A stretch of DNA of 62,639 nucleotides, counting the filler, from Aduncisulcus paluster (lineage: Eukaryota), in NCBI GenBank assembly GCA_024181965.1. It is 5 parts of 5 records of this genome, joined end to end, with 100 filler letters (N's around TTAATTAATTAA, not from the genome) between each part and the next. Parts side by side here need not be neighbours in the genome. Positions count along the whole stretch, not along the records: positions 8,736 to 25,212 come from BQXS01010893.1; 4 more parts are not named here. The stretch is one strand, 5' to 3'. Numbering within the stretch: position 1 is the stretch's first letter; every line of letters begins with the position of its first letter. Below the pieces are notes generated by a model, which saw nothing but the letters and a program-made list of their open reading frames with translations, ran no database searches and had not been told where the DNA came from. This document shows positions 1-62,639 of this stretch, in pieces. The position numbers were made by a program, and so were the translations under genes.

Positions 1-945
1 GGATCATATTACCCATTCACTCGTGTGCATGCTATGAAACCATTCGACCACGTATGCTGGAAAGAGGAATATGGGTCAGATGCATGCGATATTCAACGTG
101 AGAGTGCTCTGACTAAGTACAGAATGATCGCTCTGATGTATTCTGAGATGTTGAAGGCACATGTTCAAGGTGGATCCATCGTCAGACCTCTGCAAGCCGA
201 CTGGCCCCAACTGACTGCCCTATATGACACCGATCAGGTCTTTTCTTACGGAGGATATCTCATTGGTGCCCCTCTTGTTCACAGTGAAATGTCTGGAACT
301 ACAGTTATCACGCTTCCCTATGAAACATACTCTCCCATATCCACTGTGTCTCGTTCATACGAAGAGTATTATGATTTCATTACTCTCTCTAATATTAATT
401 GTTCACAAACATCTGAGACTGATGTGAGTGATGGTACATGTTCTGTGACTGTCGATGCTTCATATGGCTCTATGCCACTGTTCGTTCGTGCAGGAAGTAT
501 AATACCCACTCAGTCACCTCAGGAGAGAGCTTACACGACATTCCAAGAGAGTACACTGAATTTGTTGTCTGTGATGACAGCATATGGAAGTGCGAAGGGA
601 GAAATGTATCTCGATAGCGGGAAATGGAGTAACAATGGGTTAAATTACGCTAACGTTTACGTCACGGTGTCCATGGTCACCTATTGTGATGGGAAAGGGA
701 CTTGTACTTTCCAAATAGCTACTTCCGATTATGGTTCAATGGTGCCTTCAATTGAGAAGATTCCCAGTGTTGGTACCGTTACCATTGTTGGAGATATGCT
801 CGGAACAGTGAAATCTGTTTCCAATTTAGATTGTTCAACATCAACTACATGTTCCAGTTTGATTATAGACAATAATATCGAGATATCGGTTGATTTTGCT
901 CTTAACACCGGAGATTCCCTTGAAATATCCTTTAATTACGAATAA
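1..945 (+). CDS. Glycoside hydrolase family 31 (alpha-glucosidase-like), C-terminal part, 5'-truncated
   Basis: Frame is open from base 1 (GSYYPFTRVH, cf. GH31 GAFYPFSRNH). Also G.SIVRPL, LIGAPL, MPLFVRAGSIIP and AKGEMYLDSG, typical of the GH31 C-terminal domains. Confidence 0.85.
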   Translation, partial: GSYYPFTRVHAMKPFDHVCWKEEYGSDACDIQRESALTKYRMIALMYSEMLKAHVQGGSIVRPLQADWPQLTALYDTDQVFSYGGYLIGAPLVHSEMSGTTVITLPYETYSPISTVSRSYEEYYDFITLSNINCSQTSETDVSDGTCSVTVDASYGSMPLFVRAGSIIPTQSPQERAYTTFQESTLNLLSVMTAYGSAKGEMYLDSGKWSNNGLNYANVYVTVSMVTYCDGKGTCTFQIATSDYGSMVPSIEKIPSVGTVTIVGDMLGTVKSVSNLDCSTSTTCSSLIIDNNIEISVDFALNTGDSLEISFNYE

Positions 946-1477
946 TAATGTTGTTTTAATGTTTTTTTTTAAATTAATTTATGTCTTTCTTTCTGCTATT
1001 ACTAATAGCAGAATTAGTAATTGCTATTTTCTCTGAATCCAATTTCTTAAGTTCCTTGGATATTTTTGTCAGAATTATATGTTTTTTCTTGGATAAGCGA
1101 TAGATTTAATTGTAATTCATGTTTTTTTCCCTTTACACGATTCTCCTCTCAAACTCCTCCATCTTAATAGTTTATTTATTAATGTTGGATATTTTCCCTA
1201 TTTCATTAAATTTTCAGTATTCTACACCCATTTGTGTTTGTAATACCTTATAAGAGAACAATAAAGAATTTCTTCTCTCGATAGCTGATCGGAGTTTTCA
1301 TACAAAAGATGGTAAATTTTTCATTTAATGCCCCTATTATATCTATTTACAACACTTTGAGTTCAATTTATGTTTGGAAATATTCATATTATTTGCAATT
1401 AATGAGTTAGGAATCAGAGAGAAAAAAAAACCAGTTTTGAAAACCATTAAAAACTCAAACTCAATCTTTTTTTATAA

Positions 1478-1945
1478 ATGTCATCTGCTTTATATTTTGT
1501 TGTGTATTATATCATCTTTTTTGCAGTGTTCATCACTGTATCAGTTGTGATTTGTTGTAAAGTTTGTTCCGGTATTTGCTGTGGAGGTGCAGCAAGAAAC
1601 GCAGCAGTTGGAGGCATTGGAATGGGAGGAATTGGTCTTGCTATGGGTGCTGCTGCCCTTGCCAGCTCTTCTAGCAGCTCTTCGTCAGTAGCTCCCCAAC
1701 CAGCTTATTCCCAAGGTTACGCTCAGCCACCCGGCTATGCTCAGCCCCCTGGATACGCTCAACCCCCTGGATACGCTCAACCTGGCTATGCTCCTCAACC
1801 CGGTTATTCTCCTCAATATCATGCTCAGAATCAATTCGACAGTCGTCAATATTCTCAACCCCAGTCTGTTAGTGTCCCAAGTGCTCCTTCCTTCACCACA
1901 GGTGTCCCTTCTGCACCCCCTGTGACTGGAGTTTATGGACTTTAA
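1478..1945 (+). CDS. Small membrane protein with N-terminal TM helix, Cys cluster, (GYAQPP)n repeats and two PSAP motifs
   Basis: 155-aa ORF with ATG in an AT-rich context; hydrophobic aa 4-26, then CCKVCSGICC, then a Pro/Tyr/Gln-rich tail. Confidence 0.8.
   Translation: MSSALYFVVYYIIFFAVFITVSVVICCKVCSGICCGGAARNAAVGGIGMGGIGLAMGAAALASSSSSSSSVAPQPAYSQGYAQPPGYAQPPGYAQPPGYAQPGYAPQPGYSPQYHAQNQFDSRQYSQPQSVSVPSAPSFTTGVPSAPPVTGVYGL
1715..1816 (+). repeat. Coding tandem repeat, ~18-bp unit encoding GYAQPP
   Basis: ggttacgctcagccaccc / ggctatgctcagccccct / ggatacgctcaaccccct / ggatacgctcaacct / ggctatgctcctcaaccc. Confidence 0.9.
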
Positions 1946-2303
1946 ACAACTTAAATATATTATGAATTCTACGAAAGACGAGACCTTAAATATGATATTT
2001 ATTGTCTGAGAGATCTTATCATATCAATCAATCTATGAACTAGTATATATATCTTATTAAACATATTTTTTTTTATTTGTGATTGGGTTTCGTATTCTCC
2101 CTCATGGTGAGACACTAGATATATGTCTACCTTTACGATGCCTGAAAAAACCCTGTTGTGATTCTTCATCTTAAATCGCCTCTTCAAAATTAATAAACAA
2201 ATTGATGCTTCTTTGTGCGTTGGCTGATTTCCCATGGAGAATCTGTATATTTCTGAATCAATCGTGATTTTGATCGCAGCTCATTCATTTATTTCACATT
2301 ACT

Positions 2304-3323
2304 ATGGAATACGAAAGATCCCTAAAGAATATATTCCAACAAAAAACATTAAAATGGGTCTTTGTCGGTGGTAAAGGAGGTGTTGGGAAAACTAGCTGTT
2401 CTTCCTCCATTGCTGTCCGTCTTGCCTCAGTTAGAAGTTCTGTTTTGCTTGTTAGTACAGATCCAGCTCATAATTTATGTGATGCCTTTAAACAAAAGTT
2501 CGGCAATGATCCAATTTTGATAAAAGGATTCACAAATCTATTTGGAATGGAATCTTCTGCTAATGAAGCATATTTAAGTCAACTCAAAGGTTCTACAATG
2601 AAAGAAGACTCCGATTCACCTATAGGTGGAGCTGTTGCTGGCGCTTTATCCTTCATGATTGAGCAAGGAGCTATCCCCGGTCTTGACGAGTTAGTTTCCT
2701 TTGGAAAACTTCTTGAAATAGCCAAAGATCTCGAGACAGATTGTATTGTGGTCGATTTACCTCCTACTGGTCATGCTCTTCGTTTCCTTTCGCTTCCCGA
2801 TACCTGTCTTCAGCTTATGACTTTTATTTCATCCATCAAGGACAAATCTTCTGCCTTTTTAACCCCCCTTCTTAGTATTATTGGTAAAGATGTCAGTATT
2901 GATAGCGTATTTGAAAAAATTGAAGATTTCCTCGTTCCAGTGAGAAATATGGTAACAGAGATGAAAAACCCCGATATTTGTACATTTATTTGCGTGTGTA
3001 TCCCTGAATATCTATCAGTATATGAAACAGAACGTTTAGTTCAAGAATTACTCAAGAGAGGCATTGATACCCATAACATCATTCTCAATCAAGTTCTCGA
3101 CGTTTCACCGATGTCTTCATGCGAAAGCTGTATAGCTAGACATCGTATGCAAAGAAAATACATTAGAAGAGCCGAAATGTTATACGGGGATGATTTCCAC
3201 CTTACTTTAATGCCTCTGCAGAAAGAAGAAATTAGAGGTGTGAAATTACTAAAGCAATTTGGTGACCTTCTTGAAACAAAACATATATTTTCTTGGGAAA
3301 AGACAAAAGAAGAAGAAGAGTAA
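2304..3323 (+). CDS. GET3: GET3/ASNA1/TRC40 (ArsA-family) tail-anchored protein targeting ATPase
   Basis: KWVFVGGKGGVGKT P-loop, STDPAHNL switch I, PGLDE, D.PPTGH switch II, CIPEYLSVYETERL, CxxC (CESC), EEIRG. Confidence 0.95.
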   Translation: MEYERSLKNIFQQKTLKWVFVGGKGGVGKTSCSSSIAVRLASVRSSVLLVSTDPAHNLCDAFKQKFGNDPILIKGFTNLFGMESSANEAYLSQLKGSTMKEDSDSPIGGAVAGALSFMIEQGAIPGLDELVSFGKLLEIAKDLETDCIVVDLPPTGHALRFLSLPDTCLQLMTFISSIKDKSSAFLTPLLSIIGKDVSIDSVFEKIEDFLVPVRNMVTEMKNPDICTFICVCIPEYLSVYETERLVQELLKRGIDTHNIILNQVLDVSPMSSCESCIARHRMQRKYIRRAEMLYGDDFHLTLMPLQKEEIRGVKLLKQFGDLLETKHIFSWEKTKEEEE

Positions 3324-3333
3324 ATCACTTTAC

Positions 3334-3592
3334 TTTATTCATATGACGGCAAACTCTGCTTTGTGCGAAAAGAAATAAACGAAGACTTCCTTTTGATAAT
3401 TGATTATTTTGCTATATAAATTTTTCTTTCAGAAAAACTTCAGTTTTTGGTTTAAAACAGAGGTCTCCAGACACGTCATACAGGCGGTCTGGGATCAGTT
3501 TCCAAAGTCTTCATTTCATAATCCTTGAGACAGCACAGCAATATTTGATTTTTATTTATATGACGGCAAACTCTGCTTTGTGCGAAAAGAAA
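3334..3592 (+). repeat. 42-bp direct repeat pair (3334-3375 and 3551-3592, one mismatch)
   Basis: TTTATT(C/T)ATATGACGGCAAACTCTGCTTTGTGCGAAAAGAAA occurs twice, 217 bp apart. Confidence 0.95.
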
Positions 3593-3824
3593 AAGCAATA
3601 TAATATATTTTTATTTTTTATAAGATATTATCGACCTTCATTGATTCGTATTTGCACATTCTATTATCTATCTGCGGATAACGCATTTTATCTTTGTCTG
3701 GAAAAAGTGATTACGTGCAGAGGCTTTCCGAACAATAGAGGCGATTTGAACATTTGTCCATTGGAATAACCACCCAAATCGTGCTTTAAATTATTTCATC
3801 ACATCAATTTATTATAAAACAAAT

Positions 3825-5729
3825 ATGATACCTCCTTCTACTGTGTATACTGATGAGAATATTCTCTCTACCTTAAAGCAATGGTTCCATTATGATAAAT
3901 TTAGAGGTCCTCAATTAAAAATCATTCAATCTGTTTTAAGTGGAAATGATACATTTGTTTTGATGCCTACTGGTGGAGGTAAATCATTATGTTATCAAAT
4001 CCCACCTCTTGTGTCAAATAAGTTATGTGTTGTTATTTCACCACTAATTTCGTTAATGCAGGACCAATGTGATGCATTAAAACGTCGTCAAATACCAGTA
4101 GCTTCCTTTTGTTCTGCTGTGTCATCAGGTGAAAAAAGATCAATTCTTGATGATTTAGATTCCCTAAATCCACGTATTCGATTACTATATACAACCCCTG
4201 AATCCCTAGTCACCCGCCCTCTCTCCACCATCTTATCCAATCTTTCCAAAGCTAATAGATTATGTTTGGTCGCCATGGATGAAGCACATTGTGTCTCTGA
4301 ATGGGGCCATGAATTCAGACAAGCCTATAAAAGGGTTGGTATTGTCAGAGAAATGGTCGGAAATAATATTCCTATTCTTGCCCTCACAGCTACAGCCACC
4401 ACAAGAGTCGTAAAAGATATCGCTTCTATTCTGTGCTTAAAACCATCATTCAAAACATTTAGAAGTAGTTTTGACCGTCCTAATATTCGATTTGATGTTC
4501 GATACTCTGAGCATCTTCAAGCCAAAGGTTCCTCCAAAATGGAAGACATTATAGTTTTACTGAGCAAATGGAAAGATAAGAGTGGTATAATATATGCATT
4601 AAGAAAGAAAGATTGCGAAGAAATATCAAAATTATGTGCTGAATTTATCCCTGGATTGACCATTCGACATTATCACGCTGCTATGCCCGATTCAGAGAAG
4701 AAATCAATTTTACAACGCTGGGGCACTGGTGAAATTAAAGTTGTTGTTGCCACAGTTGCTTTTGGAATGGGAATAGATAAAGCTGATGTCCGTTATGTTA
4801 TCCACCATGATATACCCAAGTCTATGGAGAGTTTCTATCAGAAAAGTGGCAGAGTTGGGAGAGATGGAAAGCAAGCAATAGCTGTTTTGTATTATTCGAG
4901 AAAGGAAGCACAGAGAATCTTGAAGTTCGTTCAGTCTGGCGATTCGGTTGGACCCTCTGGATGTGGACGATTCGAGGCCAGGGTTTCAAGCTATCGTTCT
5001 GTCGTGGATATGTGCTGTTTATGTGGATGCCGAAGACGTTCCATCCTTGAGTATTTCAACGATCCTAATTTAACCGCCTTAGTCAGCCATAGAAGATGTT
5101 GTGATTATTGTAATAACCCTGAGAAAGTTGAACGAATTATAACAGGCGTCTGTGGTCTTGATGGAAGAAAATTAACAGCACAACCGCATCGGTCTTCATC
5201 CTCTTTCGAAGATGATATGGACAAAGAGGAAAGTACATTGCTCAAAGAAATCAAAAAGAAAAAACAGAGAGATTCGAAGAGTTTCTCATTTTCCACCGCA
5301 TCTGAGCTTGTGAGTTCGAATCATAATAAGAAAAAAAGAGAAAAAGAAATATCATCCGTTTCTAAACATTTATCCAGACCTTCGCTTAATAGGACTAAGA
5401 CTTCTTCTCAATCAAAAGGAACCTCATCAAAGATCAAGGAAATGCCATATTCAGCAGAAATGTTAGAGAAATGGAAGACTAGAAAACAAACTAGAGATAT
5501 TATTCAGAAAACACTCGAGCAAAATGTTGCAGCGAGGCGTGGTGGAGTCCTTTCCGAGCAATCGGCAAGAGATCGTATTGCTTCAAGTCTTGAGGCCAGA
5601 GTGAATGCTGAGAAAGGTGATTATAGCGTTAATGTTGCTTCTCTTATGAAAAGATTGGAGAAATTGAATAGAGAACGCTTGGTATTTAATTTCTCAATTG
5701 AACTCTCAAGAATTGGATTGACAGAATAA
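3825..5729 (+). CDS. RecQ family DNA helicase, RECQL5/RecQl3-like
   Basis: MPTGGGKSLCYQ, DEAHCVSEWGHEFR, ALTATA, ATVAFGMGIDK, Zn site CRR..CCDYC, and a C-terminal helical segment resembling the RECQL5 KIX-like region. Confidence 0.92.
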   Translation: MIPPSTVYTDENILSTLKQWFHYDKFRGPQLKIIQSVLSGNDTFVLMPTGGGKSLCYQIPPLVSNKLCVVISPLISLMQDQCDALKRRQIPVASFCSAVSSGEKRSILDDLDSLNPRIRLLYTTPESLVTRPLSTILSNLSKANRLCLVAMDEAHCVSEWGHEFRQAYKRVGIVREMVGNNIPILALTATATTRVVKDIASILCLKPSFKTFRSSFDRPNIRFDVRYSEHLQAKGSSKMEDIIVLLSKWKDKSGIIYALRKKDCEEISKLCAEFIPGLTIRHYHAAMPDSEKKSILQRWGTGEIKVVVATVAFGMGIDKADVRYVIHHDIPKSMESFYQKSGRVGRDGKQAIAVLYYSRKEAQRILKFVQSGDSVGPSGCGRFEARVSSYRSVVDMCCLCGCRRRSILEYFNDPNLTALVSHRRCCDYCNNPEKVERIITGVCGLDGRKLTAQPHRSSSSFEDDMDKEESTLLKEIKKKKQRDSKSFSFSTASELVSSNHNKKKREKEISSVSKHLSRPSLNRTKTSSQSKGTSSKIKEMPYSAEMLEKWKTRKQTRDIIQKTLEQNVAARRGGVLSEQSARDRIASSLEARVNAEKGDYSVNVASLMKRLEKLNRERLVFNFSIELSRIGLTE

Positions 5730-5962
5730 GAACACAATCGGTTGAACCTCATCTCAATATAAAAATAGTAAAAAAAAATTTCTAATTGACATCGTATCGA
5801 GTGAGGTTTTGTTCAACAAGTTGTTGTTTTTAGTCGAAACATTTTTCAATAATTTTATTGTTTCGGACTAAATAAAAGTATACACACTTAAATACAATCT
5901 TCAAACTGTCCCTAAAATAGGAAAATTCTCAAAATTAGATTCCGGACGAAATAGGAAAAATC

Positions 5963-6033
5963 CACCCCCACTGGGATTTGAACCCAGGTCGCCTGATTAG
6001 GAATCAGGTATGCTACCACTACACCATGGGGGT
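5963..6033 (-). tRNA. tRNA-Arg(CCU), 71 nt
   Basis: Cloverleaf: ACCCCCA/TGGGGGT acceptor, GTGT-AGTGGTA-GCAT D arm, CCTGA-TTCCTAA-TCAGG anticodon arm, CTGGG-TTCAAAT-CCCAG T arm; T-run terminator follows. Confidence 0.92.
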
Positions 6034-7041
6034 ATAAAAATTTGAGCATAATATTAATAGCTATAATATACTCCTCCAAAATTCTTTTGTTTTTCACATT
6101 CTTCCTTTATTGCTGAGAGTGCAGAGATAAGTGAGAAAGAATCAAATGATTAATTTATTATTTTCCAGACCGATAAGTCTTGATATTCCATTCTTAAATT
6201 GCTTCTTTAATATGTGAGTTATAAGTTGATTCACAAAGGCAAATCTAGTATAAGCAAAGATGAAGAGAGGATGAACAAGAAAGAGTACTGTATCCTTCAA
6301 ATTTGTCCGATTTCTAACTTGATTCAAACCACACAACTATGCAGCAGTGAGTCAGCATTATAATAAATTCAGCATTATAAGAATTAGAATAATAGGAAAA
6401 AAGGGAAAGAAGAGAATATACTATAAAAAACCAAAAAAAGCAAAAAAAACACAAATAAGAATTATAATTAATTTCTTCCTATCCAGGTAGGAAATTGTAC
6501 AAAAATAGGGCTGTTAGCAAAAAAAAAAAAAAAAACTAAAACATAGGTTGGAACAATAATTTCATTGGCAACCAAGACTCTTGAGAAACTGGTTTAGATA
6601 CAGAATAAAATTATGAAAATAGACAACAAGAATTAATTTAAAGAGTATATTGTATCAATTAATATATACAAATAGTAATCTAAAAAGATTACTTTCGGGG
6701 ATAAAAAAAGATACATATTTATATTTTTTTTTGGAAGGTCTAAAAATAGAACAATCCAAAAATAGAATGATCAAGAGTCACAACAATACATTCAATTTGA
6801 ATTCAAATTATGCAATCAAAAAACGATTATAATGAACCTAAAAATAGAAACAAAAAAAGCTAGAATTAAAAATATTCAGTGGGGAGACATAGATGAAGAG
6901 AGACATTCAAATATTAGCATATCAATAAAACAAATAATATCAGAAAAGAGAAAAAAAGACCTTTAATGATGAATAAATTAATAAATTAATGAGAAAACAA
7001 AAAAAGAATAAAATGAGGTCTGGTATTTGTCTAAAAAACTC

Positions 7042-8635
7042 TCAGACCCGTGGTGTGGAATTTCTACTTCTTTCCTGAATTATTTCCATTGGACATGACT
7101 CACTGAGAACAATCTCCTCCTCTACATCAGTCAAACGGGCACAACAAGAAGACCCAAACACTTCAATATCCTTAAATGTCTGATGTGATTTCTTCATTCG
7201 ACTCAAAACATTGCAGTCACGGATCTCAGATGTTATGGCAACACCAATAAAAGAGACGATATCAGAAAGGGGAAACATCCACCACATGAAATCTATAGTG
7301 ACGCCATCAACTCCCCATGCAAACACACAGAGCATTGTGTATAAGATAACATACTTACCCATAGCAAAAAGAGCTGCAGGAATTAGTTGACCATCGGACT
7401 GGAAATCTGTCGCACAAATGAGACTCAAAGAGTATAAAGTGAGGAAGGAACACACAATTCGAAGAATAGAGCTCCCAGTTTCAATGAATTGATCAACATC
7501 AATATCAGGATCGTCTCGGTGGACAAATGCAGTCATAACAGAACGAGAGAAGCCAATAACAAAGAGAGAGGACACCAATGTAATGCTTCCACACAGAATC
7601 TGACTGAATCTCTTCATAATATACGCCTTGTGATACTCCTTGGCACCGTTCACATAGCCTTGGAGAGTTAGGAAACCTTGCATGTAACCAACAGTTGTGA
7701 ATATTGTAATTCCACACATCTTTATAGCAACACTGAACATAGCAATGTACATATTCATGGCTTTTTCAGCCTCCACGGGGTCGTCAATACCATTTTTCGC
7801 AAGGGGACACACAACAGCATTCACAATAAGTCCAGTGAGAGCGTTTGAAGCCATAATAACGCAAGGGCCAAGACCCAAAAGAATAATTTCAAGTATTTTT
7901 GCAATGTTAGGCTTTAAGAGATTGGACAAGGTCAGACGGACTGAGGATTTAGAGATTAGCCAATACATAAGATAGATACCCGGGATTGTTTGAGCGATTA
8001 CCGTTGAATAAGCAGCACCTTTCAACCCCATATCAAAGCCAAAGATTAGAATAGGATCTATAATTATGTTCAAAATGGCAGATACGATCGAAATAACCAT
8101 GGCACAAAGCGCTGAACCCTCACTTCGAGGTAGATTATTTCCAGAGGCAGTCATGGTATAAGCATATGTTCCTACAGCAATTATTTTAAGATATGACGCC
8201 GCTTCATCCTCGATTGTAGTGTCAGCACCAAAGGCTCGAACAATGGGGAGGGCAAAGGGAATAACAAGAAGAGGAACAAGAATAGAAATAACTATCCATG
8301 AGAAAATGACAGATCCAAGGTATTTTTCAGCCTCGGATATATTTTTTTTACCAAGAGCACGAGAAATAAGAGTCCCACAACCAAAGTTAAGAATTACACC
8401 CACATTCCAGATTATCAGTTGTTCTGCTGGGAAAGCAACACCAATAGCAGCAAGAGAGTTTCCACTATACCGTCCGATATATAAAGAGTCAATAGAACTG
8501 TACAAGGCACCGATAATTGTGCTAATAATACCGGGGGTAGCAATATGCCATACCAAAGGAATTAATGGCTTAGAAGCAACTTGTTTTTCCAATGTTGACG
8601 ACTTTTGAGGGAGGTCAATTTCAGAGCAACACTGA
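7042..8635 (-). CDS. MATE family multidrug/toxin efflux transporter, 5'-truncated at contig edge
   Basis: LYSSIDSLYIGR, ISRALG, LPRSEG, LNIIIDPILIFGFDMGLKGAAYST, about 12 TM helices. The frame stays open upstream of 8592 up to the spacer. Confidence 0.92.
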
Positions 8636-8735
8636 NNNNNNNNNNNNNNNNNNNNNNNNNNNNNNNNNNNNNNNNNNNNTTAATTAATTAANNNNNNNNN
8701 NNNNNNNNNNNNNNNNNNNNNNNNNNNNNNNNNNN
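8636..8735. other. Artificial contig spacer N44-TTAATTAATTAA-N44
   Basis: Identical 100-nt spacer with stops in all six frames occurs four times; flanking genes are cut at it. Confidence 0.97.
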
Positions 8736-11700
8736 TGTGAGATGTTGTGGGGATATGTCGGAGGGAAGAGAAGGAAGAAGGGAGGCATTCGACTCGGATG
8801 ATCCAAAGGTTCGAGGAGAAGTATGAGAGGATAAACCTTCACTTGCTGTGAGTCTCTCTCCAATCCGATCAGGTCCTCGTATCCGAGACACACGAGCGGA
8901 TGGGACAAGGTCGTCATCGTCATCGTCTTCAAGCATCTTGTCGAACACGCTCATTCGACCTTTGTGAGCTCCCATGGTTTCCATTTGCAGAGTTCCTTGG
9001 ATATTGAGGGCAAGAACAGTTGTTTGCTTCGCCTCACTCACTTTTCCCGCAGATAATAAAGACTGAGCATGGCGTAATGCAAGAGTAACAGCAGGTCCAT
9101 GGAGATGTGACGAGAGCATGAGTCTGAACGCATGAGCAACGTTATTCTTTTGGTAGAGGGAGAGCGCGGTCGAGAGAATTGAAGAGAGGGAAGAGGCAGA
9201 GGATCCACGGGATGCATGGGAATCATCAGACTCACCGGTCGCTTCTTGTTCTTCTTTCTTCATCTTCCTCACACGCACTTTTCCTTCTAAAAGATCGGCC
9301 TCTTTCGTGAGACCACTTCTACGGAGGACTTGGACTATCTCAATGACATCTTCAAGAGGGGCATCATAGGGAATCTCACCTATATGATTCCTAAGATCCT
9401 CAAAGTATCCAAGTTCACTATACACAATGGCCAGCTGGACGGGGGAGTTTCCTTTCTTGGCGTATTGAAGTGCTCGCTTGAACTTTCTACGCTCAATAAA
9501 GTATCGGGCAATGTTTTCATTGGCAATCCTTAACGTGTCATCGCTGATCACACCTTTATACCGCTTACTATACTGTACAATACTGAAATAGTCGCCCAGC
9601 TTTCCACGGAGAGCAACAGCAAGATCAGGACGGTGCAGTTGGTCAATAAATATCCTTTCAGCATCTTCAAACTCACCGAAATAAACAGCAATCTCAGCCT
9701 TAAGCTTTCCTTTGGACGGCAATGATGACAATGGTTCCAACTTACGTACAAATTGCAGACCAAAGAAGTTTTTGGCATGAGCAAAGGCCTTTTCAGCCAT
9801 GATGAGATTGAGTTTCTTCATGCTTTCCTCTGCTACAAGATTCCAGAGCAGCGGGTGAGGGTTTGACTGGACAAAAGACACAGTGTCCTCGAGAGACACA
9901 CTCTTCAATAGTTCTTTTGTATCCCTCAGACTCTTTCCCTCGAGAATAACAATGGACTCAGAGTCAGGGTAGAAAGGAAACTTCATGATCTCATCGAGGA
10001 GAAGAACACTCGTCTGAAGGGCTTCGAGATGGAGGGCATAACCACTGCAGACAACTGGTTCCTCGGGAGAGGTGTGACGGTACGTGTATAATCTCGTTTT
10101 CTCGTTCACAGCAAACAAATCGTCACAATCATGGCTGAAATGAACGCACCAAACTTCTTTTCGCTGGAAGGATGGAACCTTGGAGAATGTCTTCGAGTCT
10201 TTACGTTCGTACATGGTGAGAATATTCTCACGATCTAAAATTAGAAGTAGACGGCCTGTGAGAGACATAAACACAGCCTTGATGAGTGAAGAGGATGATA
10301 TAATTGAGGAAACTCTGAAGGAAGAAAGGGGAAGCAACGATGTCATGGGGCTTCCATTGTCTCCGTTAACCTTCTGTATAGCAGAACGACTCTCGGAGGA
10401 GCTCCTTGGGTTAACATCCTTGGAAACAGCGGAAGTTGGAGGAGCATCTTTGGATTTCTTCTCTCCTTCGTCAAAGCCAAATATTTGTTGGATATTAAGA
10501 GTTTTTCCATTCTTTGTCAATTCCAAATCTTGGGTTGAATCCTCTTTCTCCTCAACAACGACACAGATCTTAATCTCTCCACTTTCACGAGCAACACAAA
10601 GAACCTTACCACGAATGCACAGAGAAGTAATTGGATTTTGTCCACTGCCTCGTGTCAGAAGAGCCATTTCATCAGCAGAATCTCCCTCAATATGCCATTG
10701 TGCGAATGTAGATCTGGATGAAAGGATAGAAGTTGCATCAAAACCTCCAGGTCCTGAATGATCGCGATGGGATGATATTTCTTTAATTTTTTGAACCTTT
10801 GAATCCTCTTTATAACACCAAATACATACCCATCCACCGCAGGCAGCAGCGACATAATCCTCAGATACTGCGAGTGATGTTGGGGTGAATGATATCTCTC
10901 TTTCGGCTATCTTAACACCAATGGAGTTGATCACACAGAGCACAGAAGGAGTGTGGATGAGGGTAGTCAGGGGAATCGAGGAAGAGGATTTAGAGACAGG
11001 ACCACTTGAAGATGGGGCGACTGACTTATGTGACACATCTGAGAATATTCCTCCAAGTCTTCGGGGAACAACACAGACAACACCCTCACCGAAGGAGCAC
11101 AGATGGATTCCATCACCGAACACAATGGGAACCATGTCACGATGGACTTTGTTCCACAGGCAAAGAGTGCTATCTTCCTGAGAATGGTGGAAATAACCAA
11201 CAACATTATCATTCAGTCGGCCATATTGTTGAGAATGCCGGATATTGGCAAAGTATAGATGCTTACCAATGCACATGGCAACTCTCAAACCACTCGGAGC
11301 AGCAGAGATGGCAGTTACATGATTTACACCACATTTAAGGAGACATACACCCTGCATAGCATCAATAAAAGTGCTAAATGAACTGATTACAGGGGTTATT
11401 GAGAGAACTTCCATGACACCACTTTCTTTACGAGTTGCACTGACACCACGGCCATACTGAACGGCTCCACCACCGCAGATATATAAATAACGACCACATG
11501 GACTCAGACTCATACCAGATGCAGCGGTGACACGAGTCCAAACAATACGGTATTGAGGTTCATGGAGGGACTCCATATTAATGAATAAGACAGCTCCGCA
11601 TGCTAAAAGGACAATAATATGGGGAAGATCAGAGGTTTTTCCATCAGAAGAAGCTTCTGTCTGGCCGGTAGCTGTTGAAGAAGAGAATAGAGCGGCCGAG

Positions 11701-12473
11701 AGGTCTGTTGTCTCGTCTCGTTTGCTATCTTGGATAACATTATAAGAAATGGATGACACTGGGGTATACGTTGAAACGGTATTCTCTTTTCCTTTGAAAT
11801 AAGAAGTCACTGAAGGTCTATGTTGCACCTGAGCATGGGGATGGGAAGTCTGATGGCTCTGTTGAAGGGCTAGCTCAAGATCAGGGATAATTTCCTCTTT
11901 GGGGGCTCCGGTAACATCGCACAAGAAAATTCTATTTGTGCAACATACAACAAGTCGTTTGCCGTTGGGAGTCCAGCAAATGGATTGAACCTCTCCATCA
12001 AGTGTTCTTTCACTAACAAGAGTACCGTTTACCGTTGACAGGATGAGAGAATCATCAGCATAAATTGTAGCGCATTGCATTCCATTTGGAGACCAAGCCG
12101 CATCTACCAAAGCAACCCCATCGGATCCACGAGTTTGGAGCTTCGATATATTAGTAAAATCTTCCTCGTCAATCTTCCATATTATTGCAGTACCACTAAT
12201 ATCAGCAGAAAGGAACACCAAACGTTTCGGATTCCATTTTATGAGACAAACCCTCTTAGAGTGCCCAGCAAGTGATTCTTTGACTGGCAAATCTGTTTGT
12301 GCGGCAACTCCCATTATTCTATAATCACCAGTCCGCTTAGTAGTCATTTTAACAACATCTAGAAGACCTTGGTCGCCTCCATAAGCTAATAAACTATGAG
12401 AAGTATTATATGCTGTACACCATCCGTGTGCACTATTCAAAAAAGGCACTTTTTTGTTTAGATATGCAAGCAT
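8736..12473 (-). CDS. WDR35: WDR35/IFT121, IFT-A complex subunit, 3'-truncated
   Basis: N-terminus MLAYLNKKV..GGDQGLL, WD40 repeats, EKTRLY..PEEPVVCSGY, KSLRDTKELL, NPHPLLWNLVAE, AVYFGEFEDAE..RPDLAV.LR.KLGDYF, matching conserved WDR35 blocks. Confidence 0.92.
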
Positions 12474-12485
12474 TTGTTGTCAAAA

Positions 12486-14291
12486 ATGAATTGTATTTAT
12501 AAAGAGTCTTTTGGTTACAGCCGTCAAATAATGAATGGTGCAAGGGATAAAATATATCCTGAAAAATCTTCTAGTGATGAAAAAAGATCAGGTTCCTCTC
12601 TAGGAGGCCGAGATTCTGATGATAGCTTAAAAAGTTATTGTCCTGCTGCCCAACATGATATAAAAAGGTTAAGACAGGAATTAAAAGAAAAAGAATTGAT
12701 GTTAAAATATTGGAAAAATACTATTGAAGAGAAAAACCATGAACTAGCCCAGTTGCGAGAATCTGTCACTCGGCTCGAATTAATTCAGAGAGATACCGCA
12801 GATGTCCTTCAATTGGAGAAAGAAAAGCAACAGGAAGGTGTAAATATGAGAATTGTTCTTCTTGAAAAGCTTGTAGATCGCTTAAAGGCTCGATTGATAG
12901 ATTATGAAGAACAAGATATCACCCTTGAGTCACAGGAAAAACAGATAAAAGAACTTGAACAGCGTTTAAAAGAATGTAAAATAGAAAAAGAAACAACCGT
13001 TCAAATGTGTCGAAAAGAAATTGCAGAAACTCGATCTTTTTTGACGCGAGAATTTAATGAAAAGATACGATCAATGGAAAAAGAGCAAGAAGAAGCATTA
13101 ATTGCACGCCTTCCAGGCTTTTCAAAGCGTATGGTGAAAGATAACGCCGAACTTCGACTTGCAATGGTAAAGCAACAATATGAAATTGATCTGGCGATTA
13201 AAAAGACGAAACAAACAGAGGAAGAAGCTGCAAGGCTTCGTATTGATACATCCAATGACGATGATTTAATTAAACGGCAAGCCACTGAACTTACAACGAC
13301 TCGTAAGAGATGTGTTGAGCTCCAAAGAAAAATTCTCACCCTTGAAGCTGAATTTAAACGTAAAGAAACTGATGCTATCGCATATTATCAATTACAACGG
13401 ACATATGCCGTCTTGGAAGATAAGCTCAAGAGAATTGAGTCTGAACGTGATGAGTTCAAGCGATTATATATTGATTATCAGCATAAATTCTCACAACAAC
13501 AACAAAAATATAATTTATTAAATAAGTCTAAACAGCTTCTTGAGAAGAAACATCGGATTTTGTCTTCTCAACAGGGTGATTCGTCGGGCACACCAATCTC
13601 ATCTGGATCTATTTTTGGAATGAGTGGTTCATCGGCCCCCGTCAGAGTTAAAAAGACCGGCATGGCATCCGTGTACAGTTCCAAACGACCCATCCCTCAT
13701 ACCACCCTTGGAGTTCCAACACAATTACGTGACATCACAATGCAAATTCTAGCCGAACGTCGTATGCATGGCGATGAGGGAGAAGATATGGATGACAGGG
13801 GCTTCTCTGGTCATCGTCCTCGTGATATCATCACCACTGCATCCTCCGTGCTTGGTTCTGGTGGAGTGGGTTCAACACAATCCCATCAAGAATGGGACAG
13901 ACAATTTGCAGAGGATAAGATGATGCTATTCGGAAGCACGGTTCAGGGGGGACGTGGGATATCGTCTAAATATAGCTCAGTGTCGGGGAAAACAGGTTCA
14001 TCGACTCCGATGATGCCACAAGCCCAGGGTATGTTTCCAATGAGCGCTGGAAATCCCAAGACAGCACTTCTCAAGAGTAGAGAGAAGACTGGAGAACGCC
14101 GGAAAACTGGATCCATCTTAGTTGGAATGAAGCCCAGGGCCCTATCTTATTTGGAACAAGGTGAAAATGGTCCTGATCAAGGAATTGAGGGAGGAAGGTC
14201 TGGAATGGGTCAACGAGCCCTGAGTGCAAAAATAAGGAAGAATTCAGAAAAGGGAAAGAGAAAACGTAGCAAAATGATGGTGCTTCCATAA
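12486..14291 (+). CDS. Coiled-coil ciliary/basal body protein, BBOF1/CFAP157 (DUF4515)-like, with low-complexity tail
   Basis: Long coiled coil; LTREFNEKI..RMVKDNAELR..QQYEID..DDLIKRQ resembles DUF4515. First ATG at 12486, alternative at 12531. Confidence 0.6.
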   Translation: MNCIYKESFGYSRQIMNGARDKIYPEKSSSDEKRSGSSLGGRDSDDSLKSYCPAAQHDIKRLRQELKEKELMLKYWKNTIEEKNHELAQLRESVTRLELIQRDTADVLQLEKEKQQEGVNMRIVLLEKLVDRLKARLIDYEEQDITLESQEKQIKELEQRLKECKIEKETTVQMCRKEIAETRSFLTREFNEKIRSMEKEQEEALIARLPGFSKRMVKDNAELRLAMVKQQYEIDLAIKKTKQTEEEAARLRIDTSNDDDLIKRQATELTTTRKRCVELQRKILTLEAEFKRKETDAIAYYQLQRTYAVLEDKLKRIESERDEFKRLYIDYQHKFSQQQQKYNLLNKSKQLLEKKHRILSSQQGDSSGTPISSGSIFGMSGSSAPVRVKKTGMASVYSSKRPIPHTTLGVPTQLRDITMQILAERRMHGDEGEDMDDRGFSGHRPRDIITTASSVLGSGGVGSTQSHQEWDRQFAEDKMMLFGSTVQGGRGISSKYSSVSGKTGSSTPMMPQAQGMFPMSAGNPKTALLKSREKTGERRKTGSILVGMKPRALSYLEQGENGPDQGIEGGRSGMGQRALSAKIRKNSEKGKRKRSKMMVLP

Positions 14292-14486
14292 CCAAATTCT
14301 TCCTGAGTTATGCTATTGTTTCCTCAGGGTCACTCATTATTTTTTTTCTTGTGTTCCTCTTCATCCATGTGTTCATTCCATGTTATATTATCAAATAATT
14401 ATTCGCATAAATAATATGAATTGATGATATATTATTGTTCATTGATTTCAAGCATTTATTATTTCTTATTCGCTCATCAAAGTTCG

Positions 14487-14754
14487 GGCATCATGCCTGC
14501 CCCTTATGAATCAGAGCTGTTTCCCTGTCACTTGTTGTTGTTTAATTCAATATTTTTTTCCATTATTTTCATTGTATTTTGTCGGGAATGGCGATGGTTA
14601 TTGCTCTACAGACTGTAGACATCATGTCTTGTTATGATAACAACTTGTCTGAGACAAGTTCAAGGCTTGAACTTGGGAAGTAAACTTTTTTCAAAAAATT
14701 CATTATTTCTTACCAAAGAAGAAATCTCAAAGGCATCATGCCTGCCCCTTATGA
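14487..14754 (+). repeat. 23-bp direct repeat GGCATCATGCCTGCCCCTTATGA (14487-14509 and 14732-14754)
   Basis: Exact match seen; it begins with the palindrome GGCAT-C-ATGCC and brackets the palindrome chain. Confidence 0.9.
14605..14675. repeat. Chain of five overlapping perfect palindromes with 1-nt centres
   Basis: TCTACAG-A-CTGTAGA, AGACAT-C-ATGTCT, TTGTTAT-G-ATAACAA, AACTTGTCT-G-AGACAAGTT, CAAGTTCAAG-G-CTTGAACTTG. Confidence 0.95.
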
Positions 14755-14876
14755 TGAGGGTCATGAAGCATTCACCACGTAGATTTTTTCTTTTTGAGGC
14801 ATATTCACACGGCAGGAGAAGATAATCATACGAATTATAAAATTAATTTATTTGTTAATCTAAAAAAATATTTTAA

Positions 14877-16373
14877 ATGACTTCTCCCTTCTCATTTTCT
14901 ATTCTTCAAACCACTCTCAAAAAATACCCGTATGAAAACCCTTCAGAAATAATTTCGCAATGCCAACATGCTGTTAAAAAACATAAAAACAGTTTTCGCG
15001 GAATTATGTTGAGATCTCTTCGCCGTCCCCCAGTTTCTGCCACAGATCCTCCTAAGGATATTGTTATTGCTATTCAGGGATTTATCACGACTAATTATGA
15101 TGGTAAAGATAGCCATTATCCTGTTGTTATATTTTTTGATTATGATTTCCCAAACAGTCCTCCTCTCATATACTCAGTTGATGGTGGGGGGCTCCAGAAC
15201 TCCCCTTCAACTTTTCATGATTCTACTGGTTACATCCATACACCTTTATTGTCTAAATGGCGAATTAACCGGACTAAAGCACCTGAATTAACTCTATTAT
15301 CCGTTATTGATGAGATTTGTCACCATTTTTCATCGACACCTCTGCTGGTTAAACAACAATCGATATCAGATCATGATCGCAAGATGGCGTTAGAGTATGA
15401 TGCAAAAAGGCCTTTACTGGATCAAGTTGGTGAAACTTTCAAACCATTTTATGTCTCCGCCAAACAATTCGCTCAAGTGGAAGACGATGATGATTACGAT
15501 CCAATTTATTCTGATTATGGGCCATCTGATAAAATCTATTCCGATTATTGTCCTGAATCTGAAGGACATGGAGAAACAAAACCTAAGAAAAATGAAATTG
15601 AAACCCTTCCTTCTCTTTCCTCTTCATCAACGTCTATTCCTTCCCCAAAGCCATCGGAACTTCATGTTTTACGGTTTATTCTTGCCCAGAAACTTTCGAA
15701 AGATATTTCAAGACTTTCTGAGTGTGTTGGACGAGCTAAAGAGCAATGTCTTCGTCGTCAGCTTGAGCTCTATGATTACACTGGAACATCTCCCCTCGAT
15801 TGTTCTTCTCTTCGTCCTTATCACGATTATTTGAAGAAGAAGCATGAATCTCTTCAGTCTGACATTATACAAAGCAAGACAAGAGAATCCATCAAGAAAG
15901 AACTTAAAGACAGCTTTCACAAGAGTTATTCTTCATTCGTGGACTCTTGTTGTGACGAATACAATGCCCTTCTTGATGACATGTGCGACGCCCTGCCTGA
16001 AGTTGTTCTGTCCGCCAAGTCTGCTTGTGCCATACGCGATGTGAGCATGCTTCCGTCATTTGATCAGGTTGTTAGTGTTCTTACAGTCTTACTCCCAGAG
16101 GATAAAGTGGAGGAAACGGTTGGGATGCCTGTTGTTACGGAACTTCAGAACATTATATTTCAATTTGATCGCGAGTCCAAAGAGAGGATGAGAATCCTGG
16201 TAGCCAGTATCTTGGAACTTGAGACACCCACGGGACTTGATCTCTTCCCCTTCATGCCTCCTCTGGACTCCTGGAAGGATGATATTCACATTCCTGGAGC
16301 TTCTTATGGAACTGTGCATACTGCTTCGTACAGAAAGGGAGATTCCAAGTTCATTATATATGATATGGAATGA
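14877..16373 (+). CDS. UEV-domain protein, TSG101/Vps23-like (ESCRT-I)
   Basis: QGFITTNYDG..YPVVIFFDYDFPNSPPLIY..HDSTGYIHTPLLSKW aligns with the TSG101 UEV (GTIPVPYRG..IPICLWLLDTYPYNPP..VDANGKIYLPYLHEW), followed by a Pro/Ser linker and a helical region. Confidence 0.7.
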   Translation: MTSPFSFSILQTTLKKYPYENPSEIISQCQHAVKKHKNSFRGIMLRSLRRPPVSATDPPKDIVIAIQGFITTNYDGKDSHYPVVIFFDYDFPNSPPLIYSVDGGGLQNSPSTFHDSTGYIHTPLLSKWRINRTKAPELTLLSVIDEICHHFSSTPLLVKQQSISDHDRKMALEYDAKRPLLDQVGETFKPFYVSAKQFAQVEDDDDYDPIYSDYGPSDKIYSDYCPESEGHGETKPKKNEIETLPSLSSSSTSIPSPKPSELHVLRFILAQKLSKDISRLSECVGRAKEQCLRRQLELYDYTGTSPLDCSSLRPYHDYLKKKHESLQSDIIQSKTRESIKKELKDSFHKSYSSFVDSCCDEYNALLDDMCDALPEVVLSAKSACAIRDVSMLPSFDQVVSVLTVLLPEDKVEETVGMPVVTELQNIIFQFDRESKERMRILVASILELETPTGLDLFPFMPPLDSWKDDIHIPGASYGTVHTASYRKGDSKFIIYDME

Positions 16374-16558
16374 GTTTCTTGATTTTGTTGAGTCTTTTTC
16401 GAAAATATCCTGAAAATAATTGTCAGGAAATCTCACCTTTTTTTTACTCTAGATCTATTCCTCCAATTCCCAAATGTGAAGGAGATTTCGTTCAATTAAT
16501 GTGATTATTTGTCCTCATTTCTACTTGTTTTATTTTGTATTTTAGTAAATACACTTTC

Positions 16559-16603
16559 TGTTCTGCCAGAACAACCGTTGTTCTGGAGTGACTCCAGTGG
16601 AGT
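16559..16603. repeat. Chain of four overlapping perfect palindromes with 1-nt centres
   Basis: TGTTCTG-C-CAGAACA, CCAGAACAAC-C-GTTGTTCTGG, CTGGAGT-G-ACTCCAG, ACTCCA-G-TGGAGT. Confidence 0.95.
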
Positions 16604-16794
16604 TCCCTTGACTACTTCATTCTAATTTTATACCATTCCAATTTAATAATTGATTGTTTGATGATATATTGATACAACATTAAGCCATTAAAAATTTCGA
16701 AAACGTCTTTTTCAAAGAAATAAATTATTTTGTTCTTTTCGCTCGTTCATTTGTTTTTTCCTTTTTATTATTATTGTTTTCATTGTATACTAAG

Positions 16795-19700
16795 ATGTTT
16801 TTGAAATATTTTAATCTTTATACTTTTATATATTTCATATTTATCTGTATTTTTATCAATGGGGTATATTCAGCGAATCTTAGTAATCTTGTTGATTTAT
16901 TTGCAACAGATCTTGATTATCTTTCAGATATATTATTTCAAAAATTACCTAGTGCTGATTTAGTGATGGGAAACCTGCTTACCGCGGAAAGTGATATTTC
17001 TTTCGATGATCCTCAGGATTTGGCCTCAACAATAAGCTCAGATATTACAAGTTCATTAAAATATAAGATTTCAGCCCTTAAAGATCTTCGGGATGCTGCA
17101 ACTAAGGAGGTTGACAAATTGATTAATGATAATTGCTTTCCTGATGATGACCGGCCAACTGCCGAGACATATAAACGTTCAAATGAAGGTGCTCTTGAAT
17201 ATGATTCAAGATATAATGCCAATGTTGATTTTGAGTATCCACATGTCCATTCGTATTCTGTCGTTACAGGGACCTCCCATGAGGAATTCTTCTCTGCCCA
17301 TCTGGATTTAACTGAGCAAATGAAGAAGGCAGTTCTGACAAACTACTCTGAGGATGCGGTTGTTGGGGATGATGATTACAATGATATTTATTCCGACCCA
17401 TATCTTGGAGATGCCACCTTTGTCGGTTTTGACGGAGGATATCAGATATATCCTGGACGTGATATGTATTATTCATATACATTCTTCAACTTTCTTAGAG
17501 TCCCAGCCACCAAGAGTGATGTTAGTATCTTGATTGATGTCACTTCACTCACAAGTAGCAAAGAAGTAGCTAAATACACCGCTATCATTGACGCTGTTAT
17601 CGATTCGCTTGCTACTGGGACTAAATTACATATATTGCTGCTTGGGAAGAACTATATTGTTCCGTTTGTACAATCTGGCTATGTTGTCGTTAGTTATTCT
17701 TCTATTTCCTCCATCAAACAATTATTGGCCAAGATGCTCTCATCAGTGCCATCATCCGTCGTTACAAATGGGATTATTACTGAAATGGATGTGTACAAGG
17801 CTGTGAGTTTTGTTTACTCCCAGCGAGACGTGATCTGTAACCATGTTCATCTTCGGAGTGATCTTTGGGTTGAATCCGATGCATTTGAATCCTCGGAGAC
17901 ATGTGAATATCCAAGTATCCACAAAGCATCTGCTCCTTCCTCTCCTCGCTCTTTGTTCTCATCAGAATGGGTGTCTGAGGATTACATGTTCAGATTCGAC
18001 TCCTCCATTGCAAGTTCTGATGAATCTACTACTTTCTTGGGGCCTACATTTGTCAATGTTATTGGTAACACAAAACAATCTGCTACTACGCTTAAGAACG
18101 GCAACGATGGGTCCTCCTCTTCCTCTCCCAATGCCAACGATTATAACAATTCACGGAAAGATTGGAAGAAATGGTATGCGGAAGATTCCAAGTCCGATGA
18201 TCCTTACTCTGATGGGAACAGCGATCTGAATGTTGAGACAGACTCTGGATTCCAATTCATGACGAATGGCGATGATATTGATGATGATTCCGATGGACCT
18301 TGCCTTTCCTCCTCTGCTGATTCTGCTGGCAAAGGTGGATATACGTGTCCTCCGTTGACTATCTTGCTCATTTCGAATGGAATAAGCTACAGTGGGCCTT
18401 TTACTAACCATGATCCTGATACAATTCGCGGGAGTGACATTCTAAAATACCCCATGATCAACATTGTATGTGCTTTGACCCATCCTGTTCGTGTGGGACA
18501 CTCTCACACCGCTTCTCTCATGGGGATCAGTAGTTACTCAATTCCAGAAATAGATCTTGTCAATTCTACAAATTCCTACTCTGACTCAGACCACAAATTC
18601 AAACAAGTGGCAATCCCGGGTGTCATTTCCGAATCGTGTGCGAATGGTCTTTGTCTTCCATCCCCAACGTATTACAATATTCTTAGTGTATTTAGCTATA
18701 AAATGGCGCTTCTTCCTTTGCTTCAGGCCTTAGTTCCTCACCATTTCTCTGTGTTCATTGGTGAATCACGTGTGTGTGTGGATGGGACTGCCTGTGTTGA
18801 CCTTGTGAGCCCAGTATTTTCCTCTTCCTCAAACATGTACATTGGAGTTGTCACTACATCATTTCCTGTGGAAAACATAATTAAAGGTTCCATTATAAAG
18901 GGGATAAAGGAAGTTGGTCCCCCACCTCTCCCAACACAAGATCCTTCGGAGTTCCTTGAATCTCCCTTCTCAACAGACTCTTCAATTCTCACGGATGCTT
19001 ATGATCCCCTGCATGTCATTCCCCGCTTGTCCTCACCTTGCTTTACCCCTATTCTGTTCCGTGCCAGTGATGGAGTTGTTCTCTATCATCCCCACTTAAC
19101 ACAGCACATTGCCACCAATTCCCCACTCCCACTCACTCTGCACTCACTTCTGTCTGAAGGGGAGGAATATATTTTGACAAACAAGGCCGCTCTAAGTCAG
19201 GTGAGAGGAAAGATTATCCCTGCCACTGGTGTTGTCCCTATATACTTGAGCGAAAGGATGGTTGGAGGCAGTGGGACTGGGGGATTTGGGGGATCTACAT
19301 CAGATTCATCATCCACGGCAACTAAGTATGAGACCACTGAGGAGTATATTATGACAAAACAAACAAAAACCACCTCAGCAGATACAGGTGGATATTTTTA
19401 CCCCAAACAGATTGTCAGTTCTGTGCCCGGAACAATTGTTTGGGAACGAATTGATGGTGTGAGTGGTCTTGTCGTTGGCATTATTTGTGAGACAGGCTGT
19501 CTTCGTAACCACGGGGAGATGACAGATCTTCCTCTGCCTACGGATGAGCTCGATGATTTCTCATATAATGGGACAGATAGAGTGAGTTCTCGTAAGCTCG
19601 ATGCTGATGATAATCCGATTGCCATGCTCCATTATAATATGAGTGACTTAGACAGCGACGATCTAGATCTTGGACAGGTAGAGCTTGGGTCATACGGGGA

Positions 19701-21858
19701 GTATGTATGTGATGCATGCGCTACGTTTTCTGTTGCTCCTGACTTGGTTGATGGATCACAATACACTACTCTCCGTGAGTTCACTCGGTTGATGCAACGC
19801 ACTATTGTCGATGGGGAAGAGTCTCGTGTTGTTCGTGAAATCGATGCCAATTGGTACGAATCCACCGGAGTTCCATATCCTAAGAACGAGATTGATGATC
19901 TTGATGAATCTGAGGAGGACTCATATTACACCTATGTAGAGGTCAGGATTCCTTCTGTCATTACCAACTTTGTTCGTTCGACCGTTCCTTCTCTTTATCA
20001 CTTGAAATACCAGCTTAACCAGCTTTTATTCTACAGCAATGGTGAAGATGCTGCCTATTATGATGAGTATGGAACGTTTAGGTGGTGGAGTTTGCTTCGA
20101 GATGACTTTTTATTCGTCGAGTATCTCCATTTACAAACGCGAACTGTCGTGCGGTATCCAGGGGCACCTTCCTACGGGTATGATGCTCCCCACACACAGG
20201 CGTACATTGAGAACTGCAGTCTGGAAGGTGGGTTTGTCCATGGACGTCCCTGTGTCACCATGACTCAGGAGTATTTCATCATATCATTGCCCATCCAAGA
20301 CACGCAGCACAGTGAAGAAACTGTGTTGGTGGACACTGTGTTTGGAACTGCCCATGAGCAATACTATTCCCAATTGGCTGAGGTGGAACTTGCTGAAAAA
20401 GTATTTGCGAATGGATACACCTATGTTGATTCCTCGTGGACTCAGAACGACGTGACTTCTCTTGCTACGGGGGGAGTAAGCTTTGTAAGTGACTCTTCTG
20501 ACTCATTCAAGGTAAGAAAACCACTAATATCTACTCACAATAATGTCCCATCCTCCCATAAAAACTCTAAGAAATCCATTCTTGCGGCAGGAAATGGTAC
20601 CTTGAAGGAATTTGGTATGACGAAACATTTTGTTGATAATTCTTATCCACGATCATCTTTCATAACCAAGAAGGATTCTGTATATGTGTCAACAATGACC
20701 AATGAAACCAATCCAAATATCCCCTTCAATCACATTAAGACAGATCCCTCGATCTCTCCCACTGCTGAGGAGTCGACTGTCCTGCGTCACACCCCAATGA
20801 TGGTTGTGAGTATTGTGTTTGATGCCACTGGAGCCATAATGAACAATATAATCGAACCTGTGCTCGAGAACATCTCAATGCTGCCCTTCTGTGGATCTGC
20901 TGCATGTCTCTTCCAGGTATTTTCTTCCACTGTTCAACCTTTACATGCTTATCCATACAAGATAAAGCCTGAAACTATCCAGAATAGTTTCACAACTTCT
21001 GCTGCTCAAGTCTTTGAATATGTTGGAACAGGGGATGTATCTGGTTCTGTTTATTCCCAGATGTTTGTGAAAGCTCTTGATTCGTCAGGAGTCATTGCCT
21101 CAAGTCATAACACTGTTCCAAAACGTGCTGACAAAATATGTATTGGTGCATTTTTCAAGGAGGCCTCTTGTAACAGTAACAGTTCCACATCTGACGTATA
21201 TTCCACCATTCTAGACGGGGAAACTGCAATATGTGTGAAAGATTTTGTCGTGGAGAAGAACACCATCTCTGAACTTCAGTCTGTCCTTGAGGGGGCTGGG
21301 CTCACGGTTACCAGTGGATCGACTCTCCCTGGAAGATATCTGCGTGTTCCCTATGAAATGAGTGGAGAGTTTGCATACCGTTATATTCCTTTCTTTGGGG
21401 GTTTTATGGTGATTGCTGCAAATCCAATATTGAATATTCCACCTTCTTTCTTATCCCTGCACTATGGCATGAAGAACTCCTGTCTAAGCATGGACACGAG
21501 TACTGTCTCGAGTGTGAGTCTTCTCCATGAGCAATTCTTTCCCTCCCCAGACAAATCAAGCCCCATCAAATATTCTCTGCTATCTTCTTTCTTGCTCAAT
21601 CAAGCAGCGGAATTAGAGGAATATGAGAAGGCTTCTCCATTCCACGGACATCTTCCATATGAAATAATTGATGTAAAGATATCAGGAGTCCCGACTAAGT
21701 GGGTGTCTGACGTTCCAATTGTCGAACAAAGCGTTCTTTATGTATTTGGAATATTTGTCGGGATAGTCCTGTTCATATGGCTCGTTGTATCAATATGTAA
21801 AAGTGGAAGGTACCGTAATAGGACAAAATTGGCAAAGAGTCTGTTGTTTGGTCATTAA
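16795..21858 (+). CDS. Large type I membrane protein, alpha2delta/CACHD1-like (VWA_N, VWA, probable Cache)
   Basis: Signal peptide and single C-terminal TM helix; DITSSLKYKISALKDLRDAA, LEYDSRYNANVDFEYPHVH, FVGFDGGYQIYPG and KSDVSILIDVT follow the order of the alpha2delta VWA_N/VWA blocks. Confidence 0.65.
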   Translation: MFLKYFNLYTFIYFIFICIFINGVYSANLSNLVDLFATDLDYLSDILFQKLPSADLVMGNLLTAESDISFDDPQDLASTISSDITSSLKYKISALKDLRDAATKEVDKLINDNCFPDDDRPTAETYKRSNEGALEYDSRYNANVDFEYPHVHSYSVVTGTSHEEFFSAHLDLTEQMKKAVLTNYSEDAVVGDDDYNDIYSDPYLGDATFVGFDGGYQIYPGRDMYYSYTFFNFLRVPATKSDVSILIDVTSLTSSKEVAKYTAIIDAVIDSLATGTKLHILLLGKNYIVPFVQSGYVVVSYSSISSIKQLLAKMLSSVPSSVVTNGIITEMDVYKAVSFVYSQRDVICNHVHLRSDLWVESDAFESSETCEYPSIHKASAPSSPRSLFSSEWVSEDYMFRFDSSIASSDESTTFLGPTFVNVIGNTKQSATTLKNGNDGSSSSSPNANDYNNSRKDWKKWYAEDSKSDDPYSDGNSDLNVETDSGFQFMTNGDDIDDDSDGPCLSSSADSAGKGGYTCPPLTILLISNGISYSGPFTNHDPDTIRGSDILKYPMINIVCALTHPVRVGHSHTASLMGISSYSIPEIDLVNSTNSYSDSDHKFKQVAIPGVISESCANGLCLPSPTYYNILSVFSYKMALLPLLQALVPHHFSVFIGESRVCVDGTACVDLVSPVFSSSSNMYIGVVTTSFPVENIIKGSIIKGIKEVGPPPLPTQDPSEFLESPFSTDSSILTDAYDPLHVIPRLSSPCFTPILFRASDGVVLYHPHLTQHIATNSPLPLTLHSLLSEGEEYILTNKAALSQVRGKIIPATGVVPIYLSERMVGGSGTGGFGGSTSDSSSTATKYETTEEYIMTKQTKTTSADTGGYFYPKQIVSSVPGTIVWERIDGVSGLVVGIICETGCLRNHGEMTDLPLPTDELDDFSYNGTDRVSSRKLDADDNPIAMLHYNMSDLDSDDLDLGQVELGSYGEYVCDACATFSVAPDLVDGSQYTTLREFTRLMQRTIVDGEESRVVREIDANWYESTGVPYPKNEIDDLDESEEDSYYTYVEVRIPSVITNFVRSTVPSLYHLKYQLNQLLFYSNGEDAAYYDEYGTFRWWSLLRDDFLFVEYLHLQTRTVVRYPGAPSYGYDAPHTQAYIENCSLEGGFVHGRPCVTMTQEYFIISLPIQDTQHSEETVLVDTVFGTAHEQYYSQLAEVELAEKVFANGYTYVDSSWTQNDVTSLATGGVSFVSDSSDSFKVRKPLISTHNNVPSSHKNSKKSILAAGNGTLKEFGMTKHFVDNSYPRSSFITKKDSVYVSTMTNETNPNIPFNHIKTDPSISPTAEESTVLRHTPMMVVSIVFDATGAIMNNIIEPVLENISMLPFCGSAACLFQVFSSTVQPLHAYPYKIKPETIQNSFTTSAAQVFEYVGTGDVSGSVYSQMFVKALDSSGVIASSHNTVPKRADKICIGAFFKEASCNSNSSTSDVYSTILDGETAICVKDFVVEKNTISELQSVLEGAGLTVTSGSTLPGRYLRVPYEMSGEFAYRYIPFFGGFMVIAANPILNIPPSFLSLHYGMKNSCLSMDTSTVSSVSLLHEQFFPSPDKSSPIKYSLLSSFLLNQAAELEEYEKASPFHGHLPYEIIDVKISGVPTKWVSDVPIVEQSVLYVFGIFVGIVLFIWLVVSICKSGRYRNRTKLAKSLLFGH

Positions 21859-22142
21859 TTAAATTGAAATTATTCCGTTATCTGACAGATTAGTAAGTCT
21901 CGTCCAAAGAATACTGTGGTGTCGCTTTTTTGCATCATATTTTTTCACAAATAGCAACGCAAAAATATTATTATTATTAAAATAAATATTTCATTCTGTT
22001 TCGAAGGCTTCGAATAACATTAGCGTCTTTTGTCTTTCCTGACATTTGGAAAAAACTATATTGATATAAAACTTTATATTTTCTTTATTTTCAAAAACTA
22101 CTTTAGCTTCGTTTTCATTTCAGTGGTTAAATTTAAGTCGAA

Positions 22143-24440
22143 ATGAATTCTTTTCTTTACTCTCTATCTAAACAAAAATATTATCATTCGATCTCTTTAA
22201 GGGATATAGATGATCATGATAGGGATAAAATAATTTCCAAGGATCGTTGTTTTATGTGTAGTTCAATTTTAATTCATCCTTCATTTTCTTGCACTTGTGG
22301 GGCGTATTATTGTGCTTATTGTCGTAAAATGGTATATGATCATGTTTATACCGGTTGTTTAAAATGTAAATCCTCGTCTATTTTAAAAGAGATCCCACAA
22401 AATCACTTATCTTCTTCCTCTCTTTCTTGTTCATGTTCTTTATGTAAAAAACATCTTCCTTGCCTCAAGTATTCGAATCATTTGGAAAATATGCACGAAA
22501 TATGTCCATATAAGCAAAGACATCGAGTACCTTCCTTCTCTTCTGATTCTACAGAATTCCGTCCTGCCAGTTCTCTGGGAATACTTGATATTACCCCATA
22601 TTTACACCGTATTCATAGCAAATATCTGTCATTAGAAGAGATAATAACCCAAGAAACTGTTGATTACGATAATAATCTTCGTGGGCACTTAATGTATCGT
22701 TTTATTGCTCCCCTTTTCTTGATACAATCCATTATCTTCTTGTTGGCGTATTTATCCGCTCCTTATGTTGCCTCTAAGATGTTTATTAATTCTTGGATGG
22801 TTTTTCTTTTCATTTTCATCTGTGTCATAATATTCCCTTCATTATGGGTCTTGGTGGTATTTCTTGGATCTGTTAAGCATTTTGGGGGAAAATATCGAAG
22901 TAATGATAATGGTCCCGAAAATTTTCTGAAAATAGACAAATTTTGGATGGTTTTATTCGATAAGATGAAACTAAGCTCCTCAAATCCGATTGTTTTCTCT
23001 CTTCGCCAAGTGAGTTCCAGGATAAAAATATTTATCTTGGGGATTCTTTTGGCAATTGATAGAAAGAACTACATTATTCCAGAGTTTTACAAACTTATTT
23101 TAGATCGTGAGAAAGTATGTGTTACATATAGAAATCGTCAGAAGATGGGTGGGTTCCCAAAAGATAGTTCATTAACTTATGGTCAACAGAAATATGATCA
23201 CTTTGATGAGGGTTCTGTAGGGCACCATATTCTCACGTGTGTTGTTGTGTTTATTGTGTTTAATTTTATTTTTGTTGCTATTTGTTTCTACGGTGACATG
23301 CAAGGCTACGGAATTTTTGGAAATATTTATCGTTCATCTTTGCATATGTCAGCCATGTTCCTTCATATGTTTCTTGTTTGCATGGCATTAAGGTTTTCTG
23401 ACTTCATCAAGGGTGAATATGGAGGTAACATCCAACTGATTGCTCAAATCAGCCCCTCTTTGCTGCGTAGAGTTAAAGGATTGTTTGGTCTCATGATTCC
23501 GGCAATGTTTTTGTTTGGGTTCATTTTCCACACATATGATGGATTTGAAGCCAGTAATATCATTCATGATTTTGGTGTTCGGAATACAATTTCTATGAAT
23601 CAATTGAAATCATCTTCAAAATGTCAAATATTCAATAATAATCACCCCCTTGATTTTGTTTCTTTGGTTACACAAAATGATTCATCATTCACAGATTCCT
23701 ACTATGAAGAATTTGAATATTATGAAACTGCAGTTTTTGATAATGTTGTGAAATTGCCACAGCCAGAAAGTGAAAATGAATTCCAATCTACAATACATGT
23801 GGATGAATATGGTGATGAAAACTCCGTCTGGAGATGTCCTGTTTCATTCTGGGACAAGGCTGTACAATACTATACCGATCAAAATATTGTTGGTTCTAAT
23901 AATAGATCTAAATATAGTGAAATCAATCCATTATTCGCAGATATTCATCCGGTTTGGAAGGAAGTGATATCATCAAAGATTAAACTCGAGAATATTCAGA
24001 CGGTTTATAATGAATTAGAGAATAATTCAAACTCTAAAGCATTGATACAGGTGTTTTCTTTTAATTCTAAAAAATATGGATGGTTTGTGAGTGGGGTTGT
24101 GAGTTTCTTGATGTGGTTTTTGCTTCTTGTTTTGATAATTGGTGGTATTTTGACTATCGGTGAACAAGTTAAGCTTCGATTGGGTCGTCGAATATGGGGA
24201 AAGCCCTTTGGTGTGATTAAACTCGTTCAGATGATTTGGAATGAACACGCCGGAAAGATCTATCAGTCCATTCCACCACCATTTACACCTAGTACTCACG
24301 CCGATATCGTTATTATGCTTGCATTTTCAATTTTGTTATTATTTCTGCAACTACCGGTGTTGTTGGTTGGGCTAATCAATCTTTTAGGACCTGTGGTGTT
24401 AATATCCCTTTTAATAGCTTTGGCATATAAGATTAAGTGA
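22143..24440 (+). CDS. Multi-pass membrane protein with N-terminal RING-like and TRAF-type-like zinc fingers
   Basis: CFMC..CTC...CAYC..CLKC, then CSLC..H....C, then about 8 hydrophobic segments. Confidence 0.6.
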   Translation: MNSFLYSLSKQKYYHSISLRDIDDHDRDKIISKDRCFMCSSILIHPSFSCTCGAYYCAYCRKMVYDHVYTGCLKCKSSSILKEIPQNHLSSSSLSCSCSLCKKHLPCLKYSNHLENMHEICPYKQRHRVPSFSSDSTEFRPASSLGILDITPYLHRIHSKYLSLEEIITQETVDYDNNLRGHLMYRFIAPLFLIQSIIFLLAYLSAPYVASKMFINSWMVFLFIFICVIIFPSLWVLVVFLGSVKHFGGKYRSNDNGPENFLKIDKFWMVLFDKMKLSSSNPIVFSLRQVSSRIKIFILGILLAIDRKNYIIPEFYKLILDREKVCVTYRNRQKMGGFPKDSSLTYGQQKYDHFDEGSVGHHILTCVVVFIVFNFIFVAICFYGDMQGYGIFGNIYRSSLHMSAMFLHMFLVCMALRFSDFIKGEYGGNIQLIAQISPSLLRRVKGLFGLMIPAMFLFGFIFHTYDGFEASNIIHDFGVRNTISMNQLKSSSKCQIFNNNHPLDFVSLVTQNDSSFTDSYYEEFEYYETAVFDNVVKLPQPESENEFQSTIHVDEYGDENSVWRCPVSFWDKAVQYYTDQNIVGSNNRSKYSEINPLFADIHPVWKEVISSKIKLENIQTVYNELENNSNSKALIQVFSFNSKKYGWFVSGVVSFLMWFLLLVLIIGGILTIGEQVKLRLGRRIWGKPFGVIKLVQMIWNEHAGKIYQSIPPPFTPSTHADIVIMLAFSILLLFLQLPVLLVGLINLLGPVVLISLLIALAYKIK

Positions 24441-24727
24441 ATAAAGAATAATGTCTTACATTTATATGACGGTAAACCCTTCCTGAGGCTGAATCGCGTA
24501 TTTTTCTCATTGAGAAATTCTCAAGTTTCTGGTTTCATGACGCATGTGTGTTTTCATTCGGATATTATGATGTGACATGTAGTAGACAAATTTATTATCC
24601 CATTGGTGAGATGAGATATGATACTTGAGAACCTGAGGAGCTTCTGAGGAGAAAAAACTGGATTTTCTTTCGAATCATATCATTGAACAAATATCCAGTT
24701 CGTGGAAAACACAATTAATAGCGTCTA

Positions 24728-25212
24728 ATGTCACAATCAACTCCAGAAACTGAGAAAGTTCGTGTTAAAATGAAGGATAAGTATCAAGTCAAAATTGTCG
24801 ATGTGGACAAAGGTAGGCCGACGAAACGATCCATCAAAAATCTTTTATCGTACTTTAGCGAGAGGGAAATCTTCTCTGTTGATATTTGTAATGATGATGG
24901 CGAAGTCTGCGTTGGAATTGCCAAGAAAGGCTGTGGCCCCGACGAATTTTTCATTATAGGCAAGGATAACAAGTTTTGCAAGACCCTTGCTAAAGATATT
25001 GTCAAGCATAAATATATTGAACGGGCAGAATACACCAGCTTGGATGGGACTGTGCATTCCTTCCCAAAAGCGACCTCTGCTGCGGACCTCGATCGCTTTG
25101 TTCGGAAACTGCAGAAGGAGAATACCCGATTGAAGGCCCATATCAAGGAACTTGAACGTCAGTTGGAACATCGTCACCGTGTTGCTGGACCTATCCGTTC
25201 CCAGAGTGTGTT
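24728..25212 (+). CDS. Hypothetical protein, 3'-truncated, with coiled coil
   Basis: ATG in TAATG context; frame open to the spacer; coding-like composition. Confidence 0.7.
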
Positions 25213-25312
25213 NNNNNNNNNNNNNNNNNNNNNNNNNNNNNNNNNNNNNNNNNNNNTTAATTAATTAANNNNNNNNNNNNNNNNNNNNNNNNNNNNNNNN
25301 NNNNNNNNNNNN
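25213..25312. other. Artificial contig spacer
   Basis: N44-TTAATTAATTAA-N44. Confidence 0.97.
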
Positions 25313-28300
25313 CCTTGAGAAGGAATTCAACCTCATCAGCAGGAAGTTTTCCCTCACGAGACATGATTTGAATGGTCATCTGAGCAACGAACATGATCTT
25401 ATGAGTTTCGAACAGACCAAGAGAGACGAAAGAATATGTGGCAAAAGTAATATCCTCAATAAGAATTTCGACACGAGCCTTAACATCATCACTTTTGCAG
25501 GCAGAACGCATAGCCTTGTAGAAAACAGTCAAGAAGGCACGCAATGAGAACTGATACATTGAATGGATGAAACAAAGAGAATTCATCAGGAAATAGAGCA
25601 TAGAAGAACGCGTGGCAACAGGTCTGTAAATTTCACGAGCAGCATTGATACTCTTCTCGGTAATCTGAGCTTCTTTAACCTTCTCAGCAATCTCGATAGA
25701 TGTGGCCTTAGTTGTCTCCAGATTCTCAATAAGGGCAGTATCATCAAGCATGGTTTCCTGCTTGGCGTTGGACAGAGTGTGAAGCAATTCATCCTCCAAT
25801 TTCTTCAACTTAATCATAAACTCATTTTGTTGTCTCATAAGTTCTCCCTTTTGCTGTTCCAGATCAGGTCTTTCCTCTGACACAACCAAGGCAAGGATCT
25901 GATCTTCAAGACCATCCTCGGTAACTGTAAAGTTCACAAGAGTGGTCTGGGCCTGGATTTCGGGAGTGTAGTGAGGATTCGCCATCTTTGTTTGGAGGAA
26001 CAATCTAAATTTAGGATCATACTCGATCTCCTTATCTCCGAGTTTAATGAATTTAGTTCTTCCCTTCTTAATGACATTTCTCTGGATCAATGGATCAAGC
26101 ACAGCATCAATGCTCTCTCCAATGTTCTCAATCAAAACAGGCTTTCCTTCACTCAGACAACGCTCAATGATATCAAGGTACTTGTTCTGTGTGAGCCGCA
26201 CGACTTCAAGACCGTTCTCAGATTCTTTCTCTTTGATCCACTGAATACCCTGAAGCTGAGGATCAATCATCAATGGCCATCTTTCACATGTAACAGTAAT
26301 GGCGGCATTCTCAATACTCACACGATCCTTGGGAAGCAACTGGTTGTTCCACTCGGCAACAGTAGCGTCATCGGTCAAAAGCTTGAGAGGATCACTATCG
26401 GGACTCATTGGGATCTTATATTCATCAATCTTTTCTCCCCACTCCTTTAACAACTCAACTCTGAACCGACTACTGAATGGACCAATGTATGAGATAAACG
26501 CAGATGTAAGAAGAATGTCTCCGACAAGAGTACTCTCACTGGCTTGGAGTTCAGTGATACTCTCTCCCCATCTTACCTTCTCACTACTAAGACCATTAAC
26601 CAAACGCTGGGCAAGGTTCAACTTACTTGAAAGAGCAGCAGCCTCAGTCACAATCCTGTCTCTGTTGGCAGTCTCGGTTCTTCTTTGGTCATCCAGATCC
26701 TTCACACGCTTCTCAAGAGCTGCAACCTTGGCATTAACCTTGGCAAGCTTCTCCTGGGCAGCTTGGAGCTTGACGTTAGCGTCTTCAAGTTTGTCTCTGA
26801 GAGGTTTCACGACACGATACACATCGAAGAACTTAACAATATTTCTGGCCCAATCACAGATACCGGCAGCGGCCACTGATTTCTTCTCCATCTTTTCTCC
26901 AATAAAATCTGGTTTGGAAACGTATGGCAAAACGGCAGAATAAACATCTTCAGGGATATGTTCCTTATCATATTCGATAAGTTTACGCAAGAAAGCATCA
27001 ACGTTACCCATCATTTTCTTTGCAGAAGCCCAGTTGAGATCACGATCCTTGGGAATACGTCCAGATGGAGAAAGCAAAATCATAACGGCATTCATAACCT
27101 CCTCAATTTCAGCGGCAGGTTTCTTGAAGGACTTAAGCTCAGTCAAGTTACCCTTATTCAATGTGTGCAGGGCTGCTTCAGCGCTCTTAAGGATAGGTTC
27201 GGCCTTGGAAAGCTCTTGTTCAGCCATAGCCTGCAAGGTTGACACTTCTTTCTCTTCAATCTCACACTTCGCCTTCTCAATATCGGCATTCTTCTTCACA
27301 GCATCAACTTCAACTTGTTCCTTCTTCACCTTGATAAGCAAGTTCTCGACATCTTTTTCCTTCTCGGCAACAGTGACCTGAGTCCGCTGGAGATCAGTCT
27401 TCAACAAAGCAACATCCTTTTCGGTCGTCTGAAGCTTCACAAGACCTTGATCAAGACGCTCAATCTTCTCTAACTTACTCTTTCGTTCGGATGACAACAG
27501 AGACTTGTACAGGGAGATAAGCTCAAGGAAAGACTTGGGTGTTGTGTAAGCTTTACGTCTCTCAACCTGGGCAAAGACTCCAGCCTTCTCGTTAACCATA
27601 CGATGGGCATCGGCCATGAACAGAGAGATAGATTCACGAATCTCATCGCCACCGAGATCAACATCGGCCAAGAATCTGTTGGCAACAGAGATAAGAGCGC
27701 TATGAGGCCATGGGTGGAACCAATCGATAGATGTGTTGTTCACAAGTGCAGGGAATCGACGGGCACGAATCCTGAAGTCATCTCCCACAGGTGAGAAACC
27801 AAGAACGACGTGGAGATTAGTCTTGACCTTGTTAATAAAGTAGTTCCAACAGTTATCGCGTGTATCGAAGATACCAGCTTGTTTGACTTCATTTCTAATA
27901 GACTCGATAATCTCATCCTCTTCATCATCATTGAACAGATCGGCAATGTTACCAGAAGCAAGCATATCGTTAATGTACACAAGGAATTTCTCATCGACAA
28001 TGTGCTGATCGGTGAACAGGAACATGATAGATTCTCCCTTTTGTCCACACTTTCTATAGAGGCTCTGAAGATCAACCTTAAACTCGTTAACTCCATAGTT
28101 GGAGGTCAAGGAGATCTGGAACACTTCGTATCCAGCAATGTAGGCGGCCAAACGGGCCAAAGACTGCTTACCACTACCTCCCACACCGACTAGCAGTGCA
28201 GAACCGGTCTGGATAATTCTGTTAATACGGGCAACGTGCTCCATAGCGTCCTCGAAAAGCACAAGATCCATGACAGCATTTTCTTCATTGTACTGTTTGA

Positions 28301-31300
28301 GAGCATCCTCCAAAACTTGAGAAAGGCCTGGGAATCCATCCTTAATCATAGAATAGTCCGAATCTCCGATACCATTGGAGAAATTGGTCCATATAATAGG
28401 AGACTCGTTCATGGACTCCAATTCTTTCCCTTCAAAGGTCTTCTTCACGACCTCGGCAATGAGATGTTCGTAGGTCTGCATATCATCAACGTTGACAAGC
28501 CTATCCATGTAAACACGTGAACACTCGTGCTTCCATAGTTTGCAGAGAGCATGGGTGTCCGGGACGGTTGTTCCAGAAGCATTGAGAATACCACCGACAA
28601 TGTTTGAGAGATCACGAAGATTGAACTGGTAGTGGAACTTGATAGCAGTAGGAAGGAATGTTGTTGATACCTTGGAGTGGAGAGACAGGAGTGCATCGGC
28701 AACAGTCTCGCTCATCTTGGCAATATTGGGTGCGAATGAGTCCTGGCTAAAGTGACCAGAAAGCAAGGATCCATAAATCTGTTTCAAGTTGGATTCTGAT
28801 GGAAGATCGACAGCGAACAAAGAGAAATGTCTCTGCAAACGCTGGTTAATATGGAAAGAACCAGCCAAAGGATTCAAAGCGGCGGCATATTGAACGTTCT
28901 TGACTTCCTTAAGAGCCAATTTGGACCTATCGTACCACGATTCATAGTCAATGTGCTGACGTAAAAGAGTAATAGGGGCCTGAGTACCGTAAAGATCGAC
29001 TTTAGCCATGTTAAGGTCATCCACAAAGTAGATGAGCTTCATTTGACCAGGAGGACCGAATGTTCTACCAGCTTTCTTCTCAAGTGGACCCTCCATGATG
29101 GTCTGAAGCTGCATGGTTGTTGTAAAGTAATTCAAATTGATGACAACATTCTTGAACTTCTCTTCAGGCAGCTGGGCCAATCTATTCTTTAGGATACCAG
29201 TCTTTCCACTTCCTGCTGGACCAGCCAACAAGACAGGGAAACCAGCATTAAGCATGAGATCGATAATGTAAGAGAGACGAGTAGTTGTAGCAGTTGGAAC
29301 GAATGTCGCTTGAGCAGGGAGCTCAGGATCATACTTGAATTTATCAACCTTGTCACTCCAGGGGACCCACAAGTGCACCTTCTCTTCATTGACAACAATG
29401 GCCTCAGCAGGAATCTCAGGTTTCTGTTCAACTCCTTCTTCAAGAGGTTCTTCCTCCTCATCCTCGGTGGGAACATAGAACTCAGAAATGTCACGCATGT
29501 CGAGACAGTAGTCGAATACAGATCCCTCAGAAGGAAGAGCAACCTGTCTAAACTCAGTCCTCCACCATTTGTTGAACTTCTCAGTCCAATCAACACGTTG
29601 GCCCTTGAACATAACACCACCAACAGCCCAAATGACAGCAAAAACGAAATACAACTCATAGAGCTCCTTCTCAGCATTGTCAGGAACACGAGATGGGATG
29701 ATAAGTTGCTCAAGGATACGAACAACAGTTTCAGCAATGGCGATATCAGTAACTGGAAGAACGGGATCGAATTGTCTCTTGAGAGCTTCAAGGCAGGGAG
29801 CAAGGAAGGTCTCAAACATGAGAGTCAAGTGGGCAGTCTCATGTTGATTTTCCCTCTTCTCCATCCAAGAGTGAGTGAAGGCTCTCCATCCAACATCTTG
29901 CTCAGAAATGTACAAGATACCAGCACGGGACACAGTAGCGGGAGTAGCGTGTTTCAAGTGGGAGATCTCAAAGAGAAGACGCATGTGTGGATGCAATGGC
30001 ACACGTTCGTTGGAAGCCAATGTAAGCACCTTGTTGGCATCCATAACGGTATTCAGAGACTCAATCCAAAGAGAATCGATATCACCATCAAGAACAATCC
30101 ACTTAGGTTCAGTGTTGGGTTGGTTGGCGAGGTCTCTCATAATACAACTGAAAAGACCATCTCTCCATTCTCTTGTGGCAGATTGAACGTAACCATACAT
30201 CTCTCTGGTGGTAACAGCCTTGGGGTTGATGACAGGAGTTTGGATCTTCTTACCCTGGATTCTGTAAGAATTGGCAAGAGTTCCCCAACATTTAGACTTT
30301 CCGACACCAGCATCTCCGATAAGCATGACAGAGTGACGAACATCAACCAACTCTTGGAGCTGCACAACCTTCAACACAAATGATGGCTCGGCCTGGAGTC
30401 CTTGGTTCTTCAAGGCTTGAACAATAGTCTTCTCCAAATCGGGGTAAGTCTTACGAGGAACATCAACACCAGGGAACAAATCGTTGATAAGACCCATAAA
30501 GATGTCGACATCTTCAGTAATAATCTTGGGAATATTGAAATCACGAAGAGCACGACACAGAACGTTTTCTTCAGGCATCTCAGGTTCAGCACGTTTAAGA
30601 GAACCAGCAACAACCAACACAGCGTTCATGGCACGAAGACCCCAATCGTATTGATCACACTTAGACAACAGTTCTCTATTAAGGGAATACAAGGTTGTGA
30701 ACTTCTTAGACAGCAACCTAGCACCCAAGAAACCTTGGGCAAGAAGCATAATCTCTGCAATCATAGCGTAATCGGGCACAATCATACTCACAGATCTGAA
30801 CAGAGCCTTGATATTCTCGGGCAATTCAGTACGACCAGCATAACCAGGATTCATAGTGATAAAGATACCAACGGTACGTCTCAAGGTAATGTCAAACCCT
30901 TCGAACATGAAACGATCCTTCCTCTCTCTGACAGCATCAATGATGGTCTTCACCTGGGTGGCCACAACTGACAACACCTCAACGTTGATTCTGTTAAACT
31001 CATCGAAACAACCCCAGGCACCGGAAGAAGCCAGACCAGCAAACAGCTGACCCATAGAGGTGGAACTCATCTCAGGGGAACAGTTGGACACATACACAAT
31101 CAAACCAAGGGCACGACCAAGATCCTTTGTAGTCTCGGTTTTACCGGTACCGGCGGGACCGGCAGGGGCTCCTCCCATACACAAATGGAGACTCTGAGTC
31201 AAAGTAACGTAACATCTATCAGTCAGGGGAGTAATAACCAGACGATCTCTGTTACCAAGGTACTCGTATTGGTATTGGAATTGGGCATCACAAATATTAA

Positions 31301-31478
31301 TGAAACAATCCCTGTCAGTATCATCCCAACGAAGTCTCAACTGAGATTGCCACTGGAACTCATTGGCACTCTCAACTCTGTTCTTAACCAAACCTCCGAC
31401 AACATCCTTGGCATGCACTTCGATTGTACAGATTGTCATAATCTTGGTACGTTCCATCTTGGTCAAATCACCTTGAAT
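25313..31478 (-). CDS. Axonemal outer-arm dynein heavy chain, beta-type (DNAH9/11/17-like), internal fragment from AAA1 to past AAA5
   Basis: P-loops GPAGTGKT, GDAGVGKS, GPAGSGKT, GVGGSGKQ; WGCFDEFNRI; KIMTICTIEVH; PLEKKAGRTFGPPG; stalk coiled coil; RWPLMIDPQLQG. Truncated at both ends. Confidence 0.96.
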
Positions 31479-31578
31479 NNNNNNNNNNNNNNNNNNNNNN
31501 NNNNNNNNNNNNNNNNNNNNNNTTAATTAATTAANNNNNNNNNNNNNNNNNNNNNNNNNNNNNNNNNNNNNNNNNNNN
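31479..31578. other. Artificial contig spacer
   Basis: N44-TTAATTAATTAA-N44. Confidence 0.97.
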
Positions 31579-31854
31579 GAAAGAATATGAAGTCTAAAAA
31601 TAGAAATGAGAAAAATTGAAGAGTTAGAGAATCATTCAGAAAGCGTTGGAATGAATGTCTATTTTTAGAAATTCGAGAAAGAAAGGGGAAAACAACGGTA
31701 GGCTTGGTTCTAGGGGGGAAGTGTCACCTTCTCAGGATGTTCTAATTATAGAACACAAGCCTTTTCGTTTATTTAGTAAATTGTAACCAGTCAACAAGTT
31801 TGATAGGATTTTGATCAAAATGTGGCCAAACTAACTATAATGCGGTCCAATTTA

Positions 31855-32220
31855 TTAATAAACAGATCTCGAGCGAACCAATCTATTTTTAGAATGTCCC
31901 TGAGAATGGTCACCACACTTCTCTTCAATTCCTTCTCTTTTCTCGACGTCAATTGTTTCTTCGAGAAGTTTTTCATTTTTCATCCTCAGCTCTTCTAATT
32001 CCACACTTCTTTCTAAATATTCCCTTTGTTTAGCCTCAAATTTGGATAGGTCTTTAAGGTACATTGCCTTATACGTCTCCAATCTTCTGGGTTCTATTAG
32101 GTTAACCCAGGATTCCCGTCCACCCCTATTTTGGTATACCTTTAGTTCCGAGATGAACTTTGTCCAATTTTTCCGGCTTAAGGGACCAAGTTTCGGTGTT
32201 GAAACTTCCACTGAAATCAT
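31855..32220 (-). pseudogene. Short ORF, possibly a truncated gag-like/transposon-derived remnant
   Basis: 121-aa ORF with a plausible start context, lying just downstream of tRNA-Tyr near a contig end. The gag-like impression (PKL..W..F...K.Y..RGG) is weak. Confidence 0.3.
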
Positions 32221-32393
32221 GTTAATAATTTAAGAAAAAAATCGATAAACTAGAACGCTAAAACGAAACAAGTATTAATACTGTAGTTTGATAGCGGAGC
32301 TAGATCTATAACTGAGCACAATTTACTATATCTAATCGATCCATATCTAGTTCCGGCAATGTTCCACATGCCACAGTGGCAAATTATTAAAAA

Positions 32394-32475
32394 TCCTTCC
32401 ACCCGGACTCGAACCAGGAACCCTCTGATTTCTAGAAACTACAGTCAGATGCTCTTCCAATTGAGCTATAGAAGG
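32394..32475 (-). tRNA. tRNA-Tyr(GUA) with 9-nt intron (32430-32438)
   Basis: CCTTCTA/TGGAAGG-A acceptor (C1-G72, A73), GCTC D stem, TCTGA-CTGTAG[TTTCTAGAA]A-TCAGA, CCTGG-TTCGAGT-CCGGG. Confidence 0.95.
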
Positions 32476-32816
32476 TCAAATAAAATTTTATTTAAAATAT
32501 TTAAATAAATTATTCTTCCTTGTTTCCTAGAAACTTTCCTTTTTCACTCGATTTAATTTGTTATTTGTAAATGACTTGTATAATTACTATAAAATATTAG
32601 TCTATTTTTGAGAATTTGATAACCCTGTCAAAGGGTATTTTTATTAAACGAAAATTGAATAAAAGAAAAGTTATTCCTATATAAGCAGTTAAGGCAATTG
32701 TAATTTTGCTGGTTTTCAATCCCAAACTAATGGGATGAAGAAAGAAGGCAGAAAGATATTTAGAACAAGAAAAAGGATAATTCTGATAGATAAGGGATAT
32801 GAAATGTTTTTCTTTT

Positions 32817-33962
32817 TTACATTTCAGGAGAAGTGATTTGCTCGGTCACTTGATAACAGACAGGAGAGTCAGAGGTCAAAGAGACCTCGAATTCAAATTC
32901 TTCCTCGGCCTTTGATGACAAAATGAGAGCGACCCACCTGCTTTCTGAGATTTTAGTCGATAATTCTCCACCCTCGATGCTCTCGATTGAAAGACCATCG
33001 AGGGATTTGACAGGGAATTCAACATCGTCTCCAGAGACAACAATTGAAGCAATGCGTTCATCAGAGAAGGAAGCTGAAATTTCAACATCTGGCTTCCCAG
33101 AAATGAGAATCTGAGGCATAAGTTTAACATTCTTTCCATCTTCACTCATCGTGACAGGATCATATCTGTATGTTTTGGTAACTTTTTCCACCATGAGATG
33201 TTCAGTGACAAGAACTTTATGGTCGTCCTCATCACGGTCATCTCCTTCGAGATTAATCGCAAAGACACCGGAATCCTTGACTTCTTCCTCCTCCTCCTTT
33301 TCGGCGATCTCACTGGCGATGGAATTCTCAGATTCAGCATAGAGATCTCCAGAAACGTCTTCTTGCTCGCCTTCAGATGGTTCCTTGTCTAATGGAGCAA
33401 TGAAATTCTGTTCAGTGACTTGGAAACAGACGGGAGAATCGGAAGAGAGAGTAACATCGAAACTAAAGTCTTCGGTTGATGTAGAGGACAGAACAATGGC
33501 GACCCAGCGGTTAGAAGTGATTTGAGTTTTAACCTCAGAACCTTCGACTCTCTCAATTGGATGTTCGGCTCCATATGATTTAACAGGGAACTCAATTTCT
33601 TCACCTTTAACGACATAGGATACAACACGAGGATCAGATACATTAACAACGACTGAAACATCAGGTTTACCAGAAACAAGAATCTGGGGCATAGTTTTAA
33701 CGTTCTTTCCAGATTCATTCATCATGGTTGAAAGGAATCTATATGATTTAGTGACGGTTTGGACCATAAGATGTTCTGTAACAAGTATCTTAAGATCCTC
33801 TTCTTCACGATCCTCTTCACCAAGATGGATACTAAAACCATTAGTCTCCTGTTGGGGCTGACTCTGGGCTGGAGTGGTTTCTTTGGTTAATTTGGTTTGT
33901 TGTGAGGGTAAAACTTCAGCTTCTTCAGGATTTGTTGCTGCTTTGCTATTGTTACAACCCAT
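32817..33962 (-). CDS. Predicted myristoylated/palmitoylated (MGC) acidic protein with two ~145-aa homologous domains
   Basis: MGCNNSK start; repeats LVTEHLMV..VTK.YR..KNVK.MPQIL.SGKPDV..RWVA..LSS..SDSPVC.QVTEQ offset by 191 aa. Confidence 0.88.
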   Translation of the reverse strand: MGCNNSKAATNPEEAEVLPSQQTKLTKETTPAQSQPQQETNGFSIHLGEEDREEEDLKILVTEHLMVQTVTKSYRFLSTMMNESGKNVKTMPQILVSGKPDVSVVVNVSDPRVVSYVVKGEEIEFPVKSYGAEHPIERVEGSEVKTQITSNRWVAIVLSSTSTEDFSFDVTLSSDSPVCFQVTEQNFIAPLDKEPSEGEQEDVSGDLYAESENSIASEIAEKEEEEEVKDSGVFAINLEGDDRDEDDHKVLVTEHLMVEKVTKTYRYDPVTMSEDGKNVKLMPQILISGKPDVEISASFSDERIASIVVSGDDVEFPVKSLDGLSIESIEGGELSTKISESRWVALILSSKAEEEFEFEVSLTSDSPVCYQVTEQITSPEM

Positions 33963-34730
33963 GTTTTTGTTTAATTCACCAAAAATTCTGAAAATATAAT
34001 TCTGATTTGATAGAAAATAAAAAAATCTTGTTCAATGGTATCTATTACTTCTATGAAGAAATTTGACTATGAAATATTTTATTCATCCCAAAAACCCCTT
34101 TCTATTCCATGTTCAAGAGGAAGAACCCAGTCTTTTGTTCATCCATTCCCGAAATAATGAATAAAAATTAGATAATTGTGATAAAATCATATATCTATTA
34201 TTCTTTGATTATGATATCCCAGTAAAAAGTGTTGGAATTACAGGAATATTAGTTTCGATGGTTTTGCCTATTGTAATAACACACACATAAAATGAGTAAT
34301 TTTTCTTGTTGGTACTAACGTAATTTTATCATAATTTTAAGGGATTATCGATCAAAATAACATTCTTTGCTTACTTTTTTTGGCAGTATTCGTATTGATG
34401 CTGTGAGGTTGTTTATATAGTTATATTTCCAGCTTATTTTCAATGAATAATAATGTTACACTTAAATATTTGTTTTTTATTTTGATTCCTCGATTTTTCC
34501 AACCTAAAAACAGTTCCATTTTTTTTGGTGATAGTGCAAAATGTTTTGAAAATAATTTAAGGAAGAAAATAAATAAAACAACATCAATCATATTGATACC
34601 ATCACATCTATCCTCTTGATTCACCAGTCTTCTCATTGTTCTCACTTCTTTTGCCAAAATCGATTTTGTGGCAATCTATTATTACTATTGCTGAGTTATT
34701 GATCTATATTATAATCTATACTAATTGACA

Positions 34731-37700
34731 ATGGCAAATCGACCTTTTTTGTCATCAGAATTCGTCATTGTTATCGAAGAAGGAAATACTTTAGATCCTA
34801 TTAAAGCATGGGTTGGAGAAGTATGTTTGCAAAATTATCTTTAGTACAATTATCTTTTAAAGTGTATTGTCATATATTTATTTTGTTTTTTTATGTTTTT
34901 TCTCTGATTTAGATCGTTCCATCATGGACAGTTCCCAAAACCCAATACATAGAAAAGACAATAGACAACCATATTATATATCCAATTAGGCAATATCCAA
35001 TTGTGAAGTATGTTAATTTATCCTTTTTTTGTGCAAATTTGCCGCCAAGGTAATTTTATTCATTTTTTACATTTTTATCACATTTTTCTTCTGTTTTCTC
35101 CAGTCCAACAACTCCGTTATTCATAATTGATCCACTTCAAACAATCATGCTACCACTTTCATACATTTCCACAATTCGTGATCGACTTCCACCCGAAAAT
35201 AAGGAATCCTTCGTTAATTCAGTTGATTCGGCACTTCCTGTTGCTACCTTTAACGCTGAAGTTATCCCTAGCGATGGATGCTTCTGTGTTGGTGTCCCTC
35301 GAATCCATCCTCTCATTAAACAGAGGTTAAGTGTATCAAAACAACATCAACACGGTTGTTCTTCATCTATTACTGAACATAAGGTCACGGAAGAACGAAT
35401 TGAAGGTGTTGATGTTTCCTTGTCAGCCCTGCCAAGCTGTTATCCCGAACCTTCTCCAGAACAATTAAAATCAAATCCTCTTTTTCAATATCATGCTCCC
35501 TATGACCTTCCAGTGCCCAAATATACCCCATTTGACTCTCTTTTGCCTGCCTCTTCCACTCGTACCCTTGTTCCTGTTTCCCACGTTGTTATCTGCAGTG
35601 TGTGTGGCGAAAAAGAGGATGGATTGGGTATTAACGGGAGTGGCACTGGGTGGAGAGGACGCTTAGATTCTCTCGTAGAGGAAGAAGAAGGAGATGAACC
35701 GACCCAATCCCATGAAAAGCTCATCGGGTCAGATAAGGACGAAGAAGAGGATGTAGACCAGTCAACCCAAACGCCTACAGCCGACTCCCGAGCTGTTGAG
35801 TCATTAAAACGTTCCAAAGCACCTAAGTCCAAGTCGTCAACAAAGGAATCACATGCTTCTTCCGTACATTCCTCTGTCAATTCCACTTCCAAACGAATGA
35901 ATCGGTCATCGTCAAGAATTAATCGGAGCAAGCTTGGAAACACCGTGTGTTGCCTCTGTTCTGGTGATTTTGTGACAATTCGTGTTGGTGGCAAACGTTG
36001 GAGTGATCAAGGAATGCCCGTTGAATCCTTTGGAATGACTGGAAAGAACTTGTTCCAGGGGGAATCGCATCCCGAGGAAGGCAGTCGCCGTCGTAGCCTT
36101 CGTTCTGGACATAATGATGAGGCGGACCGGGGCAAGAGTCGTGGAAGATCGGCCGGGAGAAGCAGAAAAGCCGCAACCATGAACAAGGACACTGGGGATA
36201 AGTCAAAGGAAGTCACGAGGAAACCTGTGAGTATAGCACCATCATCAAGCTCTGTGGCCTCTCAGAAGAGTTCCCTGTCTTCTTCTTCTACTTTGTCCCA
36301 TGATTCAACCATCACAAGCATCCATGATGGCCCCATATCCTCCCCTTTCCCATTATCTTCCTGTCTATGTGGGGCATCAGAAGCCATAGTTAGACAGACC
36401 GGGGGAGAGTGGATTCCTTCGCTGGGTGAACGTGTTTCCCCTATTCCTGGAAACCAGTCTATTTTGGATAGCAAACCTGTTGCACGGAAGCGTGGAAGAG
36501 GGAGAGGACGCCGCGGACGAGGTCGGTCCACAAGGTCTTCCGTTGGGAGGTTGCCCAAAGGGAAAGATGTGTTGTCAAATCCTGGCGTTAACAGCCAAGA
36601 ACTTGGATACTTGCCGACTCAGCCTGATGCACCCACACTTTCTGCCCATCCCCTTGTCATTTCCTTACTAAACACGCTATTTCAGAGTGATTTTACTGGT
36701 CAGGGACCATGTGGGGTTGGTTGGGGTAACTGTGTTCTCTGTGGTATCGTTAGAAGAGTTTGTGCCTGTGCTGGTGTCGTTGAACTTTCTCAGAATGCTA
36801 TTTCCAACCCTGATCAGACTCTCGCACCGCCCGCCTCAGATGTTCCAATGAATAAGTATCCATTTGAATCCATGACTAGCCTGTCCCCTCCTTCTCTACT
36901 CACACACACCCCAGGGAGAGCTCTATGTTTTATCACTGTGGAACTGTGTATTCCGACACGTAGGAAAGAGCGTGAGAGGTGTTTGGACTGGGAAATGGAA
37001 GCAGAATGGTCTCAATGGGAACGAAATGGATTACGTAGTGACTCTGTTCCAAGAGAGACCATTTCCCTCCGTGAGTGGCAGAAAAGGATGTCCGAATGGG
37101 AAAAAGAGATGGAACGCTGGAAGAAAGAACAGATTGCTCGTGGGCACATTGGACCTTCGGATAATTCTTCAAATGCAGTCCCAAGATCTGGTAGTGGTTC
37201 TCCAGAAATAAGATTTTCCAGTGAGATTCCCTCTTCTCCTTCCCCTCTCTTCTCTCTCTCTCTTTCCTCCATATATGTTGATATTCCGGTGTATGATCCA
37301 GGGCTTGGGATTCATATCAGACGGTGGGGAAGAGCCAAAGAGATCGTCAGGCCTGCTCCCGACGGTGTCGTTGGAGACAATTCCTCGGATTCACACCGAT
37401 TCCTATATATAGATGTTGATGATATCCGTGAGATGCAAACAGATCCTTCGCTTTCTAATAATCCAGTCCATTCTGACGGTGTGGGTCTCTCAGGGGAACA
37501 TAAACCCCAGACTGTTCCATCAGAACCTCAACCAACCTCTCTTCCATCCATGGAATCAACAGTCGCTGCTCAACATCAATATCAAGACAAGGGGCAACTT
37601 CCTACTATACGGGCATCCAATAGAGATATCGATATCAGGGAGGTTGTGCTTCAATGGGGAGGTCAAGAGAAAGGAATAACTCAGGACTTGGCCAATGCTG

Positions 37701-40700
37701 TGGCAAACGTAAGGGATGAAGAGCTCCGTAGTGCTCAATCATCATCCCAACCAGAGATCGAAGCTGACACCACTTCCGTCACTTCCTCGATAACGTCTCA
37801 AGTCCAGCAACACCAACAGTCTGCTACTTCTTCTTCTCCCACGTCAGCTAACAAGAAACGTCGTCGAAGTGAACGCAAGAGTGTGAGTGGTCTCTTCAGT
37901 GATCGTCTCTCTCCGTCTCCTCCGTTGGCATTCGAAGAACACCATGGCATTAGGGTTCGTGGACATTCATCTGGTGCTTATAGGAATTGTAAGTATTTGC
38001 AATCCTCTTTCACAAGCCCCATCTCTATTCCTCTCTTCTCATCCTTTTCACTCTCCCAGACATCGAGTTTGGGATCACTTGTGGCTGTGGAACAACAGTT
38101 CAGAACCACAAGTTCCACTCCTGAATCCAAGACTGATATTAGCAAGGGAAAAGGACGTGGAGGCCGTCGTTCCTCTGCTCTTTCTTCCCCATCTGCTCTT
38201 TCTCCTCCTTCTCTTCCTCTTATCCACAGCAGAACAGTGCATAAAACACGTCTGTCCACTCTCTCAACGTTCTTCTCACCCCTCTTCCCTTCCTTGATGA
38301 AGGTAGCCTCTGATGACATTCCTTCCGAGCCCATTGAGAGTATCACGAAGGATGAAGAAGAGCAGAAGGAAGAGCTGCGTCGGAGAGAAGTCATCAAGGG
38401 GTTGAAATCCTTGCCCCATGTGAATATTGCTACCTGCCTGGATGTCATTCAGAGAGAGAAAGAGGCGGAGAAGAAGAGGGAAGAGGAGAAGATTGAACAG
38501 GAGCTGGCAGCGGAAAAGGAGGACCAGTCGAGAAGTCGTGGAGGTCGTGGAGGTACTCATAGAGTTCAGAGGAGGAAGAGTACCCGTTCGATATCAAACA
38601 GATCTCTTGGCAATGTTGTCAGCAGCGTATTGGTTAACCTGGGAGAGTTACAGACGCCTAACTATGCTGATCTTCTCGATTGTACTCCATCCGATGTTGC
38701 TACTACCCCGTGTGTCTGTTGTGGAAAAGATATCTCGAATCTCTTTCATCAATCTGTCCCTTGCTCCAGCGAGTGTGTCTGTATGTGCCAAGGATGTGAG
38801 GCTGAGTGGGTGAGAAGACAAAGTAATATCAAAATGGGATCTGAATATAGTCATGACTCATTGAGTTCCAAGGACTCAAAACTCCCTTGTATTATAACAG
38901 ATATTTTCAACAGAAGAAATGATGTAGAATTTAACGGTCATTCTTGTTCATGTCATTTATGTGAAAGTGAGGTTGTTGGAAAAGATACTCAGAGTTCTAT
39001 AAATAGAATCGCAAAGAAAAAAGAGGAAGAGGAAGAACTAATTGAGACTTTACCTCAAGGTCAATCTGGGGAAGCACCCTCCAAACAACTTCTCAGCTTT
39101 AACTCAACAAATTCTACAAATGACACCCATGTAAAATTAGCTCATAAGGATGAAGAAGAGGAAGAGATTGGGGTTCAAGAGGCCTCTCAACTTATTAAAC
39201 CTTCTGAACCTATGACCAAGAAGGGAAGAAGAAGAAGAAGAGGAGGAAGGTCAGAAAGATACATTACATTGTTCCCAAATCACATCACTCTGTCCTCTTT
39301 GTGGACATGATATTCACCATATTTGCTGCTTAATGCAGTCAAGAACAGCCATTCCTTGTTTGTCTAAGGCATATCCCCTTTTTTGTTGTCCAAAATGCCA
39401 GCGACTGTTGGAGGAAGGAGTTCATTGGAGGAAGAACACGACGTCTATTGCTGAATCTAGTCTATTTATAGCACAAATGCGCGCTTATCTTGCCCATTGT
39501 GATGTGGAAGGTGTTGATGCCGTGTGGGAGGCCAGACAACGCGAGGAAAAGATGTGGGAGCTTGCCCAGGACAAGTGGAATGAAGAAAAACAGGAATGGA
39601 AGCCGGAAGGAGAGAAAGGTGTGGATGATTCCACCATTAAGAGAGAGCTGCAAGAACCAAGAATAGATGTTGAGAAAGTTGAAGATGGAGAAAAAGATGA
39701 AGAAGAAGTAGATAAACAACAATTGCGGAGTTCTTCTCAAAAGAATCATGAAGAGGAAAGTGAGGAATCAAAGCAAAAGAAACCTGACATTTCTCCCCTT
39801 GGATTCTTGACTAAACTTCCTTTGTTGTCAAGAGTGTTCCCTCGTTTTCAGAAGATTAGAGAAGAAGCCACAAAGACCAGCGAGCATACTGTCCAATATC
39901 TCTCGGATCGACTCTCTGAAGAAAGGAAGGAGAGATCTGCAATGGTTGAGAGAGAGAGACAATTATGGATATATGGGTACATTGATGAGTCGTCTGTTAA
40001 ACAAGAAACCTGTGATCATGATCCCTCTGATGCTGATATGGACATTGGAGTGTCTAATACTACGTCAAATACTGTGGCACAAGATCAGAAGTCTGATCTC
40101 ACCCCTTCTAAACTCTCTGCTCTATCTGTACAAACTCCTTTCCTCCCGACTGAGGACTCTCTTAACATCCAGCTGTTCCAGCATGCCAAAGCCTGTCTCA
40201 CGCTCTGTGATGTGAGGGAAGAAGAAGAAGAAGAAAGGACTGAGTGATCGAGGAGATTATGGGAAAGCGGGGAGATGGAGTCTTTTGTACATGTACAGAC
40301 AATTGTGTGGGATCTGGCTTGAATGTGATGACAGAGAGGAAAGAATCCATGAAAGGTTTGTGTATCACAAGGAACAAGAGAGATACTCCTCTCGAATCAG
40401 AGAATTGGAAGCATGGAAAACATTGATGCTTGAGAGTGCAGAAAAGTCACTTCCACCTATTCCTTCTCCACCTCCTCCCCTTCCTCTACCTCCTCCACCG
40501 CCGTCTGCTATTTTACTGGTATCCCATCCTCCCTCCAACCTTCTCTCTGCTCCAAGTTCCTTGATTACGTCGTCATCAACCGGTCAAACATCTTCCCTCG
40601 CTGCGTCAGAATTATCTGCTCTCCTCTCCATCCCACCATCTTCCTTGTTCGATGTGATTAGAGATGTTGCTGACGGTTCTATGGTGTATGATTCAGATGT

Positions 40701-40973
40701 AATTCAGCCCATTGTTGACTTTATTCTATCGTTGTCCACCACCCTAGCTACTCTTGTTATCACCCCAGCTTTTATTGAGTCATCTCCAATCATAAGTCTT
40801 TCAAAGCAACTCATGTCCCATTCATTTGCACCGGCATCATCTGCTTCCAATCATCTTTCTGTATCATCTCTTTTACTCTCTTCCTCTTCCATCCCATCGG
40901 CAAGTTCCTTGTGTCGGCATGGCATTGTGAGTTTCGAGATTGAGATGCTTAGGCGGCTGTGTGTTCGTTGGTG
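34731..40973 (+). CDS. Very large Cys/His zinc-finger (PHD/ADD-like) low-complexity protein; 2 introns, 2 apparent +1 frameshifts, 3'-truncated
   Basis: Exons 34731-34820, 34913-35007 and 35104- join in frame with the 1387-aa ORF. The PHD pattern CHLC / CPLCGHDIHHIC / CPKC spans ORFs 35147 and 39333; ORF 40285 continues in the next +1 frame. Confidence 0.7.
34821..34912 (+). other. Spliceosomal intron, 92 nt, phase 0
   Basis: GTATGT donor, T-rich body, TTTAG acceptor; removal keeps the frame. Confidence 0.85.
35008..35103 (+). other. Spliceosomal intron, 96 nt, phase 2
   Basis: GTATGT donor, polypyrimidine tract, CCAG acceptor; removal joins the frame of the 35147 ORF. Confidence 0.85.
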
Positions 40974-41073
40974 NNNNNNNNNNNNNNNNNNNNNNNNNNN
41001 NNNNNNNNNNNNNNNNNTTAATTAATTAANNNNNNNNNNNNNNNNNNNNNNNNNNNNNNNNNNNNNNNNNNNN
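40974..41073. other. Artificial contig spacer
   Basis: N44-TTAATTAATTAA-N44. Confidence 0.97.
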
Positions 41074-41692
41074 TGGCCATGAATAAGAATAATCGCGTGA
41101 ATATCGAAATAAAATGTTGGCCACGATTGCAGCTCCATTCATAGCAAGTGGAGTGAGAAGAGAACGGTCTCTTGGATGTCTTTGATGTGGATGAGAATGC
41201 AAAAAATATGGTAGTGAGGAGAATAAAAATGGACAAACCCGTTTGGATTCGTTGTGTACAGGACAAACAAGGAATTACGAGGAATAGAATCATGAACAAG
41301 GTAGGAAGAGATGCCATGGGAGACATCATAAAAGTGTCACCCAAAGAATGAGGTGATACATGGTCAGAACATGGCATATGTGGAGTCTTCGTTATATTGG
41401 TGGAAGAAAATGGAGAGGAACGGCTAAAAGTAACTTTTCCAGAAGGATCGTGACAACAAGAGGAGGAAGAGCCACATTGGTCTAAAAGACGGAAATATGG
41501 AAATGTCATTGTATTATTCTCAGAGGAAAATGATGGAAAGATGTCGATTTGAAACAATGACGATAAAAGATTGAAGGATTCGTCTGGGGGTTGAATTGAA
41601 ATCGAATGATCGTAACTTGGTGTTAAAAAAATAGATGCCAATATTTTAGTGAGAAAATTCGATTTTGAGTCAAAACAAGTGAAGAGATTCAT
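41074..41692 (-). CDS. Hypothetical membrane protein N-terminus, 3'-truncated
   Basis: Ser/Phe-rich ORF with 2-3 hydrophobic segments, open to the spacer. Confidence 0.55.
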
Positions 41693-42094
41693 GGTCTATT
41701 TGATTGAAAATGAGAAAATGAATGAATGGGGATGAAATGGGGATAAAAAAATCACATCAATGGAATAATAAAGCAAATAATACATACTTTTACCAAAAAA
41801 ACTATATTTGACGTTGCCAAACCCTACAAAAATGAGTATTAATTGAATTGTTCCAACTTCGAGTGATAAATTGTTATATTTCTGTTGATAATCATTTTTA
41901 TTTCTTGTTAAAGAGAATGTTAAACATTTCTTTTGTAATCAGCCTGCAGGAGTCCAAGTTTTACTGAGTAAAATTTACTCATCAGAGAAATGTCATATTA
42001 TTATAATAATGATGAACATAACACATATCGGCATTGATGCTTCATTTAGCAAGAACCAATTTTCTCTGGTCTGGACCAAGATTTCACGAAGATT

Positions 42095-42577
42095 TCATTC
42101 AATTCCGAATTGTTTGGCTATTTCTTCTCCAGTAAACACATCTGGCTTAAATCTACACCGTATTGGAGGAACTATAAATTGTTTCTTCGGTTTCTTTGGG
42201 GGATCAACGCAAATTCCTTTTGATTCAATAATTTTAAAGGGTAATATGGTGAAGTCCACATCTTTATGGTTGTTATTTTCTGTAATATATTGTTCATGTT
42301 CATGATCTTTGACGTAAGTATGTGTTCTTTCTGTTGATGGACAATCTCTGAGATCAAGAATAGGAGGATGGGGGCGTGGGGGATTGTCACGTGGTATGGG
42401 TTGAGGTAAAGAGAGAGATAACGATGAGATAGAGGATGTTACCTTGCTAAATTCAAAAGGTTTGCGAATTTTATATTGAGTTGGTGTTTTTGGAAGACAT
42501 TTCCAAGGTTTGTCGATATCATAAGGATTATGAGCTCCAGTAAAGGTATATAGTGATGATATTTGTGAAAAATGCAT
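42095..42577 (-). CDS. Hypothetical Pro/Lys-rich protein
   Basis: First ATG at 42577 (MHFSQISS), ~160 aa; no recognisable domain. Confidence 0.6.
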   Translation of the reverse strand: MHFSQISSLYTFTGAHNPYDIDKPWKCLPKTPTQYKIRKPFEFSKVTSSISSLSLSLPQPIPRDNPPRPHPPILDLRDCPSTERTHTYVKDHEHEQYITENNNHKDVDFTILPFKIIESKGICVDPPKKPKKQFIVPPIRCRFKPDVFTGEEIAKQFGIE

Positions 42578-42711
42578 AAAAATTAATAATAAATAAAATG
42601 CGCTGTTATTTTCTCCACCATGCAACAAAATAATGAATCGAAAGTTTGGCAAAAATCATCTGCCAGATCAGTGATCGAAAGCGAAAATTGCTTTTTGGGT
42701 TAATTTGAATT

Positions 42712-43828
42712 ATGATAAGTGAAATAGCAAGGTACCATGAAATGGTACAAACATTAATATATAATCCGTGCCCAGATAGTATGTTTTGTAACTTCATTTC
42801 TACACAGTTCAATTTAGATGAGTTATCTCTCTTAAAGTTCAAATTGAATATTTAATTTACCTATTTTTCTTTTTGCAATACTTTTTATTGTTAATTCAAT
42901 AGGGGCAAGGAGACTTAAATTGGCTGTTGCTGCAACGAATGAAAAAATTGTTGCCGCCAAAGAAAAACTTAAAATATTCTTCCAATATAATATAAATCAT
43001 ATTCAAAAAGCAGAGCAAAGCATACAAAAAAGTAAGAGACATATCAGTGAGATTGAAATTCAGCAAGACCAAAATAAGCCTTCAAATCCATCTCCATATC
43101 CAATATATCCCGATCCACATGGGTCCATCGAAATGCCTGAACATATGAGACGAGCAGAGATCAAAAAATGGCGTGAGCAAAGAGATAGAGATTCGAAAAC
43201 AGCTTCATCATTAAGTGCTAAGAAATCTCTTAACAAAATGTATACGAGGCCCAAAACTTCCACATCAAAGAGAGAACTTGAAAAATGGAGAGAAGATCGA
43301 CAAAAAAAGCTCGACGATAAAGTTGAAGAGAGGAAAAAAACATTGGTCAAAGAAAAAGAATCCCAACATAAAAGCCAGAGAGAATGGAAAATCGATTTTG
43401 AAAGAAGAGAAGAAATGAAAAAAATGAAACGTGCTTTAAAACTTGACGAAGATAGGAAATTAGAACAGAAAAGAAAAAAGATTGCCAGAATCCGTGCTGA
43501 CACCGCAACTCGACAATTGATTAGGCGTCAAGAAAAAGATATCATTAAGGCCGAAGAAGATTTTAAAAGAAGACAAAATGATCCAAAGCGAATGCGAGCC
43601 AAGAGAAGAGCTATCGAAGCCCAGCGTCAAGCCACGGAGGAAGTTATGCTTCAACTAAGACGAGAAGGACGGGAAGTTTCCAGAGATCCCGAAAGAATAC
43701 ATTTATTGACAGCAGCTGGTAAACATCGTATGGTTGCTTTAGTTGAGGGTGAAGATAAGACAGTGCCCCAAGTAGGCCTATTTTATAAACAAAAGCCTAT
43801 GAGAGCAACACCAACATGGATGAAATGA
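42712..43828 (+). CDS. CCDC112-like coiled-coil protein (1 intron)
   Basis: C-terminal VSRDPERI..LT.....RATPTW matches the CCDC112 VSRDPSRL..PT..RAIPTW motif. Exon 1 (42712-42778) joins in frame through intron 42779-42902. Confidence 0.75.
42779..42902 (+). other. Spliceosomal intron, 124 nt, phase 1
   Basis: GTATGT donor, T-rich body, AATAG acceptor; supplies an ATG exon to an ORF otherwise starting at TTG. Confidence 0.8.
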
Positions 43829-43901
43829 CCATAATACCAAATTATAATTAAATATTTAAATAGTAAAGCATTTTTAATTTTGTATTTGTTATTTCTTGTG
43901 G

Positions 43902-45836
43902 ATGGCAGCAAAAAAATTATACAAACTCCTTAAAGATTTCGTTTCAGTTGATAAAGATAAACTTTTAACAATCGCAAAACAATTAGAAAGCTGTTTTTCA
44001 CTCGAAGATGGAGTTGATGATATATCTCTGGGATTCAATTCAACCAGGCAATTTATTAAGCCTCATGAAATATTTAATTTATATTTAAATATTATTTCAT
44101 CAGAAGATATACCAATAATTGATCAATGCAAGATATTAGAAAGTTGTTACGTTTTCCAAGAAATGAAAATCTATCCTGATGTACAATTTCAAGATTTTTT
44201 TGATAAATGTGAAGGAGAGTTAGGTATAATGATTGATGAAGGTTCTCTATCAATATCTAAAGTTTCAGGAATGAAAGATGAATTTACAAAAATATGCGAA
44301 GAATTTTCGCCGAAATATGAAAAATTAATGTTTTCTTTTCTCACATGTATGCAACAAAAGCCTATTTATTCGTCATATGAATCTATGTTCATATTTTCCA
44401 ACTCCTATGCCAATTGCTTGTGTCATTTGAATCATGATTCTTTTGACAAATCACATGATAATCTTGCAAGGCACATTATCTCCCTGATATCAAATCCCAT
44501 CTTATCTCAGTATTTACCACTGCTTAATCAGCTTCTTGTCTGCACAATTTTCCCCTTAATTCATAGAAAATTAAAGAATATTGTTGCATCACACTCTATT
44601 TCAAGCATATGTCCAACATATCTCATCGAATATATAAAAAAATATTATTCAACGATTCGTACCTCGAAGAAATTGCCTTTCAAAAAGGATAGAACAATTT
44701 CTTCTTTCCATATTCCGTTCACTTCGAAACAAACTCATCCAACGACTGTCCGATTAGCTGTTCTGCCGGATAAATTTGTAGAGTATGATATTTCAAGAGT
44801 TTATGAGTGGACGTGTCATTGCTCGTCCGTATATATTGATTTCTTGCTATCCTGCTACCATAAGACTCCAAAATATCCTTTTTCACGCGGTTCCTTTTTA
44901 TTGTTTCCCCTTATACTCGTTATTAATGATTGTGAATCGCTGCAGACAACTATGTTAGATAGAGATATTCATATTGAAGGATTTCTTACTGCTTTCGAGA
45001 TAGATACGCCCGATTCTAAGGATAAAAAAGAACATCTAACTATGTCGTTTACATCAATTAAACAATCAACATCCCAATCCTTGTCTATTTCAATACTAGA
45101 AGAAGAATCGCATCTCGCACCATCAGAAATTTTACCTATGGAGCGATCATCTCACACATTCGCAGATTCTGATCATCAATGTCCTGAGCATCATAAAGAA
45201 GATGCGCAAAAGGGACCAGGTGCATTAATGGCGACTTTGGACTTTCTTCCTGGCCTTCCTTTTGATTTCCCTTCAGAAAAACACTTAACTCCATCACTTC
45301 CATCTGCTCTCTTATTTTTCTCTCTTTTCCAATCGCAAATCAACATAGTTTCTTATGTTATCCCGTTAATTCCATCCTTTTTGCACTTCATGTATCTTAT
45401 TTGCGATCATCCTGGTTGCGTGGCTATGTGTGAGCTTGCTGAGAGTATTCTTCAGATGCTTTGTAATGTTCCAGTGTCGGACGCTCTTTTATTCTGCCGG
45501 TATTTCTTCCTTGGAGAGATTGACCATGCATGCGAGTGCATATCGTTCAGGGATGGTGACAATCTTGAATCCGTCGGTTTGGGTATTCTTGGATTGCCAA
45601 AAATAGACACAGTGTCGTCTTTGTGTTCTCTTCCTTTCATTGCCAATAATTTGGATGTTTGTCACTTTGTTTTGAATTCTCTGACGGTTAGTGATCATGT
45701 CAAGCATCATCCTTCGATTGAAATGATTAAGACTATGATAAATGCTTGGGAAGAAAATGAATATTTGCTCGGATTCAAAGACCTTGTGCAAATTGAACAA
45801 CTCATGCATGTCGTGAGAGGCTGGATTCAGAAATAG
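43902..45836 (+). CDS. Hypothetical helical protein
   Basis: 644-codon open frame from the first ATG; no motif recognised. Confidence 0.75.
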   Translation: MAAKKLYKLLKDFVSVDKDKLLTIAKQLESCFSLEDGVDDISLGFNSTRQFIKPHEIFNLYLNIISSEDIPIIDQCKILESCYVFQEMKIYPDVQFQDFFDKCEGELGIMIDEGSLSISKVSGMKDEFTKICEEFSPKYEKLMFSFLTCMQQKPIYSSYESMFIFSNSYANCLCHLNHDSFDKSHDNLARHIISLISNPILSQYLPLLNQLLVCTIFPLIHRKLKNIVASHSISSICPTYLIEYIKKYYSTIRTSKKLPFKKDRTISSFHIPFTSKQTHPTTVRLAVLPDKFVEYDISRVYEWTCHCSSVYIDFLLSCYHKTPKYPFSRGSFLLFPLILVINDCESLQTTMLDRDIHIEGFLTAFEIDTPDSKDKKEHLTMSFTSIKQSTSQSLSISILEEESHLAPSEILPMERSSHTFADSDHQCPEHHKEDAQKGPGALMATLDFLPGLPFDFPSEKHLTPSLPSALLFFSLFQSQINIVSYVIPLIPSFLHFMYLICDHPGCVAMCELAESILQMLCNVPVSDALLFCRYFFLGEIDHACECISFRDGDNLESVGLGILGLPKIDTVSSLCSLPFIANNLDVCHFVLNSLTVSDHVKHHPSIEMIKTMINAWEENEYLLGFKDLVQIEQLMHVVRGWIQK

Positions 45837-46070
45837 GATCTGGGAGATTGTTTAATGGATTAGAAAATTCCACCTATTTTATGCAATGATTATAATTTAT
45901 AATTATTAATTTATAATTATTAATTTATTATGAATAATAATTATTTATACGAGCGAAGAAGGGCTTCTGTACCACTGTAATTCCATGAGTAGGCTGAGAT
46001 ACATCCCATTATCTCATTAAGGGAATATCAATATGTTCCTGTAAACCACTAAACATTCAATATATCCAAG

Positions 46071-48365
46071 TTATTGCTTCTGTTTCCATATGGATATTGT
46101 TCCAGAATCTCCAGCGCTCACAATGAAAGATTCTTGAGCATTTGATCGTCTTGCCACAGATAAGCAACTGATGCTTTCTGTATGCTGAGTTTCATTGATG
46201 ATATCGAGCTCATCAACAATAAATAAACTCGTATTCTGGGCTCTTTTATGGGAATCTGATGAAGGCGATATCGATATGGATGAGAGTTGAAGGGAGAACA
46301 GAGTGACAGATCCATCCCAAAGGCCACAAATGATGTCGATCTTTCCATGATCGCCATAATTTATATCCACACACTCCACTCCTGGGGTGTGAATCCCACT
46401 GTCCTGGTCAAGATCAGTGTGGTGAAGAGAACCGATATCTGACTCTTGTGATTGCACTGCTGATGATGAGGATTGAAGACACCAAACACTGTAAATGTCA
46501 TCTTTTAACCATGGTTCCCCGCTCTTTTCTTCTTGATCTATTCTTTTCTTTTCTGTGCTGATGGACACCTCTTTATCATGATCTACTGGAAGACTAGATT
46601 GACTTGTACTGTCAAAGTGTTGTTTTGGTTCTTCCATTTCTCGTTGTCTGAAATACATCCGAGATGCAATCTTTGAGGAGAGAAACGAAAGAGGAGAAGT
46701 GGAATGATCAAAGAATGTTTCAGATGAGGATGATGGATGCAATGTCTTGGAATCAACCACTTTTTTCTCCTTTTGGAAATCGTGAGGTTGTTCGGTATCA
46801 GACTTTGATATTGTATCTGTTTTTAGATGATGTTCCCAAACACAAAGATAGACAGATCCATCACATGTGCCAAAAGCACTCAAAACAACAGAACCATTTG
46901 GCCTTTTGGAATGATATGGTGGATGGCAGCGTTCATGAGATCCATCCATTACTTTCTTTTTTTCTTCTTTTTTATCATCGTCAATGTTACAACTCTCTTG
47001 ACATTCGGATATACATTCTACTCTGGAGGATTGCCGATGGAGAGATTGAGCATCACCATTTTGTGATGAAATAATCGGAATATCATGGCAAACCGCTGTA
47101 GCAACACATGAAATTGGAGATACAGAATAAAATATCTTTCGAAGAGGTCTTGTAAAAGGAGAGGACAATGAGTGATCTTTGATATGAAATGGATCATACA
47201 TGAACAGTCCTCCTTCCCCACAAAGCATAATAATATATTCACAAATGGAACCCCGAAGAAGAGTTCCAGTCATAATTGCACCCGAAGAGGGATCTTCCTC
47301 TTCCTCTTCTTCTTCCTCTTCTTCCTCTTCCTCTTCCTTTTCTCCTTCGTCTCCTTCTTTTCCTTCATTTTCAACATCTTCTTGAATGAACTTTTTCTTA
47401 CTCTGACTAGCTTTAAGTTCTTTTTGAACACTTTTTGGAGGCTTTGAGTCTTTGGTACTGGCAATTCTTTCAGTTAGAATTCCAAATTTTCCGTCAGAAT
47501 AGCCAAGAAAATAGAGCAGAGAACTATCACAAAATATCAATGACATTGTAATACATTTTGAAATATCTTCAATGCTCATCGATGCGTGAAGAAAAGAAGA
47601 GACATCGAAATGAAGCGCCAGAGAGGTTACTGTAGCAGGAGGCAAGTAAATTTGTCCAATACACTGCACAAAACACTGCGATAAGAGACTCTCATGTGAA
47701 GAAATTGAGGTCTGTTTCGTCCTTTTATCTGCCACTACCTCTTCAGCATCCTGAGACTTTGGGATTTCTTGAGATAACGCTTTATCGCTTGGAGAAGACG
47801 GAAGAGGGAGATGAAGGAGAGATTGAATGCGATATTTTGTAGAATCAATATGTTTGAAACCCTCTTCGTAATATTTAGTTTCTTTTTCAATCATTTTAGA
47901 GATTGAGATCATAATATTTGAGATTTGAGATGTATTGTCGAATCGGAATCGTGATGGAGAGCTAATTTGCACCTTTTTTGAAAGAAATGGAACCAGTGAT
48001 ACATCCCAAAATGTTGTTTCATACCTTGTTGAAGCTATAATCAAAAATCGAGTATGAATATCATGCTGATGGGTCGAAACAGAATCAATCATTGTAATTT
48101 CTCCGATTTTCTTTGGTTTATCCGTATTAAAGAATATATTTTTACACTTTTCAGAGACACAATACACCCGAAAAGAATCAACTCGGCAAGGGGAAGAAGA
48201 CGGAGGGATTAAGTTAATAGTGAGACATTTTAGACGTGAAACAACATCCCAGACATAAATTATGCCACGAGAAGTTCCGACAAAAAGATAAAGATCTCGA
48301 AACATGAATGATTGAGAAACTTGTTCTCCATGAAGATAAGTCTCGAACACAGATGTCAAATTCAT
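46071..48365 (-). CDS. Divergent WD40-repeat protein with acidic insertions
   Basis: GTSRGIIYVWD, GTCDGSVYL, GLWDGSVTLF, HTESISCL..SAGDSGTISIWK. Confidence 0.75.
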   Translation of the reverse strand: MNLTSVFETYLHGEQVSQSFMFRDLYLFVGTSRGIIYVWDVVSRLKCLTINLIPPSSSPCRVDSFRVYCVSEKCKNIFFNTDKPKKIGEITMIDSVSTHQHDIHTRFLIIASTRYETTFWDVSLVPFLSKKVQISSPSRFRFDNTSQISNIMISISKMIEKETKYYEEGFKHIDSTKYRIQSLLHLPLPSSPSDKALSQEIPKSQDAEEVVADKRTKQTSISSHESLLSQCFVQCIGQIYLPPATVTSLALHFDVSSFLHASMSIEDISKCITMSLIFCDSSLLYFLGYSDGKFGILTERIASTKDSKPPKSVQKELKASQSKKKFIQEDVENEGKEGDEGEKEEEEEEEEEEEEEEDPSSGAIMTGTLLRGSICEYIIMLCGEGGLFMYDPFHIKDHSLSSPFTRPLRKIFYSVSPISCVATAVCHDIPIISSQNGDAQSLHRQSSRVECISECQESCNIDDDKKEEKKKVMDGSHERCHPPYHSKRPNGSVVLSAFGTCDGSVYLCVWEHHLKTDTISKSDTEQPHDFQKEKKVVDSKTLHPSSSSETFFDHSTSPLSFLSSKIASRMYFRQREMEEPKQHFDSTSQSSLPVDHDKEVSISTEKKRIDQEEKSGEPWLKDDIYSVWCLQSSSSAVQSQESDIGSLHHTDLDQDSGIHTPGVECVDINYGDHGKIDIICGLWDGSVTLFSLQLSSISISPSSDSHKRAQNTSLFIVDELDIINETQHTESISCLSVARRSNAQESFIVSAGDSGTISIWKQKQ

Positions 48366-48662
48366 ATAAAATAACTAAAATAAGGAAATGATTCAAGTTA
48401 TTTGAAATATAGTTTAATACTAAGTAATAAAAATATTATATAGACTCAAAACGGAGCATTTCATTTTTCTCTTACACCGAAGGTAAATAACATAATTTTG
48501 AATAATTCTTATTCATTTACATAGTCAAAAAGAGATCGAATTTTATTTGGTATAATTCTTAATTAAGCCAAACGCCGACTGAACAAAATTCGGGTGATTT
48601 TGCTCACACCTATTTTCTATTATCATTCATTTGAGCAAATAATATCATAATATTTTTATTTT

Positions 48663-49634
48663 ATGGGCTGTTCATCCTCTAAATCATCATCTCTCGTGTT
48701 TAATGATCAGTTCTTGATTAGTTCAAAAGGGCAGGATAAAATCGGAAGTGGAAGTTTTGGAGCCGTTTATGATGGAGTAGATCTTATTACACATCTTCCT
48801 GTTGCTATAAAAGTTGAAAAAAGACGTAATGCTGGGAAAAAATTTGATGGGAAAACAGTTCTACAGAGGGAAGCTGATGTGTATGATGCCGTTATGGACA
48901 AAATTCCATGTCCATATATGTTTTATAGAGGAGGAAACCAGCGATATAGATGTATCGTTCTTGAACAATTGGGTCCCTCCCTGAATGATGTGTTTGAACA
49001 TATATCTGAGAGTACTGAAACGATTTTAAAGTGTTTTTCTGTTTATACGTTAACTGTTGTTTTCATAGATTTACTCATAGTTCTTAGAAAAATGCATAAT
49101 TGCGGCTATGTTCATCGTGATATTAAACCTGGTAATTTTTTATTCGGAGTTGATCCATCAAAGGCAAATATGTATGTAATTGATTTTGGAATGTCGAAAC
49201 GCTGGAAAGATGGGTATGGAAAACATGTTCCATCCCAAGCCAAGAAACGTGCAACAGGTGTGTCTCATCTCGTTGGTACTCCTCGATTTTGCAGTATTAG
49301 TGCTCATTACGGCGATGGATTGAGTCGTAGGGATGATTTAGAGTCCCTGTGTTTTATGATTTCTTTCCTCGGTACGGGTAGTCTTCCTTGGTTTGATGTG
49401 TCCAAGAAAAGGGATGTTGCGTCTGCCCACTTGCAAATATTACAGAAAAAAGAAGTTGCGAAGCCGTCAGAACTCTTCCATGGGCTTCCTGGTGCGTATT
49501 CAGAAATTATGAGGACTGTTCGAGAGATGGCTCGTGAAGATGATCCTCCATACGACTTATTTGTCAAGAAATTGCAAAAGGTTCTTAAAAGTTCAGTTAA
49601 AACATCGGGTAAACAAAGACTTGATTGGTTGTAA
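48663..49634 (+). CDS. Casein kinase 1 family Ser/Thr kinase with N-terminal MGCSSS acylation motif
   Basis: IGSGSFG, VAIKVE, LGPSL, HRDIKPGNF, IDFGMSK, GTPRFCS, LSRRDDLESL, LPW. Confidence 0.95.
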   Translation: MGCSSSKSSSLVFNDQFLISSKGQDKIGSGSFGAVYDGVDLITHLPVAIKVEKRRNAGKKFDGKTVLQREADVYDAVMDKIPCPYMFYRGGNQRYRCIVLEQLGPSLNDVFEHISESTETILKCFSVYTLTVVFIDLLIVLRKMHNCGYVHRDIKPGNFLFGVDPSKANMYVIDFGMSKRWKDGYGKHVPSQAKKRATGVSHLVGTPRFCSISAHYGDGLSRRDDLESLCFMISFLGTGSLPWFDVSKKRDVASAHLQILQKKEVAKPSELFHGLPGAYSEIMRTVREMAREDDPPYDLFVKKLQKVLKSSVKTSGKQRLDWL

Positions 49635-50284
49635 TCTGGAGAACACAATAATATAGTATAGTACAATAGTGTTTGATGATTCATATTCCCCAAATCCAAA
49701 ATGAAAGGACGAGTGGTGATATCGAAATTAATTCGAAATATTCGATAAGAAATCGATAGATAGAAACCATTTTATTGATATAAATTATATAATATTGTCT
49801 TGGGTCTTATGGAGAAAGTTTCTTTTCGAAGTTTTAGAAATTGTGAACTTTGCGATGATTATTAAAGATATAAGTTAATAATGATGAATAATTTCGAAAG
49901 AATGTGGAAGGTTAAGTTCCAAAATTAAGTCTTTCTTCCGGGAATTTTGTTGAAAATAATCGAATCGACGCCTCGTCTTTCTCCAAAAACTCGTCTTCTG
50001 AGTTCTGCTTGTTCTTGCTAAATTTAAATGCACAATATTTAACTAACGAATGAATGCGTTATTGAATCAAAAGTATTTTTGATAAAATTATACATGTTAT
50101 TCGTCATAGCCTCACTCCACAATAGGCTAAAGTTCTATTCAATAATTCTTACGTTTCACACATTTAAAAATAAATTTCCATTAATAAAATTTTTAGTTTT
50201 TTCATAAATTATACAAGGCTTTGTAATTATCCTTGCTATCTCACCTAGTTTTATATTTCGTTTTTGGGAGTCAAATTTAAAAAT

Positions 50285-51217
50285 ATGTCGGATAGTAATG
50301 ATTATATTTACTTTTTAGTCGATGCTTGTCTTGGAATTCCGACCCTTGCCTTTGAAATTATCTTCTATTGCATGGCCCGTAATAGATCAGCCTTCCAAGA
50401 GACTCATTATGCTATATCAACCATTAAGAAAAGACAAATCATATCTAGAAATATTTTTTGGTTTTATTTTTCCATTATTGCCGGCACTATCTCCACAATT
50501 ACTCTGCGAGTTATGCGTACCATATCTAGCTGGCCTCCCTCTGATGAGACTTATTCTCATGTCTTCCTCGGGTATTATTCATTTATTATTTCACTTGCAA
50601 ATGCATTTTCATGTTTTGTCTTCCTGTTTCTTCTGACAAATTTCGCTCTTGCTTTTTCTTTTATGATTAATAGAAAACATGTGAGAAGAACATTAATTGC
50701 CTATAAAATATTTTTCATTTTCTTTTTAGTTATCGTTATTGTCGATACTATTATATTTTCTATCCACGACATTCTCAATTACAAAAGCTGGTCTCATTTC
50801 TCTGATTTTATCCATGACGATCAAGTTTTCAAGATTACATGCCGTTATCTTCCAACGGCAATTCAAGGACTCCTTGCTTTGTGCACCACAATCTATTTTA
50901 TTTACATTGTTGTGTCCCAAGTAAGAACTGCAAGACATTTGGATGAAAGGATGCATATTATCAGCAAACCTCAAAAAAGACTCATATTCAAACTATCTTT
51001 CATGGCTATTGCAAATGTTATTCTTTGTGTTATTAATATTGCCTTGATTTATCAATCTGATGAAAAACCCGACAACCAAGGGCTTGGATCCATGCTTATT
51101 TCCGATATTGCAATGTATTTGGTCTATGTTCTTAATGCATTTATATTTGTAACTAGCAATAAGGATCAGAAATCCGATGATTCCACCCTTCCATTGATTT
51201 CTGACAATGGATTTTGA
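50285..51217 (+). CDS. Seven-TM-like membrane protein
   Basis: About seven hydrophobic helices in 310 aa; C-terminal DDSTLPLI resembles an acidic dileucine sorting signal. Confidence 0.65.
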   Translation: MSDSNDYIYFLVDACLGIPTLAFEIIFYCMARNRSAFQETHYAISTIKKRQIISRNIFWFYFSIIAGTISTITLRVMRTISSWPPSDETYSHVFLGYYSFIISLANAFSCFVFLFLLTNFALAFSFMINRKHVRRTLIAYKIFFIFFLVIVIVDTIIFSIHDILNYKSWSHFSDFIHDDQVFKITCRYLPTAIQGLLALCTTIYFIYIVVSQVRTARHLDERMHIISKPQKRLIFKLSFMAIANVILCVINIALIYQSDEKPDNQGLGSMLISDIAMYLVYVLNAFIFVTSNKDQKSDDSTLPLISDNGF

Positions 51218-52017
51218 AGAATGCGGAAATTACTGGAAATAGGATTTTTTTTCGGTCATAATTATTGCATAGTACATGCATAAATATTTAAACGTTAAGA
51301 AAGGAGAATGGCATTCATATGGCATATGATATGACAAATATTGTTTTTGGGGTCTCTGACCTTGAATGATACAATAATAATAATATTTTTTTATATATTT
51401 TGAATGGTATAAATAGAGTTTTGAATGTTACATATGTTAACTTATTGTATATTGTTCATTTGATTCTCAACCGTTTTTAGAACTCTTTCTTCGATCATCG
51501 ATCAATATGATATTGATCCAGAAGTCGAATATCAAAATTTATTTGTTTTATGTTCTTTAGATAAACTAATTTATAGGTCAAGAATTGATTAATTGGGTTT
51601 AAATCTTTGAAGAGATCTTTTTTCATTTTTTTGTTGTTTTTTCCGGTATTCTATGGTATGATAATTCCATCTAGTTGCTTCATTTTATATTAATGATCTC
51701 CGATGTCTGAAATAAATTCAAAAATCTTTGTTTCTGATCTCCCAATGACACAAAAGCTAGTGGTGTCTTAAGTCCTGAATAGGTTCTAATCTTGAGGCAA
51801 TACAATGTTTTCTAAATTACAGTCCTGATATTAATTCAATAACAAAAAGGATTGACATTATATTAATTTGTATTTGACGAAAACTAGATCTAACGATTCT
51901 TTGAAAATATTCCTGTACTACATAACTAGTAGTTATTTATTTAATAATTGATCTCACCTTTCCAATTTGTACATGTTAACGAAAAAATTGAATAATAATA
52001 TTTTATTTTCCAAGTTG

Positions 52018-53265
52018 TTAAATAACATCTCCAAACACATCATCACTATCATCATCTTCTTCACCTAATTGGAATCCTCCACTTCCCAAACCAACAGGCA
52101 AAGATGGTGGAATATAAGGTTCTGAAGTTGGAACTGAAGGGAAAGGTTCTGAAGGCAAGGATGGCGCAATTGGTTGTTCAGTCTCTTTTGATTCATCCTT
52201 CTTATCTTGATCAATTGAAACATCAGTTTTCCATTCATCCTGAGAAGCAACAATTGGTAATTCGGCTTCTTTGGCCTGGTGGGACTCAGATCCCAACGAA
52301 GGGACAACCACTTGTCCAGTTGAATCACTTCCAGGAACAGGAACAACTCCAGGAACTGGAACAACTGAGGCATCCTCTTTGGGGCTTTCTTCCTGATCAG
52401 TAAGAATGTCGTGGTATGATTCTCTTTGGATATCCATTCCAGAAGGAATATGGGACGGAGGAGATGGAAGAAGTGAGGCGGAAGGATGATCATGAGCCTT
52501 TGAAGAGGAAGATGTCGATAGTTTGGCATCTTCACCGGCTAGAATAGCCCTCATATCACCAATCATTTCACTAAATCGTATACTTGATGCTGTAATAACC
52601 TTTGCATTAAAAGTGGCAGGTGAAGACTGTTGTTGAGATTTCTTACCCAATTTCTTGAAGAATCCAACAATAGAAGATAGCACTCCACCTTCAATCTCTC
52701 CAACGCATTCCTCCAATATTGTGATTTTATCCCTAATTTCATGTGCAAATTGTTCGAGCCTGTCAATAGCTTTAAATACACGAACAATACGAGTAAGAAG
52801 CATAGAATGAAGACTATGGACTGCCATTGAATGGGCAGCAATGAGAGATTGAATAGTTTCAATTCCACCAAGAACTTCATCAGATTTGGCCAAAAGAAGA
52901 TCAATGACATGGGTAATCCCGCCCATGGCATCTGGAATTGATTCTGAAATATCAAGGGATTCTCTTAGCAATTTAGTAACCGTATCTACCTCTCTTGCAA
53001 GAAGAATATCAATATCATATGTTGAGTCAAGTTCACCATCAAGAGCGGCTTTTTCAAATTCCCCAGGGGTAAATTCCTGCTCTATTATTCCTTTTGATGA
53101 CGATTCTGTCGATACAATTGGGTTGTCTTCTATTTTTTCTTCCTCTAAAACAGGATCTGACTCTTTAGGTTGAACTTCCTCTTGATTTTCCTCTTCCTCT
53201 TCAGTATCATCATCATCTTCCTCTCCGATGACAACACCCTCCATTATTTTTTGTTCAGTGCTCAT
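52018..53265 (-). CDS. BLOC1S4/cappuccino-like coiled-coil protein with acidic and Pro-rich extensions
   Basis: IDLLLAKSDEVLGGIETI..VFKAIDRLEQFAHEIRDKITILEECV resembles BLOC1S4 (LLTRVDEF..IYSRIDRLEAFV..MEEQV). Confidence 0.55.
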   Translation of the reverse strand: MSTEQKIMEGVVIGEEDDDDTEEEEENQEEVQPKESDPVLEEEKIEDNPIVSTESSSKGIIEQEFTPGEFEKAALDGELDSTYDIDILLAREVDTVTKLLRESLDISESIPDAMGGITHVIDLLLAKSDEVLGGIETIQSLIAAHSMAVHSLHSMLLTRIVRVFKAIDRLEQFAHEIRDKITILEECVGEIEGGVLSSIVGFFKKLGKKSQQQSSPATFNAKVITASSIRFSEMIGDMRAILAGEDAKLSTSSSSKAHDHPSASLLPSPPSHIPSGMDIQRESYHDILTDQEESPKEDASVVPVPGVVPVPGSDSTGQVVVPSLGSESHQAKEAELPIVASQDEWKTDVSIDQDKKDESKETEQPIAPSLPSEPFPSVPTSEPYIPPSLPVGLGSGGFQLGEEDDDSDDVFGDVI

Positions 53266-53530
53266 GAGTCTGTGTCAAGAAGATCTTTTTTGCTAAACTG
53301 TCAGAATCATTAATAATATCACTTTTCGTACAATAAAATTTTTTTATTGGATGTCAATATTAATAATATTTGATTAAAATATGTTCTAATGTTGGCTTTT
53401 GGATAGCAGGCAACCAGCTTGCAGCAAAGACCCATTTTGGTTAACACCAGGATTTTATTTTTGTTATATTTTTTCATATTTTCTATACATTTATTCATTT
53501 TATTATATAAATTAATCGTTATAGTTTATT

Positions 53531-56500
53531 ATGACCGTTGAAGAATCAGATTTCTCGGTTACTGTTAGAATAAGACCTGAATTACCTAGTGAAGGTGATA
53601 GTGGTTGTTGGACAAATATCATTCGCAAAGTTGATGATCAAGTTCTCGTTTTTGATCCTTCTCCGACCATATCTCGGCGGAAACCAGTTGCCTCAAATCC
53701 TGGTGATAAAAAATTCAAAAACAAGGCGTTCAAATTTGATAAAGTATTTGGAGAGGATTCAACTCAAGAAGAGGTGTTCTTAAATACTGCCCAACCTCTT
53801 ATTGGTGCTGTTCTTGATGGATATAATGCCTCTGTCCTTGCTTATGGTGCCACTGGAAGTGGAAAGACATTCACCATGTTAGGTGCTCCTAGTGGTGGCA
53901 GTGGAATCGTATCACTATCTTTGGGTGAACTTTTCCGTCAAATAGAAGCTTGTAAAACTCATACTTTCTCTGTCTCTGTGTGTGCCATTGAGGTTCACAA
54001 TGAGATATTAATAGATTTACTGAACTCTGGAAATTCCAAAAGAAAGTTAGAAGCTATGGAAGATGAGGAGAACCCACGTGGAAATAAGCAACCTGCTCAT
54101 AAGAAATTCTCAAAAAAAGCATTCTCCCATCGTGGAGGATCTCATTCGCCATCCCAAGGTTTAGATATTCAAGAAGAATCCAATGGAAATGTTGTTGTGT
54201 CTCCTCTAATCTCCCATCGGGTCAGCAATGTTCGTCAGGCCATGCGTGCTTTGTCTGTTGCCGCTGCTGCTCGTACCACACATGCTACTGAAGTCAATGA
54301 ACGTAGTTCCAGATCTCATGCTGTATTCCAAATATATGTTGAGAAATTTGAGAAAATTGGTGGAGTAATTAGCACTTTGTGTGTTGGAAAGCTTAGTCTG
54401 GTTGATCTCGCTGGAAGTGAGCGTGTCAAGCGTACAAAGAGCTCTGGGCAGCGTTTGAGAGAAGGACAAAACATTAACAAAAGTCTGTTGGCCCTTAGTA
54501 ATGTTATCAATGCTCTCTGCAGTAACTCGAAACGTTCTTCGTCGCAACCCCAAGCTCATGTTCCTTACCGTGATAGCAAACTCACACGCCTCTTGAAGGA
54601 CTCGTTGGGAGGTAATACACGAACATGTATGATTAGCAATATTTCTCCTTCTTCATGCTGTTTCGAAGAGACCTTTAACACTTTAAAATATGCCAACCGC
54701 GCAAAAGAGATAAAAATAACAGTCAAACGGAATGTGATTGATGTTAAACATCATGTTTCGGAGTATAAGAAAATGGTTGAGGATCTAAAAAAAGAACTCA
54801 ATGAGATGAGAAAAGAGAAGGCAGCTGAATCTGATAAGTATACAAAACTCCTCCAAGAACTCCAATCATTGCGGAGAGGAGGTAGTGTTCCATCCACCTT
54901 TGATCATTCAAAGATATCCCATTCTAAAAACTTTGAAAGGGAGTTAGCTGAGCTCGGTATGCTGAAGACAAGCGAAGCTGCTATGTCTGACATTCTCCAC
55001 CAATTGAGACCATTGTATGATGAACATATGCAACTCTTGAAAAGGCTCCTTGTAATGAAGAGAGAGAATATGGAAAGCAACGAAGCTAAACGCGAATCGT
55101 CTGCTCCCACTTCTTCCTCCTCATCCACAACATCTTTATCTGGCGGTGGAGCCTCTGTGCTCCCTCCCAAGGTTCCTTCAAACAAGTCCGCAATGGCTGA
55201 TGGCACATCGATACGTTCTGTCACTTCAGCTCTCTCTGAGGTTGTTGACTCCATCAGTATGGTTGTTGGAGAGTCTTCTACGCTTATTCCTCATTCATTT
55301 CACCGATTTTTGTTGAATATTATCACACAAACACACTCAGTTAGAGTCCGTGCTGCTGAACGTGAAGAAGAAGTGATCTGGCTCAGAGGTCAGCTGAGAA
55401 GATCGAGGGAGAGAGAAGAGAAATTGAGGAGACGAGAGGCAGAAAGGATACAGACTCAGCTATCGAGCACCACCGCAAATTCTAAGATAGTGGAACACCA
55501 TCCTTCTGTCGTGTTTAATACTCCTGGACATGACGTAGCTTCTTCGGCTTCAAATGGACAGATTTCATACGGTAAATTCAATCCGTTCCATTCAGCTGCA
55601 ATTCGTACACCCGATATCCTTGGAGTTCTTGATAGAACTGAGAGACGTCGCAGAGGCGAGGATGTGAGTGGCGATCGTCGTGCCATGCGGCAGAAAGATC
55701 ACGAGGAAGAAGAATATATCCGTTCCAAGAGAAGAAGTGGTTTAATGGCTGGACATTCTGGAGAGATGGAGGAAATTGAGGAACGGTTGGAGAGGAAACG
55801 TGAGAAGAAGAAGAGGGATCTTGTGGATAGCGATAAAGATTCTCGGCCGTTAAGTGCCGACGGGTCCATATATCGTACAGCAATATCATATCATTCCCCT
55901 GATGACTCCCCGAAGGGAAGAGGCTCAAGGCGTGACCATAAGAAACCCTCGACAGCTCCTAGCAAACCTTCTGTGGGTCTTAACAGTGGAGGAGTTCTAG
56001 AAGCTAACTATGGAAAAGCTCCCGTTCGTTTGTATGGTCCTACTTCCCCTCAGTCTCGTTCTTCCAATACCAGTACCAACACTAGCGGTGCCGTTGAAGA
56101 TGCCATGATGAGTGTATTTAGTTCTGTTGTTGAGGAAGAGGACAATAGACGCCGTGCAGAAGAAACACGCAGGAAAGAACAGAAGTCTCGCGATGACAAG
56201 GTCAAGGCCCTTGAAGAGAAGAGGAAGATGCAACTGAAACAGCGTGAACTCAGTCGAGCTGATAGTTCCATGAGTGTCAATTCAGGGGACAAAACATCTC
56301 AGCATGCTCATATTCCCCTGAGTGGTCATGTTATGCCTCAAGGAGTTATTTCAAGCTCTGCTCCTAAATTAACCACCTCAAAGACCAAGATGGGATCATT
56401 CAAACGTCTGGTGTCTCCTCGTGGGATAACGGAGAGTAGGGAACAACTTTTGGCCAAAGCTGCTGCAAATGGAACAGCAGACAAACCATCATCCCTGGCG

Positions 56501-58533
56501 TCTCAAGGAAAACCTGTGATCACTGCCGATGGATCTATTTCACAACAGGCATATTCACATCTTGCCAAGCATCATGGACTCTTTTTGAGAAACAATGTTG
56601 TCAGACGTCGTAAGAAGAATAATGATGGTGCTGCTCCAACCATACAGAAATATGGGACTGCTGATGTCAAGAGAACTCAAGATAAGTCTTCTAAGCATCC
56701 AGGCTCACCCAGTAGTCTGATAATGAAAGGAAAAGGGCATACTTTGGGCAGTTCAATCCACAGCGGTGGTAAGCAACCTAAACACAGCAGTGCGAAGGAG
56801 GTTCTTTCATCCCTAAAATCTCACCATCATCCTGCTCCCATTTCTTTCACTCCTGATGCTCTCAAGAAGGCTAAGAGAAGGAAGGAGATTGAAAGTGAAT
56901 GGCGTGCAAAGAAAGAGCGTAGGGAACAAGAAATTAAGGAACCTATTGGTGGCAAAGGGGAAGAAACCAAAGGCAAAGACAAGCAAGGTAGTGAGCAGAA
57001 GAAAGTTCCAATTCTTCAGNNNNNNNNNNNNNNNNNNNNCCAACCATACAGAAATATGGGACTGCTGATGTCAAGAGAACTCAAGATAAGTCTTCTAAGC
57101 ATCCAGGCTCACCCAGTAGTCTGATAATGAAAGGAAAAGGGCATACTTTGGGCAGTTCAATCCACAGCGGTGGTAAGCAACCTAAACACAGCAGTGCGAA
57201 GGAGGTTCTTTCATCCCTAAAATCTCACCATCATCCTTCTCCCATTTCTTTCACTCCTGATGCTCTCAAGAAGGCTAAGAGAAGGAAGGAGATTGAAAGT
57301 GAATGGCGTGCAAAGAAAGAGCGTAGGGAACAAGAAATTAAGGAACATATTGGTGGCAAAGGGGAAGAAACCAAAGGCAAAGACAAGCAAGGTAGTGAGC
57401 AGAAGAAAGTTCCAATTCTTCAGTCAACCTCTGTTGATGGATCTTCCATTCTTGATGCTGTATTTGGCGATATCACTGCTGTTCACCCCCACCCTCCGTC
57501 AACTCCTCCTTCAGGGCGTACGTCTTCACTCTTATCTCTGCAATCATCACATTCCCAGAAGATGAGAAGGAGATTGGTCTCACCAGGATATAACATCTCT
57601 GGGGATTCCTCTGCTATGGTTGATATCACTTCGGGGGCTGCTACACCCACCGTTCCACACCCAGGCAACAGAAAAGCAGGTGTGGATGCTACTCCTAAAT
57701 CTCAGTCCGCCGTTAGTTCTGGACTTCCAGTCTCTCCATCTGATCGATCTGATAGAGTTCGTACGACACACATTGATGTTCAATCATACGATGAACGGGA
57801 CTCTGCCTCAAGAACTGGAAATACAGGCGTGTGCACAGTGTTCGAGACTCGTGAAGCTGCTGATATCAGTGGTGAGATTCCGTATGAAAGTGGAGTTGCC
57901 GGGATTGGCGCAGGATACGTGAGTGCAGCCATTGAATGCAGTGAAAGTGACGATGATATTGAGCTTAAAGTGTCTGAAGTGCACGATGGACATGGATCTG
58001 GACCAAAGAATAATCCTGACATCAATAGATATCGTGTCCAGAGCTATGTTGCAAGCTCTCAGCAGCAGCGGCAACATCCATCAACATCGACATCTTTGGT
58101 TGGTGGTGCCATTCTAACGGCATCCAAGCCTGTGTCTCAAGAAATAATTCCATCTCAACGCCACATCTCTGTCGATATTTCCTCTGAAGATATTGAGAGG
58201 GAACGAGGTGTCGGGGATGTATTCAGACAGCCATATAAACACCCACCTTCCGTGCGTCCTTTTACTGCAGCTGGGAATATATGGGGCATGAAGCCTCATC
58301 GTGGACCTGAAGAAATCGAACGTCCCCAGACTCAATTGGGAGTGAATCCAAAGTCAAAGGGTAGCCCTCAATTTGTTATGAAACCTTTTAGAAAGAAGAA
58401 GAGGAAAGAAAAGATCAAAATGATGGCACAAAAGAAGGATCAGGGAGGCAGACCCGTCTGGAGAATGCACTTGACTGGAAAATTACAAGAATTAGAAATG
58501 CTCGAGAAAATTGCGCATAAAGGGCGGAAATAA
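53531..58533 (+). CDS. Kinesin-8 family motor (KIF18/KIF19-like), one gene split by an assembly gap
   Basis: AYGATGSGKTFTM, SSRSHA, LSLVDLAGSER, EGQNINKSLLAL, HVPYRDSKLTRLLKDSLGGN, NTLKYANRAKEI..KRNV. Removing the duplicated overlap joins the two ORFs. Confidence 0.9.
56636..57423 (+). repeat. 384-bp duplication (56636-57019 = 57040-57423) around a 20-N gap; probable uncollapsed overlap
   Basis: Copies end exactly at the gap edges and differ at two positions (56834 G/57238 T; 56943 C/57347 A). Confidence 0.92.
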
Positions 58534-59112
58534 TCCAGTCTAAGAAATTCTGAAATATTTTTACCATTCAACTTTTTGATTTCATTTCTTATTGGCATTG
58601 TCGTAAAAATCTCACTTTTCAAGCATTATTCAGTATTATCAATATTTCTATTGTTCTAAATGTTATAAATATTATAAATATAATTCAGTTTTATTTTTGT
58701 TTGTTCGTAATTGTCACTCAATAAACTCGCTAAAAATAGAATATCTTGATTGCCTTTTTTTTTTCTTTTTTTCTTGTACATTCTTAGTGTTTTACTAGAA
58801 TGTTGGGGTGTCTACTTCATGCGTCAGCATTGTATCGAAAAATGACCGATAGCGATGTATATTAAGCATCCCAGAGTTGGGATATGGAATTCAGCGTGAT
58901 CCGGCTTCTGCTGGTTCACATAGGTTTTGTATCCAATATCATATTTATATCTTTTGATATATATCCCTATATTTTTTTGATTTAAGACATTTTTGGATCC
59001 TCTATTATCGTGGTTCTACTAGAACTCATATTAATAGTATGAAAGACGATCGCGAGTTAAATTGAACGAAAATGAACAGAAGAACAAGTATTTATTGGAT
59101 TATTTCAAGACT

Positions 59113-59850
59113 TTAAACAATGTTACAACTTGATGATTGTTCAGTTGCTGTACTTTCTTTTGTTTGGCTCTCATGGAATGTATCTCCTTCAAATATGAGA
59201 GATTTCTCAATAAATGAATCTTCACTGATCGATGTTGCCTCATATTCATCATATGAAATGTCCGCGGACGGAAGGGAACAAACATCTGACATTGAACTAG
59301 AATGATCGAAATCACTTCGTCCTTTGTCGCAATTTTTGAAAACTAAATAATAATAAGCGACAAAAACACGTTTTGTGATTGGTTGATGACTTTGAACAGA
59401 AAATGATCGAGATCTATCTCCTATATTGAGTTTATATAGAGCTGGAAGAATAATATTAGTTGGAATTTGAAGTACCCGAGCTACTTTGAGGAGAGCCGAG
59501 GAAGAAATTGAATATGATAATGATACGTCCTGAGAACAACGAAAAAGGAAATCTGAATGTTGGTAAAGATAAAAGGTTAAACATTTAACATCTTGAGCAA
59601 TAAGAATGGAAAAACAGTGGAAAAATTGAGCAAAATTCAATGCAGCTTGATGCTGGAAATCGAAAAAACTAAAAATGTTAAGGAGAACCCTTTCTTCAAT
59701 CTCGCAAAATATGCTTATGATATCAGAAAATCGTAAAAATCTCACAAGATAATCAATGTCACATTCCTTATCAAACCACGCTTTCATTGATTTAATGCCC
59801 AATTTAGTATAAATCGAAAAAAAAACTTCCCGAGGATCTTCCTCGGGCAT
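59113..59850 (-). CDS. EFCAB9-like degenerate EF-hand protein
   Basis: NIFSFFDFQHQAALNFAQFFHCFSILIA...TFYLYQHSDFLF aligns with EFCAB9 ([28 protein letters not shown]...QFMYRHSRPVF). Alternative ATG at 59904. Confidence 0.6.
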   Translation of the reverse strand: MPEEDPREVFFSIYTKLGIKSMKAWFDKECDIDYLVRFLRFSDIISIFCEIEERVLLNIFSFFDFQHQAALNFAQFFHCFSILIAQDVKCLTFYLYQHSDFLFRCSQDVSLSYSISSSALLKVARVLQIPTNIILPALYKLNIGDRSRSFSVQSHQPITKRVFVAYYYLVFKNCDKGRSDFDHSSSMSDVCSLPSADISYDEYEATSISEDSFIEKSLIFEGDTFHESQTKESTATEQSSSCNIV

Positions 59851-60313
59851 TAAATGTAAAGGACCTAGCAATAGAGTAGATATTATATTATAATGGATTT
59901 TCATGACATATTTAAAACAATTTTCAATTGGGTTGTCAACACTGTTCGAGAAAAACGGAAATTCAATCTTATAGAGAGAAATAAAGATGTTAAGATGGGA
60001 TCACGCCCATAAAATTGCCCTGTTTTGAATTTATACTTTTCGCGATAAAAGTACGTGATAAGAATTGATCATTTCACGACATATCGAAATTTCTCATGAA
60101 CCAGGGTAAATATTGACAAATTAATCAATATTTGTGAAATCTGAAAGAAAAGATAATGTATTTTATTCGGAATTTGTTCGATAACTTTGGTTTTTAACAA
60201 AGTCGATTGGAATTGAATCCTATTTTTAGAGAGACTCAAGAATGATGGTTTTTGTGTGCAGTAGTCAATATTACCATAATATTATCTTTGCATTGCAGAA
60301 TTAATTTTAAATA

Positions 60314-62485
60314 ATGGAGTTAAAAGATAAAGCTAATGTAGTTGTTGTTGAAGATTCACGATCAATTCCTTCTAGCCATATTATTCGTTGGTTTCAGGAT
60401 TATGTTCCAGAATTATCGTCAAAAATGATTAAAAATATTCAAAAGCACCATAGAACCCAGACTGTTGGTCAGGCTACTCGTGTGTTTTTTCCGATGCCAA
60501 GTTCAACCATATCATCAAGTGTTGTAAAGAAATGTCATAACAAAACTTATCATGATAATTCTCTTAAAATATTCAGAATTACCGAGAGTTCAATGAATAG
60601 AAGATTGCAGAAGCCCCCGTGTCCTATGGAAGTTTATAATTTGCCTATTACAACCACTGAATCTCAATTACGTGAGTGTTTATTTGGATATACAATTGCC
60701 TCTGTCAAGATGAAGCGGACAATGCAAGAAATGAGAGTGGAAATTGTATTTGGAACTCTTGAAGAAGCCATGGGCGTTCAACGTGATTCTTATGTCCGTG
60801 AAGAATTTGATAAACTCTGTGGCCCGGATCGTCGTGCTAAATTTTTATGGCATTTCTATGCCGAATTGAAATTACGTCTCAAGTGTTCTGTTTTAATCAA
60901 AACTATTGCAAAAGGAGCCCGTCAAATTGGTTGGAAGACATATGGTCAAGGTGGCATTGTTTTATTTTATAAACACAACCCTGACAGTCCCACAACTCTC
61001 TGGTTAACGTATGCTACTCCTCAAGGTGCTGATGAAGCTATCACCCTGTTCAACAAACGTGTTATGAGTGACAATGAAGTTTCTGTTCAACGTATGCGTG
61101 AGTTTCCTCGTTGGGCTGTTCCACAAGCTTCAAGAGAGGGCCTCGAGGGAAGCACTATTGCTGCTGATACCCTTGCTGGTATGTTCCCTCAAGTTACTGC
61201 CTCTGCTGAGCCTAGAAATCTGTATATCGCCTTCGATTCTCTCTCATTGACTGAAGTAGACATTAAAAAACTCTGTTCTCCCTTTGGAGATGTCGTCAGT
61301 GTTTGTGCTCGCGCCAAGCATGGATTTGCTGCTTTCAGGACCCATGCTCAGGCCCAGCGTGCTCTCAAATCTCTCAATGGTATGAAATATGCTGGTACTG
61401 AGCTCAAAGCCAATTTCCACATTCGTAGTCGTACTTCTCACTCTGACCGTACTCTTAACCTTAATGAACACTTGGATCCTGTTGAAAGTGGAGAATATTA
61501 TTCCTATGGAGAGTATTATAGTTCTGACGAGGGTCTAGGTTTCGATGAACGTGAGGAATCTGAAGAAAAGCATATGATTGGCACTCCAATGGCCATCAAC
61601 GAGGAAGAGTTCCCATCTCTGGCTTCAGAGAAGGAGAAAGACAAGGAATCTGATGAAAAGGAGACGAAATCCAAGAAGAAGAAGTCCAAATCTAAGAAAA
61701 GGGACGAGTCTGTTGACCCTTCTTCATCTTCTTCAAAGCCTTCGACTAGGAAAAGCTCAAAGCCTGTCAAGGAAGAAGAAGTGAAGGAAAAAGATAAGAA
61801 ACCTGTTCCCGCCCCTTCCAGGAAGAAGTTTGGTTCTTCCTCTGATTCGCAGGTCTCTGTTTCTTCGATTGATAAGGCTGAGACCACTGTTCAGTACGTT
61901 CCTCTGAAGGAAGAGGAAGAAGATGACATCCAAGAGCACGTCACAGGTAGTTCTCAAGCAGAGCCTCGTTCCATGACCCCTCCACCTGCTGTGTCTTCTG
62001 CCATGCCAAGCTACGTCGTTGATCCTGCCCTTCTCTCCACTGTTGAGACCTTGTCAACTCTGTGTGAACATCAAAAGACTGTTATTGAGAAACTTTCGAC
62101 CAAAATAGAACAGATGGAGCAAGATCATTCTGATTATGTTTCCAAGGCTCAACTTGAGTTCAATAATCTTCAAGAATATGTCGGAAAATTGGCCAATGAG
62201 TTTTTAGTCATGCGCAACAAGGTCATTGCCAGTGAACCCAAGAGAACTCCTCCCCAAGCTACGTCGTCCAGCCTTCCTTCCTCCTCTACCTCTTCCAGTG
62301 TGACTTCTTCCTTAGAGCCCCCTCCAACAACCGAAGAAGCTCCAAGACAGGGACGTCAGTCCGTTGGTCATCCTGCTCCTGCGTTTTCCACTCTCAGTGA
62401 TATTGTGTTCCCACAGCCTTCATTTACTTCAGGACATGCCCAACAGACTCCTTTCACTCCTTTCGAGTTTGGTGGAAAATTTTAA
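60314..62485 (+). CDS. RRM-domain RNA-binding protein with charged, low-complexity C-terminal half
   Basis: VYNLPITTTESQLRECL; NLYI..DIKKLCSPFGDVVSV..HGFAAF..AQRALKSLNG (RNP2/RNP1); NEEEFPSL resembles a PAM2-like FPxL motif. Confidence 0.8.
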   Translation: MELKDKANVVVVEDSRSIPSSHIIRWFQDYVPELSSKMIKNIQKHHRTQTVGQATRVFFPMPSSTISSSVVKKCHNKTYHDNSLKIFRITESSMNRRLQKPPCPMEVYNLPITTTESQLRECLFGYTIASVKMKRTMQEMRVEIVFGTLEEAMGVQRDSYVREEFDKLCGPDRRAKFLWHFYAELKLRLKCSVLIKTIAKGARQIGWKTYGQGGIVLFYKHNPDSPTTLWLTYATPQGADEAITLFNKRVMSDNEVSVQRMREFPRWAVPQASREGLEGSTIAADTLAGMFPQVTASAEPRNLYIAFDSLSLTEVDIKKLCSPFGDVVSVCARAKHGFAAFRTHAQAQRALKSLNGMKYAGTELKANFHIRSRTSHSDRTLNLNEHLDPVESGEYYSYGEYYSSDEGLGFDEREESEEKHMIGTPMAINEEEFPSLASEKEKDKESDEKETKSKKKKSKSKKRDESVDPSSSSSKPSTRKSSKPVKEEEVKEKDKKPVPAPSRKKFGSSSDSQVSVSSIDKAETTVQYVPLKEEEEDDIQEHVTGSSQAEPRSMTPPPAVSSAMPSYVVDPALLSTVETLSTLCEHQKTVIEKLSTKIEQMEQDHSDYVSKAQLEFNNLQEYVGKLANEFLVMRNKVIASEPKRTPPQATSSSLPSSSTSSSVTSSLEPPPTTEEAPRQGRQSVGHPAPAFSTLSDIVFPQPSFTSGHAQQTPFTPFEFGGKF

Positions 62486-62639
62486 AAATATTTTAAAATA
62501 GTTTTTAATAACGCTCTCAATTATTAATTCACATTATCCAATTTTATACCATTGTTGTTGTTTTGCTTTATAATGTGATGAAACGATGATGAACAATAAT
62601 TTCTTTACAAAAACTTAAATTCTAATTCGTTTTTTAACA

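Follow-up and report, generated by a model that had tools for sequence, protein, structure and literature searches.

The palindrome chain between two genes

An intergenic spacer of the Aduncisulcus paluster assembly GCA_024181965.1 holds five palindromes that interlock over 71 bp, and the question raised by this locus is what kind of process could have written them. The window, which is the whole stretch of 62,639 nucleotides analysed here, consists of five parts of the genome of this compact, intron-poor eukaryote. The chain lies between two genes on the same strand, as follows.

12474..14291, plus strand, upstream neighbour, an ORF of 605 aa without a Pfam match
14605..14675, no strand assigned, the chain, with centres at 14612 (A), 14623 (C), 14636 (G), 14651 (G) and 14665 (G) and arms of 7, 6, 7, 9 and 10 bp
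14877..16373, plus strand, downstream neighbour, an ORF of 498 aa with a UEV domain

The five palindromes reported in the initial annotation were all found at these centres with these arms; each is exact and turns on a centre of 1 nt, and the centre-to-centre spacings along the chain are 11, 13, 15 and 14. The same annotation had inferred a process that repeatedly writes inverted copies, with selection for cruciform or dimeric-protein binding as the alternative. The chain is not a pure fold-back series, as each new centre is preceded by 3-7 bases that the previous palindrome did not supply.

The expectation that palindromes with a one-base spacer would be more frequent than in shuffled DNA was borne out, with 49 palindromes of this type (arms of at least 6) in the whole window compared with 24.5 ± 4.7 in block-wise dinucleotide shuffles. 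None of the other spacers from 0 to 8 was clearly enriched over the shuffles in the window at the same arm length. The intergenic spacer itself (14292-14876, 585 bp) contains seven one-base-centre palindromes with arms of at least 6, where 3000 shuffles averaged 0.29 and reached 4 at most.

A 321-bp region that includes the chain is present in a single copy. Runs X1 and X2 each provide one contig across the whole chain, in which no letter differs and no gap occurs. Regarding the suspicion of an assembly artefact, this agreement speaks only against an error of this one assembly; the two runs come from one sample and were available as contigs only, and X1 is possibly the source of the assembly.

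Two classes of double scar in the genome sample

Palindromes of this type were surveyed in 119 sequences with a combined length of up to 643 kb, which is about 2% of the 29.6-Mb assembly, after 16 overlapping loci had been dropped; the loci were picked for length or transposon hits and not at random. One-base-centre palindromes with arms of at least 7 numbered 91 in the first 270 kb compared with 33 in shuffled sequence. In 427 kb, 127 were located outside long ORFs (18.5 in shuffles) and 19 inside them (30 in shuffles). Pairs of such palindromes fell into two classes.

In class A, the centres stand 7 apart, and 24 pairs were found in 643 kb where 0.1 were expected. The centre bases vary, being the complements of the outer bases of the 8-bp word on the left in 22, on the right in 18 and on both sides in 16 of the 24 pairs. 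The sample also contains hAT elements with 8-bp duplications (L006/L094 and L009) and 12 matches to PF05699, and class A scars elsewhere in the genome show the features of a hAT footprint, including a single-copy empty allele. Class A is the 8-bp footprint of hAT elements and, as such, a plain new instance of known hairpin footprints.

In class B, the left centre is C and the right centre is G, mostly 12-14 apart, and 35 pairs were found in 643 kb compared with 0.8 after shuffling. A 2-bp duplication flanks 34 of the 35 pairs and a 3-bp duplication none of them (0/35); the earlier 427-kb set had given 2 bp in 27 of 27, one of which was a duplicate. In a relaxed class B set, 37 of 48 inserts consisted wholly of inverted flank copies, the usual overlap being 0-2 bases. 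Variants with a 2-bp duplication were rare, with one G..G, two C..C and two G..C pairs, some of them not clean, compared with 34 C..G pairs. Pairs with zero-, two- or three-base spacers formed no class in the sample, those with zero spacer being at the shuffled level, and single zero-spacer palindromes (arms of at least 7) were mildly enriched (47 compared with 28). Clustering of double scars was not significant at 40, 100 or 300 bp (within 40 bp, 4 compared with 1.05, p=0.09).

Class B scars also occur within retrotransposon and transposase sequences. Those at L120:1267 and at L123:2556 and 2717 lie inside Plavaka-like transposase loci themselves, and a TnpB/Fanzor-like ORF (L053:2-1468; Cas12f1-like_TNB, E 1e-11) carries a class B scar at 308. 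Scars account for a large share of the intergenic palindromes in this genome, and the whole assembly could hold a few thousand double scars when the counts in this non-random sample of 643 kb (about 35 of class B and 24 of class A) are extrapolated.

Several other repeats were noted in the sample. Irregular TATAG/TACAG arrays (L050, L075-L081 and G000-wide; 559 matches of an 18-base word) are joined directly to unrelated sequences at contig ends and resemble degenerate telomeric repeats; short copies also occur inside contigs, one of them within a class B-like scar (L014:4479). Their interpretation as subterminal repeats was rejected because the arrays stand at contig ends, and they probably inflate the count of pairs spaced 5 apart. 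A short repeat with tRNA-promoter-like boxes was seen at L123:61-249, L088:4671-4853 and L014:4826-4958. The short contig L022 (G000:C10500, 603 bp) carries a beta-lactamase-family fragment and is possibly bacterial contamination.

Comparison with empty paralogues

An informative paralogue was available for three scar sites among the sampled loci. Compared with L056, the retrotransposon copy at L072:7385 carries a class B insertion of 17 bp, placed at a single TA. At L109:1001, comparison with L130 revealed a one-sided, C-centred insertion of 9 bp ending in a duplicated dinucleotide, and comparison of L095:2150 with L003 confirmed the 8-bp class (class A). Both scar classes are therefore insertions relative to empty paralogues.

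Reading of the chain

With the rules of the two classes at hand, the chain was divided into the following parts, none of which has an assigned strand.

14605..14619, palindrome 1, centre A 14612, arm 7
14617..14643, palindromes 2 and 3, class B double scar, centres C 14623 and G 14636, AT duplicated at 14621-14622 and 14637-14638
14642..14675, palindromes 4 and 5, double scar, CT duplicated at 14649-14650 and 14666-14667

Palindromes 2 and 3 are a canonical, textbook class B scar, in which the 12-base stretch separating the centres consists entirely of inverted copies from both flanks. The 13 bases between the centres of palindromes 4 and 5 are also wholly inverted flank, joined over 6 nt, which is more than the class B maximum of 4, and the left centre is G where class B has C, the sole G..G case found in the sample. 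Palindromes 4 and 5 fit a class B double scar if one tip is read as G. They would represent a second scar, 12 bp from that of palindromes 2 and 3 in the unscarred sequence, and either the left hairpin would have been opened on the other strand or the tip base would have changed. The interlocking of the arms could be explained if adjacent scars copy flank bases common to both.

The assignment of palindrome 1 is uncertain: it may be a one-sided scar, either a right-hand hAT scar with a 3-nt microhomology at the join or the left tip of a class B scar, reading A, and it possibly arose by chance. In an alternative, nested parsing, which is possible, palindromes 1 and 4 enclose palindromes 2 and 3, again with a 2-bp duplication, but 6 bases are left over. 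Two of the five tips (A 14612 and G 14651) violate the C..G rule and thus count against a class B reading of the chain.

Among the origins offered by the initial annotation, the opening of hairpins after transposon excision is supported by the discrete scars, the fixed C and G centres and the empty paralogues. The hAT label that came with it is not supported for the chain, since hAT double scars here have centres 7 apart with an 8-bp duplication and the core of the chain is C then G with a 2-bp duplication; a one-sided hAT scar is a possible reading for palindrome 1 only.

In summary, the chain is real, and it is neither an artefact nor a new element but most likely a stack of excision scars, which in itself is probably functionless. 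We consider it likely that the chain is no single element but consists of two or three footprints, next to or inside one another, left by cut-and-paste transposons, and that their source was of the CACTA/Plavaka type (CMCT clade).

Other scars in the window

Further scars were found in the window; a strand is given only where one was assigned.

14731..14760, slightly decayed class B scar in the chain's own spacer, C 14737 and G 14753, AT duplicated, one mismatch in the right palindrome
14487..14509, plus strand, copy of 14732-14754, an exact 23-bp direct repeat, 245 bp apart
16559..16603, second chain, nested class B, outer C 16566..G 16597 (TG duplicated) and inner C 16576..G 16590 (AC duplicated)
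991..1022, class B scar, C 1002..G 1017, TA duplicated
51491..51518, class B scar, C 51496..G 51509, AT duplicated
51914..51936, class B scar with a short left arm, C 51918..G 51929, TA duplicated
24503..24524, class A (hAT, 8-bp duplication) double scar, centres 24510 and 24517
41959..41981, class A (hAT, 8-bp duplication) double scar, centres 41966 and 41973

The copy at 14487-14509 does not fit its own flanks, whereas the right copy does; the left one is therefore a copied scar that was not formed in place. A second common word of 11 bp is located upstream of each copy. In the second chain (16559-16603), two class B scars are cleanly nested, and this chain and 14605..14675 are the only chains of three or more palindromes in the sample.

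A double scar at 54739-54758, with centres 6 apart, fits a 7-bp duplication and is a possible class A variant. The runs of N in the window (8636-8735, 25213-25312, 31479-31578, 40974-41073 and 57020-57039) mark joined contigs, with a short AT linker, and 20-N gaps across the assembly are bordered by exact duplications of 200-500 bp.

Candidate source element and its transposase

A family of element ends with the 13-base sequence CACTAGCGTTCCG or close variants gave 38 matches, compared with 2 for the reversed pattern, and shows subterminal repeats and 32 distinct flanks. Its termini are of the CA..TG type, 37 of the 38 ends starting with CAC and one with CCC, where the first C is fixed by the search pattern. 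The common sequence of the family stops at this terminal C, and the flanks outside are unrelated. Two insertions could be resolved on empty paralogues (L140 and L171 on L036 and L084; L154 and L163/164 on L014), and in 2 of 2 the overlap, and with it the duplication, measured 2 bp, the other ends not being pairable; this length lies within the range of 2-5 bp given for the CMCT clade.

None of the 38 ends shares a contig with another, and no CACTA-ended element was recovered with its two ends on the same contig. De novo inverted-repeat scans recovered hAT elements and no convincing C...G element with both ends, and pairing of the ends by type (5 and 33) gave no signal, most elements carrying the same type at both sides. 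On C9703, one CACTA end stands upstream of a Plavaka-like transposase, and the end on C10055 is directed away from the transposase there.

The transposase family was collected from a weak Plavaka match and comprises 53 matches with open frames of up to 927 aa; a repeat-rich end found near one copy turned out to belong to the CACTA-ended family. The alignment shows the motifs D, D, CxxC, DxLH, H(3)H and a late E, that is, a DDE transposase with the C(2)C and H(3-4)H of the CMCT clade. Its best cluster in the Atlas was Plavaka (0.96, with a recognition value below the usual level), and Plavaka was matched in Pfam by 2 of 10 members. The best folds for the structural model (pLDDT 65) were RAG1 and then Transib, as a weak match (E 3e-4, TM about 0.3). 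A PDB sequence search with the transposase profile returned 0 hits, the protein database search matched only the organism's own protein, and a search for PF02992 (plant EnSpm/CACTA TnpD) gave no match, with the control equally silent.

The matching C...G ends and the 2-bp duplication suggest that the CACTA-ended family is the source of class B. TA makes up 14 of 34 scar duplications and 3 of 32 element flanks (Fisher p=0.004); the CACTA-ended family alone therefore does not explain the duplication spectrum, and other families of the CMCT clade probably contribute to class B.

Other transposases in the sample were a MULE transposase of 809 aa with a SWIM finger (L082:268-2694) and a fragmented Tc1-type DDE_3 transposase (L052:1942-3165).

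Proposed mechanism of excision

In the mechanism proposed for class B, an element of the CMCT clade with C...G ends would insert and duplicate 2 bp, as was seen for two insertions. At excision, both flanks would be sealed as hairpins, to which the scars and the RAG1/Transib-like fold point, and the hairpin tip would carry the first base of the element, C. In the simplest geometry, the non-transferred strand would first be nicked one base within the element and the second cut would follow at the border, so that the transferred 3' end would stay whole. The host would open each hairpin about 5-7 bases past the tip, on the 3' side, and the two tails would be joined with an overlap of 0-2 bases. 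The resulting order would be flank, C, inverted flank, inverted flank, G, flank, and this pattern itself was seen in the scars.

Opening on the 3' side of the tip was deduced from class A, because the tip base there reads as the complement of the flank base. When the same opening is applied to class B, a left C and a right G imply that both tips hold C, and since these tip bases are absent from the empty paralogues, they would be derived from the element. Alternatively, a G tip could have been opened on the other side with the same read-out, but the element would then be shortened at each jump.

With a C tip in class B, three hairpin geometries can be distinguished: the hAT tip comes from the flank, RAG leaves no tip base and the class B tip would be the terminal C of the element. 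Hermes reportedly nicks one base into the flank. A search of the draft for Ku gave no match (the control matched in 1 of 14), and one for DRMBL/Artemis gave no match with a silent control, each being only a hint of absence. On balance, we are somewhat inclined to the wider proposal that the CACTA/Plavaka-type transposase uses this third geometry with the terminal C as the tip and that both long tails are kept in a protist without detectable Ku, so that the genome would be a readable archive of thousands of excisions whose superfamily can be assigned by geometry.

Alternative explanations

Class B, or its share of TA, could stem from another C...G-ended element with a 2-bp duplication, for example one of a TA-specific ESTA-like or Tc1-like family, and not from the CACTAG-ended family. 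This is unlikely in our judgement, even though TA is over-represented in the scars relative to the element flanks (p=0.004), a Tc1-type DDE_3 transposase is present (L052), plant CACTA footprints differ from class B and ESTA, which has TA duplications, belongs to the CMCT clade according to the available text of PMC12730594. Non-TA duplications flank 20 of the 34 scars, in classes also found at CACTAG ends, and the abundant CACTAG family would be left with no zero-spacer scar class of its own. Mariner-type elements, moreover, cut without a hairpin, as stated in the accessible part of PMC5499845.

The excision of CMCT-type elements also has to be weighed against origins that involve no transposon. 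Iterative fold-back or template-switch synthesis had been envisaged in the initial annotation, but it is very unlikely that a single episode of it (polymerase-theta-like, during the repair of a break) wrote the whole chain. Such synthesis would draw some support from the two chain tips off the C..G rule and from the lack of a Ku match in the draft, which would favour alternative end joining, but it predicts neither the fixed centres of C then G and the strict 2-bp duplication (34/35) nor the separate 7-spaced class and the limitation of pair enrichment to the 1-nt spacer; every step of the chain includes bases not copied from the previous one, and the comparison with empty paralogues shows discrete insertions. 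Selection for a structural or protein-binding signal (a cruciform or a dimeric factor, as had been offered as well, or a 3'-end signal) is more improbable still. The position of the chain between two same-strand genes and the concentration of such palindromes outside ORFs would suit a signal, yet selection against frameshifts would by itself keep them rare in ORFs, the arms have no common sequence beyond the centre rule, the same pattern interrupts retrotransposon and transposase sequences, and the scars are discrete insertions relative to empty paralogues. The probability of an amplification or assembly artefact appears negligible. Duplicated blocks of 200-500 bp do surround gaps in the draft, and both runs come from one sample and were compared as contigs; against this, the two separately assembled runs are identical letter for letter, and an artefact would not avoid ORFs, follow the C..G and 2-bp rule or show decayed copies.

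Comparison with known systems

Hairpin-flank footprints are already known for hAT, Mutator-like, Transib and RAG systems, and to these the present analysis adds a rule of two classes backed by counts, comparisons with paralogues and a CACTA-ended 2-bp family as the candidate source. Class B, with its element-derived tip and 2-bp duplication, is a variant of the hairpin footprint for which no description was found in the open-licence literature, a body of work without most older subscription papers; that literature also yielded no description of the cleavage positions of EnSpm/Plavaka-type transposases. The classical footprint work on En/Spm and Tam1 belongs to that older subscription literature. 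What class B predicts about the cleavage chemistry of transposases in a RAG1-related clade is sharp and testable, and the scars record hairpin opening and end joining in a protist without detectable Ku.

The CMCT clade comprises EnSpm/CACTA, Mirage, Chapaev, Transib, Plavaka and ESTA, with CA..TG ends and duplications of 2-5 bp, and the transposase motifs given for it in the available text match those of the Plavaka-like alignment (PMC12730594). The candidate family has CACTA ends like plant EnSpm, but its duplication is 2 bp and its protein is nearest to Plavaka. Plavaka ends are described there as TGT..ACA or CATCA..TGATG, whereas the family here reads CACTA and thus corresponds to neither PlavakaA nor PlavakaB in this respect. 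Plant EnSpm/CACTA elements are recognised by PF02992 and a 3-bp duplication, from which the 2-bp duplication departs, the PF02992 control being silent. Hairpins are not mentioned in the main text of PMC12730594.

Arabidopsis Pack-CACTA1a has CACTA ends, short inverted flank bases at the junction and closely spaced repeat insertions (PMC6379663). Its duplication is 3 bp, and its palindromic additions are 1-2 bases long, mostly without a C or G tip. Four of 18 clones were wild-type-like, three footprint types (7 clones) fit tipless hairpins, 1 clone fits a retained G and the rest were uninformative. Judging from the accessible part of that paper, plant CACTA does not obviously share the class B tip geometry. 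The available text of PMC8195511, PMC4219821, PMC4773125 and bioRxiv 10.64898/2026.08.24.746626 contained no usable CACTA footprint letters.

In hAT, Transib, RAG and Mutator-like systems, the non-transferred strand is cut first and the flank is sealed as a hairpin, according to the available text of PMC5499845 and PMC6900584. The proposal made here shares the flank hairpin with RAG1/Transib, and these are the nearest solved folds of the predicted transposase structure. RAG cuts at the signal-flank boundary, as described in those texts, and so produces palindromes without a centre base, whereas the class B tip would hold one element-derived base; the RAG/Transib-type footprint, with paired palindromes lacking a centre base, was not seen in the sample.

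Footprints of the hAT element Ac/Ds with palindromic P-nucleotides are described from plants, S. cerevisiae and C. albicans in the accessible text of PMC5873905. They resemble the scars here in their inverted flank copies around one base and their short-microhomology joins, and class A is this pattern with an 8-bp duplication. The Ac/Ds centre, as described there, is the complement of the element-adjacent flank base, whereas class B has C at every left centre and G at every right centre, with a 2-bp duplication, and in class B both long arms are usually kept, unlike in Ac/Ds.

Follow-up and report, generated by a model that had tools for sequence, protein, structure and literature searches.

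The locus and its surroundings

The window analysed here, that is, the whole 62.6 kb stretch of DNA, comes from the draft genome of Aduncisulcus paluster and is a chain of draft contigs. Listing of its N runs and reading of the letters between them revealed four pairs of 44-N runs, each flanking TTAATTAATTAA, a stop in all six frames, and one 20-N scaffold gap at 57020-57039. The resulting N44-TTAATTAATTAA-N44 linkers occupy 8636-8735, 25213-25312, 31479-31578 and 40974-41073. The window is thus composed of at least five draft contigs, and the order and strand of genes on opposite sides of a linker do not reflect natural adjacency. A WDR35/IFT121-like frame (8688-12479, minus strand) and a MatE frame (7042-8679, minus strand), for example, appear to be neighbors, however a linker lies between them and they belong to different contigs. 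The contig at 25313-31478 (minus strand) is in its entirety one open frame (25257-31526, 2089 aa) cut at both contig ends, in which the stalk and the motor domains AAA1 to AAA5 of a dynein heavy chain are recognized; it holds only a piece of the gene. A kinesin-motor frame (53525-57124) overlaps the next frame (56995-58533, plus strand) around the 20-N gap, within the region 53525-58533, and this change of frame is most simply explained by the unknown length of the gap, not by biology. The longest homopolymer of the window, 17 A's at 6519-6535, is located between a helicase frame (3750-5729) and the MatE frame.

Products of the neighboring frames include GET3/ArsA, a DEAD-box helicase, a MatE transporter, WDR35/IFT121, dynein heavy chain and kinesin, among others; together with a reading in the standard genetic code, they indicate an intron-poor flagellate. 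An alternative code (table 6) was tried and rejected, as it merely extends frames into the AT-rich spacers. The standard code was kept because long frames stop at TAA, TAG and TGA alike.

The gene of interest lies on a draft contig of 9395 bases (31579-40973) situated between two of the linkers, and it is truncated by the right end of this contig; the artificial linker at 40974-41073 follows directly, and what lies to its right is another contig. In GenBank the gene is annotated on the plus strand at 34731-40973 as "hypothetical protein ADUPG1_008229, partial" (P0004, 1968 aa). Its product exceeds 2000 residues, has much low-complexity sequence and contains many CxxC pairs.

Frame breaks at a repeated 19-mer

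Read without splicing, the main body of the gene is carried by three stop-to-stop frames in series: 35054-39310, 39216-40247 and 40216-41025. Modulo 3, these frames start at 2, 0 and 1, a step of +1 each time, as the earlier note had claimed. The second frame opens after a TGA at 39213-39215 and the third after a TGA at 40213-40215, both of which are read at these positions as that note described, while the first and second frames stop at TGA 39308-39310 and TGA 40245-40247, respectively. The third frame has no natural end; it enters the N linker at 40974 and terminates because the linker is reached and the contig is cut off. Successive frames overlap by 95 bases at the first site and by 32 bases at the second. 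From the positions of the TGA codons, the shift is confined to these 95 and 32 bases, and AGGGAAGAAGAAGAAGAAG is found in both intervals.

This 19-mer occurs exactly twice in the window, both times on the plus strand, at 39222-39240 (site 1, the change from frame 2 to frame 0) and at 40215-40233 (site 2, the change from frame 0 to frame 1). The claim that the motif is seen nowhere else in the window holds for both strands with up to two mismatches allowed, and none of 100 shuffles contained two or more matches (mean 0.00). The two sites are also the only places in the window with (AAG) tracts of at least five units, as well as the only perfect trinucleotide repeats of at least 14 bases in its 62.6 kb; both four-unit AAG tracts in the window sit within single open frames. 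The codon phase of the incoming frame differs between the sites, AAG|GGA|AGA at site 1 and AGG|GAA|GAA at site 2, in agreement with what was noted before.

When the sequence is left unchanged, the first stop is met at codon 1401 counted from 35104. Omission of one G at each site, as originally proposed, does yield a single frame, with 1955 stop-free codons between 35104 and 40973, where the contig ends.

The annotated gene model and its introns

The coding sequence of P0004, recovered by tblastn and an exon search, is join(34731..34820, 34913..35007, 35104..39249, 39344..40243, 40299..>40973), and this is the one GT-AG combination that reproduces the protein exactly within the ranges searched. 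The model therefore holds four introns, all on the plus strand. Intron 1 (34821-34912) is 92 nt long, starts with GTATGT, has a GC content of 0.20 and 82% pyrimidines before its 3′ AG, and contains stops in all three frames; intron 2 (35008-35103) is 96 nt long, also starts with GTATGT, and has a GC content of 0.27 with 86% pyrimidines before the 3′ AG. Judged from the sequence, both look genuine. Both are preceded by AA, start with GTATGTT, are very AT-rich and are pyrimidine-rich before the AG. As a general intron marker GTATGTT was not adopted, as 9 matches were found in comparison to 7.09 expected, which is no enrichment, and its use was confined to these two introns.

The other two annotated introns are of a different character. 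The third (39250-39343) is 94 nt long and starts with GTCAGA, and the fourth (40244-40298) is 55 nt long and starts with GTGATC; both lengths are of the form 3n+1, and the GC contents are 0.38 and 0.47 with pyrimidine fractions of 0.59 and 0.50. They are located just downstream of sites 1 and 2, respectively, and neither contains a stop in the reading frame of the exon that follows. The third contains the Cys/His motif CPLCGHDIHHIC. It had been stated that no credible GT-AG intron exists at either site; GT-AG pairs do exist just downstream and are used by GenBank, but these do not have the look of genuine introns, as discussed below. Very short introns at site 2 were also considered, from the GT at 40212 to the AGs at 40221, 40224, 40227, 40230 and 40233, which would have 3n+1 lengths of 10-22. 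These were rejected as they fall far below the 92-96 nt of the introns of this gene, and no GT lies within reach before the motif at site 1.

Comparison with independent read contigs

Two public sequencing runs carrying the A. paluster label and derived from one sample, here called X1 and X2, provided sequence independent of the assembly; X1 is taken to be DNA and X2 RNA, although both kinds are guesses. Contigs built independently from each run were compared to the stretch 38800-40700 (1901 bases), and such contigs omit rare variants. Sampled 31-letter words of this stretch are present at a share of 0.95 in each of X1 and X2, which is roughly the expectation if only the words spanning both sites are missing and is compatible with their absence, but is not proof of it. 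Not a single substitution separates the read contigs from the window over the 1901 bases.

At site 2 the window has GGG and five AAG units, whereas the contigs of both runs have GG and six. In terms of an alignment, AA is inserted behind 40217: in X1 record 2 at a depth of 1505.4, with two gap letters and no other letters, and in X2 record 9 at a depth of 139.2 of 139.2. The latter record covers the entire stretch without a break and counts 1905 letters to the 1901 of the stretch itself, with four gap letters. As two of these fall at 40217, a further gain of two must lie in one of two repeat stretches, 39011-39038 or 39215-39253; X1 record 1 is gapless over 38800-39214, which places the remaining two letters in 39215-39253, that is, at site 1. 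The X1 contigs end at 39214 and 39254, so site 1 is crossed by the X2 contig alone, with a net gain of two letters.

A gain of two bases changes the frame as a loss of one base does, and a gain of two at each site thus heals the frame. With AA restored at both sites, 35104-40973 reads through as 1957 stop-free codons in a single frame, in which site 1 encodes a glutamate run and site 2 a lysine run. With AA restored at one site only, stops persist, the first at codon 1401 or 1714. The read contigs accordingly differ from the window at the two sites and agree with it everywhere else, and the version that they carry removes the anomaly. The earlier note held that reads showing GG would point to an assembly error, and GG is essentially what is seen, directly at site 2 in the contigs of X1 and X2 and as two additional letters at site 1. 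One point departs from that note, in that two bases are missing, with a net +2 in the reads, where a single surplus G had been supposed.

A probable assembly error as the origin of both breaks

Taken together, the two frame breaks are very probably identical two-base consensus errors of the draft assembly and not instances of programmed frameshifting. At both sites the DNA of the organism most likely carries GG and then six AAG units, so that the assembly lacks two A's at each. As the local sequence is identical at the two sites, a deterministic fault of the assembler or of read correction is suggested, one that would produce the same wrong string twice. An error bound to the repeat string would strike exactly these two places regardless of codon phase, and the differing phase is consistent with a cause acting on the DNA string; the preference expressed earlier for a nucleotide-level cause over ribosomal slippage is borne out in this respect. 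That the contig version is the true one is suggested by how the two are made: every 31-letter word of a contig must exist in the reads, whereas a consensus from multiple alignment may emit a string that no read contains.

The source of the fault is probably the assembler consensus rather than base calling. Of the earlier suggestion of a systematic base-calling error, the sequence error would thus remain and the base calling would not; of the choice then offered between error and recoding, error is the side supported by the X1 and X2 contigs, and recoding is left unsupported. The genome announcement describes a data set of Illumina reads only (150-base pairs, 69.9 Gbp), assembly with MaSuRCA 3.3.3, annotation with BRAKER2, and a draft of 25,863 contigs with an N50 of 4.6 kb, a GC content of 39.1% and 11,743 predicted introns. 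Neither its main text nor its Table 1 mentions polishing.

With the bases restored, a single exon would run without interruption from 35104 past the end of the contig, and the repaired gene would need no frameshifting, slippage or additional introns. The gene finder appears to have offset each error by an invented short 3n+1 "intron" just downstream, and these inventions would delete real coding sequence from the GenBank protein, the Cys/His motif included. Gene finders place short "introns" over frameshifts that result from short-read consensus indel errors at short tandem repeats. The passages returned by a literature search included none on spurious introns placed over frameshifts. The present case resembles such consensus errors in that the discrepancy with the read contigs coincides exactly with the repeat, the frame is restored in their version, the draft is unpolished, and compensating 3n+1 introns of coding-like composition are present. 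It is unlike them in that the same two bases are missing at two identical 19-mers of one gene, which gives an impression of design.

Alternative readings

The breaks may instead be real in the cells that were assembled, if these carried a disrupted allele or a pseudogene copy or formed a sub-population of the culture, with the X1 and X2 contigs representing an intact allele. This is improbable. Contigs show presence and not absence, so the GGG version could persist in minority reads or in a second allele, and the X1 contigs break exactly at site 1, as a variant bubble could cause. However, the break in X1 is explained also by the purine-only tract at site 1, which at 33 bases is longer than a 31-letter word, and X2 follows a single path through both sites. 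A broken allele would further require two identical and unusual lesions, in which AA and not a three-base unit was lost, in a stretch of 1901 bases that otherwise shows no differences. A strain difference is formally possible if the culture behind X1 and X2 differs from the one assembled, but the absence of any substitution across the same stretch argues against it.

The GT-AG introns annotated in GenBank at 39250-39343 and 40244-40298 could also be real and be spliced as annotated. In favor of this reading, the 3n+1 lengths restore the frame in the sequence of the window, and the genome announcement counts 11,743 predicted introns for A. paluster. When set against the standard of the two good introns of the same gene, these two do not resemble them: they start GTCAGA and GTGATC where the others start GTATGT, their GC contents are 0.38 and 0.47 against 0.20 and 0.27, and they lack a pyrimidine tract (fractions of 0.59 and 0.50, compared with 0.82 and 0.86). 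Both can also be read through in the frame of the exon that follows. No splice joint at either is present in the X1 or X2 contigs. On the sequence of the read contigs, removal of 3n+1 bases would itself break the frame. Real splicing at these positions is therefore very unlikely, and the assembly error remains the preferred explanation of both annotated introns.

Recoding, in the form of programmed +1 ribosomal frameshifting or of polymerase slippage on (GAA)n that rescues the protein from broken DNA, is very unlikely. It draws its appeal from the identical 19-mer at both breaks, with none expected by chance, and from the long open frames on either side. In the X1 contig, listed tentatively as DNA, the two extra bases are present at site 2, which leaves nothing to recode there; the status of the DNA at site 1 rests on parity with site 2. 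A break in genomic DNA was accordingly not seen, either in X1 at site 2 (its DNA label being a guess) or in X2, which shows the +2 at site 1. The codon phase is not the same at the two sites, which slippage by a tRNA would not tolerate. Known cases of programmed +1 frameshifting (bacterial prfB, antizyme, yeast Ty1, EST3 and ABP140, and Euplotes) share with this gene a recurring sequence and long overlapping frames; they have a fixed codon phase, usually with a stop or rare codon, whereas here the phase differs, neither kind of codon is in the A site, and the break is absent from the contigs guessed to be DNA.

Slippage during transcription would be nucleotide-level and independent of phase, as in the paramyxovirus P gene, bacterial IS elements and the poly-A tracts of endosymbionts. 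The tract here is a trinucleotide repeat, not an A/T run or homopolymer of the type known for transcript slippage, and the extra bases at site 2 are already in the X1 contig (DNA label guessed). RNA bases beyond those of the DNA were not found, as the same extra AA is in X1 and X2, whose kinds are guesses. A related variant takes the GGG version to be an abundant real allele, with the full protein produced by a +1 or net +2 change at GGG(AAG)5 that is indifferent to codon phase, such as stuttering of the polymerase on the purine repeat; it has very little probability. The companion supposition that the X2 contigs are RNA and the X1 site-2 contig comes from the other allele is likewise highly improbable.

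Last, three separate genes, one for each open frame, can be practically dismissed: only the stops themselves speak for them, while neighboring frames share 95 and 32 bases, no intergenic AT-rich spacer lies between them, unlike after the stop at 43826-43828, the second and third frames have no initial ATG (the third none before its 26th codon), and the read-derived version is a single frame. Three independent genes had been named as an outcome that would overturn the earlier reading, and these observations speak against it.

The encoded protein and a possible zinc-finger motif

No family could be recognized for the protein. No family was found in Pfam at E up to 1 for the products of the first two frames (P0001 and P0002), and the search of P0003 returned two sub-threshold chance matches. 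A search of PDB sequences gave no matches, and the Atlas gave no usable match. In the search for relatives, a word-indexed protein search matched P0004 alone (one match, for the middle frame), a near search gave none among 822 candidates, and the one match among 1.84 billion representatives was the same protein, P0004. It is also the only protein form found to cross both sites; no read-derived protein is on record.

RING-H2 fingers follow the pattern C-x2-C ... C-x-H-x2-H-x2-C ... C-x2-C. The second frame contains CPLCGHDIHHIC ... CPKC, which by eye we take to fit the last six ligands of RING-H2, and a CHLC lies in the first frame about 115 residues upstream of CPLCGHDIHHIC. The loop between them would be far longer than is usual for a RING-H2 zinc finger, no Pfam, PDB or Atlas match was found, and no curated profile matched P0001 or P0002 when the frames were searched separately. 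A zinc pattern split between frames had been put forward as a sign of continuity across site 1. The location of CHLC in the first frame and CPKC in the second is confirmed, and no Pfam family accompanies it; as CxxC pairs recur throughout the protein, the split motif argues only weakly for continuity, and the conclusion on the frame breaks does not depend on it.

Implications for the annotation of A. paluster

Windows of the A. paluster draft are strings of unrelated contigs with linkers between them, so nothing can be concluded from the proximity of two features on opposite sides of a linker. The relevance of the present case is for quality control only: two frame breaks that share one motif can be the mark of a deterministic assembler fault. 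About 50 residues, probably real, are missing from the GenBank protein ADUPG1_008229, which also carries two wrong joins, one of which removes the Cys/His motif. Some of the 11,743 introns counted in this genome may be similar patches over frame errors. Other introns predicted in this organism could be judged by comparison with introns 1 and 2.
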